From: Nevskia sp.
Lineage (GTDB): Bacteria > Pseudomonadota > Gammaproteobacteria > Nevskiales > Nevskiaceae
Direction of reading: 5' to 3'
NCBI GenBank assembly: GCA_031291075.1
Contig: JARLJS010000046.1
Coordinates: 2,386-66,385, forward strand
Length of the DNA: 64,000 nt
Shown here: positions 1 to 64,000 of the stretch, piece by piece
Position numbering within the stretch: position 1 is the first letter of the stretch
Layout of the letters: the number at the start of each line of letters is the position of its first letter
Translations under genes and position numbers: made by a program
The notes under the pieces: generated by a model
What the model was told of the DNA's origin: nothing
Seen by the model: the letters and a program-made list of their open reading frames with translations, nothing else
Databases searched by the model: none

Positions 1-1
1 C

Positions 2-613
2 TTCAACGCCGAACAGGCGCTGACCAAGGATACCGTCCCGGTCAACGTCGACGCGGTCATCTTCTGGCATGTGCAGGACGCCGAAAAAGCCGCGCTGGCC
101 ATCACCAACTTCCGGGAAGCCATCGACCGGGTTGCGCAGACCTCGCTGCGCGAAATGATCGGGTCCTCGATGCTGGCGGCGCTGTTGTCCGACCGCAAGG
201 ACGCCGACGAGCAGCTGAAGAATGAAATCGGTAAAAAAACCGCGCCTTGGGAAATATCGGTAAGCTCCGTGGAAATCCGCGACGTCGCCATCCCGGAAGC
301 CCTGCAGGATGCCATGTCCCGCCAGGCGCAGGCCGAGCGCGAAAAGCAGGCGCGCGTGATCCTGGGATCGGCGGAAGCCGCCATCGCCGGGAAGTTCGTC
401 GAGGCAGCCAATATCTACGCCGGCAATCCCGTGGCGCTGCAGCTGCGGGCGATGAACATCATCTACGAGACCACCAAGGAAAGAGGGGCTACGATCCTGA
501 TGCCGACTTCGATGGTCGACAGCCTCAACCCTTCTGCAACGACCCTGGCGCTGGCGCTCGCGGGCAAAGGGATGCCGGACCCGGATGTGGCCCGGCGTCC
601 GGTCGCCGCCTGA
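2..613 (+). CDS. SPFH/band-7 (stomatin/slipin-like) protein, 5'-truncated by window edge
   Basis: Open frame from base 2 (FNAEQALTKDTVPVNVDAVIFW...) with stomatin-like motifs 'AQTSLREMIG', 'VEIRDV', 'AMSRQAQAERE', 'ALQLR'. Confidence 0.9.
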   Translation, partial: FNAEQALTKDTVPVNVDAVIFWHVQDAEKAALAITNFREAIDRVAQTSLREMIGSSMLAALLSDRKDADEQLKNEIGKKTAPWEISVSSVEIRDVAIPEALQDAMSRQAQAEREKQARVILGSAEAAIAGKFVEAANIYAGNPVALQLRAMNIIYETTKERGATILMPTSMVDSLNPSATTLALALAGKGMPDPDVARRPVAA

Positions 614-850
614 CGGATTGACCACCGGGCGCGCCGGCCGGCGCCAGCGGCGATGCCTGCTCGCCTCGTACTCTCGCGGGAATTCGCCGGCCGGATCGAA
701 TCCGGGCGCCTTCCACACTGCCTCGACGCTGATCATGCATCCTCGCGCAAAGTGATAGATTGACGGCTCACGCCGCCAACACTGCGCCGACCCAGGCAGG
801 AAGTCGCCTGGTCGCCGGCACAGGGGAATGTGGAGTACAGCGAGACCTCC

Positions 851-3571
851 ATGAGAATCCACCAGCTGTCTCCGCTCGATGCCCTCGCGAGCCTGAAGAG
901 CACGGTGGCAGGCCTCAGCGGTGCCGAAGTCGAGCGCCGGCTGCACGAATTCGGCCGCAACGAGGTGGAGAAGGTATCCCGCGGACCGGTGTGGTTGCGT
1001 TTCATCAAGGAATTCACCAGTTTCTTTTCGCTGATCCTGTGGGTTGCCGCGGGGCTGGCTTTCTTTGCCGAGTGGAGCGAGCCCGGCCAGGACATGGCAA
1101 AAGTGGGTTACGACATCGTGACGGTCATCCTGGTGAGCGGGCTGTTTTCCTTCTGGCAGGAGTATCGCGTCGAAAAGACGCTTGCGGCACTGCGCAAGCT
1201 GCTGCCGCAACAGGCCCAGGTACTGCGCGACGGCAAGATCACGCGGGTGCCCGCGGAGCAACTGGTGCCCGGGGATATCGTCCACCTGGAGCAGGGCGAC
1301 AACGTACCCGCGGACTGCCGGCTGATCGAAGCCTTCGGCGCGCGGGTCAACAACTCAGCCGTTACGGGCGAGTCCCTGCCCAAGGCCCGGAACGCCGAGG
1401 CATCCAGCGCGGATGACTTGACCGACAGCAAGAACGTCGTGCTCGCCGGCACCTCGATGGTGACCGGCCAGGCCAAGGGCGTTGTCTTCGCCACCGGGAT
1501 GCACACCGAATTCGGCAAGATCGCGCACCTCACCCAGACGGCCGGAGAGGAAGTCTCGCCGCTGCGGAAGCAAATCGCGCATTTGAGCCGCTTGACCGCA
1601 ATCCTCGCGGTGGCGATCGGCCTGTCGTTCTTCGCGCTGGGCTGGCTGATCGGCATTCCTTTCTGGAAAGCCTTTATCTTCGCGATCGGCATCATCGTCG
1701 CGATGGTGCCGGAAGGCTTGCTCCCCACGTTGACCCTGGCGCTCGTCCTGGCCACCCAGCGCATGGCCAAGCGCAAGGTCCTCATCCGCTACCTGCCCGC
1801 GGTCGAGACGCTCGGCTCCACCACGGTCATCTGCACCGACAAGACCGGCACCCTCACCCAGAACCACATGATGGTGCGGCGGCTCTACCTGGGAGAGACC
1901 TTCGATTCGACGGACGTGGTCAAGCAACAGCCGGGCCTCGCAGATCGATATCGACCGTTCTTCCTCACCGCCCGCATGTGCCACGACCTGAAGGAAACGG
2001 AGAGCCGGGGAAAACCGGCCTTCCTGGGCGATCCGATGGAGATCGCGCTGGTCGAAATGGCGCAGCAACTCGCTTCCGGCCTGCCCGTCTATCCCCGGCT
2101 GGACGAGATTCCGTTCGACGCCGACCGCATGCGGCTGTCCACCGTGCACCAGGCGCCTGAAGGTCCCGCCCTTTACTGCAAGGGTGCGCCCGAGTCGGTG
2201 CTCCCTCTGTGCCGGCACATTCTTGCCGACGGCAGGATCGAGCCCCTTGGCGCCGAGGTCAAGGCAGGCATCGTGCAGGCGCAGGACGCAATGGCGCAGC
2301 GGGGCCTGCGGGTGCTCGCCTTCGCCTTCAGGCAGCTGAGCGCGGGATACGACCGCGGGAAGCTGGAGGAGGACCTGGTGTTTGCCGGGCTGACGGGACT
2401 GGAAGATCCACCCAGGCCCGAAGTGCCGGAAGCCCTGCGCAAATGCCGGGAGGCCGGGATCAAGGTGATCATGGTCACGGGTGATCACCCGCGGACCGCC
2501 GCGGCGATCGCCCGCGAAATCGGGCTGGTAAAGTCTGACAGTCCGACGATCATCACCGGCGAACAGCTCAGGCGGTTCTCGGTCATCGAGCTTCAGCTTG
2601 CCCTGGACGCCCAGGAGATCATCTTCGCGCGGGTCGTGGCCGACCAGAAGATGCGCATCGTGGAGGCGCTGAGGAAGAAGCAACAGATCGTGGCGGTCAC
2701 CGGCGACGGCGTCAACGACGCCCCGGCGTTGAAGGCCGCGCATATCGGCATCGCCATGGGCATCGCCGGCGTCGACGTGGCCAAGGAGGCGGCCGACATG
2801 GTGCTGCTGGACGACAACTTCGCCAGCATCGTGAACGCCGTCGAAGAGGGACGCGCCGTATTCGAAAATATCCGCAAATTCCTCACCTACGTCCTGGTCC
2901 ACAATGTTGCGGAGCTGATCCCTTACCTGGGCTTCCTGCTGTTCAAGATTCCCCTGGCGCTGACGCCGGTTCAGGCGCTGTCCATCGACATGGGATCCGA
3001 CACGCTGACCGCCCTTGGCCTGGGCGTCGAACGCCCCGACCCGCAGATCATGCGCCGTCCACCCCGCCCCTACGACGAGCGGCTGATGAACTGGTCCCTG
3101 GCGTTCCGCAGCTATCTCTTCCTGGGACTGATCGAGGCGGCCACCGCCATGGCGGCCTTCTTCATGGTTCTCCACCGCGCCGGGTGGAAGTATGGTCAGA
3201 CCCTCGCGGCCCGGGACCCCGTGTACCTGCAGGCCACCACCGCCTGCCTGGGCGCCATCATCCTGATGCAGATCGTGAACGTGTTCCTGTGCAGAAGCGC
3301 GACCCGATCGGTGCTTTCGACCGGCCTGCTGGGCAATCCGCTGATTCTTTGGGGCCTGATACCGGAAATCGGCAGCCTCCTGCTGATCGCCTACACGCCC
3401 TGGGGAAATTCCCTGCTTGGAACCGCACCTGTCGGAGCCGGAGTCTGGGCGTTCGTCATGCCTTTTGCGGCGGGCATGGTCGTGCTGGAAGAACTGCGCA
3501 AGTGGCTTGCGCGCAGGCGCTTGTTCAATCCTTCCGCCGCGGCCGTGTCCGAATCGGCCCAGGCTGCGTAG
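851..3571 (+). CDS. Cation-transporting P-type ATPase (type II)
   Basis: TGES, PEGL, DKTGT phosphorylation site, KGAPE, MVTGD and GDGVND motifs. Start placed at ATG 851 (MRIHQL); the ORF track starts at 830. Confidence 0.95.
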   Translation: MRIHQLSPLDALASLKSTVAGLSGAEVERRLHEFGRNEVEKVSRGPVWLRFIKEFTSFFSLILWVAAGLAFFAEWSEPGQDMAKVGYDIVTVILVSGLFSFWQEYRVEKTLAALRKLLPQQAQVLRDGKITRVPAEQLVPGDIVHLEQGDNVPADCRLIEAFGARVNNSAVTGESLPKARNAEASSADDLTDSKNVVLAGTSMVTGQAKGVVFATGMHTEFGKIAHLTQTAGEEVSPLRKQIAHLSRLTAILAVAIGLSFFALGWLIGIPFWKAFIFAIGIIVAMVPEGLLPTLTLALVLATQRMAKRKVLIRYLPAVETLGSTTVICTDKTGTLTQNHMMVRRLYLGETFDSTDVVKQQPGLADRYRPFFLTARMCHDLKETESRGKPAFLGDPMEIALVEMAQQLASGLPVYPRLDEIPFDADRMRLSTVHQAPEGPALYCKGAPESVLPLCRHILADGRIEPLGAEVKAGIVQAQDAMAQRGLRVLAFAFRQLSAGYDRGKLEEDLVFAGLTGLEDPPRPEVPEALRKCREAGIKVIMVTGDHPRTAAAIAREIGLVKSDSPTIITGEQLRRFSVIELQLALDAQEIIFARVVADQKMRIVEALRKKQQIVAVTGDGVNDAPALKAAHIGIAMGIAGVDVAKEAADMVLLDDNFASIVNAVEEGRAVFENIRKFLTYVLVHNVAELIPYLGFLLFKIPLALTPVQALSIDMGSDTLTALGLGVERPDPQIMRRPPRPYDERLMNWSLAFRSYLFLGLIEAATAMAAFFMVLHRAGWKYGQTLAARDPVYLQATTACLGAIILMQIVNVFLCRSATRSVLSTGLLGNPLILWGLIPEIGSLLLIAYTPWGNSLLGTAPVGAGVWAFVMPFAAGMVVLEELRKWLARRRLFNPSAAAVSESAQAA

Positions 3572-3604
3572 CCATGCTGTAGCAGGACTACAAGCATTAC
3601 AAGG

Positions 3605-4564
3605 TCACTTTTTGGCAGATGCCTCGACTCGGCCATGAACTGCCGTGGATGCCGCGGCATCGGTCGCCCCGCCCTGGGAATCACTTGCAGGGACGAACTT
3701 GCGGGACCGCATCCACTTCGTCACGATCCATTTCTCGCCACGGATGACCGGTGCACCGCCGTGCGCCGAGCGCAGGTCCACCTGCATACGGCTATTGGTG
3801 TATTCGAAGTAGAGCCCGTTGCCCCGGCGGGGCACGACCGACAGCCCCGCCTCGGGGAACAGCGTCTCGCCTCCCTCGATCACGTCGTTGAGATAGACGA
3901 TGAGCGTGCTGATGCGCTGGCCGCTGCGCGCGATGGAGCGCGAGCTGGCAGGGCTGGACGGAACCAGGAAGTCGAAATGCGGAGGATACTGGCCACCGGG
4001 ACCGTAGTGCAGCACCTGCAGCCCCTCGCCGCTCTCCGCCGGGCAGTTCATGATCACCGCAAGGCGTTCGTCGATCTGCGCGATGAACGGGTTCTCCCGC
4101 AGGCGGAAAAACATGCCCTCGCTGCTGCGGCGGTCGACGGTGACATCGGCGCCGGTCGGCGCATCGATCACGGTGGACCGCCGTAGCCGCGGCCGTGCCA
4201 TGCCGATCAGCCGCTCGCATTCCTCGTCGCTCAGCACACGCTCCAGCGTCGCGAGGACGGGACTCTGCAGCCGTTGCAGGACGCGGATCTCGCGGTCACA
4301 CGCGCGAATGACGTGCCCCGGCGCTATGCGTGGGGCCTCATACACATAGCGCGGCGCCTCCATATCGAGCCTGACTTTAAGTTCAGGCAGAGGTCGGCCG
4401 CCGGCCTGCGCGCTGATGAAGGCGTCGATCAGGCCACCCGCGACGGCCGGGTCGAAATTCCTGCTGACCAGGGCTTCGATCATCGCGGCGGGCGGTGCAC
4501 CGCGCGCCAGGTTGTCGGCGATCCAGGCCCGCAGGCCGATGGACAGGTTGACGTTGATCGCCAT
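3605..4564 (-). CDS. 2OG-Fe(II) oxygenase, prolyl 4-hydroxylase-like
   Basis: 'EGLQVLHY..GG.Y.PHFD' (HxD), 'LIVYLNDV.EGGET.FP', distal His in 'HGG', and 'KW..TKW'. Confidence 0.9.
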   Translation of the reverse strand: MAINVNLSIGLRAWIADNLARGAPPAAMIEALVSRNFDPAVAGGLIDAFISAQAGGRPLPELKVRLDMEAPRYVYEAPRIAPGHVIRACDREIRVLQRLQSPVLATLERVLSDEECERLIGMARPRLRRSTVIDAPTGADVTVDRRSSEGMFFRLRENPFIAQIDERLAVIMNCPAESGEGLQVLHYGPGGQYPPHFDFLVPSSPASSRSIARSGQRISTLIVYLNDVIEGGETLFPEAGLSVVPRRGNGLYFEYTNSRMQVDLRSAHGGAPVIRGEKWIVTKWMRSRKFVPASDSQGGATDAAASTAVHGRVEASAKK

Positions 4565-4708
4565 GACGATGTTTTACGCGATCAGCATGACGCCGCGATT
4601 GCAATCCTATTGCACCGTTTCTCGTTCGCATTGTGTCCACATGCGCATGAACTCCGAAGTGACGAGTACGAGCGAAACACGCGCATGCGGCGCACTGCAG
4701 CGTATGCG

Positions 4709-4747
4709 GTACACGCACGAATCACGAATCCTTAACCAAGGGTTCAC
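4709..4747 (+). promoter_or_regulatory. Candidate OmpR/PhoB-type direct-repeat box
   Basis: Pentamers TACAC (4710), ATCAC (4721), TTAAC (4732) and TTCAC (4743) at an exact 11-bp period, upstream of a phosphatase operon. Confidence 0.3.
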
Positions 4748-4880
4748 CGGGACCTTCTAGCATCGCTGGCGGTCGCCCCGCGCGTGTTGACAAAAATGCA
4801 CGCACCTCATGCGCGGATGCGGTAGGTGACCGATAGCTCCTTGCTCTTGCCCCCGGTCTTCAATCCAATGAGGTCTTGAA

Positions 4881-5501
4881 ATGAACTTCTTCGTTAAGGC
4901 GGCGGTCGTCGCTGCGGCCCTCGGCGCCAGCGGCGCGGCGAGCGCCGACTTCTTCAGTTTCTCCTACACGTTTGCGGATGGCCAGGAAGTCACTGGCTCC
5001 TTCACCGGCACCGCCAACAATGGCGGCCAGTCGGCGACTAACATCAGCAACCTCCAGTTGGCGCTGAACAGCATCGCCTTCGCGCCCGTCACCTCCGGCG
5101 GCGTCACCTACGGCAATGCGACGCTGCAGGCCAACACCTGGAATCCAACCCTGGTGGCGTTCGATGACACGACCCCGGTGACGATCTACGCCAACGGTGC
5201 GCTCAACAATTTCGTGATCTCCGACGTCGATGCGGCGACCAATACCTCGCCGGACTACGAGTTTGCGTACATCAACGATTCGCCCAACGGCCTCTACCAG
5301 GCGGTCGCCGCCAACTTCCTGCAGAGCGACTCCTTCAGCACCGCCGAGGGCAATGCCACGCAGCTGGCCCTCGACTCCCCCGGCAACGCCACCAACTGGA
5401 CGCTGACCGACCAGACCCCGGTCCCGGTTCCGGCGGCCCTGCCGCTGCTGGTCTCGGGTCTGGGCCTGCTCGGCTTCGCCGGCCGCCGCCGCGCCACCTG
5501 A
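4881..5501 (+). CDS. Secreted VPLPA-CTERM (PEP-CTERM-like) exosortase-target protein
   Basis: N-terminal signal peptide; C-terminus 'PVPVPAALPLLVSGLGLLGFAGRRRAT' (sorting motif, TM helix, basic tail). Confidence 0.9.
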   Translation: MNFFVKAAVVAAALGASGAASADFFSFSYTFADGQEVTGSFTGTANNGGQSATNISNLQLALNSIAFAPVTSGGVTYGNATLQANTWNPTLVAFDDTTPVTIYANGALNNFVISDVDAATNTSPDYEFAYINDSPNGLYQAVAANFLQSDSFSTAEGNATQLALDSPGNATNWTLTDQTPVPVPAALPLLVSGLGLLGFAGRRRAT

Positions 5502-5543
5502 TCCGATCATACTTCCAACGCATTCATTCAGGGAGAACTGAAC

Positions 5544-7802
5544 ATGCAGTCTCACATCAAGATATTTCGCCGCACGCGGATCGCAACCGCCATCGCCGGC
5601 ACACTCGCGCTGTGCTCCACTTCCGCCTTCGCTTCCGTGTCCATAGTCAAGGGCGTGGTCGGTGGCGCCTACTTCACCCCGCCGGTCTTCGCCGACACCG
5701 CGGCAGCCTCCTCGGGCGCCAGCATGGTGGCTTCGGTGTACGCCGGGGCCCGGGTCTGCTTCGACCTGAACGGCAACGGCGCCTGCGACGCCGGCGAGCC
5801 GCGCACGACCACCGCCTCCGACGGCAGCTTCCAGCTGTCCAGCTCGACCCTCGCGCCGCTGGTGGCCGAGATCAGCACCAGCGCCACCAACAACGGCAAT
5901 CCGATCGCCAGCCGCAACGTATTCCGCGTCCATCCGACCCAGATTTCGGCCTCGACCGTGAATCCGCTGCTGCCCGCCACGGTATACGTCACCCCGCTGT
6001 CCACCGAAGTCGCACTGGCCATCGAGAACCAGGGTCTGAGTTACACGCAGGCCGCGGCCAACCTGGCCCAGCGCATCGGCGTCTCCTCCGCCGACGTGCT
6101 GAAGGCGCCCACCAAGATCACGAACTCCGCCGAACTGCCGGCCGTCCTGAAGGAGTCGGTGATCGCCCAAGGCCGCCTCGAGCTGGCGGCCAAGTTCGTC
6201 GACCGCGGCGACACCGTCGGCGAGCTGCGCGGCAACTTCGACTGCCCGGCCGTCGCCAGCTTCGATCCCACCAATGCGGACGCCTGCACCGGTTCGGACC
6301 TGAACACCGTCGCCATCCCGGCCGCCCAGGAATGGGCCTACAACCTGGAAGGCATGCCGCAATACGACTATGTCTTCGTCATCATCGAGGAGAACGAGTC
6401 GCTGAGCAGCGTCAAGGGCGCCGCCGGCATTCCGTACATCAACGCATTCCTCAATGCCGGCAGCCAGTTCTACAACTACTTCTCCACCAGCGCCCCGAGC
6501 GAGCCCAACTACCTGGCCCTGGGAGGCGCGGATGACTGGGGCCAGACCAGCGATGAGGGCATTCCATACCCGGCCATCACCGGTGTGCGCGCCAACCTGT
6601 TCAACGAGTTCGACGCCAAGGGGCTGAGCTGGCACATCTACGAGGAATCGCTGTGGCCCTCGCCGGCGGGCAGCCAGTCGAACCCGGGCGCCGCCAAATG
6701 GAACACCGCTACCGGCGGCGTCTGGTTCGACAATCCGGCCGAAAGCTCGATCAAGGGGTCGGACGGCAGCACCTATCCGTCCGGGATCCGCGCCGTCAAG
6801 CACCACCCGGCCGTCTGGTACGCGGACGCCGCGGCCCAGCCGGACTTCCTGTCCAACAACCGCTCCATCGCCGGCACCGGCACCGACGTGAACGGCAACG
6901 CCATCCCGTACGCTTTCGGCTCGACCAGATACGGCTCGGTTCCGACCGCCACGGGCGACTGGGACGCCGCGCTGCAGACCTACGCGACCACGAACAACAT
7001 CACCTCGTGGTGGAGCGGCAATACCCAGCCCTGGGTCATCGACCAGTTCAAGCAAGACCTGCAGACCGGGAACGTGGCCAACTACAACTTCATCGTCCCG
7101 GACCAGGACGACGACATGCACAATACCGGCGTGACGTCCCGTTCCGACTACTTCTTCGCGAATGCGGTAGCGAAGATCGAGTCCTCTGCGCTGTGGAATG
7201 ACCCGACCAAGCGCGTCGCCATCGTGGTCACCTTCGATGAAGGCGAAGCGAGCGGCACGCCGCTGGCCTGCTGCGGCTGGAACCCCGCCCGCGGCGGCGC
7301 CAAGGCCGCCCCGGTGGCGGTGAGCGCCAACGGCACGGTCTCGACGGCGCCCGCCGTTTCGGGCACCGAGGCCTACAACGGCGCCGCCTATAGCTCCACC
7401 TACGCCAACGGCAACAAGGGCCACGGTGTGACGATGTTCGGTCTGCTGACCAACCAGCAGGTCCTGGGCAATGCGCCGCACGGCAACTACGATACCGACT
7501 ACTACAGTCACTTCTCGTTCGTGCGCACGCTGCAGGACATCTTCGGCCTGTCCGATCCGGGCCAGCCGGGCACCTACGCCAACCGCTCCAAGTACACGGA
7601 GAACTTCATCGAGCAGAACGCGGCGTTGCTGCCGGAGTTTACCGGTAGCGCCAACCCGCACTTCGACGGGGTGCGTGCGATGAATCACGTGTACCAGTTC
7701 CCGGCGGGCGTGACCCGGGTTTCCGGCCAGGGCGGGGTTACCCCTCCCGTGACGACCGGCCCGGATGCAAGCCAGGTCAACCTCTGGGCAGTTCATAACT
7801 AA
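5544..7802 (+). CDS. Secreted phosphoesterase (acid phosphatase/phospholipase C superfamily) with N-terminal extension
   Basis: Signal peptide; 'VFVIIEENES', 'PSEPNY', 'KHHP', 'FIVPDQDDDMH', 'VTFDEG' and 'HFSFVRTLQDIFGL' motifs. Confidence 0.85.
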   Translation: MQSHIKIFRRTRIATAIAGTLALCSTSAFASVSIVKGVVGGAYFTPPVFADTAAASSGASMVASVYAGARVCFDLNGNGACDAGEPRTTTASDGSFQLSSSTLAPLVAEISTSATNNGNPIASRNVFRVHPTQISASTVNPLLPATVYVTPLSTEVALAIENQGLSYTQAAANLAQRIGVSSADVLKAPTKITNSAELPAVLKESVIAQGRLELAAKFVDRGDTVGELRGNFDCPAVASFDPTNADACTGSDLNTVAIPAAQEWAYNLEGMPQYDYVFVIIEENESLSSVKGAAGIPYINAFLNAGSQFYNYFSTSAPSEPNYLALGGADDWGQTSDEGIPYPAITGVRANLFNEFDAKGLSWHIYEESLWPSPAGSQSNPGAAKWNTATGGVWFDNPAESSIKGSDGSTYPSGIRAVKHHPAVWYADAAAQPDFLSNNRSIAGTGTDVNGNAIPYAFGSTRYGSVPTATGDWDAALQTYATTNNITSWWSGNTQPWVIDQFKQDLQTGNVANYNFIVPDQDDDMHNTGVTSRSDYFFANAVAKIESSALWNDPTKRVAIVVTFDEGEASGTPLACCGWNPARGGAKAAPVAVSANGTVSTAPAVSGTEAYNGAAYSSTYANGNKGHGVTMFGLLTNQQVLGNAPHGNYDTDYYSHFSFVRTLQDIFGLSDPGQPGTYANRSKYTENFIEQNAALLPEFTGSANPHFDGVRAMNHVYQFPAGVTRVSGQGGVTPPVTTGPDASQVNLWAVHN

Positions 7803-7810
7803 GCCGCAAG

Positions 7811-7839
7811 CCGGCCGGCGGGGCGCCCCCGCCGGCCGG
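7811..7839 (+). terminator. GC-rich intergenic hairpin (terminator or mRNA-stabilising element)
   Basis: CCGGCCGGCGGGG-cgc-CCCCGCCGGCCGG, a 13-bp perfect stem just after the phosphoesterase stop; no U tract. Confidence 0.5.
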
Positions 7840-7939
7840 TGATGCGGACTTCGGATCGGCAAAGCAAGGGCCGGCCGTTTGGCCGGCCCTCATTCGTAAA
7901 GGAATTTCAGAGAATTTTTCGGGATTTCGGGAGGACGTC

Positions 7940-9235
7940 GTGTTCAGGAATTCACGCATGTCACGTCGCGTACAGCGCGTGCTCGCCGCTGGCATCTGCG
8001 TCCTTGGCGGCGTGGCGGCCCCAACCTTCGCCCAGTCCACCCTGAGCCTGCAGGCGCAGGTGGGAAAGAAGCTGTTCTTCGACACCAACCTGTCGGCTTC
8101 ACAAAAGATGTCGTGCGCCACCTGCCACGATCCCGGCAACCACTACGCCCAGTCCAATACCCTGTCCGTGCAGCTGGGTGGCCCGACCCTGACCACGCCC
8201 GGCTTCAGAGCCGTGCCGACCTTGACCTACAAAGAGTACACCCCGCCATACAATGACAATGCCGCCAACCCGGACGGCGTCAGCACGAACTCGCCCGGTG
8301 GCGGCTTCACCTGGAGCGGGCGGGCGGACACGCTGGCGCAGCAAGCGGCCATACCGCTGCTGTCCTCGTTCGAGATGGCCAACACCAACGCGGCCGCCGT
8401 GGTGCAGGTGGTGCAGAATGCCAGCTACGCCGGGCTGTTCCAGCAGGCCTATAGCGCGGATGTCTTCAGCAACACGCAGACGGCGTTCACCGATATCGGC
8501 CTGGCGCTGCAGCAGTACCAGCTGGAGGATTCCAGCTTCCACCCCTTCAACAGCAAGTTCGACTACTACGCCCAGCAGGAGCTGTCCAACGGCCAGGTGG
8601 TGACGCTGACGGCGTCCGAGCTGGCGGGCTTCAACGTCTTCACCGATGCCAAGCGCGGCAACTGCTTCGCCTGCCACTACAGCGGTCCGATGACCGGGGG
8701 CGGCCAGTACATGTTCACCGATTTCACCTACGAAGCCATCGGTGTGCCGCGCAACCCCAACATTCCTGCCAATGCCACCAGAATCGGCCTGCCGGCGTAC
8801 TACGACCTGGGACTATGCACGGCGGTGAATCCCGACCCGCAGAACGCTTACGTGATACCGCACATGCTGCCAGGCAGCGCCTCGCTGTGCGGCATGTTCA
8901 AGGTGCCGACGCTGCGCAACACCGCCACGCGCAAGGTCTTCTTCCACAATGGCATATTCAACTCGCTGGCGCAGGTGCTCAGCTGGTACAACACGCGCGA
9001 CACCAATCCGGCGGCGTGGTACCCGACCGTCAAAGGGGTGGTGCAGAAGTTCAACGACATGCCGGCTGCCTATCAGGCCAACATCGATCCCCAGGTTCCG
9101 CTGGATGGCCTGCCGGTCGGTGGCGCGCCGCACATGACCGCCCAGGACCTGCAGAACCTCCAGTGCTTCCTCGAGACCCTGACCGACGGCTATGTGGCGG
9201 GAGTGACCCCGGAAGATCCGAATTGCGCCCATTGA
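7940..9235 (+). CDS. Diheme cytochrome c peroxidase/MauG family (BthA-like)
   Basis: Signal peptide; two CxxCH motifs (CATCH 8114-8128, CFACH 8663-8677); 'WSGRA', 'FKVPTLRN', 'FFHNG'. Confidence 0.9.
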   Translation: MFRNSRMSRRVQRVLAAGICVLGGVAAPTFAQSTLSLQAQVGKKLFFDTNLSASQKMSCATCHDPGNHYAQSNTLSVQLGGPTLTTPGFRAVPTLTYKEYTPPYNDNAANPDGVSTNSPGGGFTWSGRADTLAQQAAIPLLSSFEMANTNAAAVVQVVQNASYAGLFQQAYSADVFSNTQTAFTDIGLALQQYQLEDSSFHPFNSKFDYYAQQELSNGQVVTLTASELAGFNVFTDAKRGNCFACHYSGPMTGGGQYMFTDFTYEAIGVPRNPNIPANATRIGLPAYYDLGLCTAVNPDPQNAYVIPHMLPGSASLCGMFKVPTLRNTATRKVFFHNGIFNSLAQVLSWYNTRDTNPAAWYPTVKGVVQKFNDMPAAYQANIDPQVPLDGLPVGGAPHMTAQDLQNLQCFLETLTDGYVAGVTPEDPNCAH

Positions 9236-9263
9236 AGGACGATGCACACGTTGTGAAGAACCA

Positions 9264-9914
9264 ATGACGAGAACGATGAATACCAAGATGTGGATTTCGG
9301 CGGCCGCGGTCCTGCTCGGATCAGCCGGGCCGGCCTATGCGGACACCGCGCAGCCCAGCCAGCAGGCGCTGACCCTGGCGGTGAAGCAGTACCTCACGGA
9401 CCACGGCGACCTGTGCGTGGGCAAGTCCACCTGGCCGCGGGACCTGACTGCGGAAGACCGGCAGTCCTATAGTAACGACGCGGTCCAGCTGCCGGTGCTG
9501 GAGCGCCTGGGCCTGGTGGAGTCGAAGGAGATCCCGGCGCAGGCTGCCGCCTCCTCCGCGCCGGTCAGGCGCTATTCGCTGACCGCCAAAGGCCGGCAGT
9601 ACTACCTGCAGAAGAAGCGGACCACCCTGGACGTGCACGGCCAGCCGGTCGAGCAGGACGCAGATCTGTGCCTGGCCAGCCTGAGCCTCGACAAAGTGGT
9701 GAAGTGGTCGCCCCCCGAGCAGGTGCACGGCCATCTCGAGACGGTGGTCCGCTACACGTACAGCATCAAGTCCGCGGACTGGATGACGGATCCGGAGGCG
9801 CGCGAGGCTTTCCCGGTCGTGAGCCGGATCATCCGTGGGCAGAACAACCTGCTGATGAGCGTGAACGTGCGGCTACAGGACGGCAGGTGGATGCCGGTGC
9901 TGCCCGGCCAGTGA
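9264..9914 (+). CDS. Secreted hypothetical protein
   Basis: Signal peptide (…GPAYA|DT), host-like codon usage, 28 bp after the peroxidase stop. Confidence 0.75.
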   Translation: MTRTMNTKMWISAAAVLLGSAGPAYADTAQPSQQALTLAVKQYLTDHGDLCVGKSTWPRDLTAEDRQSYSNDAVQLPVLERLGLVESKEIPAQAAASSAPVRRYSLTAKGRQYYLQKKRTTLDVHGQPVEQDADLCLASLSLDKVVKWSPPEQVHGHLETVVRYTYSIKSADWMTDPEAREAFPVVSRIIRGQNNLLMSVNVRLQDGRWMPVLPGQ

Positions 9915-9933
9915 CGCTCGAGCAACTGGCCTG

Positions 9934-9957
9934 CATTCCGGCGCAAGCCGAATCCAG
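9934..9957. repeat. Degenerate REP-like palindrome
   Basis: CATTCCGGCGCAAGCCGAATCCAG, similar to CGTCATGCCGGCGCAAGCCGGTATCCAG at 59178-59205. Confidence 0.6.
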
Positions 9958-10310
9958 GTAGTTCAACGCACTGGCCCCCCGCTTGATATCCGGCTCTTGG
10001 CATGCAGATGAAGCGGGACGCTGGCGACGACTGTGTTGGCTAACGCACATACAAGAATGCATCGCGGCCTTAGGCTGTCTGAAGCCGAGGCACTGCTAGT
10101 GTCGAACGGTGACTCGACCGGCGCTCGGTGCGCCAATGCGCATGTACATCGATGCCGGGCGCTGTTCATCGCTGCAACGTCATCGCCAGCTTCTTCGGCA
10201 CGCTGCTGTGGGAGGCCTTTGTGCACTCTGGATGTCTGCCGCAGGAAGCGCTCTCGCCGATAACACCTGCCTTCACGCGGGTGGGTGTGGCCATACCACA
10301 GGAGAATGCC

Positions 10311-10637
10311 ATGTCGGAGGTTGACAGGATGAATCTGATCGATGCCCGGCATTACTTCAAAGGGCAGGCGATACGGGCCGTCGACTACGTTTCAGCGGGC
10401 GGAGTTGAGCCGGATAACGTCGATCTGGAGGCTCACGCGGCAACATTGGCTGCGTTGCTGGTCAAAGCGGCGAAGTTGTTGTCCGCTTCGATGGGGAACG
10501 GCATGTACTATCCGGCTCCCGCCTATCAAAGCCTTTCCCGCATCGCAAACGATGTTGTGGTAGTCGCTGAGGCAGCTGGCCTTGTACGACTACGGCCGCT
10601 CGAAGCGGCGGGTGCTCTTCAGAATGACGAGCATTAG
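10311..10637 (+). CDS. Hypothetical protein (108 aa)
   Basis: CAGGAG Shine-Dalgarno before ATG 10311; no recognisable motif. Confidence 0.55.
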   Translation: MSEVDRMNLIDARHYFKGQAIRAVDYVSAGGVEPDNVDLEAHAATLAALLVKAAKLLSASMGNGMYYPAPAYQSLSRIANDVVVVAEAAGLVRLRPLEAAGALQNDEH

Positions 10638-10882
10638 AGGCTATTACAGCGCTAACGCGCGCCGATTCGCCCGCATCCAGGACCGCTTCCCGCAGGCCGG
10701 GCAGAAGTCGCCGGTACCCTCGGAATCCGCGTCGATTCACCCTTGTACGGATATGGCAGGTCACGGATGCCAAGTGCTGGCCCGTTCCGACATCGACCCT
10801 GTCCCTTTCGGCTATTCTGCGCCGTGGAGGCCGGGTTCGAGAATGACAGCTGCGGGGAAGCGGCCTGCCGCAAGGAGTTGTC

Positions 10883-11866
10883 GTGAAGAAACAATATCTG
10901 GCGGCATTGGCCCTGGCATCAGGCTTTGGCCTCCTTACGGCGGTGCCGACGGCCGCCGCTCAGGATTCTCCGCCGGGGCCTCCGCTCGATGTTCCGGTGA
11001 GCGAGCTGGAGCACGCACTGAGTTGCAACGTCCCGCTTGCGGGCATCACCCGTGATCCGGTGTTGCTGACGCCGGCGTTTTCCACCGCCGAACAGTCCTT
11101 CGGCTGGAACTACCTGCGCAATTTACCCGCCCGGGGCATTCCGACCTGCAGCATCACCGTGCCGGATCACGGCTACGGCGACCTGCAGAACGCGGCGGAG
11201 TACGTGGTCTATGCGGTCCGCAAGATGTCGGCGCAGAGCGGCCGCAAGGTCGCGGTGGTCGGCCATCAGCACGGACCGCTCGACGAGCTCTGGGCGATCA
11301 AGTTCTGGCCCGACATCCCGGGGCTGGTCTCCACCTTTGTATCGCTCGCCACGCCGTATCATGGGACGGAGGAGGCGGCGACCGCCTGCGGCGCCAGCCA
11401 CTTTTGCCCGCCGTCGGTGTGGCAGATCTCGACCGGTTCGAACTTCCTCAAAGCGCTCGACAGCCGCCCCTTGCCGGCGGGCCCGGGCTATACCTCGATC
11501 TCGACCCTGTTCGACGAATTGATCGTGCCGCAGCCCTATGCCAGCGACCTGCCCGGCGGAACGCACATCGTGCTGCAGGACATCTGCCGCCTGCGGCCGA
11601 TCGAGCACTTCACCATCCTGGCCGACAATCTCAGCTACCTGCTGGTGCTGGATGCGCTGGCTCACCCCGGCCTGCCCGCCGACCCGGCGCACATCTCGCC
11701 CTGGGTCTGCTTCGGTCCGCTGTACCAGCCCGGCGTGCTCAGCCCGCTCGAATTGCCACGGGAACTGATCGACGCGGCCGGCGCCATCACCGGGGCGTTC
11801 ACGCACGTGGGTCCGGACGGGGTCCACGCGGAGCCGGCCCTGCGTAGCTACGCGGCGGCGCCTTGA
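10883..11866 (+). CDS. Secreted alpha/beta-hydrolase (lipase-fold) protein with atypical nucleophile elbow GHQHG
   Basis: AAGGAG RBS and signal peptide; 'GDLQNAAEYV', 'WAIKFWP', 'LATPYHGT', 'DELIVPQ', 'EH' match CalB-like lipases, but GHSQG reads GHQHG (11261-11275). Confidence 0.8.
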   Translation: MKKQYLAALALASGFGLLTAVPTAAAQDSPPGPPLDVPVSELEHALSCNVPLAGITRDPVLLTPAFSTAEQSFGWNYLRNLPARGIPTCSITVPDHGYGDLQNAAEYVVYAVRKMSAQSGRKVAVVGHQHGPLDELWAIKFWPDIPGLVSTFVSLATPYHGTEEAATACGASHFCPPSVWQISTGSNFLKALDSRPLPAGPGYTSISTLFDELIVPQPYASDLPGGTHIVLQDICRLRPIEHFTILADNLSYLLVLDALAHPGLPADPAHISPWVCFGPLYQPGVLSPLELPRELIDAAGAITGAFTHVGPDGVHAEPALRSYAAAP

Positions 11867-11940
11867 CGATCTGATGCGTCGCGGAATCAGGCCACCGGTT
11901 TCAAGCCCGCGCCGAAGCTAAGGACACGATGACGATGCCA

Positions 11941-12486
11941 TCAAAGATCGGCTAGCGGCTTGGCGGCTGCAGATTCATCCTTACGGTTCATGATAGTGGT
12001 CAACGCATCCATGTTCAGCGACAAGCCCCAGAGCGTTTCCTCGGGTAGATTCTGGAGGGCGTCGAGCAGCACCCCGATGGTGGGAGCTGGCGCACGTGAG
12101 AGCAACTCTTGCCCCTTCTTCGTGACCCGCAAGCGAACGACTCTCTGGTCCTCGCGCGTCCGATGCTTGGTGACCAGCTCCATCGCTTCCAGGCCGTCCA
12201 ATAGGTTGCTGGCCGTGGACTGATGGACCAGCAGGCTTGAAGCCAGTGCGGAGACGCTGACGTCGGGTTGACGCTCGATCTCTGCGAGTGCCCAGAGTTG
12301 CGAGCCGCTCAATCCGCACTCTGACTCGACATCTCGATAATGAGTCCTGATCGAGCTGAATACGATTCGAAACTTCTTCAGTACCTGCCGTGCGAAGTCG
12401 GCGGTGCGTTGATCTGCGGACCGCGCGAGCTCATCTCGCGCTGCCGTGCGCCCGACGGACCGTCTCAGGAACTTGCTCTGCGTCAT
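11941..12486 (-). CDS. MarR-family transcriptional regulator
   Basis: Winged-HTH motifs 'LSGSQLWAL', 'STASNLLDGLE..ELV...R...DQRVVRLRVT.KG'. Confidence 0.9.
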   Translation of the reverse strand: MTQSKFLRRSVGRTAARDELARSADQRTADFARQVLKKFRIVFSSIRTHYRDVESECGLSGSQLWALAEIERQPDVSVSALASSLLVHQSTASNLLDGLEAMELVTKHRTREDQRVVRLRVTKKGQELLSRAPAPTIGVLLDALQNLPEETLWGLSLNMDALTTIMNRKDESAAAKPLADL

Positions 12487-12571
12487 TCAAATCTCGGCCG
12501 AACTGCGAAGCAGCCTCCCTCCTGAGAGCGAGGTTAGATACGCAAGACCTCCGCATCCGCTCGCCATCGGC

Positions 12572-12612
12572 ATATTATATTTGGACAATTTATATTTGTA
12601 CAATACAATATG
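12572..12612. promoter_or_regulatory. AT-rich divergent promoter with tandem operator-like repeats
   Basis: TATATTTGGACAAT (12576-12589) and TATATTTGTACAAT (12591-12604) at a 15-bp period, between divergent marR and clc. Confidence 0.55.
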
Positions 12613-12723
12613 TCCGGACCACAACCTCCCAGTGGCATCAGTTAGTTTGCGTATGCGCGCATTGTTTCCTTCAGTGCGAACGCTGCGCGCAACCAGAACG
12701 CACTCCTTTCACGGTGTCATGGC

Positions 12724-14067
12724 ATGAACTGGCGGACGCGGTTGTCGGTGGCCTCAACGCTCCCCCGCCGTCCCGTCAACCGCGTCGCCATACTGCGCAA
12801 ATGGAGAACCCGCGCAGTCTTCTGGTGCGGAGCGGTGGCGGTTGGCCTGTTGGCAGTCGGATTTGCCGAAGCCTGCAACTGGGCAATCCAAGAGCATGCG
12901 CGACTGGTGATGCGTTGGCCGCTGTTGGCTCCGTTCCTTACTCCATTCGGGCTGGTGGCCGTTGTCTGGGCAACGCGCGTGTTCGCGCCAGGCAGCCGGG
13001 GGAGTGGCATCCCGCAGGCCATCGCGGCCCTGGATGTGCAGGACACGAGACAACGTTCTCAGCTGTTGTCACTGCGCATCGCTTTCAGCAAGATTCTGCT
13101 GACCGTCGTAGGCCTGCTCTGTGGCGCTTCGGTCGGTCGCGAGGGTCCCACCGTACATGTGGGCGCCGCGCTCATGGATGCCCTTGGCCGCATTGTCCAG
13201 TTTCCATTCGACTACGTGCGGCGCAGCCTCATCCTGGCCGGCAGCGCGGCGGGCTTGAGCGCCGCCTTTAATACGCCGATTGCGGGGATCGTGTTCGCGG
13301 TTGAGGAAATGGCTCGCTCGCTTGAGGACCGTACCACGGGAACCTTGATAACAGCGGTAATTGTCGCCGGCGTTGTCGCGACCGGCCTGCTCGGCGACTA
13401 CACCTATTTTGGCGTTGCCAAGGCGCACTTGCCGAGCGTACGGTCCTGGCTTGCCGTGCCGCTTTGCGGGCTGAGCGGCGGCTTGGCCGGCGGCCTGTTC
13501 AGCCAGGCCTTGATCAGCGCGAGCCGGAAGCTGACACCCTTCGCAAATGCGCGTCCCTATGCACTGGCGTTTGCGCTCGGTCTGTTTGTCACCTTGCTAG
13601 GCCTGCTCTCAGATGGTGATACCTATGGCACCGGGTACGAGCAAACGCGCGCGCTCTTGAACGGTGACGGCCATTCCGGAATATTGTTTCCTTTGCTGAA
13701 ATGGCTTGCCACGCTCGCTTCCTACTTGACGGGGATGCCGGGCGGCATCTTCTCCCCTTCGCTATCAACCGGCGGCGCTCTCGGTGCCGGCTTGGCTCCT
13801 TTTGCGCCACAGGCACCAATAGCGGCAATGATCGTCCTGGGAATGGCCGGCTATTTCACCGGCGTGACGCAATCGCCCCTCACGGGCTCCGTCATCGTCA
13901 TGGAGATGGTGGACGGTCATTCGCTGATCCTGCCGATTCTCGCTACTTCGTTCCTGGCGCTAGGCACATCCCGAGTGATCTGCAAGGTGCCGGTGTATCG
14001 GGCGCTGGCGGAGCCGTTTCAGCGGGCGGCGACGCAGACTGAAACTACCGCGTCTACTCCGAGTTGA
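12724..14067 (+). CDS. ClC-family Cl-/H+ antiporter (no CBS domains)
   Basis: GSGIP, GREGP (gating Glu), 'FAVEEM' (inner Glu), 'GGIFSP' and C-terminal 'VY' motifs. Confidence 0.93.
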   Translation: MNWRTRLSVASTLPRRPVNRVAILRKWRTRAVFWCGAVAVGLLAVGFAEACNWAIQEHARLVMRWPLLAPFLTPFGLVAVVWATRVFAPGSRGSGIPQAIAALDVQDTRQRSQLLSLRIAFSKILLTVVGLLCGASVGREGPTVHVGAALMDALGRIVQFPFDYVRRSLILAGSAAGLSAAFNTPIAGIVFAVEEMARSLEDRTTGTLITAVIVAGVVATGLLGDYTYFGVAKAHLPSVRSWLAVPLCGLSGGLAGGLFSQALISASRKLTPFANARPYALAFALGLFVTLLGLLSDGDTYGTGYEQTRALLNGDGHSGILFPLLKWLATLASYLTGMPGGIFSPSLSTGGALGAGLAPFAPQAPIAAMIVLGMAGYFTGVTQSPLTGSVIVMEMVDGHSLILPILATSFLALGTSRVICKVPVYRALAEPFQRAATQTETTASTPS

Positions 14068-14237
14068 GCATCCTGCTGTCGGGATCTCTGTCCAAAGTGG
14101 GCTGTTCCATCTTGACCCTCGGTGCCAATGAAATTGGCTACATACCGACGCTCAGGATTTAAAAGTTAAAAAGTAAAATGGCAGGTACCAGCCTCTTATT
14201 TGTATCCATCCCGCCGACTCAGACGACGATCAAAGGC

Positions 14238-16694
14238 TTACGAACCGTTCCTGGCAAGACGAAAACCGCTGTTGAAGTTGCGGTAGGACGGCGAAGCGTT
14301 GCCGCGGGACGCCGCGCGCAATACGGCGGGGTCGCGGAACCACGAACCGCCGCGCATAACCCGGGAGGCGCTGGATGGACCCGAGCAGCTTTCACGCGCA
14401 CTGCCATCGACGGGCGCATCGGCATAGCTGCCCTGATAGCAGTCCTGCACCCACTGCCAGACATTGCCCAAGGTGTCGTACAGGCCCCAGGGGTTCGCTG
14501 CGAAGCTGCCGACCGGGGCGGTCTGTTTGCCGTCCCACTGGCTGCCGCAGCCGTCGCAATCGGCCTTGCCGCGACCGACAGCGTCGCCCCACCAATAGCC
14601 GGTGGTGGTGCCGGCGCGCGCGGCGTATTCCCATTCGGCTTCGCTCGGCAGCCGGTAGGTGTGCCCGGTCTTGCGGCTGAGCCATTTCACGTATTGCTGC
14701 GCATCGTCCCAGCCGACATTGATCACCGGGCGGGTGCCGCGCCCCCAGCCCGCGTCGCCGGGCCGCTGGCTGCAGCCGCCGGCAGCCGCGCAGGCGTCCC
14801 AGTCGTCGAACGTCACGTCGTATTTGCCGATCGAGAAGGCGGCAATCTGGACGCCATGCACGGGCCGTTCATCGTCGCCGTTCCCTCCCATGCGAAAGCT
14901 GCCGGCCGGAATCTGGATCATTTCCGGGCAATCGGCGCAATCGCGAAAGCCCTGCAACTGGAACTCCGCCTCTGCCTGCTTCAGCGACTTCACGGCGTCG
15001 AGGGCCGTTTTTGCGGTCTGCTGCTGATTCGCCGCCACCTGGTCCTGGGCAATCTTGCTGTAGCTCGCAATCAGCGTCTCGAAGAATCCACGGGTTTCCG
15101 AACGGGTCAGCGCGGCCACCTTTTCGTAGCCGGTACGCGCCAGATCCGGGTGACCCTTGGCCATGGCTTGATCCGCCTGCGGCATCAGGGCCAGCGCGTC
15201 CCGCAGCACGTCATCCGGCTGCCCGCCCTTGTCGCGGATGACGTCACCCGCGCGCTTGAGCAGGATGCTGGCGTCATCGCGCGCTTTGCGTGCGAGCGCG
15301 GCTTGTTCCGGGTTGCCGGCCGCGGCTGACGGCGCAACGGGCGCAGGAACCGGCTGCCGTGAATTGAGCGCGATGCCTCCGGCGACGACGCCGATGACCA
15401 TCACGACCAGGGCGGCGGCGAGCCGCGCCCGCTTGCCCGAAACTGTGCGTCCGGGTGACTTTACTGAGCCGCCTCCATCGGCCGGCGCTTCGGAGCTGCC
15501 GGTTGCCGCCCCGGGCGGCCGCGTCGGCGGCGCCGTCGCGGATGCCGCCGGCGGGAACGGCTGGCTTGGCACCGACGGCGGCCCGGGCACGTCGAACGAG
15601 CGTTCCGCGGTTGTTGCCGCAGGCCAGGCCGGAGTGGCGGCATTCGGGGCAGTTACGGCCGCCCCGGGCCCGATCGTGAGCTGCTCGACCGATGCACCAC
15701 GCGCTTCCACCCTCGCCAGCGTCGCTTCCGGCGGCAGGCGCCGGCCATCGAGGGCGGCGCGGAATTCCACGATGTTCTGCGGACGATCCCTGGCCGAAAG
15801 CTCCAGCGCCCAGTCGATCGCCAGCAGGAACGCGCGGCCGTAGCCCGGCGCGTCCCTGAGCAGTGCGGAAGCTGGCAGCAGCGGGTCGGCGTGCCCGCCG
15901 CCCAGCTCGGCGGCGCGCAGGGCCGCCTCCGGCGGCGCCTTGCCGGTGACGGCTTCGTAAAGCAGCGCGCCGAACGCATAGAGGTCGGTCCACGGGCCGT
16001 GGCGGTTCTCGCTGGCGGCGCGGGAGTATTGTTCCAGGGCCGCATAACCGGGCGTATAGGCAACCAGGTCGGTCATGCGCGTGTATTGCGTGGCGTCGCT
16101 GGCGGTTTGTGCGCGGGCGGTGCCGAAGTCGATCAGGACCGGGCGGCCGTCGTCCTCGCGCAGCATGATGTTGTCGGGCTTGATGTCGCGGTGCAGGATG
16201 CCGCGGGCGTGGGCATGCGCGAGCCCCTCCAGCACCGGCAGCAGAAGACGGCGCGCGCGTTCCTCCGCCAGCGTGCCTTCGCGGCGCAGCAGCGCGCGCA
16301 GGGATTCGCCCTTGACGTACGGCATGATGAAGTACGCGGTGCCGTTCGACTGGAATACCGACAGCAGCCGGATCACGTTCTCGTGGTCCAGCTCGGCGAT
16401 GGCCTGCGCTTCCTTGTAAAAGGCGCGCAGGCCGCTGCCGAACGCTTCGGTGGCGCCCTCCACCTCGTGGGTGGGACTGACGGTGTGGCCGTTCTCGCGC
16501 GAGGCGATCCCCTGCGGGAAATACTCCTTGATGGCCACCTTGCGCAGCATCGGGCCGAGCTCCTCGCCGCTCTCGGTGGCCGTGTATTCGGTGGCGAGGT
16601 AGGTGATGCCGAAGCCGCCTTTGCCCAGGCGCTTCTCCACCATGCAGTTGCGGATGCGCGAGCCCTGGGGCAGTACCGAAGGGGCGAACATCAC
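14238..16694 (-). CDS. Hanks-type Ser/Thr kinase with TM segment and C-terminal FGE/SUMF1-like domain
   Basis: [22 protein letters not shown]; Pro/Ala linker and TM helix; 'F.MG', '[13 protein letters not shown]', 'GNVWQW', 'RGGSW' FGE motifs. Confidence 0.92.
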
Positions 16695-17608
16695 GCCATC
16701 ACGATTTCGAACTGCAGGGTGAACGACTGCGCGGGATCCTCCGCAAACCTGCGCCCCAGGCAGAGCGCGCCGGTGCGCGGCAGCGCCAGCTCGACGCCCA
16801 GCAGGTGCAACTCCTCGCCGCCGGCCGCATCCTTCAGCCAGGTCCCGTTGCGGCTCTTGTCCTGCGCGAACCAGAGCCCGGCGCGCGGCTCCAGCTTGAG
16901 ATGTCCCGACGAGATCTTCAGCTCGGGATCGTCCAGGCGCAGGAACGCATCCTTGGCGCGTCCGATCAGCACGGGCGGAGCGGAGCCCGCAAGCCTGCGC
17001 GAGGTCTCACCGTGGCGGATCACCAGTCCCAGCACCGGTGCGGACACCGCCCCGGCGCCGGCGAACTTGGTCGGCATGACCGTTTGTGCCTCCCGCCACT
17101 GCAGAGTACAGACCGCGACCTCGCCGATCCCCTTGATGGCGCGCACGCCAAACGGCTCGGTGCGCGCGGCAAGCTCGGGAGTCAGGTCGTGCAACAGCTC
17201 CCTGGCGATGAAAATGTATCCCGGCGCATCCGGCACCAGCTTGTGCAGGCGGGCGGCGAAGTTCACCGTCTGGCCCAGCACATCGGGCCTGCCCAGCACC
17301 TCGCAGAATTCAACCGGTCCGACATGCAGGCCGACGTAAAGGGCCAGCCCGGCCTCCTGCGCCAGCAGTTGGATCGCAATGGCCGCATTGGCCGAATCGA
17401 TGGCGGGCTGGTTCTCGAAAACCGCAAGGATGTCGTCCCCGTCGGACTTGATGACGCGGCCGCCGTACCCTGCAACGGCAGCGGACATCGTCCCGATCAG
17501 GCTCCGGATGCCGCGGCCGGCCTCCGCGTCGCCCAGGCGCTGGCGCAGCGCAGTGTTGCCCGCGATGTCCGCGAACAAGACTCCGCATGTGTTGATGCGA
17601 CTGATCAT
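16691..17608 (-). CDS. Class III adenylate/guanylate cyclase with C-terminal FHA domain
   Basis: 'FADIAG', 'IKSDGDD', 'GLHVG', '[13 protein letters not shown]'; FHA motifs 'IGR', 'ISSGH', 'SRNGT'. The stop overlaps the kinase start (ATGA). Start taken at ATG 17608. Confidence 0.88.
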
Positions 17609-17801
17609 GCCCGAACCGGCCCCCAAGAGATCGACCGGAGCATAAAGGAGACGCGAGAACCGTGAAGCCGAAGTTCGGGCTAACGGCAGGGCGGGCAAGA
17701 CCAAAGGAGGCAGTTGGCTGGGCGATCGGCGGGAGGCCGTCTTTTTCCGGGAGCTACGCCACCTCTGTCAGGAATTCGTGGCGGGGCCGCAAGCCAGGTA
17801 G

Positions 17802-18218
17802 TCAGCCGCCCATTCTTCCAGCGCGCGGGCACTTTCCGTACATATCGTCGAGCGCCGCTCCACTGCGCAGACCCTCGACCAGCGTGGCTGGCAGGCTGTC
17901 GTTTCCAACATCCACCAGCAACTGGTCCAGCAGCTGATTGACCTCCTTCTGCCAGCGCGGAACGTCGGGCGTGGGTCCCTGGCCGTTTTCCGCCAGGTCA
18001 ACCGCACATCCGAGAATGTTCTTCAGCCCGGTGATCAGATTGCGGATCGCAAACCGCGCGTGCTCGGGATACAAACGGGCCAGCAGGAAGCGTTCCGCCG
18101 CCGTCACGTCATGGCCGTTGATCACGGAGCGGTAGAAATCGTACGACGCTGGTTCCTCGATCTTGATGACCGAGGCAGGATCGCCCTCGTCTCCTGCCGA
18201 AAATCGATGCAATTGCAT
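17802..18218 (-). CDS. Hypothetical protein (138 aa), start uncertain
   Basis: Protein-like composition, no motif; the ATG lies inside a palindrome. Confidence 0.4.
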   Translation of the reverse strand: MQLHRFSAGDEGDPASVIKIEEPASYDFYRSVINGHDVTAAERFLLARLYPEHARFAIRNLITGLKNILGCAVDLAENGQGPTPDVPRWQKEVNQLLDQLLVDVGNDSLPATLVEGLRSGAALDDMYGKCPRAGRMGG

Positions 18219-18327
18219 CGTTTATATCAAAATATAACCGTCCGAATAGATAATAAACGCGCTCGCATCGATTTTTCTTGATCTTAGTGAAGTTTTGACT
18301 AAAATCGATCAGATCTCATCGATTTTA
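18200..18327. promoter_or_regulatory. Operator array AAAATCGAT-N8-ATCGATTTT
   Basis: Site 18301-18326 (AAAATCGAT CAGATCTC ATCGATTTT); site 18200-18225 (AAAATCGAT GCAATTGC ATCGTTTAT); extra half-site 18267-18275. Confidence 0.65.
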
Positions 18328-18354
18328 ACCCTCATGCAACTTAATATAGAGAGT

Positions 18355-18600
18355 GTGCAGGATCTAGGCTTGTTGATTCGTGCCACGACCCCGTAAGGGG
18401 GTCTTTGAGGGGAGCGGTGCGAGCCGTTCCCCTTTTTGCTAGGTACATAGGGCTGTTGATAGCCCCCCACATGCTCTATGTAGAGTGCCCTCAGCAATAG
18501 AACCTCAGATTCCGTTTTGTACTCAACATGTTATGTGCAGACCGCGACCGCATGCTTAGTGCGACTGAGTCTGAGTTAGGGCATCGGCACATAGAGACCT
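18355..18600 (+). ncRNA. Candidate structured RNA (unassigned)
   Basis: GACCCC-GTAA(G)-GGGGTC hairpin, terminator-like hairpin, GGGCT-GTTGAT-AGCCC hairpin, and a long irregular stem 18474-18596. The G-U pairs work on the + strand. Confidence 0.45.
18408..18437 (+). terminator. Rho-independent terminator
   Basis: AGGGGAGCGG-tgcgag-CCGTTCCCCT followed by TTTT. Confidence 0.7.
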
Positions 18601-18630
18601 CCGTTGTGAGCGAAGCAAGAAATTCTCCGC

Positions 18631-19257
18631 TCAGGGGCTGATGGACCATGCCTTCGCCCTCAACGTTCGGGAAGCGACCCATGCCAGAAGCAGGCCAAAC
18701 ACCGCGACCGCCCACGGCGGCATTGCGGGGACCGAGGCCGGGTCATTCATCGACGCGTTGAAGACTAGGTTGCTTGCGCTGGTCATGTTCAGTGTGCCGC
18801 CGGAGGTCCCGAACGGCGCAAGGCTCCGGCTGCTCGCGGACACCGGGCCGATGCTGGTCGCAGCGTTGTAGGAGCTGAACGAACCGGCGCCCAGATCGAC
18901 CACGTCGCCGCTCTCGTTGTCGATGAAGCCGGCCCCCGGCGTGCCCTGGTTGACGAAGAAGTAGATGTGATCGACGGCGTAGACCGTACTGAATCCGGAA
19001 ATGCTGACCGACGTCGCCTGGAGCGGGTTCTGCAAAACGCCCGAACCGCGGTTGGAGGTATTGGCGGTGTCGCCGGTGCCGCTGATCGTGACGGCGGCGT
19101 TGGTGAAATTGGTCCCGCCCAGGCTGCCGCTCGCCGTCCCCGTCACCTGGTAGGTGATCGGCGACGCCCCGGCCTCGCCGGCCGGGCAGAGAAGGAACGT
19201 GGCGACGACCGCCGACAGCCGGGCCAGGTGAACCCAACTCCGTGCACTCGTGAACAC
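18631..19257 (-). CDS. Secreted protein with IPTL-CTERM-like sorting signal
   Basis: AAGGAG RBS + GTG, signal peptide (…AGA|SP), C-terminus 'VPAMPPWAVAVFGLLLAWVASRTLR'. Confidence 0.8.
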   Translation of the reverse strand: MFTSARSWVHLARLSAVVATFLLCPAGEAGASPITYQVTGTASGSLGGTNFTNAAVTISGTGDTANTSNRGSGVLQNPLQATSVSISGFSTVYAVDHIYFFVNQGTPGAGFIDNESGDVVDLGAGSFSSYNAATSIGPVSASSRSLAPFGTSGGTLNMTSASNLVFNASMNDPASVPAMPPWAVAVFGLLLAWVASRTLRAKAWSISP

Positions 19258-19275
19258 GACCGTCTCCTTTTTCGC

Positions 19276-20100
19276 CTATTCCGCGTTGACCGACGAGCGG
19301 CGCGGCAGCGCAGTCAGGTCGCAGGATCCGCACCATACGTCGTAGTACGTCCCGCCTGGCGCCGCGGCCCTTGCCAGCGTTTTCGCGCTCTTCGATTTGG
19401 TGGCCGGTTCGGCCGGCGCCTGCGTCGCTTCGACCGAGGTCCAGGCGCCCGTGCCTTTCGGCAGTATCCAGGTCCGGGGAGCCGCTTGGGGCCCGTCGTT
19501 CGTCGTCTGGGTCAGGTAAAGATCACCGCCGCTCCAGAACAGCGCCTTCGGCGCTACTTGCGGGGTCCCCGCCACCGCCGGCAGCGGCGTCGGCGCCGCC
19601 GAGGCCGACCGGGCGCCGGCTACCAGCACGCTCCGCCGACCGCTCGCGTCGGCGGTGAGGACGGCGAGCGATTGGCCGTCGTCCGACCATTGCGGCCTGG
19701 AGGAGAACTCGACCTGGCCCCCGGCGGCCTTGTACAAGGGCTTGTCGTCCAGGTTCAGCGTCGGCGTCCGATCCGCTGCGCGCGCGAAATGCGGCGCCCC
19801 GGTGACGTAGGCGTAGTGCTGCCCGTCCGGGGAAAATGCGGCGCCGCCGCCATCGTCGAAGAACGCCTTGAGGGTCTTGCCGGTGGTCCAGTCGAAGAGC
19901 TCGTATTCGGTGGTCGAGGGGTTCACGCTGCCGCTGACGGCAATCTGGTTGGGCGTCAGCCACTCCAGCGCCTCGACGAAGCGCATGCCGCTGGCCACTT
20001 GCCCCGGCGCGGCGGGCTTGATCGGGATCTGGGACAGGAGGTTCCCGCGCCGGTCGATCACCACCAGTTTGGCCAGTGCTGTGCGGGGAACCACCCGTGC
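19276..20100 (-). pseudogene. Probable 5'-truncated gene for a beta-propeller-like extracytoplasmic protein
   Basis: Host-like coding frame with 'FSPDG' and 'WSDDG' repeat-like motifs. Upstream of ~20100 the frame runs into the TA promoter, with no RBS or signal peptide. Confidence 0.55.
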
Positions 20101-20103
20101 ATC

Positions 20104-20157
20104 TTGTGGCTGAATACAGGCGGCCTTATAATCATTCCGGCGTTTAGGAATGATTAT
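20104..20157 (+). promoter_or_regulatory. Sigma70 promoter with overlapping operator for the DUF433-PIN operon
   Basis: TTGTGG (20104-09), 17-bp spacer, TATAAT (20127-32); perfect IR ATAATCATTCC-N8-GGAATGATTAT (20128-20157). Confidence 0.75.
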
Positions 20158-20173
20158 TTGCCGGGTGACCGAT

Positions 20174-20842
20174 ATGCCCGCTTTACATAGCTGGATTCCG
20201 TCGACTGAAGTCGCGTTCATCGCGCAATTGAGCGACAAGGAGATCAACCGCGCGGTCGATGAAGACGTACTGCCCACGACGCTCTACCAGCGAACGGACG
20301 GGCGGCGCTTTGCCCGCATCACCGCGGTGTTCGCCAAGTTCTATTTCGACGCGGCCGAGCAGCTCACGCGGACTCTGCGCCGCGAGGTGATCGAAACGCT
20401 CACCTCGCGCCTGATGCAAAGACCTGATCACGATGCCGTGCTGGAACTCGGTGTCTGGAATGTGCCCATGGACTGGAAGGTCCAGTTGCAGTTCGGATGG
20501 ATTGATCTGGAGCGATTCGTCAAATTGTCGAAAGCGCGGGCGGCGCGCCTCGATCGCGCACACCGAACTGTGGTTGAGGATTCCGGAATTTTGGGCGGGA
20601 TGCCGGTGTTTGCCGGAACGCGCATTCCGATCGAAGCGGTATTGGCCTCCAAAAACGCAGGCATGAGCGCGGAAAGTATCGCCGAATCCTATCCGTCGGT
20701 GACCCCGGAGCAGATCGATGACGCCGAAGCGTATCTGGAGGCCCATCCGCGCCGCGGCCGGCCTCGCAAGCGTCTGGATGAATCCAGTCCCCATTGGCGA
20801 AGGATCAGTCATAAGGTCGTCGTGCCGCCAAAAACGGCATGA
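20174..20842 (+). CDS. DUF433-domain antitoxin/DNA-binding protein
   Basis: 'ILGGMPVFAGTRIPIEAV...G.S.E.I.ESYP.VT.EQI..A..Y' DUF433 signature. Confidence 0.88.
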   Translation: MPALHSWIPSTEVAFIAQLSDKEINRAVDEDVLPTTLYQRTDGRRFARITAVFAKFYFDAAEQLTRTLRREVIETLTSRLMQRPDHDAVLELGVWNVPMDWKVQLQFGWIDLERFVKLSKARAARLDRAHRTVVEDSGILGGMPVFAGTRIPIEAVLASKNAGMSAESIAESYPSVTPEQIDDAEAYLEAHPRRGRPRKRLDESSPHWRRISHKVVVPPKTA

Positions 20843-21264
20843 GCTACAAACTGCTGATCGACGAATGCCTGTCCCCCAAGCTAGTGGTACTGGCACGCGC
20901 GGCGGGCCATCATGAGTCCACCTGCGTCCGTGACCGCGGCTGGCAGGGCCAGCAAGACCATACGTTAATGCGGAATGTAGTCGACGAAGACTTCACCTTG
21001 GTTACGCACAACGCCATCGATTTCCGGGGCCCTGGGGTGCCGTCACTCGGAGGGCTGCACAACCGCTAGCCAATCCACGCAGGACTGATCTGCCTGGCCT
21101 CGGCATATCCGCTGGACATCGGTCGACAGCAGAGAATCTTCGGCCAGATACTGGTGGAACTGCAGCAACTGGACGACCTGATCAACCAGGCGCTGGACGT
21201 TTACGAAAACGAGGACGGTTCATTGTCGATCAGTCTATACCGGATTCCGGATGGGGATATTTGA
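20839..21264 (+). pseudogene. PIN-like (DUF5615/VapC45-type) toxin interrupted by in-frame TAG at 21067-21069
   Basis: 'LLIDECLSP', 'D..L', 'LVT.N..DF'. After the TAG the same frame continues 'PIHAGLICL...DDLINQALDV...' to TGA 21262-21264. Confidence 0.8.
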
Positions 21265-21314
21265 TTGGCGGAGCAGGAATTCCGCTTGGTCGATCTCAGG
21301 AGCGGTGTGACATC

Positions 21315-21415
21315 GTTCCTGCTCGCGGCGCAGCGGCCGCAACTCGCGCAACGGCCGGGCCCGCGGTTCTGGCAAGGCTTTGCCGAGAGCTACCTCGCAG
21401 CGCTATGCCACATTC
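21315..21415 (+). repeat. Direct-repeat copy of SNF2 5' segment (second copy 22339-22439)
   Basis: Ungapped 101-bp alignment with 8 mismatches, counted by hand. Confidence 0.9.
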
Positions 21416-21493
21416 TGGGCCGGGTCCGCTGAGTCTGTGGCAGAAAGGCACCCGGCTGCCTTAAACTGGATGCGTATCGAGGATCCCACTGTC

Positions 21494-21691
21494 ATGGCAA
21501 ACAGCGCCCCCACGCTCAAGCAGAAAGCCCACGAGCTGATCGACCAGCTCCCGGAGAACGCGACCTGGCGCGATGTGGCGTACCGCGCGGCCGTGCGCGC
21601 CGACATCGAGGCGGGCCTCGCGGACAGCGCCGCCAACCGAGTCACGCCGGTCGAAGAGATCCTCAAGGAACTCGGCCTGGCCGACGAATGA
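21494..21691 (+). CDS. Small antitoxin of a RelE/ParE TA pair
   Basis: 65 aa, acidic 'IEAGLAD....RV...EE'; the stop overlaps the toxin start (ATGA). Confidence 0.8.
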   Translation: MANSAPTLKQKAHELIDQLPENATWRDVAYRAAVRADIEAGLADSAANRVTPVEEILKELGLADE

Positions 21692-21990
21692 AGGTTGTCT
21701 GGACCGACCGCGCCAAGCAACGCCTATGGGAAATCCAGGCATATATCGCACAGGACGCGCCGCGGGTGGCGCCGAAAGTGGTACGCCGCCTGGTGCTGCG
21801 TTCGCGCCAGCTCGCCACATTGCCGCGGTCGGGGCGTGTCGTGCCCGAGTATCAGCGCGACGACATCCGCGAGCTGCTGGAACGACCCTACCGCATCATC
21901 TACTTGGTGCTGGCCGAGCAGCGGCGCATCGATGTGCTCACGGTGCGTCACTACCGACAATTGTTGCCCGGCGATCTGGCAGAGCTGTAG
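21688..21990 (+). CDS. RelE/ParE-family toxin
   Basis: 'MKVVWT..A...L.EI..YIA.D.P..A', 'P..GR.VPEY....IRE.....YRIIY', 'V.H'. Confidence 0.9.
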   Translation: MKVVWTDRAKQRLWEIQAYIAQDAPRVAPKVVRRLVLRSRQLATLPRSGRVVPEYQRDDIRELLERPYRIIYLVLAEQRRIDVLTVRHYRQLLPGDLAEL

Positions 21991-22216
21991 CTGAATGCCG
22001 CGTGAGTTTTTGCTCAGATGGCGAATGCCTTTACGCGTGAGCGCGGCGAACCGATTACGCAGAAGCAGTCGATTCGTCGTCAACATGGCACAGGGATTTC
22101 CTTTCGAGCCTTTTGGAGCCGCCCTCCTGGGCGACGACTTCAGCCCTTTGAGGGGCACGGCCTTTACCCGTTAAGCCCCCTTCCATTACCCCTTCTTCAC
22201 CAGTCCCTTTGCCTCG

Positions 22217-24886
22217 ATGCCAGAAATCCGTCTCACTCCCGCAGGTAGCCTGAGCTGGAGCGAGTCCGACCCGGCTGCGCCCCAGGATTTTGACGGGGCC
22301 CCCGGCGTCGCGTTCGCCGCCGACTGGCGCCAGGGCCTGTTCCTGCTCGCGGCCCGGCGGCCGCAACTCGCGCAATGGCCAGGCCCACGGTTCTGGCAAG
22401 GCTTTGCCGAAAGCTACCTCGCGACGCTATGCCACATTCCTCCGGGCTCGGACAATACCGTTCCACAGGTGCCCGCGCCCGCCGAGCTGGAATCGCGGAT
22501 CTTGACCGCGCCGCCGCTGCCGGGCGGCGAATACCTCACGGCGGAACGGCTGCGGCAAATCTGGGATGCTCTGGACGCCTGGGTGCAGCAGGCACTGGCC
22601 GAGGACGGCGGGCTCGAACGCTTCATCGAGAAACGCGCCGCGAAGTGGCGCCAGGTCGGGCGCGTCTGCCTGCACTTGGCAGAAAACCGCAACGACCCGC
22701 AGCGGCCGTTCGCGTTCATGGCAAGTTATACCACCGGCTTTGGCGGCAGCGGCGGGCTGCGGCATCTTCCGCTCGGTAAGGCCCTGGAACAGTACGCCGG
22801 CGCGAAAAACCGCCAGGCGCTGGTCCGCCTGCTGACGCCGCTGCAATCCGCCGGCGAGCGTTGCGATTGGCTGCGACATCTGGTCGACAGCCGCGAAATC
22901 TTCCAGCCGACGGCCTGGACCGCATCGCAAGCATACCGGCTGCTCACGAGCGTCCCACAGCTGGAGGACAGCGGACTCACCGTGCGCCTGCCGGATTGGT
23001 GGAAGAGCCGGCCCCGCCCGCAGGTGAAGGTCAACATCGACCGCAGGGACCCCGCCCGGCTCGGCCTGGACGCGATGCTGGATTTCGACGTGAGCGTGGC
23101 GCTCGGCGACCAGACGCTGACACCGCACGAGATAAAAGCGCTGCTGGAGAGCGGCGAGCGCCTGGTCCTGCTCAAGGGCCAATGGGTGGAAGTGGACCGC
23201 GACAAGCTCCGCCAGGCGCTGGACCACTGGCGCATCGTGGAACGGCAGGCGCGAGACGGGCAAATTTCCTTCATCGAGGGCATGCGCCTGCTGGCAGGCG
23301 CTCCGGCCGGCTTGCGCGAGGAACCGCAGGCCGAAGCGGAGCGTGAATGGCTGCATGTGCAAGCCGGCGCCGGGCTCAGCCGGCTGATGGAGGGCCTGCG
23401 CGATCCTGCCCGGCTGCAGGCGATCGACGCCGGCGACGCGCTGAAAGCCACGTTGCGCCCTTATCAGCGCCAGGGCGTGAACTGGTTGCACTTCCTCGCC
23501 GGACTGGGCCTGGGCGCCTGCCTGGCCGACGATATGGGTCTGGGCAAGACCCTGCAGGTGCTGGCGCTGCTGCTGTGCCTTCGCCGCAACGAGGGCGGCC
23601 CTTCGCTGTTGATCGTTCCGGCCTCGCTGCTGGCGAATTGGCGCGCCGAGGCGCAGCGTTTTGCGCCTTCCCTCAAACTCGCCTTCCTGCACCCCGCGGA
23701 AGGCGAAAAGGCCGCGCTGGAGCAAATTGCCGCCGCGCCGCGGGAGGAACTTGCCGGCAGCGACCTCGCGGTGACCAGCTACTCCATGCTGCACCGCCAG
23801 CCATGGCTGCGGGAGGTGACTTGGCGGTTCGTGATCCTGGACGAGGCGCAGGCGATCAGGAACGCCGAAACCCGGCAGAGCAAGCTGGTCAAGCAACTGC
23901 CGGCGCAGGCGCGCATCGCGCTCACCGGCACGCCGGTTGAAAACAGGCTCGGCGATCTATGGTCTTTATTCGATTTTCTGAACCCCGGACTGCTCGGCGG
24001 CGCCGCCGTGTTCAAATCCTTCGTCAAGCGCTTGGAGGCCGGCGACACGCCATCCTACGCGCCGCTGCGCAAGCTCGTGGGCCCATACATCCTGCGCCGG
24101 ATGAAGACCGACCGCACGATCATCGCCGATCTGCCGGACAAGATCGAAGCGCCCTGCTACTGCGGGCTTTCCAAGACGCAGGCGCGGCTGTATCAGCAGA
24201 CGGTGGACGGCATGCGCCAGGCGCTTGACCGCCTGCAAGGCATCGAGCGCCGTGGGCTGGTATTGCAAACACTGATGCGGCTCAAACAGATCTGCAACCA
24301 CCCCAGCCAGCTCACCGGAGACGGTGACTACGCCGCGGCCGACAGCGGCAAATTCCAGCGCCTGGCGGAGATCGGCGAGGAACTGGCCGAGCGCCAGGAC
24401 CGCGTGCTGGTCTTCACCCAGTTCCGCGAAGTGATCGATCCGCTGATGCAGCACCTCGCGGCGATCTTCGGCCGGCCGGGCCTGAGCCTGCACGGCGGCA
24501 CCGCGGTTTCGGCGCGGCGGAGCATCGTCGAGCGCTTCCAGGCGGACGACGGCCCGCCGTTCCTGGTGCTTTCCTTGAAAGCCGGCGGCACCGGCCTTAC
24601 GCTCACCGCCGCGAGTCACGTGATTCACTTCGACCGCTGGTGGAACCCGGCGGTGGAAAACCAGGCTACCGACCGCGCGTTCCGCATCGGTCAGAAGCGC
24701 AACGTGCTTGTGCACAAGTTCGTCACGCGCGGCACCGTAGAGGAAAGGATCGATGCGATGATCGCGGACAAGCGCAAGCTCACCGAGGAACTGCTGGGCG
24801 GCGAGGGGGAGGTGAATCTCACCGAGCTTTCCGACGAAGCGCTGCTGCAGCTGGTCAGGCTGGACGTGAACCGCGCCATGGGCTGA
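22217..24886 (+). CDS. SNF2/SWI2-family ATPase
   Basis: 'LRPYQ..G..WL', 'LADDMGLGKT', 'DEAQ', 'LTGTPVENR', 'DRWWNPAVENQATDRAFRIGQ'. Confidence 0.95.
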   Translation: MPEIRLTPAGSLSWSESDPAAPQDFDGAPGVAFAADWRQGLFLLAARRPQLAQWPGPRFWQGFAESYLATLCHIPPGSDNTVPQVPAPAELESRILTAPPLPGGEYLTAERLRQIWDALDAWVQQALAEDGGLERFIEKRAAKWRQVGRVCLHLAENRNDPQRPFAFMASYTTGFGGSGGLRHLPLGKALEQYAGAKNRQALVRLLTPLQSAGERCDWLRHLVDSREIFQPTAWTASQAYRLLTSVPQLEDSGLTVRLPDWWKSRPRPQVKVNIDRRDPARLGLDAMLDFDVSVALGDQTLTPHEIKALLESGERLVLLKGQWVEVDRDKLRQALDHWRIVERQARDGQISFIEGMRLLAGAPAGLREEPQAEAEREWLHVQAGAGLSRLMEGLRDPARLQAIDAGDALKATLRPYQRQGVNWLHFLAGLGLGACLADDMGLGKTLQVLALLLCLRRNEGGPSLLIVPASLLANWRAEAQRFAPSLKLAFLHPAEGEKAALEQIAAAPREELAGSDLAVTSYSMLHRQPWLREVTWRFVILDEAQAIRNAETRQSKLVKQLPAQARIALTGTPVENRLGDLWSLFDFLNPGLLGGAAVFKSFVKRLEAGDTPSYAPLRKLVGPYILRRMKTDRTIIADLPDKIEAPCYCGLSKTQARLYQQTVDGMRQALDRLQGIERRGLVLQTLMRLKQICNHPSQLTGDGDYAAADSGKFQRLAEIGEELAERQDRVLVFTQFREVIDPLMQHLAAIFGRPGLSLHGGTAVSARRSIVERFQADDGPPFLVLSLKAGGTGLTLTAASHVIHFDRWWNPAVENQATDRAFRIGQKRNVLVHKFVTRGTVEERIDAMIADKRKLTEELLGGEGEVNLTELSDEALLQLVRLDVNRAMG

Positions 24887-24905
24887 TGCCCGAAAGGACC
24901 TTCGC

Positions 24906-25916
24906 ATGTCGTTCTACAGCTGGAAGCCCTACGTCCCCGTCGCCAAGCGGCGCGCCGATACCGAGCGGGCAATCAAGCGGCTCGGAAAGGCCGGCCAAAT
25001 TGACCCGGTGCGCATCCAGGGCCGCACCATCGCCAGCAGCTTCTGGGGCAAGGGCTGGTGCACGCACCTGGAAAAGCACTCCGATTTCGAAAACCGCCTG
25101 CCGCGCGGCCGCACGTACGTACGCAACGGTTCCGTCTGCCACTTGGCGGTGAACGCCGGCCGCATCGAGGCGCGCGTCGCCGGCTCGCAGCTGTATGATG
25201 TTGTCATACAGATCGGCGCACTCAAGCCGGCCGCCTGGCAGGCATTGAAGAAAAAGTGCGCGGGCCAGGTCGGCTCCCTGCTGGAGCTGCTGCAAGGCGA
25301 GCTGTCCAGCCAGGTGATGAGCGTGGTCACCGACCGCGATACCGGGCTTTTCCCCCAGCCCGGGGAAATGAAGTTCGATTGCAGCTGCCCCGACTGGGCG
25401 GACATGTGCAAGCATGTCGCCGCGGTGCTTTATGGCGTCGGCAATCGGCTCGACCGGCAGCCGGCGCTGCTGTTCCAGCTGCGCGGCGTCGATGCCTCGG
25501 AACTGATCGCGGAAAGCCTCAATGCAAGCGGCCCCGCCACGGCACCCGTGGCGAACCGGCTCGCGGACGACGCACTGGGCGGAATCTTCGGCATCGAATT
25601 CGATGAGGGCGCTCCCTCGGCCGTGGCCGAGCCCGGCCCGAAGTCGGTGCCGCCACGCCGGCGGAAAAAGTCCGCCGCCCCGGCCAAAACACCGAAGCCC
25701 TCGCCGCGCGGCAAAGGCAAGCCCGCCCCATTCCGCGCTTCGGCCCAATCGATTGGGCGGCTACGCAAACGACTGGGATTTTCGGTGGCGGAGTTCGCCC
25801 GGCAGCTGGAGGTATCTCCCGCCAGCGTCAGCCGCTGGGAAGCCGAACGAGGACCGCTGAAGCTGCAGGCCCGCTGTCTGGCGGCATTGGATGAGATCTA
25901 CCAGACGGCGGAATAG
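24906..25916 (+). CDS. SWIM zinc-finger protein with C-terminal XRE-type HTH
   Basis: 'CSCPDWADMCKHVAA' SWIM motif; C-terminal 'LRKRLGFSVAEFARQLEVSPASVSRWE'. Confidence 0.88.
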   Translation: MSFYSWKPYVPVAKRRADTERAIKRLGKAGQIDPVRIQGRTIASSFWGKGWCTHLEKHSDFENRLPRGRTYVRNGSVCHLAVNAGRIEARVAGSQLYDVVIQIGALKPAAWQALKKKCAGQVGSLLELLQGELSSQVMSVVTDRDTGLFPQPGEMKFDCSCPDWADMCKHVAAVLYGVGNRLDRQPALLFQLRGVDASELIAESLNASGPATAPVANRLADDALGGIFGIEFDEGAPSAVAEPGPKSVPPRRRKKSAAPAKTPKPSPRGKGKPAPFRASAQSIGRLRKRLGFSVAEFARQLEVSPASVSRWEAERGPLKLQARCLAALDEIYQTAE

Positions 25917-26144
25917 AACGGAAGGCTGTGCCCGTGCTGACCTGATCGCGCCATCGGTCAGCGCAGGGGCGCACCCCCTGCACCCCTTAACAATGAGTGC
26001 ATGCTCGTATTCGCCCTGAAGCGATTGCCCAGGGAATCCACGTCTGGACTTCTGACACTGGCCATCGCCTCCGCCTCCGGCAATGAGCTCAGGCTCATAC
26101 AGGCATTGCACGCTCTGCACACCCCCTGTGTACGGAGCCCAGTC

Positions 26145-26603
26145 ATGGGAAGGAAGCGCTGTGCATCCTGCGGCCAGCCGTTTCGGCCGCGCCCCCATAT
26201 TCCGCAACAGCGATACTGCCCGGAACCCGCCTGCCAGCGCGAACGTCGCCGACAATGGCAGCAGACCAAACGCCTGCGCGATCCCGAGTATCGGGACAAC
26301 GAAGCGAAGGCCCGACGCGCCTGGGGCCAACGAAATCCGGACTACTGGCGCGATTACCGCCGCTCGCATCCCGAGTATGTCGCCCGCAACCGGGCCGGGC
26401 AAAGCCTTCGCAACGGTAATCGGCGCGGCGGCCTGATTGCAAACGGGGACGCGAGAACGCGTGATTCCCGTGTCCCTTCAGGCATCTATCAGCTGCGCCC
26501 CGTGGCGGCGTTTATTGCAAATGGGGACGTATGTACGGTTGAAATCGTTCTACTTTCAATTGGAACCGCCTTTTCGCCTCATTGCAAAGAGAGAACTTTA
26601 TAG
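26145..26603 (+). CDS. Arg-rich hypothetical protein with CxxC...CxxxxC zinc-binding-like motif
   Basis: 'RCASCGQPF...QRYCPEPAC'; lies directly upstream of the serine recombinase. Confidence 0.65.
   Translation: MGRKRCASCGQPFRPRPHIPQQRYCPEPACQRERRRQWQQTKRLRDPEYRDNEAKARRAWGQRNPDYWRDYRRSHPEYVARNRAGQSLRNGNRRGGLIANGDARTRDSRVPSGIYQLRPVAAFIANGDVCTVEIVLLSIGTAFSPHCKERTL
26436..26596 (+). repeat. Three ATTGCAAA-initiated direct repeats
   Basis: ATTGCAAACGGGGACG (26436), ATTGCAAATGGGGACG (26514), ATTGCAAAGAGAGAAC (26581). Confidence 0.6.
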
Positions 26604-26679
26604 GTGCTCGTTTCCGCGGCTGTTAGTGTCGATGCCTGCAAATCAGGATCGCTGCGGAGAAGACGGCGTGAGGGACAGC

Positions 26680-28248
26680 ATGGACAAATCCGGCCCAGAC
26701 GGACCCGCCGCGAAACCCGCGGCGTTCCGCGCTGCCGAGTACGTTCGGATGTCGACCGAACACCAGCAATACTCGACCGAGAACCAGGGCGACGCGATTC
26801 GCGAGTACGCCGCCCGGCGCGGCATCGAAATCGTCCGCACTTACGCCGACGCCGGCAAAAGCGGCCTGCGGATCGACGGCAGACAGGCCCTGCAGCGGCT
26901 GATCCGGGATGTCGAAGCCGGTACCGCCGATTTCCAGATCATCCTGGTCTACGACGTCAGTCGCTGGGGACGGTTTCAGGACGCCGACGAGAGCGCGTAT
27001 TACGAGTACATCTGCCGCCGTGCTGGCATCCAGGTGGCCTACTGTGCCGAGCAATTCGAGAACGATGGCTCCCCGGTGTCTACCATTGTCAAAGGAGTCA
27101 AACGCGCCATGGCCGGCGAATACAGCAGGGAGCTGTCGGCCAAGGTCTTTGCCGGCCAGTGCCGGCTGATCGAGCTCGGGTACCGGCAGGGCGGTCCGGC
27201 CGGCTACGGCTTGCGACGGGTCCTCGTCGACCAGCACGGGGATATCAAGGCCGAATTGACTCGCGGCGAGCACAAAAGCCTGCAGACCGACCGAGTCATT
27301 CTGGTGCCGGGTCCCGACGTCGAGGTCGACATCGTCAATCGCATCTACCGGTGGTTCATCGACGATGGATTGGTCGAGTCCGGAATCGCCCAGCGCCTGA
27401 ATGATTTGAAAGTGCTCACCGACCTGGGACGAAGCTGGACCCGTGCCACCGTACACGAGGTTCTTACCAACGAAAAATACATCGGCCACAACGTCTACAA
27501 CCGGACGTCGTTCAAGCTCAAGAAGCTGCGGGTGGTGAATGCTCCCGACATGTGGATTCGGAAGGAAAGCGCCTTCGCGGCTATCGTTCCGCCGGCGGTG
27601 TTCTATACGGCGCAAGGTATTATCCGAGCGCGAGCGCGCCGCTACAGTGACGAGGAACTGATCGAGCGGCTGCGCACCTTGCACCAGCAGCACGGCGTCT
27701 TGTCCGGCCTGATCATCGACGAAACGGACGGCATGCCCTCCTCGTCCGTTTACGCCCATCGCTTCGGCAGCCTGATCCGGGCCTATGAGAGGGTCGGCTA
27801 TATGCCGGACCGGGATTACCGTTACCTGGAGGTCAATCGGATTCTCCGGCGCCTGTATCCGGACATCGTCGCCCAAACCGAGCGGCAGATCGCCGACGTG
27901 GGCGGCGGAGTTGTTCGGGACGCGGCCACCGACCTGCTGCGGGTCAACGGCGAGTTTGACGTGTCGTTGGTACTGGCCCGCTGCCACAACGTGGGATCGG
28001 GAGGAAGCCGATGGAAGGTCCGCTTCGATACGGGTCTGGCACCGGACATCACCGTGGCGGTCCGGCTCAACGACACCAACCAGGCGCCGCTCGATTATTA
28101 CTTGTTGCCGCGTCTCGATTTCGGGACCGGACGTCCCGGCCTGCGACTGGCGGACGACAACCCGATCGAATACGAGAGCTATCGCTTCGACACCCTGGAC
28201 TATTTATATGGAATGGCCGAGCGCGCACGGCTACGCAAGGCCGCATGA
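26680..28248 (+). CDS. Large serine recombinase family protein
   Basis: 'AAEYVRMSTEHQ' (catalytic Ser), 'YDVSRWGRFQ', recombinase domain 'GG.AGYGLRR', 'NEKYIG'. Confidence 0.92.
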   Translation: MDKSGPDGPAAKPAAFRAAEYVRMSTEHQQYSTENQGDAIREYAARRGIEIVRTYADAGKSGLRIDGRQALQRLIRDVEAGTADFQIILVYDVSRWGRFQDADESAYYEYICRRAGIQVAYCAEQFENDGSPVSTIVKGVKRAMAGEYSRELSAKVFAGQCRLIELGYRQGGPAGYGLRRVLVDQHGDIKAELTRGEHKSLQTDRVILVPGPDVEVDIVNRIYRWFIDDGLVESGIAQRLNDLKVLTDLGRSWTRATVHEVLTNEKYIGHNVYNRTSFKLKKLRVVNAPDMWIRKESAFAAIVPPAVFYTAQGIIRARARRYSDEELIERLRTLHQQHGVLSGLIIDETDGMPSSSVYAHRFGSLIRAYERVGYMPDRDYRYLEVNRILRRLYPDIVAQTERQIADVGGGVVRDAATDLLRVNGEFDVSLVLARCHNVGSGGSRWKVRFDTGLAPDITVAVRLNDTNQAPLDYYLLPRLDFGTGRPGLRLADDNPIEYESYRFDTLDYLYGMAERARLRKAA

Positions 28249-29147
28249 GCCCGACACCTCAGACCGGGGAGTTGCGGATGATTCCGGTGGACCGGATCGA
28301 GGTGCTTAATCCGCGCGAGCGCAAAGCCCGCGTGTTCGATACGATCGTCGACAACATTAAAACCATCGGTCTGAAGAAGCCGATCACTGTCACCCCGCGC
28401 CAAGCATCGGATGGCGGTGAGCGCTACTTGCTGGTTTGCGGTGAAGGGCGACTAAAAGCGTTCAAGGCGCTTGGCGAACCGGCAATTCCAGCGCTGGTGG
28501 TGTCGGTGAGCGACGAGGACGCATTCATCATGAGTCTCGTTGAAAATATCGCGCGCCGCCAGTTTCGCCCTTTGGAACTGCTTGCCGGCATCGTGGCGCT
28601 GCGCGACCAGGGTTACAGCCCGAAGGTCATTGCCACCAAGACGGGGCTGACGCCCGAGTACGTGTACGGCATTCTGAACCTGCTGAAGCAAGGCGAGGAG
28701 CGTTTACTGATCGCAGTCCAGAGCGGCAGGGTTCCCTTGTATGCCGCCTTGTCCATCGCCGGTGCCGGAGAATGCGACAAAGCGATTCAGGTGGCACTGC
28801 AGGATGCCTACGAATCCGGGAATTTGCGCGGCAGGCAGTTGATTGAGGCACGACGGCTTATCGAGCGGCGGCGCACCCTGGGGCGATCGGCCGCCCGGAA
28901 CACGCGCCGCGTACAGACGGATGTCACGCCTTCGAGCCTGGTCCGAACTTATCAGAAAGAGGTCGAGCGACAGAAAACGCTGGTGAAGAAGGCTGAGTTT
29001 GCGCAGCAGCGTCTGCTCTTCATTGTCGGCGCTTTTCGCGAACTGCTGGCCGATGAGCATTTCGTTACCCTGCTCCGCGCCGAACGTCTCGACACCTTGC
29101 CCAAATACTTGTCTGAGCGCATTGCGGCGATGGGGCATCCAGGATGA
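28245..29147 (+). CDS. ParB/RepB/Spo0J-like protein
   Basis: 'IGLKKPI.V', 'LVCGEGRL.A', 'SLVENIAR'; the start overlaps the recombinase stop. Confidence 0.88.
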   Translation: MSPTPQTGELRMIPVDRIEVLNPRERKARVFDTIVDNIKTIGLKKPITVTPRQASDGGERYLLVCGEGRLKAFKALGEPAIPALVVSVSDEDAFIMSLVENIARRQFRPLELLAGIVALRDQGYSPKVIATKTGLTPEYVYGILNLLKQGEERLLIAVQSGRVPLYAALSIAGAGECDKAIQVALQDAYESGNLRGRQLIEARRLIERRRTLGRSAARNTRRVQTDVTPSSLVRTYQKEVERQKTLVKKAEFAQQRLLFIVGAFRELLADEHFVTLLRAERLDTLPKYLSERIAAMGHPG

Positions 29148-30025
29148 GCGGTGTTTCGCTCGGCTTTTCCCTGGAACCGCTGGTATTGCCGTTCACCCGC
29201 ATCCTGCCGTCGCGGCAAATACCGGAGGGGCTCGTCGGCTCGCGGAAATTCCAGCAGATCAGGTCGTCGATCGAAACAATCGGTTTGATCGAGCCGTTGT
29301 CGGTGACGAAGGCAATGCAGGACTCCGATCAGCATCTGTTGCTGGACGGCCACACCCGTCTTGTCGTGCTGCGCGATCTCGGCCATGCCGAAGTGCCGTG
29401 CCTGGTGGCCACCGACGACGAAGGCTATACCTACAACAACCGGATCAACCGGCTGCCGTCGGTCCAGGAGCATCTGATGATCCGGCGCGCCGTGGCACGC
29501 GGCGTGTCGCCGGACCGGCTGGCCCAGGCGCTCAGCGTCGATGTACGAACCATCGGCAAGAAGCTGTCGCTGCTGGAAGGAATCTGCCCGGAAGCCGTGG
29601 AGCTGCTGAAGGACCGGCAGTTCACATCGGACATTTCCCGCGTGCTGCGCAAGATGAAGCCGATTCGACAGGTCGAATGCGTGGAACTTATGGTGTCGGC
29701 CAATACCATCACCGTCGCCTATGCCGAAGCGATGCTGGTGGCGACGCCGGACAATTTGCTGGCTGAGGGCAAGAAGCCCCGGAAGCTGAACGGCGTCACG
29801 CCGGAACAGATGGCTAGGATGGAACGTGAAATGTCCAATCTCCAGGGGCAGTACAAGATGGCAGAGCAGACCTATGGATTGGATGTCCTGAACCTGGTCC
29901 TGGCGCGAGGGTATCTGGCCAAACTGCTCGAGAACGCCTCCGTCGCACGGTATCTCCGCCAGCGGTACCCCGACGTGATGACGGAGTTCGAGTCGATTTT
30001 GAAGACGGCTTCGCTGGAGCAGTGA
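29144..30025 (+). CDS. Second ParB/RepB-like protein
   Basis: 'IGLIEPL.V', 'LLDGH.R', 'TYN.RINRL'; ATGA overlap with the preceding gene. Confidence 0.85.
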   Translation: MSGVSLGFSLEPLVLPFTRILPSRQIPEGLVGSRKFQQIRSSIETIGLIEPLSVTKAMQDSDQHLLLDGHTRLVVLRDLGHAEVPCLVATDDEGYTYNNRINRLPSVQEHLMIRRAVARGVSPDRLAQALSVDVRTIGKKLSLLEGICPEAVELLKDRQFTSDISRVLRKMKPIRQVECVELMVSANTITVAYAEAMLVATPDNLLAEGKKPRKLNGVTPEQMARMEREMSNLQGQYKMAEQTYGLDVLNLVLARGYLAKLLENASVARYLRQRYPDVMTEFESILKTASLEQ

Positions 30026-30046
30026 GAACTGCACGCTCCAGGGAGG

Positions 30047-30114
30047 GGATTCTACCAATGTATACACATAAATTCACGTATTTTGTTATACATGCGTATA
30101 TATTGGTAGAATCC
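30047..30114. promoter_or_regulatory. AT-rich 23-bp inverted repeat upstream of the AAA ATPase
   Basis: GGATTCTACCAATGTATACACAT versus reverse complement GGATTCTACCAATATATACGCAT (21/23), with a 22-bp spacer. Confidence 0.75.
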
Positions 30115-30118
30115 GCAT

Positions 30119-31315
30119 ATGAATCCAATCAAGAACCCGTTTTCTCCCGGCGCCGGGTCGCCTCCGCCCGAGCTGGTCGGGCGCGACCCGGTGCTGGCCC
30201 AGGCGCGCGTTCTGCTCGGTCGCGTCAAAATCGGGCGATCCGAAAAGAGCCTGCTGCTGACCGGACTGCGTGGCGTCGGAAAAACGGTACTGCTCAACGA
30301 GATCGAACGGCTCGCCCTGAGCGAGGATTACCACACCGTTTCCGTTGAGGCGCACGAAGACAAGCGTTTGGGACCGTTGCTCGCGCCCCACCTGCGGCGC
30401 CTGCTGTTCGACCTCGACCGGGTCGCTGGTGCGGGCGACAAGGTCAAGCGCGGTTTGGCCGTCCTGCGCAGCTTCATCACCGCGATCAAGCTGACCATCG
30501 GGGATGTCGACATCGGCCTCGATATCGACCCGGAAAAAGGCGCCGCCGACAGCGGCGACCTTGAAATCGACCTTCCCAACCTCTTTGTGGCGGTGGCCGA
30601 AGCCGCGGCGGAACGCAAGAGCGCGGTCGCGCTGCTGATCGATGAACTCCAGTATTTCAACCAGAGGGAACTGGGCGCATTGATCATGGCCATGCACAAG
30701 GTGCAGCAGCGCCAGCTGCCGATGTTGCTGGTCGGTGCCGGCCTGCCGATTCTTCCCGGCCTGGCAGGTGAATCCAAGTCCTACGCCGAGCGCTTATTCA
30801 GCTTTCCGGATATCGGCGCGCTGGAGGAGGCGGATGCGGCGAAGGCCCTGCAGGAGCCCGCGCACGCCGCTGGCGTCAGCTTTGACGCCAAGGCCCTGCA
30901 CGAGATATTTCACCTGACCAAGGGATATCCCTATTTCCTGCAGGAGTGGGGTTACCAGGCATGGAATCTGGCACCATCCAGCCCGATCACCCTGGACGTC
31001 GTGAACAGCGCTACCGCCATCGTAATCCGCCGGCTCGATGAGAATTTCTTCCGGGTCCGCTACGAACGGCTGACCCCCAGCGAAAAGAACTTCCTGCGCG
31101 CCATGGCCGCGTTGGGACCAGGCGCCCAACGCACCGGCGACATTGCCGACGCCCTGCGCGTCAAGGTCAACAGCCTCGGGCCGGTACGGGCCAAGCTGAT
31201 CAAGAAAGGGATGATCTACAGCCCCGCGCACGGCGACATGGCGTTCACGGTGCCACTGTTCGACCAATTCATGATCCGGGCCATACCGGTGTTTGCTCAA
31301 TCGCACGAGAAGTGA
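30119..31315 (+). CDS. P-loop AAA-type ATPase with C-terminal winged helix
   Basis: Walker A 'GLRGVGKT', Walker B 'LLIDELQ', 'GYPYFLQ', C-terminal 'R..LIKKG.IY....G'. Confidence 0.88.
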   Translation: MNPIKNPFSPGAGSPPPELVGRDPVLAQARVLLGRVKIGRSEKSLLLTGLRGVGKTVLLNEIERLALSEDYHTVSVEAHEDKRLGPLLAPHLRRLLFDLDRVAGAGDKVKRGLAVLRSFITAIKLTIGDVDIGLDIDPEKGAADSGDLEIDLPNLFVAVAEAAAERKSAVALLIDELQYFNQRELGALIMAMHKVQQRQLPMLLVGAGLPILPGLAGESKSYAERLFSFPDIGALEEADAAKALQEPAHAAGVSFDAKALHEIFHLTKGYPYFLQEWGYQAWNLAPSSPITLDVVNSATAIVIRRLDENFFRVRYERLTPSEKNFLRAMAALGPGAQRTGDIADALRVKVNSLGPVRAKLIKKGMIYSPAHGDMAFTVPLFDQFMIRAIPVFAQSHEK

Positions 31316-31367
31316 ACGTTACCACAGGTGGACGCCGACTACGCTAACAACCTGAAGGCGCTTGATA

Positions 31368-32594
31368 ATGGCAGGTAAGAACGAGAAGGGCCGTCCGCCG
31401 TCTCGCAGCGCGGCCAGCAGCTCGGAATCTGCCCCTCGCTCAAGGGGCCGTACTGACCGTGGCGCGCAGTTTCCCGTTGCCCCGCCCAGGAACGACGTTC
31501 CCGCCGATTATCCCGCTTGGTTTGCGGACCTCAAGGCGCGCATTCGCCAGGAACGGCTTCGCGTAGTTCTGGCCAGCAATGCCATGATGGTAAACCTGTA
31601 CTGGGACATCGGGCGCCGCATCCTGGATAAGCAGGCGGACCAAGGCTGGGGCAGTCGCGTCATCGATCGACTCGCAGCGGATCTTCGGGAAGCTTTTCCG
31701 GAAATGAAAGGTTTGTCGTCGCGCAACCTCAAGTACATGCGCGCGTTCGCAGCCGCCTGGCCCGAACGGACAATTGTGCAAGCGACCCTTGCACAATTGC
31801 CGTGGTATCACCACATCGCCTTGCTGGAGAAACTCGACAGCGTCGACACGCGCCTTTGGTATGCCGCGAAGTCTCTGGAACACGGCTGGTCTCGCAACAT
31901 TCTCGCGTTGCAGATTCAAGCACAGGCGCACCGCCGGCAGGGCAAGGCGCAAACCAACTTTCCAGTCACACTGCCGTCGCCCGATTCGGACTTGGCGGTG
32001 CAGGTTTTCAAGGACCCCTACCTCTTTGATTTCCTAGGGACCGATGCTCCAAGGCGCGAGATCGAGCTGGAACAGGGCCTGATCGAACACATCCAGAAAT
32101 TCCTGCTCGAACTCGGCCAGGGTTTCGCTTTCGTCGGACGGCAAGTGCATCTTGAGATCGGTGACGAAGACTACTATCTCGACCTCTTGTTCTATCACCT
32201 CAAGCTGCGCCGCTACGCGGTGATCGAACTCAAGGCTCGAAAGTTCCAGCCAGGCGATGGCGCGCAGCTGGGCATGTACATGACGGCCGTAGATCGTCTG
32301 CTCTGCCATCCGGACGACAAGCCCACCCTGGGCCTACTGCTGGTACGGGAAAAAAATCGCGTGCTGGTCGAGTATGCCCTGAGCGGCAGCAATAAGCCCA
32401 TCAGTGTCGCCGAATGGGACACCCGGCTTACCCACGCGTTGCCGGAGGAATTGCGGGCCAGCCTGCCAACAATTGAAGAAATCGAGGCAGAGCTGTCAGG
32501 AGTACCGGGCTCCGCGGAACCCACGCATGCCGAGAATGCAGAGGGAAGGCGGAAGCCACGCGCATCGCGTCGCGTACGAACGGGAAAATCGTGA
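31368..32594 (+). CDS. DUF1016/YhcG-family PD-(D/E)xK nuclease
   Basis: 'YWDIG..I', 'GWG..VID.L', 'KDPY.FDFL', 'DLLFYHLKLRRY.VIELK'. Confidence 0.92.
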   Translation: MAGKNEKGRPPSRSAASSSESAPRSRGRTDRGAQFPVAPPRNDVPADYPAWFADLKARIRQERLRVVLASNAMMVNLYWDIGRRILDKQADQGWGSRVIDRLAADLREAFPEMKGLSSRNLKYMRAFAAAWPERTIVQATLAQLPWYHHIALLEKLDSVDTRLWYAAKSLEHGWSRNILALQIQAQAHRRQGKAQTNFPVTLPSPDSDLAVQVFKDPYLFDFLGTDAPRREIELEQGLIEHIQKFLLELGQGFAFVGRQVHLEIGDEDYYLDLLFYHLKLRRYAVIELKARKFQPGDGAQLGMYMTAVDRLLCHPDDKPTLGLLLVREKNRVLVEYALSGSNKPISVAEWDTRLTHALPEELRASLPTIEEIEAELSGVPGSAEPTHAENAEGRRKPRASRRVRTGKS

Positions 32595-32704
32595 AGATTA
32601 TCGTCGACGGGACCGGTTACTCAGTTCGTTGGCCGAGGTCCAGACGGCCATGTTTTGGGCTACGGAACGTTCGACGGCGCTGGCGCATATACATATATAA
32701 GGCG

Positions 32705-33604
32705 TCAGTCGCCGCGGACATAAACGCTGGCGACATACCGCCCTCGTCCATCCCCATGCCCAAGATCCAGCGACGTAGCCGCACGCGCCTCCCGTTCGCT
32801 CAACCCTTGCGCCATGTAAGCCGCCGCCCGCTCCTGCGCAAATGCATACCGCGCGCTATGGCTTTGGATGCCTTCGCGGTGGCAGATGTTCCGGTAGATG
32901 TTCATCGCCTGTTTCAGACTGGCGGCCGGGGTGCCATCGTCGCGGACTACCAGATGCGGCTGGCCGGTCGTTTGAAGGACGGCTTGTGCCGCTTGAATCG
33001 CAGCGAGGGCTCGATCCGGATTTGCCGGATGGACGTCTCTGGGTCGCCCACCCTTCGTCCCTTCGATTACCCGGACGAATCCGCTTTCCTTCAGCTCCCG
33101 TTCCCACCGGGACAATGTATCCGCCTGACCGGCCCGGATAGCTTCTGCTGCCCGCGCTCCGAGATGTCGCTGCAGTTCCAGGGTGGCGCCGGTCCCGGAG
33201 CGTCCAGACGTTTCCATTTTATCCTTGAACGCGTTAAAGGCTGGATCGGATAAAGGCAACTTGGTCCCGATCCGGCTGCGCTGCTCAATGCCGAGGGCTT
33301 TATTACTGTATTCCGGATTGCGGGCCAGCCCCTGCTTGCCGACCTGCTCCAGCACCGCCCGCAGATGGCTCGCTTCGTTCGCCAATGTGCCGGTGGAAAC
33401 ACCCTTGGCCATTCTTGCGGCAACAAAAGCTTTCAGATGTCTGCCGCCGATCTGGCTGGCACGCTGGATACCGTATTTCAGATCATGCATCGTCTTGGCA
33501 AATGTCTGAAACGTCGCCGTCCGTGCCTGCCGGGTCAGACTGGCTCCGCCCAGCTGGAAGCCCACCCGTTTCAGGTCGGCTTCCAATTCAGTCTTCCTGC
33601 TCAT
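32705..33604 (-). CDS. Tyrosine recombinase (integrase-domain protein lacking an obvious arm-binding domain)
   Basis: GGAGGA-like RBS before ATG 33604; catalytic set 'GARAAEA' (R), 'GTKGGRPR' (K), 'HSARY' (HxxR), 'LGHG' (H) and 'SVY' (Y). Confidence 0.85.
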   Translation of the reverse strand: MSRKTELEADLKRVGFQLGGASLTRQARTATFQTFAKTMHDLKYGIQRASQIGGRHLKAFVAARMAKGVSTGTLANEASHLRAVLEQVGKQGLARNPEYSNKALGIEQRSRIGTKLPLSDPAFNAFKDKMETSGRSGTGATLELQRHLGARAAEAIRAGQADTLSRWERELKESGFVRVIEGTKGGRPRDVHPANPDRALAAIQAAQAVLQTTGQPHLVVRDDGTPAASLKQAMNIYRNICHREGIQSHSARYAFAQERAAAYMAQGLSEREARAATSLDLGHGDGRGRYVASVYVRGD

Positions 33605-34560
33605 CCTCGATCCTCCTGTTCCAAAACATCCGACTCGGATCCCGCGTCCGGGCAATCCCGGCAGGGCTTCCCCTGCCTTGTATCCATCACGAGCGGCCGG
33701 ACGCGGTGAAGATCCGGGTAGGTGAGTTTCGTGGCCTCACAGCAGCGCGTGCCGGTGGCATGCGGTGCTGCCCTTTCACCGTTGCCGGTGTCGGGGATCG
33801 AGGCTGCCCTTTTAAAGGGCCGCTCGTGGTTGGGTGACACATCTGAGCTTCATTGCGAAGCCGAACAAGACATGCGCCCGTTGCAGGCGCTTTGAAGCCG
33901 TTTCACATGCTCGGCGCAGGTGAAAGGTCCAGTAGCGAAAGGCATTGCGCCAGTCGAAGGCTGTGCGTCACTCTCTCGGCTTCACCGAGCACAGTGACGC
34001 ACGCGTTGGGGAATGCGCCTTGGCGCAGGCCCGTAAAAGGGCCGAGCGTTGGCGCACGACATGCATCGTGATGTGGATTGCCGCAGGAAATGCGGCAGCC
34101 GACTCATCATCGTCCGAGTCAGCGGATCATCGAAGTTGGGCGTGATGCCCAGGTGTCGAACAAGGACCAAAGCCCTTACGGGCGGGCGGCGCTTCCCAGT
34201 CCATCAGCCGCCTCGGGTGCCTGCGAGCAGGCGGGGTGCGACGATACCCTCGTCGCCGGGGATGAAAGCGTCTTCCGCTCAGGCTCCTTCAATCGAGCTT
34301 GAGCGGAAAACGCCTTCCGCCGCGACCGGCTCTGCCTGGCCGCAGATTACTGGCGGACGCATTGCGCCATTGAATTCCGCTTGCACTCCTCAACGAGGTG
34401 CAGTGAAGCCAAATCAAAACAAAGCTGCCTTGAAGTATGGACCGAGCCCTATGGGCACGCAGCTCTTCCCGATCCGATAAGCTGCTTGAGCAAAATAGTG
34501 GCCACGAGCGTGCGCATTCGCAAGTCGGCATGACGGCCGATTCCTGGAGATTCCTGGACC
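33605..34560 (-). ncRNA. Candidate large structured RNA/leader (or ssDNA-structured origin) upstream of the recombinase
   Basis: No credible ORF; more than 15 hairpins, with GNRA loops and G-U pairs that favour the minus strand. Confidence 0.55.
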
Positions 34561-34573
34561 TTCCTGCGTTATA
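34541..34573 (-). promoter_or_regulatory. Putative -10 box followed by three phased CAGGAA repeats
   Basis: TATAAC (34573-34568, minus strand), then TTCCTG at 34561, 34551 and 34541 (10-bp period). Confidence 0.5.
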
Positions 34574-34630
34574 GCCTGTCTGGGCTGGCGGCTGCGGCGC
34601 GCGCGCAAAATCGCGCATGATCGGCGGCGC

Positions 34631-34930
34631 TCAACAATGTTTCAAGACACGCGCCCAAGCTTCGCGCTCGGCCTCGTCGCGGCTCAGGCCGCCGTCAAAC
34701 TCCATGATGGCCGCCCGTTCCTCGAAATCCTCACGCATGGCGTCAGTGATCGGCATCTGTGCGAGCATCGTCGTGCCGGCCGGCGACACATTGTCTGGTG
34801 ACGTTGCAGCCGTTGCAGACGTGCAATCCGCTGAGCGCGCACATTTCGACGTTACGCCGGCCGTTGCGGGTGACGTTGCAGCCGTCGCAGGGCTGGCTGC
34901 CAGCCAAGCAGCCAGCACATCAACGCCCAT
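34631..34930 (-). CDS. Small hypothetical protein overlapping the primase stop
   Basis: ATG 34930 overlaps the primase end; C-terminal 'FEERAAIMEFDGGLSRDEAE', a motif I associate with phage/satellite primase neighbours. Confidence 0.6.
   Translation of the reverse strand: MGVDVLAAWLAASPATAATSPATAGVTSKCARSADCTSATAATSPDNVSPAGTTMLAQMPITDAMREDFEERAAIMEFDGGLSRDEAEREAWARVLKHC
34799..34890 (-). repeat. TGCAACG-type repeat block A (inverted partner of block B)
   Basis: Reverse complement aligns ungapped to 36650-36741, 62/92 identical, with identity concentrated at both ends. Confidence 0.75.
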
Positions 34931-37664
34931 GGTCGGCTCCCAGTTTGTCAGCACGGATCGGGTACAAGCGCATCGCACGCCCACTGATACGTAGTGGCCG
35001 AGCGCGCTCGCCGCCATCGGGTGCCGGCAGCGCACCGGCCGCCTGCAAGACGTCCAGCGCGCGTTTGAAGTCAAAACCCCGCAGGGCCTCTCGCATGCCG
35101 TCGGAGCTGAACAGGTAGACCCGGCCCGCGCCGCCCTCGTCACGCCACCAGCCGGCACGATCGCGCACGATCGTGTCGGCGAGCGCGTCGGCGCAGGAAA
35201 AGCGCGCATCGCCGTGGCGTTCGATGAAGGCCGACACCTGCTCCAGAATCTGCCGGCGCTCATCATTACCGCGCCCGCGTTGCGCATGCCAGGCGCGGAA
35301 CCCCTCAGCCGCTGCCGCGATCGCCTCGCCGCGAGGCCAGCCGGAGATTCCATACTCGGTCGTCAGTTCGCCCGCCAGAGCCAATAGCGCGAAGCGTGCC
35401 GCCGCGCGCTTGTCCTGTCCCTCGGCGTCGCCGGGGCAAAATTCGGGGCGCGCCTTGATCGACTCCAGCAGAGCGGAACAATCGCCGCCGTCGCGGGCCA
35501 GCCGGTGCAGGAAGGCGCGGCCGGCGTATCCGTAGTGGGTTGCCGCCGCCAGCCGGATCGCATCGGAAAATGCAGTACCGCTCACCATACCATGCAGCTC
35601 GTCCCAGGCACCAAAGCGTCGGGTCGCCGGCACGTCCAACAGCCGGACCGATTGCCCGGCCTTCGCACGGTGTCCGCCTTCGGCCATGGTGGTGGCGATG
35701 GTGCGCTCACCACTGGAAAGCACGATGCAGCGCCAGCGGGTGACGCTGCGGGCGCCGCCGGATCGGGTCGCCCGCTGCTTGCCTTGTCCGTTGCCCAGGG
35801 TATAGACGATGGCGCCGACTTCGCGCGGGTCGCACTCGCTGATTTCATCCAGCGCCAGCAGCCCGTCATTGAATAATGCCGCGGCGCCTTCCATGCCGTT
35901 GGCAGTGGCACGCCAGCTCCGCCGGAAGCTCGGGCCGCCCCAGGTCGAGCAGGCGGCATCGATGGCGGTCGTCTTGCCGGTGGAGGAGTCGCCGACCAGA
36001 TGAATGCCTCCGCTTTCGGCCTTGCACCGGTCGAGCAGCGGCCCGGCAAACGAGGCCGATAGTGCCAGCACCAGCAGCGGATTGCCGACCGAGCGCGCAG
36101 CGATCTCGGCCTGCCAGCCGGCCAGAGTGCCGCCGGTAGTGTGCTCGGCGTGTCCGCGCTCGCTGGACTGGAACGTGACGTCCGATGCCGACGGGCCGAT
36201 CACTTCGTCCGGCAGGACATAGGAATCGCCACACCAGCCCACTTGCGTGGCGCAGCGCATTCGCCGCTGCGGTGCCTTCTGCAGCAGGTATTGGCCCAAC
36301 AGGCGATGCGACAGCAGGTCGATTTCCAGCCCCATCGCCAACAGCTCCGCGCGCAACTCGTCGCCCTTGCCGCTCAGCAGTTCCATGGGCATTGCCCAAT
36401 CGCGCCAGCGCCCGGACGTATTGCGGAACCGCAGCAGCCGGCCGTAATTGTTGTCCTGCGCGTCGAAGGTCACGGCATCCACGTACAGAGGGCCGGACAC
36501 CCATTGCTGGATCGGCGTCGGCGACGTCTTTTCGGTGCCGGGCTTCAGGCCGAAATACCAGACGCCCGGCCGATATTGGGCGCCCTTGTCAGCGTGCCAG
36601 TCCTCGAATACGCAGAATCTTGGCCGGTCTTCCAGGGTGGGAATGCCGGGCGCAACGCCTGCAACGTCTCCCGGTGCTTCGGACGTAATGGCGGAAGCCT
36701 CGTCATTGCTGGACTGCACGTCTGTAACGCCCGCAACGTCAGAATGGATCATTGCGGCTTCGAGTGTCCTTTCAATGATTGAGCGCACGCTTTCCGGCCC
36801 GCGCGCGGCCGCCTGATCGTTGAAGTCGGTCGCCCCATCCTGCCGTTCGCGCCCGAAGTCGGGCAGTGCCACCAGCCCGCCGACAGCACGCGCCGCCTCG
36901 CTAGCCTTCGTCAATCCCGGATTGCCTTCGGTCGTGGTGTCGTCGTCGGCGCACAGAACCAGCGGCAAGCTGGGGAATCGTTCGCGCATTGCCTTGGCCA
37001 CGGACAGCAGGTTGCCGGAGTTGAACGCCACAGCCACGGGCCGGCCGGTTGCCTCATGCACGGTCGCACCCGTGGCGAAGCCCTCGGCGATGCACAGGGC
37101 GGCGGTGCCTTCAACGGCGCCAATGATGAAGTGGCAGCCGGCCATGCTGCCGCCGGGAAGAAAGCGCTTTCCGCCGTCCGGTGCAATGAATTGTAGGGAA
37201 AGCAGTTCGTCTCCAACGCGAGCCGGCGCGATCAATCGCCCACCCCTCGTTCGGAGTCCGTGCGGTTTCACTCCCTTGGCGACCAGGTAGGGATGATCGG
37301 CCGTCGCCGGCATTGCCGCGTTCCAGATTTCGGCCGCCTTGCGCGCAGCAGCCGCGCGACGCCGTGCTTCCCTGGTTTCGCGCTCGCGGCGTATCGCTTC
37401 GACCCTGGCGTGTTGGTCAGTTTCTTCGGCCGCGGTCAGGGTCCGCCCAATGTCTGCCCGCCAGGTGTCCGCGGTGCCGCTACGCCAGTCGCCGTAGGCG
37501 CCGGCGGGGATGCGGTCATTGTGAAAGACGTACCAGCCGGCATCGTCGCCGCGCTTGCCGTTACTGGCGAAGCGGTGCAGTTTGCCGTCCGGCTCGATCA
37601 CGTCCGGCGGATTCAGCCCCGCTGCCAGGATCGCATCGCGGAACTGGGCGATGGGATCGCGCAT
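34920..37664 (-). CDS. Primase-helicase replication protein (Toprim + DUF927 superfamily-3-like helicase)
   Basis: 'IAEGFATG' and 'CADDD' Toprim motifs; 'GDSSTGKT' Walker A, 'LDEI' Walker B, 'SSGE'. Confidence 0.9.
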   Translation of the reverse strand: MRDPIAQFRDAILAAGLNPPDVIEPDGKLHRFASNGKRGDDAGWYVFHNDRIPAGAYGDWRSGTADTWRADIGRTLTAAEETDQHARVEAIRRERETREARRRAAAARKAAEIWNAAMPATADHPYLVAKGVKPHGLRTRGGRLIAPARVGDELLSLQFIAPDGGKRFLPGGSMAGCHFIIGAVEGTAALCIAEGFATGATVHEATGRPVAVAFNSGNLLSVAKAMRERFPSLPLVLCADDDTTTEGNPGLTKASEAARAVGGLVALPDFGRERQDGATDFNDQAAARGPESVRSIIERTLEAAMIHSDVAGVTDVQSSNDEASAITSEAPGDVAGVAPGIPTLEDRPRFCVFEDWHADKGAQYRPGVWYFGLKPGTEKTSPTPIQQWVSGPLYVDAVTFDAQDNNYGRLLRFRNTSGRWRDWAMPMELLSGKGDELRAELLAMGLEIDLLSHRLLGQYLLQKAPQRRMRCATQVGWCGDSYVLPDEVIGPSASDVTFQSSERGHAEHTTGGTLAGWQAEIAARSVGNPLLVLALSASFAGPLLDRCKAESGGIHLVGDSSTGKTTAIDAACSTWGGPSFRRSWRATANGMEGAAALFNDGLLALDEISECDPREVGAIVYTLGNGQGKQRATRSGGARSVTRWRCIVLSSGERTIATTMAEGGHRAKAGQSVRLLDVPATRRFGAWDELHGMVSGTAFSDAIRLAAATHYGYAGRAFLHRLARDGGDCSALLESIKARPEFCPGDAEGQDKRAAARFALLALAGELTTEYGISGWPRGEAIAAAAEGFRAWHAQRGRGNDERRQILEQVSAFIERHGDARFSCADALADTIVRDRAGWWRDEGGAGRVYLFSSDGMREALRGFDFKRALDVLQAAGALPAPDGGERARPLRISGRAMRLYPIRADKLGADHGR
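36650..36741 (+). repeat. TGCAACG-type repeat block B inside the primase-helicase linker
   Basis: GCAACGCCTGCAACGTC ... CTGCACGTCTGTAACGCCCGCAACGTCA. Confidence 0.75.
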
Positions 37665-37690
37665 CCTCGGCGCCCCGCAATCGCCGGAGA

Positions 37691-37930
37691 TCAGATAGTG
37701 GTACGTGCCTGCGCCGTGCTGGTGGCACGGCCCTGGTTCAGCCAAGCATCCAAATCCGCCTTGAAGTAGAACACCTTACCGCGCTTCACGAAGGCCGGGC
37801 CGACGCCGGAGCAGCGCATCATCGCCAGCGTCTTCTCGGATAGGCCGACATAGGCCGAGGCGCTCTTGGCGGTCATGCGGCCATCGGGAAACATCCTGAC
37901 TTCAACAGTTTTTTCGGGAATCGACGACAT
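37691..37930 (-). CDS. Excisionase/AlpA-like small HTH protein
   Basis: 'A.AYVGLSEKTL..MR..G.GPAFVK.GKV.Y...DLD.WL'. Confidence 0.85.
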   Translation of the reverse strand: MSSIPEKTVEVRMFPDGRMTAKSASAYVGLSEKTLAMMRCSGVGPAFVKRGKVFYFKADLDAWLNQGRATSTAQARTTI

Positions 37931-37968
37931 AACGCTGGTTCCTTTTTAATTGCAATATCCGCACATAG

Positions 37969-38002
37969 AGTTTTACAGAACACATATCGTTTGACAAACG
38001 AT
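37969..38002. promoter_or_regulatory. Divergent promoter with palindromic operator
   Basis: ATCGTTTG-A-CAAACGAT (37986-38002) contains TTGACA (+) and TTGTCA (-); minus-strand TAAAAC lies 16 bp downstream of TTGTCA. Confidence 0.6.
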
Positions 38003-38060
38003 TACGATACTGATGGAATATAACGGACGGAGCCAGAATTTCAGCACGCGAGGACATCCG

Positions 38061-38618
38061 ATGGCAGAACCCATGAGAAAGCGCAAAGCGAGCGGACCCC
38101 GTACAGAGGTCTTTGGCTTGCGCCTTGATCCAAAACTCAAGTACCTGGCCGAATTGGCGGCGCGCAAGCAGCGCCGCTCGCTGGCCAATTTCCTCGAATG
38201 GTCTCTGGAGCACGCACTCAAGGAGGTACCGCTGCGCGAGGCGGTCGAAGGACAACCCGCGCGGTCTGTCGTCGACGAGGGCGCTAAATTGTGGGATCTG
38301 GACCCGCCTTTGCGGCTCGTGAAATTGGCCAAGAACTATCCAGACCTGCTCACCTACGAAGAGCAAATCATCTGGAAAGCCATGGAGGAAATCCGGGTGT
38401 CCGCCTTTTCTGGCTTTAACAGAGATCGGGAGGAGATAATCAAGGTTCGGGCACTGATTGCGGACGACAAAAATAAAACCGTGGAACTCGAAGCGCTGAA
38501 GCGCTGTTGGTCAATGCTGGAAGCATTCGCGCGCGGAGATATTTCAGAAGCCTCACTGAAACGGGAGATCCAAAACAGCTTCGAACCCCTGCCTGTCGGG
38601 AGGCCTCCCCATGGCTAA
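38061..38618 (+). CDS. Putative regulator with N-terminal ribbon-helix-helix-like motif
   Basis: 'VFGLRLDPKLKYLAELAARKQRRSLANFLEWSL'; overlaps the integrase start. Confidence 0.65.
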   Translation: MAEPMRKRKASGPRTEVFGLRLDPKLKYLAELAARKQRRSLANFLEWSLEHALKEVPLREAVEGQPARSVVDEGAKLWDLDPPLRLVKLAKNYPDLLTYEEQIIWKAMEEIRVSAFSGFNRDREEIIKVRALIADDKNKTVELEALKRCWSMLEAFARGDISEASLKREIQNSFEPLPVGRPPHG

Positions 38619-39822
38619 AGCATTCAACAGGCTCACCCGAATCGCCATGCGCAAGCTATCGGCCGGCGGCAAGCTCAACGAGCACGGGATCACCTTCGAG
38701 CGTCTGGCCGACGGCGACGGCGTGTTTACCGTCAATGTGATGGTCGACGGCCTGCGGATTCACCGCGTCGTCGGACGCGAGTCGGACGGCGCAACGCGCA
38801 CCCAGGCGGAGGAGTTCATTGCACAGGCTCGCAACGATGCCAGGCACGACCGCCTCGCCCTGCCCAGGGGCCGCAAGCTGGCGCTGAGCTTCGAGGACGC
38901 CGCCCACAAGTATTTGCAGAAGCTCGCGGAAGAAGGTGGACGGAACGTCAACAAGAAGCGCACGCAGCTGGAGCTTCACCTGATTCCTTTCTTCGGCATG
39001 ATGCCGCTGTCCAAGATCACAACCTCCGATGTTGAGCGATACAAGAAGCATCGCCAGGAGCAGCACGCCATCAAGAGCAATGCGCTCAATAAGGGCTGCA
39101 CCTTCAAGGATGCCGCCCCCTCCGCCGGCACGGTCAACCGGGAGCTGGCGGCGCTTTCTCATTTGTTCAGCAAGGCAGTCGAATGGGCATGGCTGGATCG
39201 GCGCCCGGCGAAAATCAACCGGCTGCGGGAGGAAAGCGGCCGCATCACTTACCTCACCATCGAACAGGTCGCGCAACTAAAGGAATGTGCGAAAGCGGAC
39301 AGCAGCGAACTGATTTATCCGTTCATCGTCATCGCGTTGGGATCGTCGATGCGAAAGATGGAAATCCTGCGACTGCGCCGCGAGCATGTCGACACGGCGC
39401 GCCGCGTGCTCTACATCCCGAAGGCCAAGGCCGGTGCCCGCGAGCAGCCGATCACGGACGAGACCGCGGAGTTTCTTGAGGCGTACGTGCAGGCGCTGCC
39501 GCCGGGCACGCCGTGGCTGTTTCCGTCGCCTGGCGCGAAGGATGGACATGCGATCGACATCCGCAAGCCTTTCATCCGCGTTGTCGTCGCAGCCGGGCTT
39601 GATCCCAAGGTGGTTGTTCGTCACACGCTGCGGCATACTGCGATCACACATCTGGTGCAGGCTGGCGTCGACCTGCCAACCGTGAAGCGGGTCAGCGGGC
39701 ACAAGACGCTCGCGATGGTCGAGCGCTATTCCCACCAGAATGGCGCGCATATTCAGAGTGCGATGGATAAGCTGGAAAGCCGTTTATCGTCGATCGCACG
39801 CGAACGAAAAATCTCCGTCTGA
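38611..39822 (+). CDS. Tyrosine recombinase/integrase
   Basis: 403 aa; 'SMRKMEIL.L', 'KAG', 'HTLRHT', 'SGHKT..M..RYSH'. Confidence 0.95.
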   Translation: MAKAFNRLTRIAMRKLSAGGKLNEHGITFERLADGDGVFTVNVMVDGLRIHRVVGRESDGATRTQAEEFIAQARNDARHDRLALPRGRKLALSFEDAAHKYLQKLAEEGGRNVNKKRTQLELHLIPFFGMMPLSKITTSDVERYKKHRQEQHAIKSNALNKGCTFKDAAPSAGTVNRELAALSHLFSKAVEWAWLDRRPAKINRLREESGRITYLTIEQVAQLKECAKADSSELIYPFIVIALGSSMRKMEILRLRREHVDTARRVLYIPKAKAGAREQPITDETAEFLEAYVQALPPGTPWLFPSPGAKDGHAIDIRKPFIRVVVAAGLDPKVVVRHTLRHTAITHLVQAGVDLPTVKRVSGHKTLAMVERYSHQNGAHIQSAMDKLESRLSSIARERKISV

Positions 39823-40127
39823 AAATCCGCCCCTTGCGTAAGTGCGGAAACTGAAGAGGCGGCGTGAGATATTCATGTTCCACGCAGAACGCGACAATGT
39901 CTTGGCAATCTCCGCGGATGCAGCGAAGCGTATCTCCCTTTCTCGCTCTCTTTCCGCAATCCCGTAGCTCACACGTTCCGCCGGGCACCGTCGGATATCC
40001 TCCCTTGGCCCCATCGCCAATTGAGCGCGCTGAAAGGCAAGAACTGCGGAGCATGGAGCCCATTCCCCCGCAGCCCCCGGCGGAAAATAGAAATCGGTCA
40101 CACCAGGCCACTGATTTTGAGGGTAAA

Positions 40128-40192
40128 GTACACCCCAAATGCGCACAGGACGGTAGTTTGACGGACCGAACTCACCGGCGATTGGGGTGTAC
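40128..40192. repeat. 11-bp inverted repeat between the integrase and zorA
   Basis: GTACACCCCAA (40128-38) and TTGGGGTGTAC (40182-92), 43-bp spacer. Confidence 0.6.
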
Positions 40193-40248
40193 GGGGGGGC
40201 AGGCGGACAGCTAACGGCACGCCCCCCGTGCTTTGCACGAGGCGGCGG

Positions 40249-42219
40249 ATGGAATTTCTCGGAAACTTACCGATTCAGGCGACCGTGCCGGCGGGCGCGC
40301 TGATTTTTTTCCTCCTCATATTCGTGCTGCTATTCTTGCGGCCAGCGGCCGTTCGAGGATGGCGCCTGGGCCAGGCCATTCGGCTTTTGCGAAAAGAAGG
40401 GTCGGACGACAAAGAGGTGCTCGGCAGCATCTTCGAGCGCGACACGATCCTCTCGGCCGCTTGGAAGGAGTTCAAGGACACCCTGCACCAGCCGAAGGAA
40501 ATGGACGGCGCTGGCACCTGGCGCCCGGGCACAAAGGTCTGGTCGACCGTCCCGGCCGAGATGTTCTTCAGCGAGCAGGTCCTGGTCAACAGCCCCCTTC
40601 GCACCGAATTCTTCAAGCACCTGCCCGGAATTTTTACCGGCATCGGCATCATCGGGACATTCTGGGGACTCATCGTCGGACTCCAGGCGTTCCAGGTGTC
40701 GGAGTCCCCCCAGGTAGCGCGGGACAGCCTGAATGGGTTGGTCAACGGCGTCTATCACGCCTTCGAGATCTCCGGGTCAGCCATCGCGCTGGCAATCGCC
40801 GTTACATTCGTCGAGAAGTGGTTGGTCAGTGGCCTCTACAAGCAGGTAGAGCGTCTCTGCCAAGCAATCGACGCCCGATTTGAGAGCGGCGCCGGCGAGG
40901 AGTACCTCCATCGGCTGGTCAACGCCTCGGAGGCATCGGCCAAGGAGGCTCGCCAGCTCAAGCAATCCCTGGTGAGCGACTTGAAGGAAATCCTCCAGAA
41001 CCTCACCGAACGCCAGATCCAGGCCCAGAACACCTCCTCGGCCGCGATCGCCGAGAAGATCGTCGGCGGACTCCAGGAAAGCCTCCGAGGCCCGCTGTCC
41101 GACATCGGCGAGGCCGTGAAGCACGTGTCGAGCAATCAGGGCGACGCGGTAAACCGCCTCCTGACCGACACCATGTCGGCGTTCATTTCCAAGATCAACG
41201 AGCTGTTTGCCGGGCAGATCGACGGGATGCGCGGCTTGCAACAGCATGCCATTGAGAGCCTCGCCGGCACCGTTGGCCGCCTGGAGCAGCTAGTTGGTGA
41301 CATCTCATCCAAGGGGCAGCAGACCACGGAGACGATGACGTCGCAGTTGGCCGCGGCCCTGGCCTCAATGGAAGAGCGCCAGCGGGCGCTGAACGAGCAG
41401 AGTCAGGCGCTGCTCGACTCGATCCGCAGCCAGAACGTTCAGGCCCAACAGGACGCCAGCAAGAGCATGCAGGAAGCCATCGACCGGATGACAGCCAGCA
41501 TCGCCCAGGTGACCGAAGCCCTGGGTGCGAGCATCCAGAGCGCGGCCAGCCGCGACGAACAACGCACCCGGGCTCTGGCCGACCATGCCACGGCGACGAC
41601 GAGCAACCTGTCGACAATCACCCAGGAGTTGATCAAGCGCACGGAGGAGGCGGTCATCACCATGCGCCAGGCCGTGGAGACCATGCGCACTGGCACGTCC
41701 GAGACCGTCACTAAAATGAACATGGGCGCCGCGGACATGCTCAAAGCGGCCTCGGAAATGGCCCAGGCCGGCCGCGAGACCGGCACCGCCCTGCAACGGG
41801 CGCAGGCACTCACCGAGCAGCTCTCTAATGCCTCCGGGGCCCTGACCACATCGAGCTCGCAGCTCAGCCGTGCGATCGACGATTACAAGGTGACACGCGA
41901 CACCTTGGCAACGATGATCGAGCAACTGAGGGCAACGGTCGATTCGGCCAAGCGGGAAGCGTCGCTGACCGCAGACATCCTCCAGCGCATCGAGCAGTCG
42001 GCGCAGCACCTGAAGGAAGCTGAAACTCAGGCTGACTCTTATCTGAAGGGCGTGTCGGACGTCTTGCAGGAAGCCCACAACCAGTTCGGCACCCAGGTGA
42101 TCGGAACGCTGGAGAAGATCAACGGCCAGTTCCACAACGACCTGGATCGCGCGACGCGCTCTCTCTCCAGTGCCATCGATGAACTTGGCAACGTGCTAGA
42201 CAAGGTCGGAGTCCAGTAA
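40249..42219 (+). CDS. zorA: Zorya membrane protein ZorA (MotA-like N-terminus + long helical tail)
   Basis: Three TM segments ('PGIFTGIGIIGTFWGLI.GL', 'F..S..AI'), then a long heptad-like tail; directly upstream of an OmpA/MotB gene. Confidence 0.9.
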   Translation: MEFLGNLPIQATVPAGALIFFLLIFVLLFLRPAAVRGWRLGQAIRLLRKEGSDDKEVLGSIFERDTILSAAWKEFKDTLHQPKEMDGAGTWRPGTKVWSTVPAEMFFSEQVLVNSPLRTEFFKHLPGIFTGIGIIGTFWGLIVGLQAFQVSESPQVARDSLNGLVNGVYHAFEISGSAIALAIAVTFVEKWLVSGLYKQVERLCQAIDARFESGAGEEYLHRLVNASEASAKEARQLKQSLVSDLKEILQNLTERQIQAQNTSSAAIAEKIVGGLQESLRGPLSDIGEAVKHVSSNQGDAVNRLLTDTMSAFISKINELFAGQIDGMRGLQQHAIESLAGTVGRLEQLVGDISSKGQQTTETMTSQLAAALASMEERQRALNEQSQALLDSIRSQNVQAQQDASKSMQEAIDRMTASIAQVTEALGASIQSAASRDEQRTRALADHATATTSNLSTITQELIKRTEEAVITMRQAVETMRTGTSETVTKMNMGAADMLKAASEMAQAGRETGTALQRAQALTEQLSNASGALTTSSSQLSRAIDDYKVTRDTLATMIEQLRATVDSAKREASLTADILQRIEQSAQHLKEAETQADSYLKGVSDVLQEAHNQFGTQVIGTLEKINGQFHNDLDRATRSLSSAIDELGNVLDKVGVQ

Positions 42220-42222
42220 GCC

Positions 42223-42942
42223 GTGATCGGCAATCGCATCATCATCAAACGCGGTTCCCGCGACGAAGGCGAGAAGCCTTTCTGGATCTCGTTCTCGGAC
42301 CTGATGAGCGCGCTCATGGTGCTGTTCCTCGTTGCGATGACCGTTGCGCTGCTGGCGGTGACGAAGACAGTGTCGGATGTGGAAAAGGCCAAGGCGCAGC
42401 GCGAGGCAGACATCACCAAGCTGCTCCAGGAGGTCCAGCAGGCCGCCTCCGCCTTCCCCGGTGTAACCGTGGACCTGAACCGCCATATCATCGATTTCGG
42501 GGACCGCGCCCGCTTCGACTCCAGGAGCAATCAGCTCACCAGCGAGCAGGCCAGGCTGCTTCGGGCATTCATACCCCGAGTGCTGGCGGTGGTGCGCGAC
42601 GAGCTGGCCTCACGGTGGCTCAAGCAGATCGTGGTGGAGGGATTCACCGACCAGCGCGGGTCGTATCTCTACAATCTCAACTTGTCGCTCAATCGCAGCC
42701 AGCGCGTTCTGTGCGTACTGCTGGCCACGCCGTTTTCGGATGAGACACCCCTGACCGCCGATGAGCAGGAGCAAATCCGCGACCTGTTCCTGGTGGGAGG
42801 TTACAGCTTCAACTCGGCCAAGGCCAGCCTGGAAGAGAGCCGGCGCGTGGAGATGCGCCTAGAATTCCTCGACTTGGACGAACAGCGGTCCAGCACCGCC
42901 GGCATCCCTCGCGGCAACTTCGGTAGCTGTTCGATCGGGTAG
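42223..42942 (+). CDS. zorB: Zorya protein ZorB (MotB/OmpA-like)
   Basis: 'FWISFSDLMSAL' (TM Asp), 'EGFTD..G.Y..NL.LS..R', 'SRRVE'. Confidence 0.92.
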   Translation: MIGNRIIIKRGSRDEGEKPFWISFSDLMSALMVLFLVAMTVALLAVTKTVSDVEKAKAQREADITKLLQEVQQAASAFPGVTVDLNRHIIDFGDRARFDSRSNQLTSEQARLLRAFIPRVLAVVRDELASRWLKQIVVEGFTDQRGSYLYNLNLSLNRSQRVLCVLLATPFSDETPLTADEQEQIRDLFLVGGYSFNSAKASLEESRRVEMRLEFLDLDEQRSSTAGIPRGNFGSCSIG

Positions 42943-42947
42943 CGACT

Positions 42948-44576
42948 ATGACCGAACTTGAATCGCTCCGATCGGGGTTGTCCCTCCTCAACAGCCGCCT
43001 GATCCAGCATCGGCTGGTGCTCCCGCCTGGACCGATCAGCAAGACCGCCGACGAAATGGAGCGGAAGCACGGCGAGGGCCGGCCTCCGGACCGTGAAATC
43101 GTCCTGCGGGCGCTGCGCAAGTTCGTACAAACAGGGGAGCTGACCACCTTCGCCGACGTGAAAAGCACCTGCTTTGGCATTTTGGTGCGGGTCGACGGCG
43201 GTTCCAGTGTCATCGGTCAGGTTCAGCGATTTCGGGCGCTGCTCGAGACGATCGATCGCTTATCGCCAAACTCCAAGAAGCTCCAGCGCTGCTTTCAGGG
43301 GCTCCTAGGGGCCTATTTTGAGCTCGACGGCATCGACCCTGCCTCGCCTGTCCATCAGCAATGGACCATACTGCGGGCGCATCTTGAGAATTGGCTGCCG
43401 ACCCTGCGGCGCATCGCGCACCAGCCGCCGTGGCTTTCTGTCGTCGATACCCACCGAAACCTGCTCTCCTTCGACCCGACTAAGCGCTATGGGCCCAAGC
43501 TACTCGACGGCGACCGGAGCGAATTCGACCAGGTATGCCGCGCCCTGGAGATCAAAGAGTCGTCCTGGGTCATGCGGCGGGCGATCATCTCGACGGTCGA
43601 CGCTGGCACGGCCGCACAGAACAAGCATTTTGTTGGGCATCTGAACAAGCTCATCGCCCTTCTGGTCGACCACAAGCTGGTGCGGAACGAGGGCGCCACG
43701 AAGCTGTTGGATCGCTACGCCCAAATAGATAGCCGGCCGGAGCATGCCACCCTGCGCATGTTCGCTGTGGAAACCTTAGGCAATCCGCTTGTGATCGCCA
43801 ACCGGCAACGCTGGGCCGACGTCTCGGCTGGCGCGCGCGATATGGTTTCAGGTTGGCTGAAGGGCTTCCTGATCGAGCGATTCTTCGAGCTGCTCACCCA
43901 AGACGGATACTCCGACGAGCGCAGGCCGAAGTTCTGGCAGAGCTATCGGAATTCGATCGAAGGGATGTGGTTCGTGCTAGGTGCCAACGCCCGCAGCAGC
44001 TTCAACGTCGATTTCAAGAAGCTGCGTGACACCATGGGCGATCAATGCCTGGCGTTGGATGGCGGCAGCGCCAACAACAACGCCTTCATTATGAAACTGG
44101 GCCAACTCTACGTGGTCGAGTTCGGCGAGCGGGGAAACGCCACCTACATCTTCGACGCCAACGACCTGCCGTTCGATCTGACGCGCCGATCCCTGAGCCT
44201 GACCGCCCACTTGAAGAGTCAGAAGCACATCGATCGGCTCACGCACATGGATGGGCACGAGTCCTGGGAAACAAAATTCGCCAATAGCCTGTTCCGCCTG
44301 GCAACGCTTCGGCCTGATTTCTCCACGCCGCAGCGGCAGCAGGCGGCGCACCCGCCGTCGTCACCGCAGTTCGTCTCGTCATTCGGCGGCGATCGGGAGG
44401 TGGAGCGCGAGTTCAATATGTACTGCGCCCGCCGGAGCCTGATCGTGGAGGACCTGCGGAGCTCTGGCGGCCCGATCATCGTTCATACCGACGACCGCAA
44501 CACGGGGGTGAATAACTCCCTTTCCATGTGGGGTTTCGTCTACGAGCCTGGCCGGCTTAGCTGGGTGCGCAAATGA
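42948..44576 (+). CDS. zorC: Zorya protein ZorC (EH-signature domain)
   Basis: 'R..FW..Y', 'VVEFGERGNATY.F', 'RLTHM...SWE.KF'; third gene of the operon. Confidence 0.85.
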   Translation: MTELESLRSGLSLLNSRLIQHRLVLPPGPISKTADEMERKHGEGRPPDREIVLRALRKFVQTGELTTFADVKSTCFGILVRVDGGSSVIGQVQRFRALLETIDRLSPNSKKLQRCFQGLLGAYFELDGIDPASPVHQQWTILRAHLENWLPTLRRIAHQPPWLSVVDTHRNLLSFDPTKRYGPKLLDGDRSEFDQVCRALEIKESSWVMRRAIISTVDAGTAAQNKHFVGHLNKLIALLVDHKLVRNEGATKLLDRYAQIDSRPEHATLRMFAVETLGNPLVIANRQRWADVSAGARDMVSGWLKGFLIERFFELLTQDGYSDERRPKFWQSYRNSIEGMWFVLGANARSSFNVDFKKLRDTMGDQCLALDGGSANNNAFIMKLGQLYVVEFGERGNATYIFDANDLPFDLTRRSLSLTAHLKSQKHIDRLTHMDGHESWETKFANSLFRLATLRPDFSTPQRQQAAHPPSSPQFVSSFGGDREVEREFNMYCARRSLIVEDLRSSGGPIIVHTDDRNTGVNNSLSMWGFVYEPGRLSWVRK

Positions 44577-47500
44577 GTCTACTGGACCGATTCCGCGGCG
44601 CGCCGCGCCCCGCCGGCCCGCAGCCGCGCATGTTCGCAGTGCCCGACGACGACGGGCTCACCGTGGTCCAGGGGCCCGCCGCCCCGCCAGACGATCATTG
44701 GCCGGTCACCTCGGAGCTCGCGGCTCACCTCCTGGCCGAGCTCACTGATCAGGAGTTGGCCCAACCGCGGGCCAATGGCCACTTCCTCCCCTGGAAGTCG
44801 GTCTACACCGTCGTCGAGGATCCGGATCGTTGCGCTGATCTCGAGCACCTGGCGCTGCCGCCGATCGGAAAGCTGTCACTGCGCTTGCGCAGCGAAAACT
44901 CTCTGGCCGATGAAGACTTCATCATCGGCATTGATGGTTGGATGGATCAGGGCCGACCTACGATGGCGGAACGAACCGGTGCCATCGTGCGAATCGGCAC
45001 ACGACGGGAGTTGCTTCCGAATGCCACGTACGAGCTGGCGGAGTCGATCGTCGACTTCTACAAGGAAAACCGGCGGACCCCGGACTTCAACCGCAAGCAC
45101 TGGAGCAAGATTCGCTCCCTGGCCATGAAGGCGGGTGCGGGCATGGACCAATTCCTCGCGACCACCATCGTAGTCACGCCGGAAAAACTTGCCATTCGCC
45201 TGGTCGATACCGACGTCGCAGGCACCGGCGTGCTTGAGATCCAGCCCTGGTTCAAGGGCGCCCCGGACGAGTGGTTGGAGCAATTCGACCGAGCCGCCTC
45301 CGTGCGGGATCGGTACTCGATCGCAACTGCCTCGGGTGGATTGGTCGACGTCATCATCACGCCCAAAGTTAGCTCTGTCCTCGGGGCCATCAAGGCAATG
45401 CCAGGCAGGCGGGCCGCCGGCCCTCTGGCGGAACGGTTTGTCGAAAATCCGTTCGCAGCGCTGGGGCCTGACGCCAACGACGTCATCGACGAGCACCAGT
45501 TTGAAGCCGCCCGGGACGAAGCCGGGATCCGCTTCCAACGCTTCATTGCGCGGGTCGACTTCTCCAACGAGGCGGTGCCGAAGGTCGGCGTAGTGATCGA
45601 AACTCTGTCGCAAGAACGGGGAGAAGCCAAATTTGAGGCGTTCGCTTCGCCCAACGATCTGAAGGTGTTCATCGCTAAGATCGAGACGAAGATTCAGGCT
45701 GGGTTCCAGATTGCAGAGTGGCGGCGCCACCGGCTCCAGCTGGATGCCGACACGGGTGAGCAGCTCGAGATCCTGCGCGCGACCTACATCGAGTGGACCA
45801 AGCCCAAGATCGAGATCCGCGCCGCGGACGTCATGGACTTGAAGCGGTACTCGGAGCGGGTCGCGGGCATCGGTGTCCAAGAGCGCATTGTTTCGCCCTA
45901 CATCCCCAAAAATTCAGAGCAGGATCCCTGGTTCCCCGAGCCCCCGCTCGACGTCGGCGGCAAGCTCTCGGTCGAGGTGCCGCTCGACAATGGTCGGCAG
46001 CTCGATCTGCTGATCGATACCAAGGTATACAAGACCCTGTGCGAATCCGTCGCCACCGCCGAAGCGGCTGGCAAAGCAACGATCGACATTCCCGGGCACC
46101 CGGGCGTTCTACCGGTGGACCGGGCGCGCGCGCTGGTGGAGGAATTGCAGCCGCGTTTCAGCCAGGCACCTCCACCCCCACGGCCGCCTCCCGGGCCTCA
46201 TCGGACGCTCACCCGGAAGGAACGGCACGAGCTGCTCCTCCGGGGCAACATCGACAGCGCGGAGTTCTCGGAGCAGCGGGCGCTGGATCTGCGACTGCCG
46301 CTCGCGGCGCAACCCCAGCTCCCCCGGGGGCTGAAGTCCTCGGTAAAGCTGAAGGACCACCAGCTCCAGGGTATCGCCTGGATGCAGCACCTGCTGGCGC
46401 TCGCGCCCCTCATGTGCCGGGGCGCCGTCCTCGCCGACGACATGGGCCTGGGCAAGACGCTGCAACTGCTCACCGTCATCTGCTTCGCCCTAGAGCATAA
46501 GCCCACGCTAAACCCCATCCTCGTGATCGCGCCGGTGGCGCTGTTGGAGAACTGGAAGGAAGAGGCATCAAAGTTCTTCGCCCCAGGAGCCCTGCCGATC
46601 CTGGAGCTTTGCGGGGAGACCCTGAACAAGCTCCGTGTGCCGCGGTCAGCGATCGAGGCCGAGCTGCTGGATCGCGGCATCGCCAAGTTCCTGCGATCGG
46701 ACTGGCTCGGCAATGCCAAGATCGTGCTCACCACGTACGAGACCCTGCGCGATCTGGAGTTCTCGCTGGCAACGGTCCGCTGGTCGATGATGATCTGCGA
46801 CGAGTCGCAGAAGATTAAAAATCCGGCAGCCATGGTGACGCGGGCGGCCAAGAAGCAGAACGCCGAGTTCCGGATCGCCTGCACCGGGACGCCGGTTGAG
46901 AACACTCTGGCTGATCTGTGGTGCCTGTTCGACTTCGTGCAGCCGGGGCTGCTTGGCTCCCTCAACGAGTTTGGCTCCACCTATCGCCGCCCCATCGAGT
47001 GCCAGACAGACGAGGAGCGCGCCCGGGTGGAGCAGCTGCGCGAGCTGATCAACCCCCAAATCCTCCGCCGGACCAAGGCCGACGTCGCCAAGGATCTGCC
47101 GCCCAAGGTTGTTGTCGAAAGCGCCAGGCAGCTGAAGCTATCGGATTATCAGCGGCGCCTTTATTCGGATGCGATGGAGCAATTCAAGCTGAGGAATGAT
47201 CCCAACCGGTCGGTGCCCTTCAAGAATCACCTCGGCTTGCTTCAGTACCTCCGAAAGATTTGCATTGCACCGCAGGAATACGGCCGAGGCTCGAAGCTGG
47301 AGCTGTTGCAGGACTACAAGGTTAAGAATCCCAAAATCGCCTGGCTCATGGACACCTTAAAGGCGATCCGGTCGGCCAACGAAAAGGCGATCGTCTTCTG
47401 CGAATTCCGCGAAATGCAGGTGATGCTGCGGCACTACATCGAACAGGTATTCCAACTCACCCCCGACATCATCAACGGCGATACCGAGTCAGCCTCCACG

Positions 47501-48328
47501 GCCGCCGACAGCCGGCAGAAGCGCATCAAGCGGTTTTCCGAGTCCCCCGGCTTTGGCGTCATTATTCTCTCGCCTATCGCGGTCGGATTTGGCGTCAACA
47601 TCCAGGCGGCCAACCACGTCATCCACTTCACCCGTACCTGGAACCCGGCCAAGGAGGACCAGGCCACGGATCGTGCCTATCGAATCGGCCAGGAGAAGAC
47701 TGTCTACGTCTACTACCCAGTGGTGCGCGCCGACTTTCCCACATTCGACGTCAAACTCGACCAATTGCTCGAGCGCAAACGCACCCTGTCCCACGACATG
47801 CTGAACGGCGCCGGCTCGGTGTCGGAGCAGGAGTTTGAGGACATCGTGGAGATCGACGACCGGATCTTCGACGAGCGCATCATGATTGACGGCACCGAGT
47901 CCCTGGATGGCCGCACCTTTGAAGCGCTCATCGCCGCCCTGTGGAAGCGCCGCGGCTTCAACGCAGTGGAGCTGACGCCGGCGAGCGGGGACGGCGGCGT
48001 CGACGTCATAGCGCGCCGCTCCTCCGCCGGCGAGCTGGTGCAATGCAAGTCCTCAAGCATGCACGGCCACCACCTGGGCTGGGAGGCGATCAAGGACCTG
48101 GTGACGGGCGAAGCCCGCTATCGATATGAGCACCCGGGAATTCAATTCCGGAAGATCGCGGTCACCAACCAGCACTTCAATTCCAACACCCAGCACCAAG
48201 CGCAGCTGAACAACGTTGAGCTAATCGAGCGCGCCGACCTAGCGAAGCTGCTGGAGGAGCATCGCATCGTTCGGCGCGACGTTGACGCCGTTTTGGCTTC
48301 CCCGACATTCATTCGCCTGCCGGCCTAG
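44573..48328 (+). CDS. zorD: Zorya protein ZorD (SNF2 helicase + Mrr-like nuclease)
   Basis: 'LADDMGLGKT', 'DESQ', 'TGTPVEN', 'WNPAKEDQATDRAYRIGQ'; C-terminal 'FE.LIA.L', 'DGGVDV...VQCK'. Confidence 0.9.
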   Translation: MSLLDRFRGAPRPAGPQPRMFAVPDDDGLTVVQGPAAPPDDHWPVTSELAAHLLAELTDQELAQPRANGHFLPWKSVYTVVEDPDRCADLEHLALPPIGKLSLRLRSENSLADEDFIIGIDGWMDQGRPTMAERTGAIVRIGTRRELLPNATYELAESIVDFYKENRRTPDFNRKHWSKIRSLAMKAGAGMDQFLATTIVVTPEKLAIRLVDTDVAGTGVLEIQPWFKGAPDEWLEQFDRAASVRDRYSIATASGGLVDVIITPKVSSVLGAIKAMPGRRAAGPLAERFVENPFAALGPDANDVIDEHQFEAARDEAGIRFQRFIARVDFSNEAVPKVGVVIETLSQERGEAKFEAFASPNDLKVFIAKIETKIQAGFQIAEWRRHRLQLDADTGEQLEILRATYIEWTKPKIEIRAADVMDLKRYSERVAGIGVQERIVSPYIPKNSEQDPWFPEPPLDVGGKLSVEVPLDNGRQLDLLIDTKVYKTLCESVATAEAAGKATIDIPGHPGVLPVDRARALVEELQPRFSQAPPPPRPPPGPHRTLTRKERHELLLRGNIDSAEFSEQRALDLRLPLAAQPQLPRGLKSSVKLKDHQLQGIAWMQHLLALAPLMCRGAVLADDMGLGKTLQLLTVICFALEHKPTLNPILVIAPVALLENWKEEASKFFAPGALPILELCGETLNKLRVPRSAIEAELLDRGIAKFLRSDWLGNAKIVLTTYETLRDLEFSLATVRWSMMICDESQKIKNPAAMVTRAAKKQNAEFRIACTGTPVENTLADLWCLFDFVQPGLLGSLNEFGSTYRRPIECQTDEERARVEQLRELINPQILRRTKADVAKDLPPKVVVESARQLKLSDYQRRLYSDAMEQFKLRNDPNRSVPFKNHLGLLQYLRKICIAPQEYGRGSKLELLQDYKVKNPKIAWLMDTLKAIRSANEKAIVFCEFREMQVMLRHYIEQVFQLTPDIINGDTESASTAADSRQKRIKRFSESPGFGVIILSPIAVGFGVNIQAANHVIHFTRTWNPAKEDQATDRAYRIGQEKTVYVYYPVVRADFPTFDVKLDQLLERKRTLSHDMLNGAGSVSEQEFEDIVEIDDRIFDERIMIDGTESLDGRTFEALIAALWKRRGFNAVELTPASGDGGVDVIARRSSAGELVQCKSSSMHGHHLGWEAIKDLVTGEARYRYEHPGIQFRKIAVTNQHFNSNTQHQAQLNNVELIERADLAKLLEEHRIVRRDVDAVLASPTFIRLPA

Positions 48329-48406
48329 GCGCCTAGCGCGAGAAACCGACCCTTGTGCGCGGATATGTCGAACGGCTTTTGTGGATTTGGGCAGGACGGA
48401 AGCCCT

Positions 48407-48554
48407 ACGGCGCCAGCGGATCTTTGCAGGTTGAGTTCCAGGGACGTAGCCTAAAATCTTCCGGCGCGATTACACAGGAACTACACAAAGGACAGGCACC
48501 TGAGTCATTAAAACCGCAATAAGTACTTGATTTTAATGGCGGGGACGCAACCGC
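48407..48554 (+). repeat. Duplicated element end plus degenerate tRNA-Phe 3' fragment (att-like)
   Basis: Homologous to 52902-53062, including an identical 28-mer AAAATCTTCCGGCGCGATTACACAGGAA (48453/52952). TGG-CGGGGACG-C-AACCGC is the tRNA 3' end with small deletions. Confidence 0.85.
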
Positions 48555-48697
48555 ATTATAAGCTGTAATACGCTAAGTTACTGGATTTCAGTAATTTAAT
48601 TCTGAATTCTGCCCCCAATTCTGCCCCCTTTTTGCCGCATGTAAACGCGTCCGCGACATTTAGTCGAAGGCAAAATGATGGATGGCCCGTTCCGGCG

Positions 48698-49633
48698 TCA
48701 GCCGCGGCTTCCCCGCTTGGCAGGCTTCTGGGCCGCTGCCTCGTCCGAAAGCGGACGAATCGCGAACACCATGTAGTTGAAATCAACCTCCTCCACCTGC
48801 GGATCTTGAGGCTGCAGCGCCATGGCGTCGGAGTTCCAAACGTAGCGGCTCCAGTCCCAAGGCCGCTCCGGATCCGGATCGGCCTGCACCACGACGTAGG
48901 AACCATAGGCCAGGCGCGCGGACGTGGCGATGTCGGAGAAATCCAGTCCCAGGTTGAAGTTATGCACCTGCTTGTTGTGGGAGCGGCTACACAACGATTG
49001 CACCACCGCCTTGGCTAGGCCGGCGAATGGCTTCAGTGCCGGCTGGGCGTGCTCGATCAGCGACAAGCCATTCTTGAAGGCCGGCGAATCCAGGGCCGTC
49101 AGGATGACCTCGTCGTTCTTGCTGCTCAGGTTGACTGTACGCCCCTCAAAGGAGATTCCATCGCTGCCCACAGTGACGCCCATGAAGATCGGGGCGCCGG
49201 TGATGGCGGCGCTGCCTTTATCCTGCGTTTCAAAGCGCAGGGCAAACCTCAGCTCCTCGCTCTCGCCCGCCACCTGGTTCTTGCCGATAAATTCGCACAG
49301 GACCTTGTGCGTACCGCTACCCGGGTAATCATGGACGTAGAACTTGTCCATGGTGATCTTGATGCGCTGCCCGATGAGGTCACGGTTGACCTTGATCTGG
49401 CTGATGCCCTGGACCGGGACCGCGTTCGCCGAGCCCGCCGGGTTCGGCGCCATGTAGCCCAGGATGAGACCTCGGTGGACGTACGCCTTCTTGGCGAACA
49501 GGGCGTGCTGGCCGGCCACGGGAGAGCGATTGAACTCGGCAGCCGCGTCGAGATCCCGGATCTCAGTCAGGTACGCGCCGATGTCAGATCGAGACAGGGC
49601 GCCGAGAGAGTGCGAAGAATCGAATTCGGGCAT
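48698..49633 (-). CDS. Hypothetical protein (311 aa)
   Basis: GGAG RBS + ATG 49633, intact frame, 39 bp after the S8 stop; no family recognised. Confidence 0.75.
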   Translation of the reverse strand: MPEFDSSHSLGALSRSDIGAYLTEIRDLDAAAEFNRSPVAGQHALFAKKAYVHRGLILGYMAPNPAGSANAVPVQGISQIKVNRDLIGQRIKITMDKFYVHDYPGSGTHKVLCEFIGKNQVAGESEELRFALRFETQDKGSAAITGAPIFMGVTVGSDGISFEGRTVNLSSKNDEVILTALDSPAFKNGLSLIEHAQPALKPFAGLAKAVVQSLCSRSHNKQVHNFNLGLDFSDIATSARLAYGSYVVVQADPDPERPWDWSRYVWNSDAMALQPQDPQVEEVDFNYMVFAIRPLSDEAAAQKPAKRGSRG

Positions 49634-49672
49634 GGCTATTCTCCGTCGGAAGAAGATAAGGCGTCAGCCGCT

Positions 49673-51030
49673 TCAGCGCGTGCCGGCGCGGATGGCCGGG
49701 CGGACAGCGGCGCGGACTACGGCACTGACTTCAGCATACAGCCGGGACTGCTGGGATTGCGCCATCTCGATGGTGATCGCGAACGCGTAGGGTACGTGGA
49801 CGGTCGCAAGATCCTTGTGGGTTTGCGCCGCCTGGACGCAGACGATGAGCTGCCCATCTTCATTGGTGACCAGCTTCTTGCCTTCGAGGACAGCATGGAT
49901 CAGGGTCCCGCGATTGGCCGTGGAGCCGGTCGGCTGGCAGATCTCGCTGCGCTTGACCCCCTCCCAGAATGCAGACTTTCCCTCAGGGTTGCAGATCTTG
50001 AGGACGACACCACGGTAGTCGACCGTCCGATTGGTGACCGGCGTGGTCCAGGCCAGCGTCAGTACGATGCGCCGCACTTCGCGCGTGTTTATCATCGAAG
50101 GCGGAATCGGCAGCCGGTAATCATGCCGTCGCTCGGAACGGATCTGGTCTTCGCCCAGCAGGGTGATGCGGTGGAGGTCGCCTCGGACCACCCGCCCATG
50201 GTCGGGTTGCCCGTACCCCAGAAAACGGGTGATGGTTTGCCGGCGCCTCTGGCCGGTGTACTGCTCCTGCGGTGGATAATAGCGATCGAGGAACTCGCCG
50301 GTGTCACCCCAGGCGCAGCCGTGCGCCAGCAAGGCTTTCAGTAGAACGGCGCGGGTCTCTAAGGTCGTCCAGTCGACGCGTTCGGCAGTGAACACCTCAT
50401 CGAGGGCGTCGGCGATGAAGTGGCTGGATCGCGTCGTCAAAGCGGTGGCATTGCTGGTACCTGAGGTGCGGTGCACGTGCGCATTGTCGCCGGCGGCCGG
50501 AGAAGGCGTGGCTACCAGTTGTCCGACGTGGAACGAGGCTTCGCCGTGCACCTGGACGAAACCGTCCTGGCCTATTGATGGCGCCGCCAGGAAGCGTCCG
50601 CCGCGCTCGACCAAGTCTGGCTTGACCGAGCGATTGGCACCCAAACCGAGCGCCGACACCAGGCTGGTCAGTCCGGTCCTATTCGGATACGGATCGATGC
50701 CGGCCGCTGGCGTCTTCGGCCCGTTGTCCCCATGCACCGCCCCAATCGTCAGAGCGTTGATCGATTCCGCTGGCGTCAGCAGTCTTCGCGTGCCCTTGGA
50801 TTGCTCGATCGCCGCGATCAGAGCAGCTTCGCGCACCTCGGGAGCTGCATCCTGGAAGTGGGCGATGGTATCGAACACCGGCACCGGATATGGGCGGAAG
50901 ATATTGCCGGCGCTGACGACAAACAGCAGGCGATGCTCATGGCTGAAGTAGTCCAGCAACGTCGCCCACGGCGACAGGCGATGCACGAACGGGTGGAACG
51001 TGTCGCAGATGGAATGATTGACGATGCCGC
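49673..51030 (-). pseudogene. 5'-truncated S8 (subtilisin-like) peptidase, IetS-like
   Basis: 'IVNHSICD', 'VVSAGN', 'VKPDL', 'SGTSNAT' (catalytic Ser). The Asp and His triad motifs are missing; the upstream frame is antisense to another gene. Confidence 0.8.
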
Positions 51031-51509
51031 CGCAGACCATCCTGATGTCGCCGCCCCCATTGCCGCAAATCGGGCTCGGGTTGCCCGATCCCTTGGCCGA
51101 CAATCTGCGCTTCCGCCTGGAAGAGGCCGAACGCTGCCGGGAGGCCTGTGCTTGGCTTGCGGCGACGATCATGTACGGATCGGTGCTGGAGACCGTTCTG
51201 CTGGCCGTGCTCGGCCGCGACGAGCCGGCCGCGCTTGCCGCGGCACGTGCGCCTAGACCCAAAAGCGGCGGCAAGTCCTTCCCACTCAACACGTGGGGGC
51301 TGGAGGCACTGCTGAACGTTGCGGTGGATCTGAGAAAGCTCGATCCAGCCATGGCTGAATACGCTCACGCCTTGCGCGACGCCCGCAATCTAATCCATCC
51401 GGCCAAACAGGAACGCGAGCGCAGCAGCCCGGACGAGTGGCTAGTGAACGTCTCCAGGCAGGTGGTGGAGAGCGTGATGGCGACCCTTGATATCGACCGG
51501 GGCCCCTGA
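51030..51509 (+). pseudogene. Probable C-terminal fragment with HEPN-like motif
   Basis: 'EEAERC....AWLAA.IM.GS.LE' and 'LRDARNLIHP'; no convincing RBS or start. Confidence 0.5.
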
Positions 51510-51620
51510 GGCCGCCGGCAATGCTCTGCAGGGGAGCCATCGATGGCAGCGAGCGCCGAGGCGCCTTGGCCGATTACCGCCCGCAACTGCTGCGGGCGGT
51601 AATCGATCCCGCCGGATCAT

Positions 51621-52517
51621 CTAACGCCTACGATGTATCCACTCACCCTGTTCGGTGAAGTTGCGTGAGCCGGGATAGCCGAACGCGTTCCAGATTACAT
51701 CGATAGCCGGCCAGAGCACCCTGTGCGCCGCCTCGTCAGTGCTAGATACCAACGCTTCGGGCGGTGCGAGAAACTCCATCTCAGCCTTGCTTCCCCTGAA
51801 GCCGACACCATCATCGGTCGGCACGATGAAATCGAAATGAGTGCCGCCAACAAGAGCGATGAACACATAAAAGGGTGGCACTAAATCGAGCTTCATCAGC
51901 AACGGCAGATAAATCCCCAAAGAGGTAATCAGGTGCTCCTCAAAGCGCTTGCTATGGATGCGATTGTTACCGTCACCTTCGCTGGTGAAGACGCTCACAG
52001 CTTCGACGATGCCGTTCCTCTGGACGTGGCAATAGGCGTGGGAGCGATCGTCGGTGAGGTTGGCGTAGTTCAGGACGCCGTCCACCGTAAACTTGTAGTT
52101 CTGGTGCGCGTTCCGACCCAGTGGGTGGAACGCGGTCAGTCCAGAAACGCTCGCGCGAATATCGAGTGTTTTGCGGCTTGCGAACGCCGAGAATGGAATA
52201 ACGTGCAGGACTAGCTTGCAGCCCAACTGCACCATGACCGGGGTGTTGTGCCCATGGATATTGGCTAAGCGTTCCTGCCGGTAGTTGCGGATCCGCTCTG
52301 CAATGATCTCTCTTTGAGCGAGAGTGCTGTCGACCACCGGTGTTTCCTCTGGCAGATCCGCTTGCGCGGTCTGCCAGTTTCGGTAGCCATGCGCTCTCGA
52401 CATCGCTTCGAGTGCTTTTGAATGCGGCATCTTGATGCCGTCTTGCTCAAAGAAAAACTGAGCAACCAGCTTTGCTTGCTGCTTAACAGCAGCCTGGGAC
52501 AAGTATTGGTTTTGCAT
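51621..52517 (-). CDS. Hypothetical two-part protein (short N-terminal helical module + AlbA/Schlafen-partner-like C-terminal region)
   Basis: GGAG RBS 9 nt before ATG 52517; 'HSKALEAMSRAHGYRNW' N-module; 'KLVLHVIPFSAF', 'NGIVEAV', 'PP..VF..L', 'D.IWNAFG..GS.NF...G.W'. Confidence 0.7.
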   Translation of the reverse strand: MQNQYLSQAAVKQQAKLVAQFFFEQDGIKMPHSKALEAMSRAHGYRNWQTAQADLPEETPVVDSTLAQREIIAERIRNYRQERLANIHGHNTPVMVQLGCKLVLHVIPFSAFASRKTLDIRASVSGLTAFHPLGRNAHQNYKFTVDGVLNYANLTDDRSHAYCHVQRNGIVEAVSVFTSEGDGNNRIHSKRFEEHLITSLGIYLPLLMKLDLVPPFYVFIALVGGTHFDFIVPTDDGVGFRGSKAEMEFLAPPEALVSSTDEAAHRVLWPAIDVIWNAFGYPGSRNFTEQGEWIHRRR

Positions 52518-52901
52518 GGTCATCATCTCCAACGGCTCACGCTTACGGGATCCGCTTTGCCGTCGCGCATCGAGCCTGGATAGAAGACCAAGGGACGAGT
52601 GGCAACTGGAATTACCTCACCGAATTCGCCATACCCTTGCGGGCGCGGATGGCAGGCTCGGTAACCTAGGCAATATCCTAGCTCAGTTTGCCGATGATCG
52701 GCAATAGCGGCGGCGACTACCGGCAGTCCGGGATAGGGCGCGCCCGAGCAAGAATTACCGGCACAAGGGTCCTAGCCCGGGATGAAGAGTAAGTCGCTGA
52801 AAAGCTGTAGTGACGAAGGCGAACTCGGTCGCTTGTTGAGCGAGGCTCAATGGAGAACGCCACTATCTTGATACGTTGTGCTTCATCAGACGCCAGCCAC
52901 C

Positions 52902-53035
52902 ACGCCGCCAGCGGTCCTTTGCAGGCTGAGTTCCAGGCAGGGAGGCGGCGCAAAATCTTCCGGCGCGATTACACAGGAAGTACACAAATGACAGATACCT
53001 GATCCATTGAAACCAGCATAAGTGCTTGATTTTAA
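52902..53035 (+). repeat. tRNA-proximal element end (partner of 48407-48536)
   Basis: Shares the 28-mer, the TACACA tandem motif and TTGATTTTAA next to the tRNA CCA end. Confidence 0.85.
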
Positions 53036-53111
53036 TGGTGGCCGGGGACGGAATCGAACCGCCGACACGGGGATTTTCAGTCCCCTGCTCTACCGACTGA
53101 GCTACCCGGCC
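53036..53111 (-). tRNA. tRNA-Phe(GAA)
   Basis: GGCCGGGTAGCTCAGTCGGTAGAGCAGGGGACTGAAAATCCCCGTGTCGGCGGTTCGATTCCGTCCCCGGCCACCA: 76 nt, GAA anticodon, encoded CCA. Confidence 0.98.
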
Positions 53112-53249
53112 GCGAAGCGGAGCGCGCAATTAAACGCGAGTGGGGGGAATCCGTCAAGATTTGCGGTCATCTTCCGCGATTTTGCGATACAGCGGCGCCC
53201 GTATCCCCTGGATACCGGCTTGGGCCGGTATGGCGACGGAAAACGACGG

Positions 53250-53522
53250 TCAGCTCTTGGGCGGCACGTAATGCGTCTCCGTGAGGTCGCCGCCGCCGAA
53301 GAAATATTTCTCCATCTCCTCGGACAGGAACTTGCGGGCCTGGGCGTCGGCCAGGACCAAGCGGTATTCGTTGATGAGGCGGGTCTGGTGAGCGAGCCAG
53401 TCCTGCCAGGCCTGGCGGGAGACGTTCTCGTAGATGCGCTGGCCGAGCGCGCCGGGAATCGGGGGCTTGGGCAGGCCTTCGGCTTCCTTGCCGAGCTTGA
53501 TGCAGTGGACGGTGCGGGACAT
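53250..53522 (-). CDS. yggX: Fe(II)-trafficking/oxidative damage protection protein
   Basis: '[40 protein letters not shown]'. Confidence 0.95.
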
Positions 53523-53610
53523 CGTTGGCGGGCTGTGGGTGTAGGAAGGCGAGGTTGGCACAAAACGGGGCGGGTGGTAAGCGGTCATAGGCCTGCGGGA
53601 AGCTCATCTC

Positions 53611-53730
53611 GCCTCTCCCCCTGGGAGAGGCCGCGCCGTGAGGCGCGGGTGAGGGCGCTCCGTATCAGCTGCGGTCAACTCCTTCCGGCGGTGCCGCCCT
53701 CACCCTGCCCCTCTCCCAAAGGGAGAGGGA
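53611..53730. repeat. REP/BoxC-like palindromic unit (CCCTCTCCC...GGGAGAGGG)
   Basis: GCCTCTCCC-CCT-GGGAGAGGC, the GGGTGAGGGC/GCCCTCACCC pair, and CCCTCTCCC-AAA-GGGAGAGGG. Confidence 0.75.
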
Positions 53731-53756
53731 TGCTGATGCCGATGCATTTGCGGGAC

Positions 53757-54842
53757 TCACACTAGGCCGGCATCGGATTGTTGCGCTCGTTCACTGCGCA
53801 GACGCTCCAGGAACTTGCCGATGGGGGCGGGCAGGCCGGGCAGGTCGGCTCCCCCGATGTCGATCCAGCGCAGGCCGGCGCTTTCCTGCAGGGCCTGGGC
53901 GCCGGCCTCGGCGCGCAGGTGCAGCGGGGTGAGCTGCAATTCGAAATGGGTGAAGGCGTGGCTGAACGGCGGCAGCTCGGCCACCAGCCGCGCGGGCTGG
54001 CCGTAATGCCGGCGCAGCCAAGGCGCGGGGTCGGCGGCGTCCTCGCCGTCGAGCATGGGCAGGCACCAGAGGCCACCCCAGATGCCGGCGGGCGGGCGGC
54101 GCTCCAACAGGATATGGCCGTCGCGGTTTTCCACCAGCAGCAGGCGGGCCTGGCGGCGGGGGCGTTCGCGCCGGGGGCGCGGCGCGGGGAATTCGGCCAC
54201 GCGGTCCTGGCGGTGCGCCTGGCAGTCGCCGCTCACCGGGCAGGCGGCGCAGGCGGGCTTGCGCGCGGTGCAGAGGGTGGCGCCCAGGTCCATGATGGCC
54301 TGGGTGTAATCGGCCATGCGCTCCTGCGGCAGCAGGCTTTCGGACAAGGCCCATAGCCGCTTGGCGACGCGCGGCTCGCCGGGCCAGCCGGCGATGGCGC
54401 CGTGGCGGGCGAGCACGCGCTTGACGTTGCCGTCCAGAATGGCGTGGCGCTGGCCATGGGCCTGGGCCAGGATGGCGGCGGCGGTGGAGCGGCCGATGCC
54501 GGGCAGCGCGATCAGCGCGTCCAGCTCGGGCGGCAGCTCTCCACCGTGCTGCGCCGTGGCGAGCTGCGCGGCGCGCTGCAGGTTGCGGGCCCGCGCGTAG
54601 TAGCCGAGCCCGGCCCAGTGGCGCAGCACTTCGTCGGCCGGGGCTTCGGCCAGCGCGGCCAGGTCCGGGAAGCGCGCGACGAAGCGCTCGAAGTACGGGA
54701 TGACCGCGGCCACCTGGGTCTGCTGCAGCATGATCTCCGCCAGCCACACGCGGTAAGGCGTGCGCGGCTGCTGCCAGGGCAGGCCGTGGCGGCCGTGGCG
54801 GTCGAACCAGTGGAGGAGGCGGTGGCTGAAGGAGGCGGGCAC
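53757..54842 (-). CDS. mutY: A/G-specific adenine glycosylase
   Basis: 'EIMLQQTQV', 'GLGYYARARNL', HhH 'LPGIGRSTA', 'DGNVKRV', 4Fe-4S 'C..RKP.C..CP....C'. Confidence 0.97.
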   Translation of the reverse strand: MPASFSHRLLHWFDRHGRHGLPWQQPRTPYRVWLAEIMLQQTQVAAVIPYFERFVARFPDLAALAEAPADEVLRHWAGLGYYARARNLQRAAQLATAQHGGELPPELDALIALPGIGRSTAAAILAQAHGQRHAILDGNVKRVLARHGAIAGWPGEPRVAKRLWALSESLLPQERMADYTQAIMDLGATLCTARKPACAACPVSGDCQAHRQDRVAEFPAPRPRRERPRRQARLLLVENRDGHILLERRPPAGIWGGLWCLPMLDGEDAADPAPWLRRHYGQPARLVAELPPFSHAFTHFELQLTPLHLRAEAGAQALQESAGLRWIDIGGADLPGLPAPIGKFLERLRSERAQQSDAGLV

Positions 54843-54885
54843 TAGGGCGCCTTCAGCGGGAGAGAAGCTTTTGTTGAACGAACAG

Positions 54886-54935
54886 CCCCTCTCCCGGCCC
54901 TGCGGGCCACCCTCTCCCGCAAGCGGGAGAGGGGA
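54886..54935. repeat. REP/BoxC-like palindrome
   Basis: CCCTCTCCCG-CAAG-CGGGAGAGGG (54910-54933); same family as 53611-53730. Confidence 0.7.
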
Positions 54936-54957
54936 ATGCGTGTACGCAGAAAATGCA

Positions 54958-55575
54958 CTAACGCGCTGCCGTCTGCGGCGGATTGGCCAGCCGCTCGATG
55001 CCGGCGGCGGTGCGCTCCGCTTCCAGGCGCATGGAGCGCTCCATCAGCCAGGGGCCGATCGCCGGCGGCAGCCAGAAAGCGGGCTGCAGCTCGGCGTTGA
55101 AGTGAAGCTGCGTTTCCTCGCCGGCGGCGCGGAAAGTCCAGTCGGCGCGGCCGTAGCTGAAGTCGCTGGAGTTGCCGGAGTCGCCGGGGAACACCATGTC
55201 GGCATGCACGTCGCCGCCGTCCTGCCGCGGCTCCAGGCGCAGGTCCTGCAGCTGGTGCAGGGTGCGGCAATAGAGGGCGATGCAGACGCGCAGCTCGGCG
55301 TACATGCGCACGGTGTCGCCTTCGCCCTTGCCCAGGAAATCCATGGCGCGCACGTCGGGATTAACGCGCGGCAGGCCGCCGGGCGCCACGAAGGCGGCGT
55401 AGGCGGCGCTGGCCGGGGCGTGCACGCGCACGCTCATGTCGATGCGGTAGCGCTCGCCGTCGCGGCTCACCTGCAGGGACTGGATGTCCGCGGCGTGGGC
55501 GGCCGCTGCTGCGGCGAGCAGCATCGGCGCGAGGGCCAGCCTGGCGCTACTGCTTTTTCTTGCCGAAGAGGTCAT
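54958..55575 (-). CDS. Secreted SRPBCC/START-like hypothetical protein (start uncertain)
   Basis: Signal peptide, 'G.W.F', 'P.FW.PP.IG'; overlaps the asmA stop. Confidence 0.65.
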   Translation of the reverse strand: MTSSARKSSSARLALAPMLLAAAAAAHAADIQSLQVSRDGERYRIDMSVRVHAPASAAYAAFVAPGGLPRVNPDVRAMDFLGKGEGDTVRMYAELRVCIALYCRTLHQLQDLRLEPRQDGGDVHADMVFPGDSGNSSDFSYGRADWTFRAAGEETQLHFNAELQPAFWLPPAIGPWLMERSMRLEAERTAAGIERLANPPQTAAR

Positions 55576-57622
55576 TGAGCTTGTTGAGCAGGTCGCTGCC
55601 TTTCTGTCCGCCGAGCTTCTGCGTGAGCTTCTGCACCGCTTCCTGGCGCAGCACGGAGGCGACGTCGAGCTGGTAGCGCGGCGCGCTCAGGGGACCGCTG
55701 AGGTGAATGGGGATGGCGATGCCCTGGAGCTGCTCCAGCCCGCCCAGGCCGGCCAGGTTGGTGACGACCGGGGTGGCGGTGTAGTCCAGCGTGCTCTCGA
55801 CCAGGTCCACCTGGCCGGCGCCGGTGAGGTTGAACTGCGAGCTGACCGCCTTGAGGTCGTCGGAATGCAACACGCCGTTGACGAACTTGCCGGTGGCGGT
55901 GATGGAGCTGAACGCAGTCTCCTGCGGCCCACCCTGCTCCGGCTGCTGGCCCTTGTACACGGCCTGCGCGCGGCGCAGCACCTGCGCCAGGTTGAAGCCC
56001 TTGACCACGCCGTTCTGCAGGCTGGTGGCGACGTTGCCGTTGAGCGTGCGCTTGATCTCCCCCACCGTGCCGCCGGTGCCGGTGAGGTCCGCGCTGAAAT
56101 TGCCCTGGCCGGTGACGTGGTCCTTGCCCGTCAGGTCCTGCAGCAGCGGGCCGGCGTTGACCGAGACCAGCCGGGCGGATTCTGCATAGGCGGGACGCGC
56201 GCCGGGCCCCATGCGCGTGGTGGAGCTGAAGCTGCCGCCGTAGAGGCCGGCCGTCAGCTCGGCCGTCTTCTGGGCGCCGCGGGCGGCGGCCAGCTTGAGC
56301 TGCAGCCGCGACAGGTTGAGGTTTTTCAGCTTGAGCTTGCCGATGTCGAGCGTGCCGGCGGCGTCGAAGGTGTCGAGCTTGCCGATGGCCAGCGGTGCGT
56401 TGTCGGCGGCGGCCTGGCCGGCAGCGGGCGCTGCCACCGGGTTGCGGCTGCCGGGCTGCGGCAGGTAACGGTCGGCATCGAGCTGGTCGAGCTGCAGCGC
56501 GAACTGCAGCGCCGGCCTGGAGAAGTCCGCGATCGAGGCGCTGCCGGCGAGCGTGCTCTGGTCGAGCTTCACCACCAGTTGCTCCAGGCGCGCGCCGTCC
56601 TTGCCGGCATCGAGCCGGGCCGTCAGGCTGGCCTGCTTGAGCGCCTCGCCGTCCGCGCTGCGCGGCGGCTCCAGGCCTATGGCCTTGAAGGTGTCGCGCG
56701 GGTTGAACGGCGCCACGCTCACCGGCCCGCTGAAATGCGGCGCCGCGCCGTCCAGGCCGGTGCCGTCCACGCTGGTGTCGAGCGTGATGTTGGCGAGGCG
56801 GAGCTTGCCGTCGGCCAGCTTGAAGGTGCCCTTGTCGCTGTCCAGGTGGGCGGAGCCGCTCAGCTTCAGCTCCTGCTTGCCGCCCGGCACGGATGGGCCG
56901 CTGGCATCCAGCACGGCTTCCAGGTTCTGCGCGTCGAAGCTGCGGTTGGCGCGGTCGTAGGCCAGGCGGGCGGTGGCGGTCACGTCCGCGTTCACCTGCG
57001 GGTCGGCCGAAGCGGCGCTGAAACCCAGCTTGAAGTCGAACGGCGCGCCGGAGCCGATGGCGCCGGTCTTCAGCCGCAGCTTGGACAGCGCATAGGACTT
57101 GTGCGCCTGCTGGTCGACGTAGCTGATGCTGGCGTTGTCGATGTCGACGCCGCCGATCCCGGCCAGCCCGGTGCCGGCGCCGGCCTGTCCCGCCTGCGGC
57201 GCGGCCGGGGCCTGCGGCTGGGCTGGCTGCTTGTGGGTGAGGTCGTCCCAGTTGCTGGCGCCGTCGGCGCGCCGCAGCAGGTTGAGCTGCAGGTCCTTCA
57301 GGGTGACGCTGCCCACTTCCACCTGCCGGTGCAGCAGCAGCGGCAGCAGGCGCACGCCCACTTCGGCCTCGCCCACCACCGCCATCGGCTCGTCGCCGAA
57401 GCCCTCGGCGTTGCCGAGCTTCAAGTCCTTGATGCGCGCGCCCAGGGTGGGGAATACGCCGAGGTGGATGTCGCCGATGTCGAGCCGGCGATGGACCGAG
57501 GTCTGGACCTGGGCGCTGATGCGGCCGCGGAACTGGTTGGCATCGAACAGCAGCGACACGGCGACGATCAGCAGGATCACGCCGGCGACGAGCGCGCCGA
57601 CGATCCAGAGCAGTAGCCTCAT
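55547..57622 (-). CDS. AsmA-family protein
   Basis: N-terminal TM + 'D.N.FR..I...V....R.L.I.GD', 'LYGG', 'G.VKGFNL', 'T.FS.I.AT', 'G.G.VDL', 'IP..L.GPL..P'. Confidence 0.9.
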   Translation of the reverse strand: MRLLLWIVGALVAGVILLIVAVSLLFDANQFRGRISAQVQTSVHRRLDIGDIHLGVFPTLGARIKDLKLGNAEGFGDEPMAVVGEAEVGVRLLPLLLHRQVEVGSVTLKDLQLNLLRRADGASNWDDLTHKQPAQPQAPAAPQAGQAGAGTGLAGIGGVDIDNASISYVDQQAHKSYALSKLRLKTGAIGSGAPFDFKLGFSAASADPQVNADVTATARLAYDRANRSFDAQNLEAVLDASGPSVPGGKQELKLSGSAHLDSDKGTFKLADGKLRLANITLDTSVDGTGLDGAAPHFSGPVSVAPFNPRDTFKAIGLEPPRSADGEALKQASLTARLDAGKDGARLEQLVVKLDQSTLAGSASIADFSRPALQFALQLDQLDADRYLPQPGSRNPVAAPAAGQAAADNAPLAIGKLDTFDAAGTLDIGKLKLKNLNLSRLQLKLAAARGAQKTAELTAGLYGGSFSSTTRMGPGARPAYAESARLVSVNAGPLLQDLTGKDHVTGQGNFSADLTGTGGTVGEIKRTLNGNVATSLQNGVVKGFNLAQVLRRAQAVYKGQQPEQGGPQETAFSSITATGKFVNGVLHSDDLKAVSSQFNLTGAGQVDLVESTLDYTATPVVTNLAGLGGLEQLQGIAIPIHLSGPLSAPRYQLDVASVLRQEAVQKLTQKLGGQKGSDLLNKLNDLFGKKKQ

Positions 57623-57759
57623 GAGGGGTCCCTGTATGTCTTTGGAGCTAGTTTAGAGCACGGCCGCGACGGATCGTTCGCTGCCGCCGCGGAGGCATGG
57701 AGTTGTTCAGAGGCTCCCCGGGAGTAAAATACCGCTTTGCCGAACCGCAGTACCCGCCC

Positions 57760-59157
57760 ATGCCCCCCCGCGCCGCACCCTCCCGCCGCCGCAAGCCGGC
57801 GCCTCCCGCACCGAAGGCCGCGCCCAAGGTGGGGTTCGTCTCGCTGGGCTGCCCCAAGGCGCTGGTGGACTCGGAACGCATCCTGACCCAGCTGCGCGCG
57901 GAAGGCTACGAAACGGTACCCAGCTACGGCGCCGCGGACGTGGTGGTGGTCAACACCTGCGGCTTCATCGATTCGGCGGTGGAGGAATCGCTGGATGCCA
58001 TCGGCGAGGCCTTGAGCGAGAACGGCAAGGTCATCGTCACCGGCTGCCTGGGCGCCAAGTCCGGCGTGATCCGCGAGCGCTTTCCGGAGGTGCTGTCGAT
58101 CACCGGGCCGCAGGATTACAAGGGCGTGATGGAGGCGGTGCACACCGCGGTGCCGCCGCAGCACGATCCTTTCGTGGACCTGCTGCCGCCCCACCGGCGC
58201 CGTGGCGCCGGACCAGACGATGTCGGCGTCAAGCTCACGCCAAAGCACTACGCGTACCTCAAGATCGCCGAGGGCTGCAATCACAAGTGCAGCTTCTGCA
58301 TCATCCCCTCCATGCGCGGCAAGCTGGCCTCGCGCCCGGTGGACGAGGTGCTGGTGGAGGCGGAGAAGCTGGTCAAGGCCGGCGTGCAGGAGCTGCTGGT
58401 GATCTCGCAGGACACCAGCGCCTACGGCGCCGACCTCAAGTACGCGGCCAGGCCCTGGCGCGGCGCCGAATACGAAACCCGCATGCTCGACCTCTGCCGC
58501 GGCCTGGGCTCGCTCGGCGCCTGGGTGCGGCTGCACTACGTCTACCCCTACCCGCACGTGGACGACATCATCGGGCTGATGGCGGAGGGCAGGATCCTGC
58601 CCTACCTCGACGTGCCGTTCCAGCACGCCAGCCCGCGTGTGCTCAAGGCGATGAAGCGCCCCGCCGCCGCCGAGAACACGCTGCGCCGCATCGCCGCCTG
58701 GCGCTCCATCTGCCCCGATATCACGCTGCGCAGCACCTTCATCGTCGGCTTTCCCGGCGAGACCGAGCGCGAATTCCGCACATTGCTGGACTGGCTGGAC
58801 GAGGCGCAGCTCGACCGCGTGGGCTGCTTCAAGTACTCACCGGTGGAAGGCGCCAGCGCCAACCTGCTGGCGGACGCGGTGCCGGAGGAAGTGAAGGAGG
58901 AACGGCTGGAGCGCTTCATGGAGAGGCAGGCCGGCATCAGCGGCGCGCGCCTGCAGGCGAAGGTCGGCCGCACCCTGGAAGTGCTGATCGACGAGGTGAC
59001 GCCGGAGGGCGTGATCGCCCGCTCCTGGGCGGATGCGCCGGAGATCGACGGCAAGGTCTATATCGAAGGCAAGCTCAAGCCGGTGCCGGGTCAGCGGGTC
59101 AAGGTGAAGGTGACCGACGCCGACACCCACGACCTGTACGCCGAGCTGGCGCGCTGA
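57760..59157 (+). CDS. rimO: Ribosomal protein S12 methylthiotransferase
   Basis: '[13 protein letters not shown]', 'NTCGFI..A..ES', radical-SAM '[10 protein letters not shown]', 'RLHYVYPYP', C-terminal TRAM domain. Confidence 0.97.
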
Positions 59158-59177
59158 ACCGAACCGACGGGCTGTGA

Positions 59178-59285
59178 CGTCATGCCGGCGCAAGCCGGTA
59201 TCCAGCGCGCGTAGCCCGGATGGAGTGAAACGGAATCCGGGGGCATAACGCACCCCGGATTCCACTTCGTTTCATCCGGGCTACG
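59178..59285. repeat. REP cluster (CGTC-type palindrome + GTAG-type inverted doublet)
   Basis: CGTCATGCCGGCGCAAGCCGGTATCCAG, then CGTAGCCCGGATG...AATCCGGGG / CCCCGGATT...CATCCGGGCTACG (59210-59285), between convergent genes. Confidence 0.85.
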
Positions 59286-59297
59286 ATGAGCTTGCCG

Positions 59298-60194
59298 TCA
59301 CAACAGAGAATTCGCCAGCGGCACGGTCAGCAGCGACAGCAGGATGCCCGCGCCCAGCACGGTGTTGGCGAGCGGCGGCTCCAGCCGGTACTGGTCGGCC
59401 AGGATCGCGGCGGAGATCATCGGCGCCATCGCCGCCTGCAGCACGCCTACCACCAGCACCAGGCCGCTCACGCCGGTGGCCACGCCCAGCAGGTAGCACA
59501 GCGCCGGCGCGGCAAACATTTTCCAGCCCAGGCCCAGGCCGAGCGCGCCGAGCTGCGAACGCCCCAGGTGCAGGCGGAACTGCAGGCCCACCGAGAACAA
59601 CGCCAGCGGCGTGAGCGAGGAGCCGATGCGCTCCAGCGCCTTGTGGGCCGCGTCCGGCCAGCCGCCCAAGGCGCCGACCAGCAGCCCGCCGAGCAGCGCC
59701 AGGAAGGCGGGGAACAGCAGGATGCGCCGCAGCACCTCGGCCGGCATCAGAGTGCGGCCGGCGTAGACCGCCGTCACCGCCACCCCGCCCACGGCCAGGG
59801 CCACGAAGCAGCCCACTTGGTCGGCGATCACCGCCAGGGCCAGCCCCTCCTGACCGCGCAAGGCTTCGATCATGGGATAGCCCATGAACGAGGTATTGCC
59901 GAGCCCGGCCACCAGGATCAGCGCGCCGACGCGCCCGCGCGACCAGCCCAGTCGCGGACCGAGCAGACCGAACAGCAGCCAGGCGAAGACGAACAGCAGC
60001 CACTGCGTGGCAACGAGGAACCACAGGTGCGGATCGAGCCGCACCCGCGGTATCAGGTCCAGCACCAGGGCCGGAAGGGCGATGTTGAGCACCCACCAGT
60101 TGAGGTGCTGCGCCAGGCCCGCCGGTGGACGGGCGTAACGGCTGGCCAGGACGCCGAGGGCGAGACAGAGGACCAGCAGCAGCAGGGCGCTCAT
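59298..60194 (-). CDS. AEC (auxin efflux carrier)-family transporter
   Basis: 'V.NIALPAL', 'GNTSFMGYP', 'PLALFSVG', 'AAMAP'; about 10 hydrophobic segments. Confidence 0.92.
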   Translation of the reverse strand: MSALLLLVLCLALGVLASRYARPPAGLAQHLNWWVLNIALPALVLDLIPRVRLDPHLWFLVATQWLLFVFAWLLFGLLGPRLGWSRGRVGALILVAGLGNTSFMGYPMIEALRGQEGLALAVIADQVGCFVALAVGGVAVTAVYAGRTLMPAEVLRRILLFPAFLALLGGLLVGALGGWPDAAHKALERIGSSLTPLALFSVGLQFRLHLGRSQLGALGLGLGWKMFAAPALCYLLGVATGVSGLVLVVGVLQAAMAPMISAAILADQYRLEPPLANTVLGAGILLSLLTVPLANSLL

Positions 60195-60305
60195 GATCGG
60201 AGAAAGTGCGGATACGGCGGGCGCCGCCGTACAGCGGCCTGCCCCCTGAAAAACAGGGCGCAAGTGTACCGCACTGTCCGGCGGCGGGCGCCTGCGCTAG
60301 GTTCC

Positions 60306-63300
60306 CTACTGCGTCACAATGGTGTCGACTTCTGCGGCGTTGCCGCCGACGTTCATGTCGCCTTCGTGGTGGGTGACGGAGAACATGACCGGCCAGGTAC
60401 CCGGAGCGGCAGCCGCGGCATAGACCTGCACCGTCACGGAGCTGCCACCATTACCCGCAACCGGCATGGTTCCCAGGTTGCAGGTATAGGTGTTGATGTT
60501 GCAGGAAATCGATGCGGAAGCGGCATGGATGGAGACGATCCTGATTCCCGCGGGCGGTTCGATCGACAGGGTCACTCCGGTCGCGCTGATGTAGCCGTAA
60601 TTCTTGACCGTCGCGGAATAGGACACCGACGCGCCGTTGGCAACCGTGCCGGCTGAACTGCTGGCCGACACGACGAGTCCGGCAGCACGGGACTGGCAGT
60701 GACAGGAACTGCTCTGGCTGGTCGGGCAGTAGTAAACCGTGCCGGTGCCGGTGTCGCCGAGCAGCGTGCTGACGCTGCTGCAGGTGTTGCCGGACATCAC
60801 CGTCCGCCACGCGATGGGCGCCGTGGTGGAGGTGCCCCAGCCGCGGCTCAGCCCGACACCGAGGCGGTCGACTCCATCGGCCGCGCTGTACCCGACGTTG
60901 TCGATGGTGTTGTTGAACAGGAGGGTGGCATCCGCCATTTTCCAGCCGCTGACCTGGGTGGAGTCCAGCGGACCGGTCCACCAGCTCGGTCCCAGGCCGA
61001 TCGCCCCCAGCGACTGGTTCACGGAGGTTTGCGGGTTGGCGGTATCCGCGTGGATGATGGTGTTTCCGGCCACCGCTGTGGCGTAGCCGAGCACTGGCGG
61101 AGCAGCCGTGTCGTGGGTCGCACCGTATACCAGTTGCACGCCCGAGGCGCTGTTGGATGCGGACCAGTCGTATTCACCATCGATCAGATTGTTGCGTACC
61201 TCGTTCGATGACTGAATGGCCGACATGAAGGACACCGCATCGGGTGAGGGGCCCGGTCCGGGCAACTTGTAGACGTGATTGAGCAGGATGCCGTCGGTGT
61301 CGTACTGCTGGTTGCCTTCGATCGCCGAATCGGCGGTCGAGGAATACCAGGAAATGACGCCGCCACCGGGCCGTTTTGCGTTGGCCTTGGTGCACAGGGG
61401 CTGGCGCTGATCGACGAAATTGTCGACGGTCGCATTCTGCCAATAGCCACGCGCGAGGATCGCCAGGCTGTTGGCTTGCGGCAGGACGTCAAGGGCCGGG
61501 ATGACGGTGAGGCTGACCGTGGGGTTGCCCTTGCCGTCGGTGCCGGTGGCGACCGCGGCGACCTTGCGCCACTGCCCCAGCCCCGGACCCTGCACGATCT
61601 GCAGCCAGAACCCTTGGTAGTAGCCGGGTGTAATCGCGGTGGGCCCGTTGCCGTTGCTGGTCGGGAATGTGCTGACCAGGCTGCCGAGCAGCGTGACGGT
61701 ACTGCTGCCATTGCCGGCCGCGGCGGACACCACGGGCCGCGCTCCGCTACCCGGCGGAGGAGCACCCGCAGGCTGGGGCCCGGTGAAGCCACCCCATTCG
61801 CTGCCGCCGCCGTCGTAGACGATAGCCTCGCCGTCGCCGGCTTTGTCGCCGGAACAGGTGATGGTGTTTTGCGAAACCAGGGTCATTTCCTGGCTGTGGC
61901 CTGTGCTCCAGAAGAAGCCGGCACGCCAGCCTTTCTTGTCGGTGGCGGGATTGTAGAAGTATTGCGTGGACGTTCCGTCCGCGGTGTTGTCGCTGAAATC
62001 GAGCCGCGTGCTGGTCGCGATCTGACTGGCGATGGAACCCTGGGTGTTGTCGGCCGAAACAAAGCTGCCTGGATAGAACGTGTTGTAGGCGATCACCGAA
62101 TCGCTGAACTGGTAAGGATGCTGCTGCGAATCGGGATCGTTGGCGTAGTTCTGGTCCGTGAAGAGGTAGATCGCGGTGGAATATGCACCGCCGAATATAT
62201 TGTTGGTGATGAACACATGATCCACCGGCAGGCCGCCATTACTGATCGCGACGAAAGGCTTGTCGAAAGTGTTCTGGGTGATCACCACGTTCGAGACCTG
62301 CGTCGCCTGCGCTCCTTGTGCGCGGTAGTTATGCGCCCAGTACCATTGCGCGCCGATCTTCAGCATGGGGGACGCCGCGCTGGTTTGCGGCGTATACACG
62401 GCGGCGTCGTGGAAGGTGATGCCCTGCACCGTGTTGTTGCCCTGCAAGGCGAACGTCGACTCCCAGGCGGGAAAGGCAGCGCCGCGCTCAAGGATGGTGG
62501 AAGCAGCCCCCGCACCCATCAGGCTCACGCCCGGCGGCAGCACGAAACCGTCGCCCGGAAGGTTGTAGACGTTGTTGACGTTCATCACCGGCCAGGTGCC
62601 CGCCCCGAGCGTCACCGTGCCGCCGCCCGCCGCGTAGGCCGCATTGACCGCGGCGAGTATGCAGGGCGTCGCATCCTGGTCGGGCAGCCCCGAGGTCCTC
62701 GGCCGGCAGCCGCCGTAGCGCGGATCGCTCACCGCGAACTGCGCCGGAGCCAGCGGGTCCGGCTGCACCACCAGCGTTTGCTGTTGCAAGCTGTTTTCGC
62801 CCGCCAGCGGCACCCAACTCACGCCGTCGCGGCTGACCTTCACCGTGTAGGTGCCGGGCGTCATGCTGGCCGGCAACTGCACCTTGGCGACATAGCGTTC
62901 CAGCGCCGGCGTGGTGCTGGGATCGTTGTTGGCATTGGCCGCCGTCAGGACATAGGTGCTGGGCCCGCTCAGCTGCACCTGGGTCACCTGGCCGGGCGAC
63001 GGCTGGAGGTTGCGGCCTACAATCTTCAGCACGCGCGGCAGCCCGGCGGTGGCCGCGGTCTGGTAGATGTAATCGGGGGTAAACCAGAGCGGACGCGCGT
63101 CGTTGATCATCACCGGATTGCTCCAGTTACCGCGCGCGTCGAGCACCCACAGCGCATAGCTCCGTCCCTGGATCATCGCCGAAGGCAGCTGCACCGTCAG
63201 CGAATAGGGGACATCGGCCACGCTGGCCAGACTGGCGAAGCCTACGCCAGCGGTCGACGACTGCACCGACGGCGGCCGTTGCGGCGTCTTGGTCGTATCG

Positions 63301-63494
63301 GACACGGACTGGTAGACCACCGTGTCGCCCGGCGCCATGGGATAACCGGAAAGCAGCAGCAGATCACCCGGATCGCCGCGCGTCGAGCTTTCGTAATAGG
63401 GATTGCTGAACAATTGTGGCGCGGACCAGCACAGCGCGGGGCACAGCAGCAGCGCAGCCAACAACGACGCAAAGCGTATCCAGCCGGTTTGCAT
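60306..63494 (-). CDS. Large secreted protein with pectin-lyase-like beta-helix and C-terminal DUF11-like Ig domain
   Basis: GGAGGAG RBS, signal peptide; 'DATPCILAAVNAA...GGGTV.L.AGT' and 'LPPGVSL.GAG'; Asn/Thr-rich turns; 'SYSATVKNYG...ATGV.L'. Confidence 0.8.
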   Translation of the reverse strand: MQTGWIRFASLLAALLLCPALCWSAPQLFSNPYYESSTRGDPGDLLLLSGYPMAPGDTVVYQSVSDTTKTPQRPPSVQSSTAGVGFASLASVADVPYSLTVQLPSAMIQGRSYALWVLDARGNWSNPVMINDARPLWFTPDYIYQTAATAGLPRVLKIVGRNLQPSPGQVTQVQLSGPSTYVLTAANANNDPSTTPALERYVAKVQLPASMTPGTYTVKVSRDGVSWVPLAGENSLQQQTLVVQPDPLAPAQFAVSDPRYGGCRPRTSGLPDQDATPCILAAVNAAYAAGGGTVTLGAGTWPVMNVNNVYNLPGDGFVLPPGVSLMGAGAASTILERGAAFPAWESTFALQGNNTVQGITFHDAAVYTPQTSAASPMLKIGAQWYWAHNYRAQGAQATQVSNVVITQNTFDKPFVAISNGGLPVDHVFITNNIFGGAYSTAIYLFTDQNYANDPDSQQHPYQFSDSVIAYNTFYPGSFVSADNTQGSIASQIATSTRLDFSDNTADGTSTQYFYNPATDKKGWRAGFFWSTGHSQEMTLVSQNTITCSGDKAGDGEAIVYDGGGSEWGGFTGPQPAGAPPPGSGARPVVSAAAGNGSSTVTLLGSLVSTFPTSNGNGPTAITPGYYQGFWLQIVQGPGLGQWRKVAAVATGTDGKGNPTVSLTVIPALDVLPQANSLAILARGYWQNATVDNFVDQRQPLCTKANAKRPGGGVISWYSSTADSAIEGNQQYDTDGILLNHVYKLPGPGPSPDAVSFMSAIQSSNEVRNNLIDGEYDWSASNSASGVQLVYGATHDTAAPPVLGYATAVAGNTIIHADTANPQTSVNQSLGAIGLGPSWWTGPLDSTQVSGWKMADATLLFNNTIDNVGYSAADGVDRLGVGLSRGWGTSTTAPIAWRTVMSGNTCSSVSTLLGDTGTGTVYYCPTSQSSSCHCQSRAAGLVVSASSSAGTVANGASVSYSATVKNYGYISATGVTLSIEPPAGIRIVSIHAASASISCNINTYTCNLGTMPVAGNGGSSVTVQVYAAAAAPGTWPVMFSVTHHEGDMNVGGNAAEVDTIVTQ

Positions 63495-63844
63495 GGGCTC
63501 CTCCCCTAAGCATCGATTGCCGAACGCCGATGTTGCGGGTGGCGTTCTACCTTCCTTGACAGTGGACATCCCGGTGCCGATGACACTCCTTCCGCGCATC
63601 CATTCGAGCCGAAGGCGGCAGGCTGTAGCCCTGGAATGCGACGCCTTCAGATTGCGGATTTCACACCGGCGTTTCAACAAACTCCAGCGTGAACGGCAAG
63701 ACGCATGGGATGGACGGGGATTGGCAAACCGGAGATCTGCATCGAATGCCCTGCTCGCTGTCACATGACAGCGCCGGACGAAATCAGCTGCTCTTTATTT
63801 CACGCTGTTCGGCGCCACGCGTCGCGGCGGGCATCCAAAGAGCA

Positions 63845-64000
63845 CTAGTGTCCTGAGTTAGAAGTTCGTTGACAAAAGCGTTTGATTGAAGCCAGGATGT
63901 CGTCGGCGGACTTTGTCCAAGCGAACGGTCGCGGATTTTTGTTGTAGGTCTCCAGGTAGTGGCGAATCGCCGTTTCCAGGGCCAGGGTGCTGCGATGGGT
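63845..64000 (-). mobile_element. IS630-family transposase 3' end (element runs off the window)
   Basis: Minus strand reads '...YLETYNKNPRPFAWTKSADDILASIKRFCQRTSNSGH*', with the TAG stop at the element end (CACTAG/TA target style). Confidence 0.9.

What the first reader, a model, noticed from the sequence alone, without database searches (positions are those of the whole stretch)
32705..34620. Tyrosine recombinase preceded by a ~950-nt, densely structured, strand-polarised non-coding leader
No credible ORF lies between a putative -10 box (34573-34568) and the recombinase RBS, yet hairpins tile the interval. They include an 18-bp stem (34264-34317), GCGACGA/TCGTCGC (34238-56), GCCC-GTAA-GGGC (34172-83), GACTC/GAGTC (34101-20) and GCCGCA/TGCGGC (34080-96). 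There is also a nested TGCGTCACT/AGTGACGCA stem (33964-34001), GCGCCTG/CGGGCGC (33874-90), GGCTTC/GAAGCT (33845-62), CACCG-GCAA-CGGTG (33777-90) and GGCAGGG/CCCTGCC (33660-77). GNRA loops and G-U wobbles in three stems favour the minus strand, the same strand as the recombinase, which implies selection on single-stranded structure. The recombinase keeps R-K-HxxR-H-Y but has no obvious arm-binding domain, and the element already has a separate integrase. Hypotheses: (a) a large ncRNA partner of the recombinase (an RNP, possibly RNA-guided); (b) an oriT or single-strand origin for a tyrosine-recombinase-type relaxase, as with SGI1 MpsA; (c) a long regulatory leader.
Basis: partly seen in the sequence, partly recalled or inferred. 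Interest (0 to 1): 0.82.

Follow-up and report, generated by a model that had tools for sequence, protein, structure and literature searches.

The report
Structured leader before relaxase-like recombinase gene
About 700 non-coding bases upstream of an MpsA-type (tyrosine-recombinase-like) mobilisation gene form a conserved, covarying, pseudoknotted structure that includes a hairpin shared by the whole gene family; it resembles the transfer-origin-plus-small-RNA module so far described only in Salmonella Genomic Island 1.

Summary
All ten hairpins exist. The interval 34330-33629 (minus strand) folds far better than shuffles (z = -6.7 and -5.0), whereas 34331-34630 and coding controls do not (z near 0). 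So the structured part is about 700 nt, not 950. The same element lies upstream of about 25 homologous genes (56-77% protein identity) whose other neighbours differ. Covariation is strong: in the 3' domain 31 of 94 pairs change on both sides, against 18.8+-2.3 in shuffles; in the 5' domain 13 of 33, against 4.9. Two covarying helices cross, which implies a pseudoknot. No ORF is conserved and no Rfam family matches.

The protein is Pfam Integrase_1 + Phage_int_SAM_2. The Burrus laboratory uses Integrase_1 as the signature of the SGI1 relaxase MpsA (MOB_M). One hairpin, GCGTCACT...AGTGACGC, lies 290-600 nt upstream of the gene in 82 of 93 loci, down to 31% protein identity.

Best reading: a mobilisation module. 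The hairpin is the oriT core. The 250-nt domain between it and the gene is a strand-specific structure (G-U:A-C = 104:34), probably RNA, positioned like SGI1's essential sgm-sRNA. RNA versus transferred-strand DNA is unresolved, and nothing indicates RNA guidance. I file it as a new variant of a known kind.

The parts
32705..33604 (-). Gene for a 299-aa tyrosine-recombinase-like protein (Phage_int_SAM_2 + Integrase_1), a putative MOB_M/MpsA-type relaxase
   Evidence: Pfam E = 2e-23 and 1.3e-15. 909 homologues. R146/R151, K184, H249, R252, H283 and Y295 are invariant. The AF2 model's best PDB matches are lambda Int, Cre, XerA and Tn1549 Int.
33611..33617 (-). Shine-Dalgarno AGGAGGA, 6 nt before the ATG; lies outside the conserved structure
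   Evidence: Read from the sequence. This stretch is variable in alignments A3 and A4.
33642..33890 (-). 3' structured domain. Hairpins Pa (33890-33874) and Pb (33862-33845). Pc (33828-33820 with 33696-33688) encloses Pd, Pe (33804-33800 with 33738-33734), Pf (33796-33771) and Pg (33770-33740). Py is 33677-33660. Pz (33706-33697 with 33651-33642) crosses Pc, giving a pseudoknot.
   Evidence: For the whole A4 structure, which also includes the two family-wide hairpins (HP1 and HP2): 94 pairs, 93.9% paired, 31 pairs with changes on both sides against 18.8+-2.3 in shuffles (0/500), and 12-17 in slid controls. G-U:A-C = 104:34 and z = -6.7. CM R1 finds it only in the clade with 56% or more protein identity, plus a weak hit in L035.
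33721..33734 (-). Nearly invariant stretch CCACGAAACTCACC, unpaired in the model, after Pe
   Evidence: Invariant columns in A4 and A7.
33963..34002 (.). HP1, the family-wide hairpin GTGCGTCACT...AGTGACGCAC with a covarying inner stem; putative oriT core and relaxase site
   Evidence: An exact GCGTCAC...GTGACGC lies 290-600 nt upstream of the gene in loci down to 31% identity. With at most one mismatch per arm it is in 82 of 93 loci and 0 of 82 downstream controls. It shows no strand polarity.
33901..33925 (.). HP2, a second inverted repeat (TTTCAC/GTGAAA here; TGTCAC/GTGACA or CTGACA/TGTCAG or TGACGC/GCGTCA in relatives) whose arms resemble those of HP1; tentative
   Evidence: (I13), helix 3, the CTGACAC motif. 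Perfect 6-nt arms occur in 13 of 56 loci against 4 of 56 controls.
34020..34028 (-). Invariant CTGCGCCAA box, one of several CTGCNNCAA / GCAA(C/T) repeats; GCAAY also sits in the loops of Pa, Pb and Pf
   Evidence: Invariant in A3 and A4. GCAA[CT] occurs 5 times on the minus strand against 1.3+-1.15 expected; 2-7 per 3' domain against 0-1 on the other strand.
34138..34256 (-). 5' structured domain: P1 (34256-34238), P2 (34232-34219), P3 (34212-34207 with 34190-34185), P3b (34202-34198 with 34169-34165, a possible pseudoknot), P4 (34183-34172), P5 (34150-34138). Optional: replaced by unrelated sequence in L108 and L111.
   Evidence: 33 pairs, 90% paired, 13 with changes on both sides against 4.9+-1.4 (0/500). 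z = -5.05. Absent from L108 and L111.
34080..34120 (-). Variable hairpins GACTC/GAGTC (window-specific) and GCCGCA/TGCGGC (3' half conserved as CTGCGGCAA)
34257..34324 (-). P0, a long imperfect hairpin followed by a short U-rich tract; terminator-like; present and covarying only in a subgroup (window, L001, L022, L025, L028, L105, L106, L112)
   Evidence: I1: 30-nt arms, 80% complementary; alignments A3 and A6.
34617..34645 (-). Sigma-70-like promoter match TTGAAA-17-GATCAT; possible start of a leader transcript (inferred)
   Evidence: The only match in 33500-35000; 0.2 expected in shuffles. Not conserved in relatives.

Best explanation
This is the mobilisation module of an integrative mobilisable element. 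It has three parts: a transfer origin, a structured non-coding domain, and the gene for a tyrosine-recombinase-type (MOB_M, MpsA-like) relaxase. HP1 (33963-34002), probably together with HP2 and the CTGCNNCAA boxes, is the DNA site that the relaxase recognises and nicks. The 250-nt pseudoknotted domain between HP1 and the gene (33890-33642), with the optional 5' domain, is made on the gene-sense strand. It is most likely the 5' part of the relaxase transcript, possibly processed into a stable RNA, and acts together with the relaxase during transfer, as sgm-sRNA does in SGI1. Shown: conservation, covariation, absence of coding, linkage to the gene, protein family and fold. Inferred: relaxase activity, oriT function, transcription, and any RNA-protein partnership.
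For: Protein: PF12835 + PF12834. PF12835 is the signature used for MpsA-type relaxases (PMC10484663). MOB_M relaxases are reported to be abundant in chromosomes and 96% lie near an integrase (preprint); here integrases flank the gene in the window and in relatives. An 8.1-kb plasmid carries Rep, ParA, a toxin-antitoxin pair, a separate Xer-like recombinase and this gene behind an 850-nt gap. Only the upstream region is co-conserved with the gene. HP1 is family-wide and unpolarised, as expected for a DNA site. The 3' domain covaries, is pseudoknotted, favours the gene strand (G-U:A-C 104:34, z -6.7 against -4.9) and lies where the sgm-sRNA core lies, between oriT and mpsA on the same strand within a 650-700-nt primary transcript. 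P0 parallels the terminator-like hairpin near the 5' end of that transcript. A distant enterobacterial clade has its own conserved non-coding leader with a covarying long-range helix, and RNA-seq assemblies cover that leader.
Against: There are no transcript data for this organism: the metatranscriptomes of the same study do not cover the 10-kb region at all. The RNA-seq support comes from a relative with 31-33% identity, from contigs without strand information. I could not compare the element with the SGI1 sequence, so homology to sgm-sRNA is untested. No mpsB-like gene is present; instead the protein has a fused N-terminal domain. Strand polarity is only about 3:1 per cell, is not corrected for phylogeny, and is absent from the 5' domain. 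One A.C mismatch in Pg is invariant, and it would be a G-U pair on the other strand. G-T wobbles are also tolerated in single-stranded DNA. No helper T4SS is visible in the window.
Confidence: 0.45

Rival explanations
1. The structure is a cis-acting 5' UTR of the relaxase mRNA. It controls translation, stability or termination, for example through autoregulation by the relaxase or by sensing a helper-derived signal, and has no role in trans.
For: It lies on the same strand immediately upstream of the gene, with no conserved terminator between structure and ATG. Pe and a GTGAG/CTCAC pairing are mutually exclusive and both invariant, which could act as a switch. In the E. coli-like relative, RNA contig depth falls from about 40-58 over the leader to about 5-7 in the gene.
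Against: The conserved structure ends 38 nt before the ATG, and the RBS region is variable and unpaired. About 650 nt with two pseudoknots is far larger than known leaders. In SGI1 the equivalent RNA is needed even when MpsAB is supplied in trans.
Confidence: 0.2
2. The structure forms in single-stranded DNA of the transferred strand. It would be an extended oriT used for relaxosome assembly or termination, or a single-strand initiation or priming signal used in the recipient.
For: Covariation is equally expected for DNA hairpins. HP1 and HP2 look like DNA sites with protein-specific arms. The GCAAY motif displayed on three hairpin loops suggests sequence-specific protein contacts. SGI1-like oriT loci conserve three stem-loops.
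Against: Known oriT cores are about 50-150 bp (125 bp in SGI1). A 250-nt multi-helix pseudoknotted domain that is clade-specific, while HP1 is family-wide, fits a separate module better. The abundance of G-U is more typical of RNA.
Confidence: 0.2
3. The protein is a true site-specific recombinase and HP1 is its recombination site, either a resolution site or a folded single-strand substrate like an integron attC.
For: The catalytic residues are complete and a core-binding domain is present. HP1 has conserved inverted arms around a variable centre, as attC sites do.
Against: The spacer is 12-28 nt, variable in length and self-complementary, unlike double-stranded core sites. These elements and the small plasmid already carry another integrase or Xer-like recombinase. 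No second copy of HP1 exists in the window.
Confidence: 0.08
4. The RNA guides the recombinase to DNA by base pairing, in the manner of a bridge RNA.
For: Only the juxtaposition of a recombinase gene with a large structured non-coding element.
Against: No variable loops flanked by conserved stems with complementarity to element ends or to HP1 were seen. The variable parts (Pf, P6) are closed hairpins. The enzyme class differs from the recombinases encoded by IS110-family elements (from my own knowledge). The SGI1 precedent does not involve base pairing with oriT.
Confidence: 0.03

Closest known systems
SGI1 mobilisation module: oriT, sgm-sRNA and mpsA/mpsB (Kiss 2019, PMC6414798; Nagy 2021, PMC9299015)
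   Same: A tyrosine-recombinase-like gene of the PF12835 type. A GC-rich oriT bearing inverted repeats lies a few hundred bp upstream. An essential non-coding RNA is encoded between oriT and the gene on the same strand, as part of a 650-700-nt primary transcript with a terminator-like hairpin near its 5' end. Both sit in integrative mobilisable elements next to an integrase.
   Different: No mpsB here; the N-terminal SAM-like domain is fused to the protein. Different hosts (the closest named relatives are Steroidobacteraceae and Nevskia). The element here is defined by covariation across about 25 loci and is pseudoknotted, whereas the published sgm-sRNA structure is a prediction only. I could not test sequence homology to SGI1's oriT or sRNA. 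No function has been shown here.
MOB_M (tyrosine-recombinase-like) relaxases TcpM (pCW3) and MobK (pIGRK), and the oriT_rM regions of the 2026 preprint 10.64898/2026.01.13.699239
   Same: The catalytic domain has R-K-H-R-H plus Y. The oriT is taken to be the first large intergenic region upstream of the gene. They are usually mis-annotated as integrases, lie near a real integrase, and often occur in elements without a T4SS.
   Different: Per PMC8152469, MobK, TcpM and MpsA lack a core-binding domain; this protein has one. No RNA or covarying structure has been reported for those systems in the papers I searched.
Integron attC / IntI and CTX-phage attP / XerCD (from my own knowledge)
   Same: A tyrosine-recombinase-family enzyme with a site made of conserved inverted arms around a variable, self-pairing centre, which implies recognition of a folded strand.
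   Different: Those are recombination substrates, present in two or more copies or paired with a chromosomal partner. Here there is a single copy, fixed upstream of the gene.
Bridge RNA of IS110-family elements (from my own knowledge)
   Same: A structured non-coding RNA encoded next to a recombinase gene.
   Different: A different enzyme class. Bridge RNAs have guide loops complementary to target and donor; none are seen here.

Membership tests
Tyrosine recombinase superfamily | Two-domain fold (core-binding plus catalytic) | tested here: met
   AF2 model with pLDDT 74.7. Top Foldseek PDB hits are lambda Int, Cre, XerA and Tn1549 Int, at probability 1.0 but TM only 0.36-0.46. Sequence search of PDB finds nothing.
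Tyrosine recombinase superfamily | Catalytic R, K, HxxR, H and the nucleophilic Y | tested here: met
   R146/R151, K184, H249, R252, H283 and Y295 are invariant in 16 homologues. Assignment of each residue to its catalytic role is by order and motif, not by structural superposition.
Pfam Integrase_1 (PF12835), used as the MpsA-type 'INT_DTR_like' signature | Score above the Pfam gathering threshold | tested here: met
   83.4 bits against a cut-off of 23; PF12834 at 58.1 against 22. The link from PF12835 to MpsA comes from PMC10484663. The MpsA sequence itself was not scanned here.
MOB_M relaxases (CONJscan profile of the 2026 preprint) | Score of at least 84 on the MOB_M HMM | not testable with these tools
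MOB_M relaxases | Site-specific nicking of a cognate oriT and a requirement for conjugative mobilisation | not testable with these tools
   Experimental.
SGI1-type mob module | Separate MpsB accessory protein encoded downstream of mpsA | tested here: not met
   No small SAM-like ORF follows the gene. The next gene is a convergent YhcG nuclease. The N-terminal SAM_2 domain is fused instead.
SGI1-type mob module | GC-rich oriT with inverted repeats upstream of the relaxase gene | tested here: inconclusive
   HP1 (7-10-bp GC-rich perfect arms) lies 360-400 nt upstream and is family-wide. oriT activity and identity with SGI1's IR1 were not tested.
sgm-sRNA | Non-coding RNA encoded between oriT and the relaxase gene on the gene strand | tested here: inconclusive
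   Position, strand preference and absence of coding fit. There is no transcript evidence for this organism.
sgm-sRNA | Sequence or structure similarity to the SGI1 sRNA core | not tested
   No SGI1 sequence could be obtained. Not in Rfam.
Any Rfam 15 family | Covariance-model match | tested here: not met
   The gathering scan of the window finds only tRNA-Phe. The E-value scan of 33500-34750 gives only a chance miRNA hit at 23.5 bits against a cut-off of 100.
RNA-guided recombinase (bridge-RNA type) | Variable guide loops complementary to target or donor DNA | tested here: not met
   Variable segments are closed hairpins and no such loops are seen in A4 or A6. Element ends were not mapped, so the test is partial.

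The most novel reading that the evidence does not exclude
MpsA-type (PF12835) relaxases act as ribonucleoproteins. A large, pseudoknotted RNA transcribed from the oriT-proximal leader is an obligate subunit of the relaxosome. It is clade-specific in sequence but present across the family, and SGI1's sgm-sRNA is one diverged example. This would be the first structured-RNA class with a direct role in conjugative DNA processing.
Probability: 0.27. Interest if true: 0.85.

Novelty: new variant of a known kind. Interest (0 to 1): 0.66.

Why it matters
MOB_M relaxases were recently reported to be the commonest relaxases in the chromosomes of six bacterial species surveyed, among them E. coli, Salmonella, Klebsiella, Pseudomonas aeruginosa and Vibrio cholerae. 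How they work is unknown, as is the reason SGI1 needs a small RNA for transfer. This locus supplies two things that were missing.

1. It gives a comparative, covariation-supported structure for a non-coding element in the sgm-sRNA position: about 25 sequences, more than 40 compensatory pairs and a pseudoknot. This provides precise helices to mutate and to restore.
2. It gives an invariant-armed hairpin (GCGTCACT/AGTGACGC) upstream of PF12835 genes across Gamma- and Betaproteobacteria, including islands in E. coli, Salmonella and Klebsiella. It is a candidate universal oriT core, which could be used to find relaxase-less 'oriT-only' islands.

If the structure proves to be only a leader or a DNA origin, it still defines a new non-coding family that is absent from Rfam.

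Tried and rejected
- **Rfam:** the gathering and E-value scans found nothing relevant.
- **Direct DNA similarity:** blastn of the region against plasmids found no match.
- **Hidden ORF in the gap:** rejected. Stop-free stretches are not conserved in position, indels break the frame, and gene callers see nothing. In distant clades a conserved SD-like AAAGGAGAA is not followed by a conserved start codon or ORF.
- **Conserved gene neighbourhood:** the primase, AlpA and integrase are not co-conserved with the gene.
- **RNAalifold on both strands:** it does not settle the strand by itself, because it predicts different extra helices on each strand. A pairing of CCGCUCGCGAUGG with the Py flank predicted was dropped in favour of Pc, which covaries.
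- **H1 pairing** (CTGCGCCA with TGGCGCA): left out, because it has 8 C.C mismatches and no covariation.
- **Transcript evidence:** the metatranscriptomes from the same study have no coverage of the whole 10-kb region, so they are uninformative. Raw-read RNA runs with the same species label as the E. coli-like relative lack the island.
- **Getting SGI1 or SGI-4 sequence:** this failed. The Salmonella hits are small tRNA-Asn islands or plasmids, a sequence-string search in papers returned only primers, and the supplement listing PF12835 is not held.
- **CM search for the 3' domain** in loci with 31-50% protein identity: only one weak hit, L035, E = 0.07.
Full report
**What is there.** The ORF 32705-33604 (minus strand, ATG at 33604, preceded by AGGAGGA) encodes a 299-aa protein with Pfam Phage_int_SAM_2 (residues 6-93) and Integrase_1/PF12835 (residues 105-258). 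Upstream on the same strand lie a Toprim+DUF927 primase-helicase (34920-37745) and an AlpA-like HTH (37691-37930). A separate Phage_integrase gene is at 38611-39822. Between the primase region and the recombinase-like gene there is no credible ORF.

Folding energy against dinucleotide shuffles:

| Segment | z, minus strand | z, plus strand |
|---|---|---|
| 33629-34045 | -6.7 | -4.9 |
| 34030-34330 | -5.05 | -3.6 |
| 34331-34630 | +0.2 | +0.8 |
| Three coding controls | between -0.65 and +0.75 (both strands) | |

The structured element therefore spans about 34330-33629, roughly 700 nt rather than 950. Rfam has no match at gathering or E-value thresholds.

**Comparative evidence.**
- The protein has 909 homologues in the scored set; the top 120 are 63-77% identical.
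- I fetched 21 genome loci and 80 metagenome loci, plus eight contigs found by exact protein look-up.
- blastn and nhmmer show that the upstream 400-690 nt is conserved wherever the protein is at least about 56% identical. The named sources are Steroidobacteraceae, Peristeroidobacter, Steroidobacter and Nevskia; the rest are soil and bioreactor metagenomes.
- None of the flanking genes is co-conserved.
- Gene callers leave a gap of about 1 kb upstream of the gene in these contigs. The neighbours are often P4-type integrases, HTH genes, restriction or toxin-antitoxin genes.
- Three Peristeroidobacter and MAG loci (L018-L020) keep parts of the leader next to truncated copies of the gene.

**Structure.** On a 20-sequence alignment of the 3' domain (A4, window 34045-33629) I wrote a structure of 13 helices and 94 pairs.
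- 93.9% of cells are paired.
- 31 pairs change on both sides, against 18.8+-2.3 in column shuffles (0 of 500 reach the observed value) and 12-17 when the partners are slid.
- 107 cells are compensatory, against 37 in shuffles.
- The best-supported helices are Pa, Pb, Pf, Pg, the long-range Pc (33828-33820 with 33696-33688) and Pz (33706-33697 with 33651-33642).
- Pc and Pz both covary and cross each other, so the domain is pseudoknotted or switches between two folds.

The 5' domain (A6, P1-P5) has 33 pairs, of which 13 change on both sides against 4.9+-1.4 (0/500). It is replaced by unrelated sequence in L108 and L111, so it is optional. P0 (34324-34257) is a long hairpin followed by a short U-rich tract. 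It occurs only in one subgroup, where it covaries.

**Strand.**
- On the 94 pairs, G-U cells outnumber A-C cells 104 to 34 (102 to 27 without the most divergent row). Pairs with any G-U number 41, against 24 with any A-C.
- On the 92 pairs predicted identically for both strands, the count is 86 to 31.
- The z-scores are also more negative on the minus strand.
- This supports a single-stranded form of the gene-sense strand for the 3' domain, but only moderately. The counts are not phylogenetically independent. One A.C mismatch in Pg is invariant. The 5' domain shows no bias (about 17 to 16).

**A family-wide hairpin.**
- GCGTCACT...AGTGACGC (window 34002-33963) recurs 290-600 nt upstream of the gene in relatives down to 31% identity. 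These include Sterolibacterium, Desulfurivibrionaceae and Betaproteobacteria MAGs, gut-metagenome contigs, a Salmonella plasmid (L102) and E. coli ATCC 8739 (L113).
- With one mismatch allowed per arm it is present in 82 of 93 loci and in 0 of 82 downstream control windows.
- The outer 8 bp never change. The inner stem, the loop and the flanking closing pairs vary and covary, and the distance between the arms ranges from 12 to 28 nt. That rules out a conventional double-stranded core site with fixed spacing and points to recognition of a hairpin or cruciform.
- Unlike the 3' domain, this hairpin has no strand preference: 32 are more stable on the sense strand and 16 on the antisense, p about 0.05-0.08, and the G-U counts run the other way.
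- About 60-100 nt downstream, many loci carry a second inverted repeat whose arms resemble the first: TGTCAC/GTGACA, CTGACA/TGTCAG or TGACGC/GCGTCA, and TTTCAC/GTGAAA in the window. With strict criteria this is found in 13 of 56 loci against 4 of 56 controls, so it is tentative.
- Sequence similarity to distant loci stops after this region of about 150 nt.
- A covariance model of the Pc-enclosed domain finds it only in the close clade, plus one weak, correctly placed hit in L035.
- Distant clades nevertheless have their own conserved non-coding leader. In 18 enterobacterial-type loci the motifs CTGACAC, AAAGGAGAA, GATACCGAGGGG, a CCTGC/GCAGG hairpin, ACCTCAAC and a covarying long-range CCGGCGC/GCGCCGG helix are conserved, with no conserved ORF.

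**What the protein is.**
- R, K, HxxR, H and Y are invariant.
- The AlphaFold model matches lambda Int, Cre, XerA and Tn1549 integrase. PDB has no sequence-level match.
- PF12835 is the signature the Burrus laboratory uses for the atypical relaxase MpsA of SGI1 (PMC10484663).
- MpsA, MobK and TcpM form the tyrosine-recombinase-like relaxase group MOB_M (PMC8152469).
- A 2026 preprint reports MOB_M as the commonest relaxase in the chromosomes of six species. It finds 96% of them next to an integrase and often without a T4SS, and it treats the first large intergenic region upstream as the oriT.
- The contexts seen here fit that picture. They include islands beside integrases and an 8.1-kb Caballeronia plasmid that has Rep, ParA, a toxin-antitoxin pair and its own Xer-like recombinase, plus this gene behind an 850-nt gap.
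- Most plasmids carrying the family are typed 'non-mobilizable' by MOB-suite. That is what one expects if this relaxase type goes unrecognised.

**Closest precedent.**
- In SGI1 the 125-bp GC-rich oriT, which carries inverted repeats, lies about 300-430 bp upstream of mpsA.
- An essential small RNA, sgm-sRNA, is cut from the 3' end of a 650-700-nt primary transcript that runs through oriT toward mpsA. Its core of about 210-280 nt lies between oriT and mpsA. A terminator-like hairpin near the 5' end limits full-length transcription.
- The RNA is needed even when MpsAB is supplied in trans. The authors suggest that it may bind or recruit relaxosome proteins.
- The layout in the window matches this: P0, then the optional 5' domain, HP1/HP2, the 250-nt structured domain and the gene, all on one strand within about 700 nt.
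- Only three papers in the searched library mention sgm-sRNA, and none reports a conserved structure outside SGI1.

**Interpretation.** I read the locus as a mobilisation module. HP1, with HP2 and the CTGCNNCAA boxes, is the DNA origin recognised by the relaxase. The covarying 3' domain, with the 5' domain where present, is a strand-specific structure, most likely RNA, that works with the relaxase. Confidence is 0.45 for the combined statement. The family assignment and the 'cis site' reading of HP1 are firmer than the RNA-cofactor part.

The rivals are:
- a purely cis-regulatory leader (0.2);
- a structure in the transferred DNA strand (0.2);
- a recombination site (0.08);
- RNA guidance (0.03).

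**Transcript evidence is weak.** A sigma-70-like match lies at 34645-34617. The metatranscriptomes of the source study do not cover this low-abundance genome. For an E. coli-like relative (L091, 91% identical to the ATCC 8739 island), four RNA-seq assemblies contain contigs that run from upstream genes through the leader at depth 37-58. They break at different points between the hairpin and the first 160 nt of the gene, where depth falls to about 5-7. Their strand is unknown.

**Novelty and score.** The kind of system, an MpsA-type relaxase with an upstream oriT and a non-coding RNA, is known from a single element. New here are four things:
- a different clade, with a fused core-binding domain and no MpsB;
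- a much larger, pseudoknotted element supported by covariation and absent from Rfam;
- the family-wide invariant hairpin;
- evidence that distant clades carry analogous conserved leaders.

I file it as a new variant of a known kind, with interest 0.66.

Noticed in passing
window 40228-48328 (+): A four-gene block that looks like a Zorya type I defence system: a large coiled-coil/apolipoprotein-like protein, a MotB/OmpA-like protein, an EH_Signature protein and an SNF2 helicase with an Mrr nuclease domain. It lies directly after the integrase gene at 38611-39822.
   Followed up: partly
window 53036-53111 (-) and 48526-48539: tRNA-Phe. The 14-nt CTTGATTTTAATGG that overlaps its 3' end is repeated at 48526. 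This may delimit a small 4.5-kb islet (subtilase, glyoxalase-like genes) beside the Zorya/integrase block, which suggests tandem islands at tRNA-Phe.
   Followed up: partly
window 26437-30025 (+): A large serine recombinase (Resolvase + Recombinase + HNH_repeat) followed by two ParB/RepB-like genes, then an AAA_16 ATPase and a YhcG/DUF1016 PD-(D/E)xK nuclease, which converges on the relaxase-like gene.
   Followed up: no
window 34631-34750 (-): A short ORF at the end of the primase region encodes MPITDAMREDFEERAAIMEFDGGLSRDEAEREAWARVLKHC. It has no Pfam hit and ends just before the promoter-like site.
   Followed up: no
window 34539-34558: A perfect tandem duplication GATTCCTGGA x2 in the unstructured, unconserved distal part of the interval.
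   Followed up: no
A4 columns 349/361 = window 33762 and 33750: An A.C mismatch inside helix Pg is invariant in all 20 sequences. It would be a G-U pair on the opposite strand, or a protonated A+.C or a recognition feature on the sense strand.
   Followed up: no
window 33740-33721 (-): The invariant GTGAGGCCACGAAACTCACC can form either Pe (GAGGC with GCCTC) or a local GTGAG/CTCAC hairpin. Both are invariant, so covariation cannot choose between them. This could be a conformational switch.
   Followed up: no
L018 5646-6004, L019 5593-6063, L020 5264-5973: Relic copies in Peristeroidobacter genomes and a MAG. Parts of the leader, and HP1 in L018 and L019, are kept next to recombinase genes truncated to their C-terminal part. 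These may be oriT-only remnants.
   Followed up: partly
L110 950-1064: A partial, degenerate duplication of the CTGCGCCAA-HP1 segment lies about 130 nt upstream of the intact copy.
   Followed up: no
L113 (E. coli ATCC 8739) 7978-9189; L114 (S. Infantis) 20001-20855: Enterobacterial family members sit in small islands at the tRNA-Asn / amn-yeeN region, next to a decayed integrase, RHS or SIR2/ParA defence-like cargo. HP1 is present about 290 nt upstream in E. coli. 236 of 5426 complete E. coli genomes match at least part of the Salmonella query.
   Followed up: partly
A5 columns about 255-265 (e.g. L066, L082, L091): In the enterobacterial-type leaders a Shine-Dalgarno-like AAAGGAGAA is conserved about 200 nt upstream of the real start codon, with no conserved start or ORF after it.
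   Followed up: partly

Follow-up and report, generated by a model that had tools for sequence, protein, structure and literature searches.

The closest known counterparts of the locus described here are the SaPI pri-rep-ori regions (SaPIbov1 Rep, 8TCH; SaPI1 Rep; SaPI5 PriRep5) and the SCCmec helicases Cch and Cch2. In SaPIs, the C-terminal winged helix of Rep recognises iterons located immediately 3′ of rep in two oppositely pointing sets, and from one element to another the iteron sequence and the Rep tail vary in concert (PMC9371898, PMC7581432). Gram-negative PICIs such as EcCICFT073 are organised as int-alpA-pri, with ori downstream of pri (PMC10111431). A literature search, which was incomplete, returned no description of a split origin for PICIs, nor of a split, coding origin layout beside this SaPI, SCCmec and PICI background.

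Here we analysed a window of 64,000 nucleotides (the whole stretch of DNA under study) from Nevskia sp. A first-pass annotation had marked in it an inverted pair of 92-bp blocks enclosing the helicase domain of a primase-helicase. It had read them either as paired iteron clusters of a bipartite origin, by analogy with P4 ori/crr, or as sites of a nearby second recombinase. The features referred to below are listed by their coordinates in the window.

32705–33655, minus strand: second recombinase, MpsA-like (Integrase_1 / Phage_int_SAM_2, Pfam)
34631–34930, minus strand: downstream ORF of 99 aa (phrog_22422 match), the ATG of which overlaps the Rep stop
34799–34890, plus strand: module I (block A), inverted orientation, in the N-terminal part of the downstream ORF (module profile E 2e-15)
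34800–34808, 34809–34817, 34818–34826, 34848–34856, 34860–34868, 34872–34880 and 34881–34889, plus strand: units of module I
34920–37745, minus strand: primase-helicase (Rep), 941 aa, with Toprim_3 at aa 217–317 and the DUF927 helicase at aa 392–669 (Pfam)
34953–35015, minus strand: Rep residues 911–931 (GGERARPLRISGRAMRLYPIR), predicted beta-hairpin wing of a C-terminal winged-helix-like domain (from covariation and fold)
36650–36741, minus strand: module D (block B), gene-sense orientation, in frame in the Toprim/DUF927 linker (module profile E 8e-18)
36732–36740, 36723–36731, 36714–36722 (GTGCAG variant), 36660–36668 and 36651–36659, minus strand: units of module D
37691–37930, minus strand: AlpA/excisionase-like HTH gene upstream of Rep, in the context of the replication operon (phrog_66, E 5e-8)
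38611–39822, plus strand: tyrosine integrase, divergent from the replication operon (Pfam Phage_integrase; phrog_1)

The longest ORF of Rep opens at TTG 37745, and its true start is likely the ATG of MRDPIAQF at about 37664. The protein matches DUF927 with a Pfam E value of 7e-98, and by sequence this part also matches the PDB entries 8TCH (SaPIbov1 Rep, 7e-17) and 5DGK (Cch, 1e-11). The NCBIfam family Cch1 matches Rep partially, well under its cut-off, and the PHROG match is DNA primase. On these matches, the Rep initiator is a helicase of the DUF927/SaPIbov1 Rep/Cch kind, as in an SaPI-type replicon. The likeness to SaPIs extends to a self-loading DUF927/MCM-like helicase, a fused or adjacent primase and a C-terminal tail of predicted winged-helix fold. 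With Gram-negative PICIs the element shares an integrase, an AlpA-like regulator, a primase-helicase (which may be of the DUF927 type) and a putative origin 3′ of pri; unlike them, it has an MpsA-like gene for mobilisation, and neither capsid nor packaging genes turned up in the window's element.

The two blocks match to the extent originally claimed. Block A (34799–34890, plus strand) and the reverse complement of block B (36650–36741) are identical at 62 of 92 positions without gaps, and a repeat search gave the same register. The next-best 92-nt inverted pair, among pairs up to 5 kb apart within 30–42 kb of the window, has 48 identities. Between the blocks lie 1759 bp of coding DNA, and their longest well-matched stretch is 31 nt at 87%. 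The claim of several short units at equal spacing in each block also holds: a 92-nt module contains five to seven 9-bp units (consensus GNCGTTRCA in the window), and the distance between the outer unit pairs is 72 bp in either block. The units of block A are GACGTTGCA, GCCGTTGCA, GACGTGCAA, GACGTTACG, GCCGTTGCG, GACGTTGCA and GCCGTCGCA at offsets 2, 11, 20, 50, 62, 74 and 83; those of block B that correspond to them are at offsets 2, 11, 20, 74 and 83. A search across the window found no unit clusters beyond modules D and I. At the centre of the window's modules, the unit (CGTTACG / CATTACG) departs from the inverted-unit rule of most relatives, which counts against the origin reading discussed below. 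Two candidate features of the module were rejected. A conserved dyad or hairpin at its centre (AAGCC-N10-GGCTT versus AACCC..GGGTT) gave 28 matches against 27.6 in shuffled pairings, and an apparently covarying column pair, 21/57, merely reflects the unit prefix, which recurs in the inverted unit at the centre.

Both modules are embedded in genes. As first annotated, block B lies in the inter-domain linker of the primase-helicase, in frame between Toprim_3 and DUF927 at about residues 335–365 of P0001, where it encodes SDVAGVTDVQ...GDVAGVAPG. Relative to L004 and L005, which are without a linker module, it is an exact 31-codon indel. A weak promoter-like site and an in-frame ATG immediately precede it, and the helicase ORF of some relatives begins right at the module. 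Block A had been placed simply after the primase gene; it does start 30 bp past the Rep stop, but it lies inside the N-terminal part of the conserved 99-aa ORF, the C-terminal part of which has the EERAAIMEFDGG motif. In 63 of 69 distinct relatives, the downstream module is likewise spanned by such an ORF. The blocks are translated in different frames, in agreement with the annotation, and also in opposite sense, and protein constraint thus does not explain their match. Furthermore, the encoded peptides vary with the unit (GVT/VTP, GVS/DTP, DVA/ATA), which indicates that the constraint acts on the DNA.

Searching around homologous primase-helicase genes with a module profile of 93 columns revealed a module in 80 related loci, of which those named are mostly from Betaproteobacteria. 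The pair itself, which the first-pass annotation had proposed to look for in homologous elements, recurs in the same position and orientation in about 50 related loci, with D in the Toprim/DUF927 linker and the inverted I 80–100 bp past the stop. In about 15 other loci, L004 among them, D and I are adjacent past the stop, 21 or 42 bp apart, and these adjacent-module relatives branch basally in a tree of the Rep C-terminal part. A few loci have D upstream of the gene, at about 1.3 kb in L056 and L116. The order D before I holds in nearly all loci with two modules, the noted exceptions being L073, L103 and L013. One relative carries a GGGGTATCA-type module. No such pair was found in the more distant DUF927 homologues (at most 45% identity; L014–L040). 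Repeats of other kinds, missed by the module profile, occur in L005 (CACCAAACA-type units, all direct) and in L008 (GGGAAC units). The layout is thus confined to one clade. As independent proof of a replicase role we considered pTAO100, the best small plasmid with Toprim and DUF927, and discarded it on finding that it also carries repM.

Comparison of the two modules within each element revealed that they change together. The core hexamers of the units across elements are GTAACA, GTATCA, GTTACA, GTTGCA, GTTTCA and GTTCCA. The hexamer is identical in D and I at 55 of 68 loci, and the base preceding GT is equal at 67 of 68. Among distinct combinations, 22 of 35 agree between D and I, compared with 4.2 expected and a maximum of 12 in 10,000 permutations. 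Unit columns are 85.6% identical within an element and 67.8% between elements, whereas the corresponding values for spacer columns are 49.8% and 47.9%. That the agreement is limited to the units points to selection for one specificity and not to gene conversion.

The units also follow the Rep tail. An AF2 model of Rep aa 700–941 (pLDDT 83) ends in an H-H-beta-beta arrangement with the two wing strands at residues 916–920 and 923–931, and its best PDB match is 8TCH (E 8e-5), followed by 5DGK and, after that, the wHTH protein TcpK. In this model, the Rep tail folds like SaPIbov1 Rep. The stretch that covaries most with unit type is aa 911–931, within which residues 913, 917 and 924 (E, P and A in the Rep of the window) vary with the unit sequence. 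GTATC units go with F917 and G924 (27/28), GTTCC units with K924 (6/7) and GTAAC units with L924 (9 of the 13 sequences that reach the tail). Prefix C accompanies E913 in 35 of 35 cases and prefix G accompanies K913 in 29 of 30; residue 913 and the prefix correspond in 64 of 66 loci. Independent contrasts run in the same direction in 7–8 of 8 (p about 0.008). A distance of only about 30–100 bp separates module I from the DNA that encodes the covarying tail, and part of the tail's association with the unit could therefore reflect physical linkage. On the helicase-core tree, the unit type switches at least 19 times, so that simple hitch-hiking with the tail cannot account for the distant D module.

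Of several explanations of the pair we favour, with a probability of roughly 0.7 and from sequence comparison, that the blocks are the two halves of the mobile element's replication origin, each with about six putative Rep-binding 9-bp units. That the modules instead serve Rep as operators or copy-number (handcuffing) sites, through which bound Rep regulates expression while the true origin lies elsewhere, appears rather unlikely. The evidence that concerns binding, namely the unit agreement and the tail covariation, would fit such sites equally well. No AT-rich unwinding element adjoins either module, and the place of D inside the rep transcript, after the promoter-like site and ATG, would suit an operator, as would the relatives whose helicase ORF starts at the module. 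Against this, the element is without any other cluster of module units, and module I directly 3′ of rep occupies the origin position of SaPIs and Gram-negative PICIs (PMC9371898, PMC10111431). Moreover, the two modules converge in a conserved manner that resembles the opposed iteron sets of SaPI origins. The two arms might also pair over a long range in the mRNA. The duplex would enclose the region that codes for the helicase and would control how the helicase part and the downstream ORF are translated, or how stable they are; in its favour, both arms lie on one presumed transcript and have complementary unit parts (62/92). It is nonetheless very improbable: the spacers of one element resemble each other no more than those of different elements do, repeated units within an arm would be superfluous, L056 and L116 have D well upstream of the gene, the unit sequence tracks protein residues, and Rfam has no match in 32–40 kb.

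The alternative of the first-pass annotation, in which the MpsA-like protein or the integrase would invert the 1.9-kb helicase segment between the arms as an on/off switch of replication, takes its appeal from an inverted pair that brackets a functional segment, with two genes of the tyrosine-recombinase family within 4 kb. The relatives speak against it to a degree that leaves it scarcely credible. In all 66 loci where both gene parts are present, the two share a strand. Of the other module-bearing loci, 39 extend at least 2.5 kb downstream; the MpsA-like gene occurs in none of these 39, and an integrase homologue turned up in just a few. In about 15 relatives the modules are 21–42 bp apart, where inversion would switch nothing. 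The arms themselves, with no well-matched stretch longer than 31 nt (at 87%) and a multi-unit anatomy, look like iterons and not like a core-type recombination site. Both arms do encode a low-complexity peptide in a genome of 64% GC, and the match might have been a chance or compositional by-product of Ala/Thr/Val/Gly-rich coding DNA; given 62 identities against a background maximum of 48, 80 loci with the module conserved in position and orientation, and peptides that differ between the arms and shift with the unit, we consider the probability of this negligible.

The split-origin reading suggests a putative model for replication of the element. The winged-helix tails of a Rep hexamer would dock on the units of one module, and the oppositely oriented modules would load two helicases of opposite polarity, either directly or once Rep has looped out the intervening 1.76 kb. 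Priming by the fused Toprim primase might follow, resulting in bidirectional replication of the excised circle. Speculatively, Rep bound at D inside its own gene could also throttle rep expression. The layout of the window may have arisen when one half landed in the rep linker as an in-frame insert of 31 codons, and the basal branching of the adjacent-module relatives fits such a later move. A point against the origin reading is that, unlike in SaPI origins, an AT-rich unwinding region was sought beside and between the modules and none was found, the modules and flanks having 54–64% GC. Within the element, AT content peaks in the divergent promoter region at 37943–38040, and the 21/42-bp gap of the adjacent-type relatives has 62–71% GC in most cases (range 50–90%). 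More tentatively, and with doubt prevailing, the whole origin family might be a dyad of interchangeable half-origins that work at any separation (21 bp to >4 kb), with one helicase hexamer per half, and between which a helicase-coding segment may intervene. In the accompanying wing code, the base in front of GT would be read by residue 913 (C by E913, G by K913) and the two central bases of GTNNCA by residues 917 and 924, giving many orthogonal initiator-origin pairs that are switched by few substitutions.

The reading of the blocks as paired iteron clusters of a bipartite origin is thus strongly supported by the conserved pair, the matching units and the tail covariation, but the P4 analogy that came with it is not the closest one. 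The bipartite origin of satellite phage P4 consists of ori and crr, both bound by the alpha primase-helicase and both required in cis; they are non-coding and unlike each other in layout, and alpha has a different primase domain and an SF3 helicase of the D5_N/Pox_D5 type. This picture reportedly goes back to Flensburg and Calendar in 1987 and Ziegelin et al. in 1993–95. As in P4, two clusters of the same repeats, both presumed to be bound by the initiator, lie kilobases apart and flank (part of) the primase-helicase gene, in an integrative element of small size that also encodes int and an AlpA-like regulator. In contrast to P4, the halves in the window are copies of one module, strictly inverted and both coding, and Rep has Toprim_3 and DUF927 only (Pfam), without the alpha-type domains. 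SaPI Rep/ori is closer because the helicase is a homologue of DUF927 SaPIbov1 Rep and Cch and not of the P4 alpha type.

In common with SaPIs, iterons stand right after the rep stop, two sets are opposed, and the unit sequence varies with the Rep tail. In the window, however, the opposed sets are 92-bp structured modules 1.76 kb apart with the helicase-coding part of rep between them, and both sets are translated, one within the rep linker and one within the next ORF, instead of forming a compact origin with a central AT-rich region. The window system also differs from SaPIs in its 9-bp units in DNA of 64% GC, its named related loci, which are mostly betaproteobacterial, and its Toprim-type primase. 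A likeness of layout exists with lambda, where the iterons of ori lie inside gene O, in the segment that encodes the inter-domain linker, and covary with the DNA-binding domain of the initiator among related phages. Module D likewise lies in the linker of its initiator, and its units covary with the putative DNA-binding tail. Rep is nevertheless unrelated to O, which is a non-helicase. Lambda has a single cluster with an adjacent AT-rich region, whereas here one half-origin would be in the initiator gene and the other half in the next gene.

In summary, the finding extends known origin biology with a probable origin of a familiar kind in an unusual, split and coding layout, and involves no new principle. 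If the split-origin reading is true, an SaPI-type origin can be divided into two oriented halves that are entirely protein-coding, one of them in the initiator gene, which would bear on the opposite-orientation assembly of self-loading helicases and on the need for a contiguous unwinding element. The family would offer a natural series of initiator-origin specificities, with at least six unit cores, two prefixes and candidate determinant residues, which might serve for building compatible replicons. It would also account for the odd low-complexity linker insert in many annotated 'toprim/DUF927' proteins of environmental Betaproteobacteria.

The gap-free alignment of block A with the reverse complement of block B recovered 62 identities over 92 positions, whereas the runner-up 92-nt inverted pair (partners ≤5 kb apart, anywhere in 30–42 kb) reached 48 matches, confirming the inverted pair of the first-pass annotation. 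An inverted-repeat search of the window returned both blocks in identical register. The pair and its gene are arranged as follows.

34799–34890 (+): block A, the inverted module I
34920–37745 (–): Rep gene, 941 aa, with Toprim_3 and DUF927 domain matches, sitting between the blocks
36650–36741 (–): block B, module D in the sense of the gene

Units of 9 bp conforming to GNCGTTRCA make up both blocks. Block A contains seven units at offsets 2, 11, 20, 50, 62, 74 and 83, and block B has clear units at offsets 2, 11, 20, 74 and 83; in each block the outer unit pairs are spaced by 72 bp. Block B lies in frame within the Toprim_3–DUF927 inter-domain linker of Rep. Block A begins 30 bp past the Rep stop, within a 99-aa ORF whose ATG overlaps that stop. 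The two blocks indeed occupy different coding frames, and their arms also read in opposite sense.

Loci were fetched around Rep homologues, comprising 10 from genomes, 30 from a class-wide genome search and 80 from metagenomes. An ungapped scan found the inverted pair at the identical two positions in L001, L002, L003, L006, L007, L008 and L010, where it carries unit sequences unlike those of the window. A 93-column nhmmer profile detected the module in 80 loci. Each module opens with two direct units and a variant third unit (GTGCAAGCC, nearly universal); after ~22 nt comes a central unit, inverted in most elements, and after another ~15 nt a further two direct units. About 50 loci share the window layout, with D in the linker, an inverted I 80–100 bp past the stop, and a D–I separation of 1750–1830 bp. 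In ~15 loci, D and I stand side by side past the stop with a gap of 21 or 42 bp (10 bp in L117), and in L056 and L116 D lies upstream of the gene, at a distance of ~1.3 kb. Loci with two modules nearly all have D before I, the exceptions being L073, L103 and L013. Three modules occur in L006, L045 and L013. The third is located farther downstream (~3894–3985 in L006, ~5475 in L045), so that the modules run D, I, D or I, I, D; the two I modules of L013 are identical copies ~150 bp apart. Protein alignment showed that L004 and L005 lack the linker module, which amounts to an insert of exactly 31 codons. In a tree built from the C-terminal part of Rep, the side-by-side type occupies a basal position, so the split layout looks derived.

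In 63 of 69 distinct loci, an ORF beginning at the Rep stop runs across the whole downstream module, and the peptides encoded by the modules vary with the unit (GVTGVT/VTPVTP, GVSGVS/DTPDTP, DVAGVT/ATAATS). Judged from these comparisons, the constraint is on the DNA and is borne by two tolerant low-complexity peptide segments. The C-terminal half of the 99-aa ORF (34631–34768, –) matches phrog_22422 and has a terminal EDFEERAAIMEFDGGLSRDEAE motif; its homologues follow the putative origin in L007, L041, L052, L075 and L081. The downstream ORF of other relatives keeps an N-terminal MGLDxLLxxLE and the module, with unrelated C-terminal parts. Directly upstream of module D are a weak sigma-70-like site (TTGAAA-16-AATGAT, 9/12, within 36747–36775, –) and an in-frame ATG (MIHS, 36749–36747, –). 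In L107 and L115–L120, the longest frame over the helicase part has MLT just before D and non-homologous residues upstream, which suggests separate or frameshifted primase and helicase ORFs with a putative start there. Conceivably, the helicase is made as a product of its own, or Rep regulates itself at module D.

The units of D and I are matched within elements. Core hexamers vary among elements (GTAACA, GTATCA, GTTACA, GTTGCA, GTTTCA, GTTCCA), but D equals I in 55 of 68 loci; of 35 distinct D/I combinations, 22 show agreement, compared with an expected 4.2 and at most 12 in 10,000 permutations. The base preceding GT, either C or G, is shared in 67 of 68, and the central inverted unit follows the element's type too. 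Identity between D and I is 85.6% within and 67.8% between elements in unit columns, and 49.8% versus 47.9% in spacer columns. The agreement is thus limited to unit columns, which points away from homogenisation of D and I by gene conversion and indicates that the units are kept alike. Mixed units occur in L043 (GTTGCA in units 1–2 and GTATCA in units 4–5 of its I module at ~5794; all GTATCA in D at ~3937), in L083 of the L083/L085 entry (GTATCA and GTAACA), and in L068 and L081 (GTTTCA and GTTGCA). These elements could be intermediates of specificity switching.

The candidate reader of the units is the Rep tail. The DUF927 part of Rep has sequence matches to SaPIbov1 Rep (8TCH) and SCCmec Cch (5DGK). 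We compared the column-wise difference rate between relative pairs of unlike and like unit type, all at least 72% identical in aa 380–941. The strongest 15-residue windows begin between residues 911 and 924, placing the signal at ~aa 911–938, with columns 924 and 917 ranking highest individually. GTATC units go with F917 and G924 in 27 of 28 sequences, GTAAC units with L924 in 9 of the 13 reaching the tail, and GTTCC units with K924 in 6 of 7. In independent contrasts on the helicase-core tree (aa 380–900), 7–8 of 8 point in the same direction and 0 in the opposite (p about 0.008). The unit prefix pairs with residue 913, C with Glu (35/35) and G with Lys (29/30), which fits the usual Glu–C and Lys–G protein–DNA contacts. 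The window Rep has E913, P917 and A924, and its units are GACGTTGCA. An AlphaFold2 model of aa 700–941 (57-sequence alignment, pLDDT 83) ends in helix-helix-strand-strand, the hairpin strands being residues 916–920 and 923–931; in the PDB it is matched best by 8TCH (E 8e-5), 5DGK (2e-3) and then TcpK, a winged-HTH oriT-binding protein. Given that the unit type switches at least 19 times on the helicase-core tree and 1.8 kb separates module D from the DNA encoding the tail, the agreement of D with the tail cannot be due to linkage alone.

SaPI Rep reads penta- or hexanucleotide iterons through a winged helix at its C terminus; these iterons follow immediately after rep and are split equally around an AT-rich centre, at least two per side and in opposite directions (PMC9371898, PMC7581432); in Gram-negative PICIs, the ori is downstream of pri (PMC10111431). 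The side-by-side relatives resemble the SaPI plan. The window element differs in that the helicase-coding part of rep separates the two halves and both halves are translated. It also differs in lacking an AT-rich centre, as no AT-rich tract was found beside or between the modules, either in the window or in the gaps of side-by-side relatives. Iterons in an initiator linker have a precedent in the lambda ori inside gene O. The analogy to P4 ori/crr proposed earlier holds for layout only, since the domains of the window initiator set it apart from P4 alpha. AT content within the element peaks at 37943–38040 (30–40% GC), and no other DNA close to the replication genes looks obviously easy to melt; this stretch sits between an AlpA-like gene and the divergent genes preceding the integrase, and is probably a divergent promoter/operator region.

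Related genes occur elsewhere. A separate contig of this genome (G000:C229:38779–39681) has a 337-aa ORF, 49% identical to aa 34–332, that encodes a Toprim-type primase homologue and suggests a second related element in this Nevskia sp. On the 6.4-kb Nitrosoglobus plasmid pTAO100 (NZ_AP014837.1, L121), toprim and DUF927 are separate genes (39.6% identity to the window protein) accompanied by repM, and DUF927 genes reside on several other small plasmids (7–15 kb) of Pseudomonas, Klebsiella, Legionella and Salmonella.

The modules might instead serve as operator or copy-control sites of Rep. All the binding-related covariation fits this reading equally, and the missing unwinding element at the modules favours it, yet we regard it as unlikely. 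The 1.9-kb inversion switch suggested by the first-pass annotation, in which the second recombinase (32705–33655, –; Integrase_1 domain) would flip the bracketed segment, is not supported: the gene parts lie on opposite strands in 0 of 66 loci having both, none of the 39 other loci that carry modules and extend at least 2.5 kb downstream has the recombinase, and a flip in the side-by-side type would switch nothing. Pairing of the two arms as an RNA duplex would leave the repetition of units within an arm unexplained; moreover, spacer complementarity is not above background, D may sit upstream of the gene, unit sequence tracks protein residues, and there is no Rfam match.

In summary, the bipartite origin of paired iteron clusters proposed for this DNA is well supported by the comparison of relatives, with the paired modules as a putative iteron origin of SaPI type. 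The layout of the window is, on this sequence evidence, a putative split and fully coding version of such an origin.
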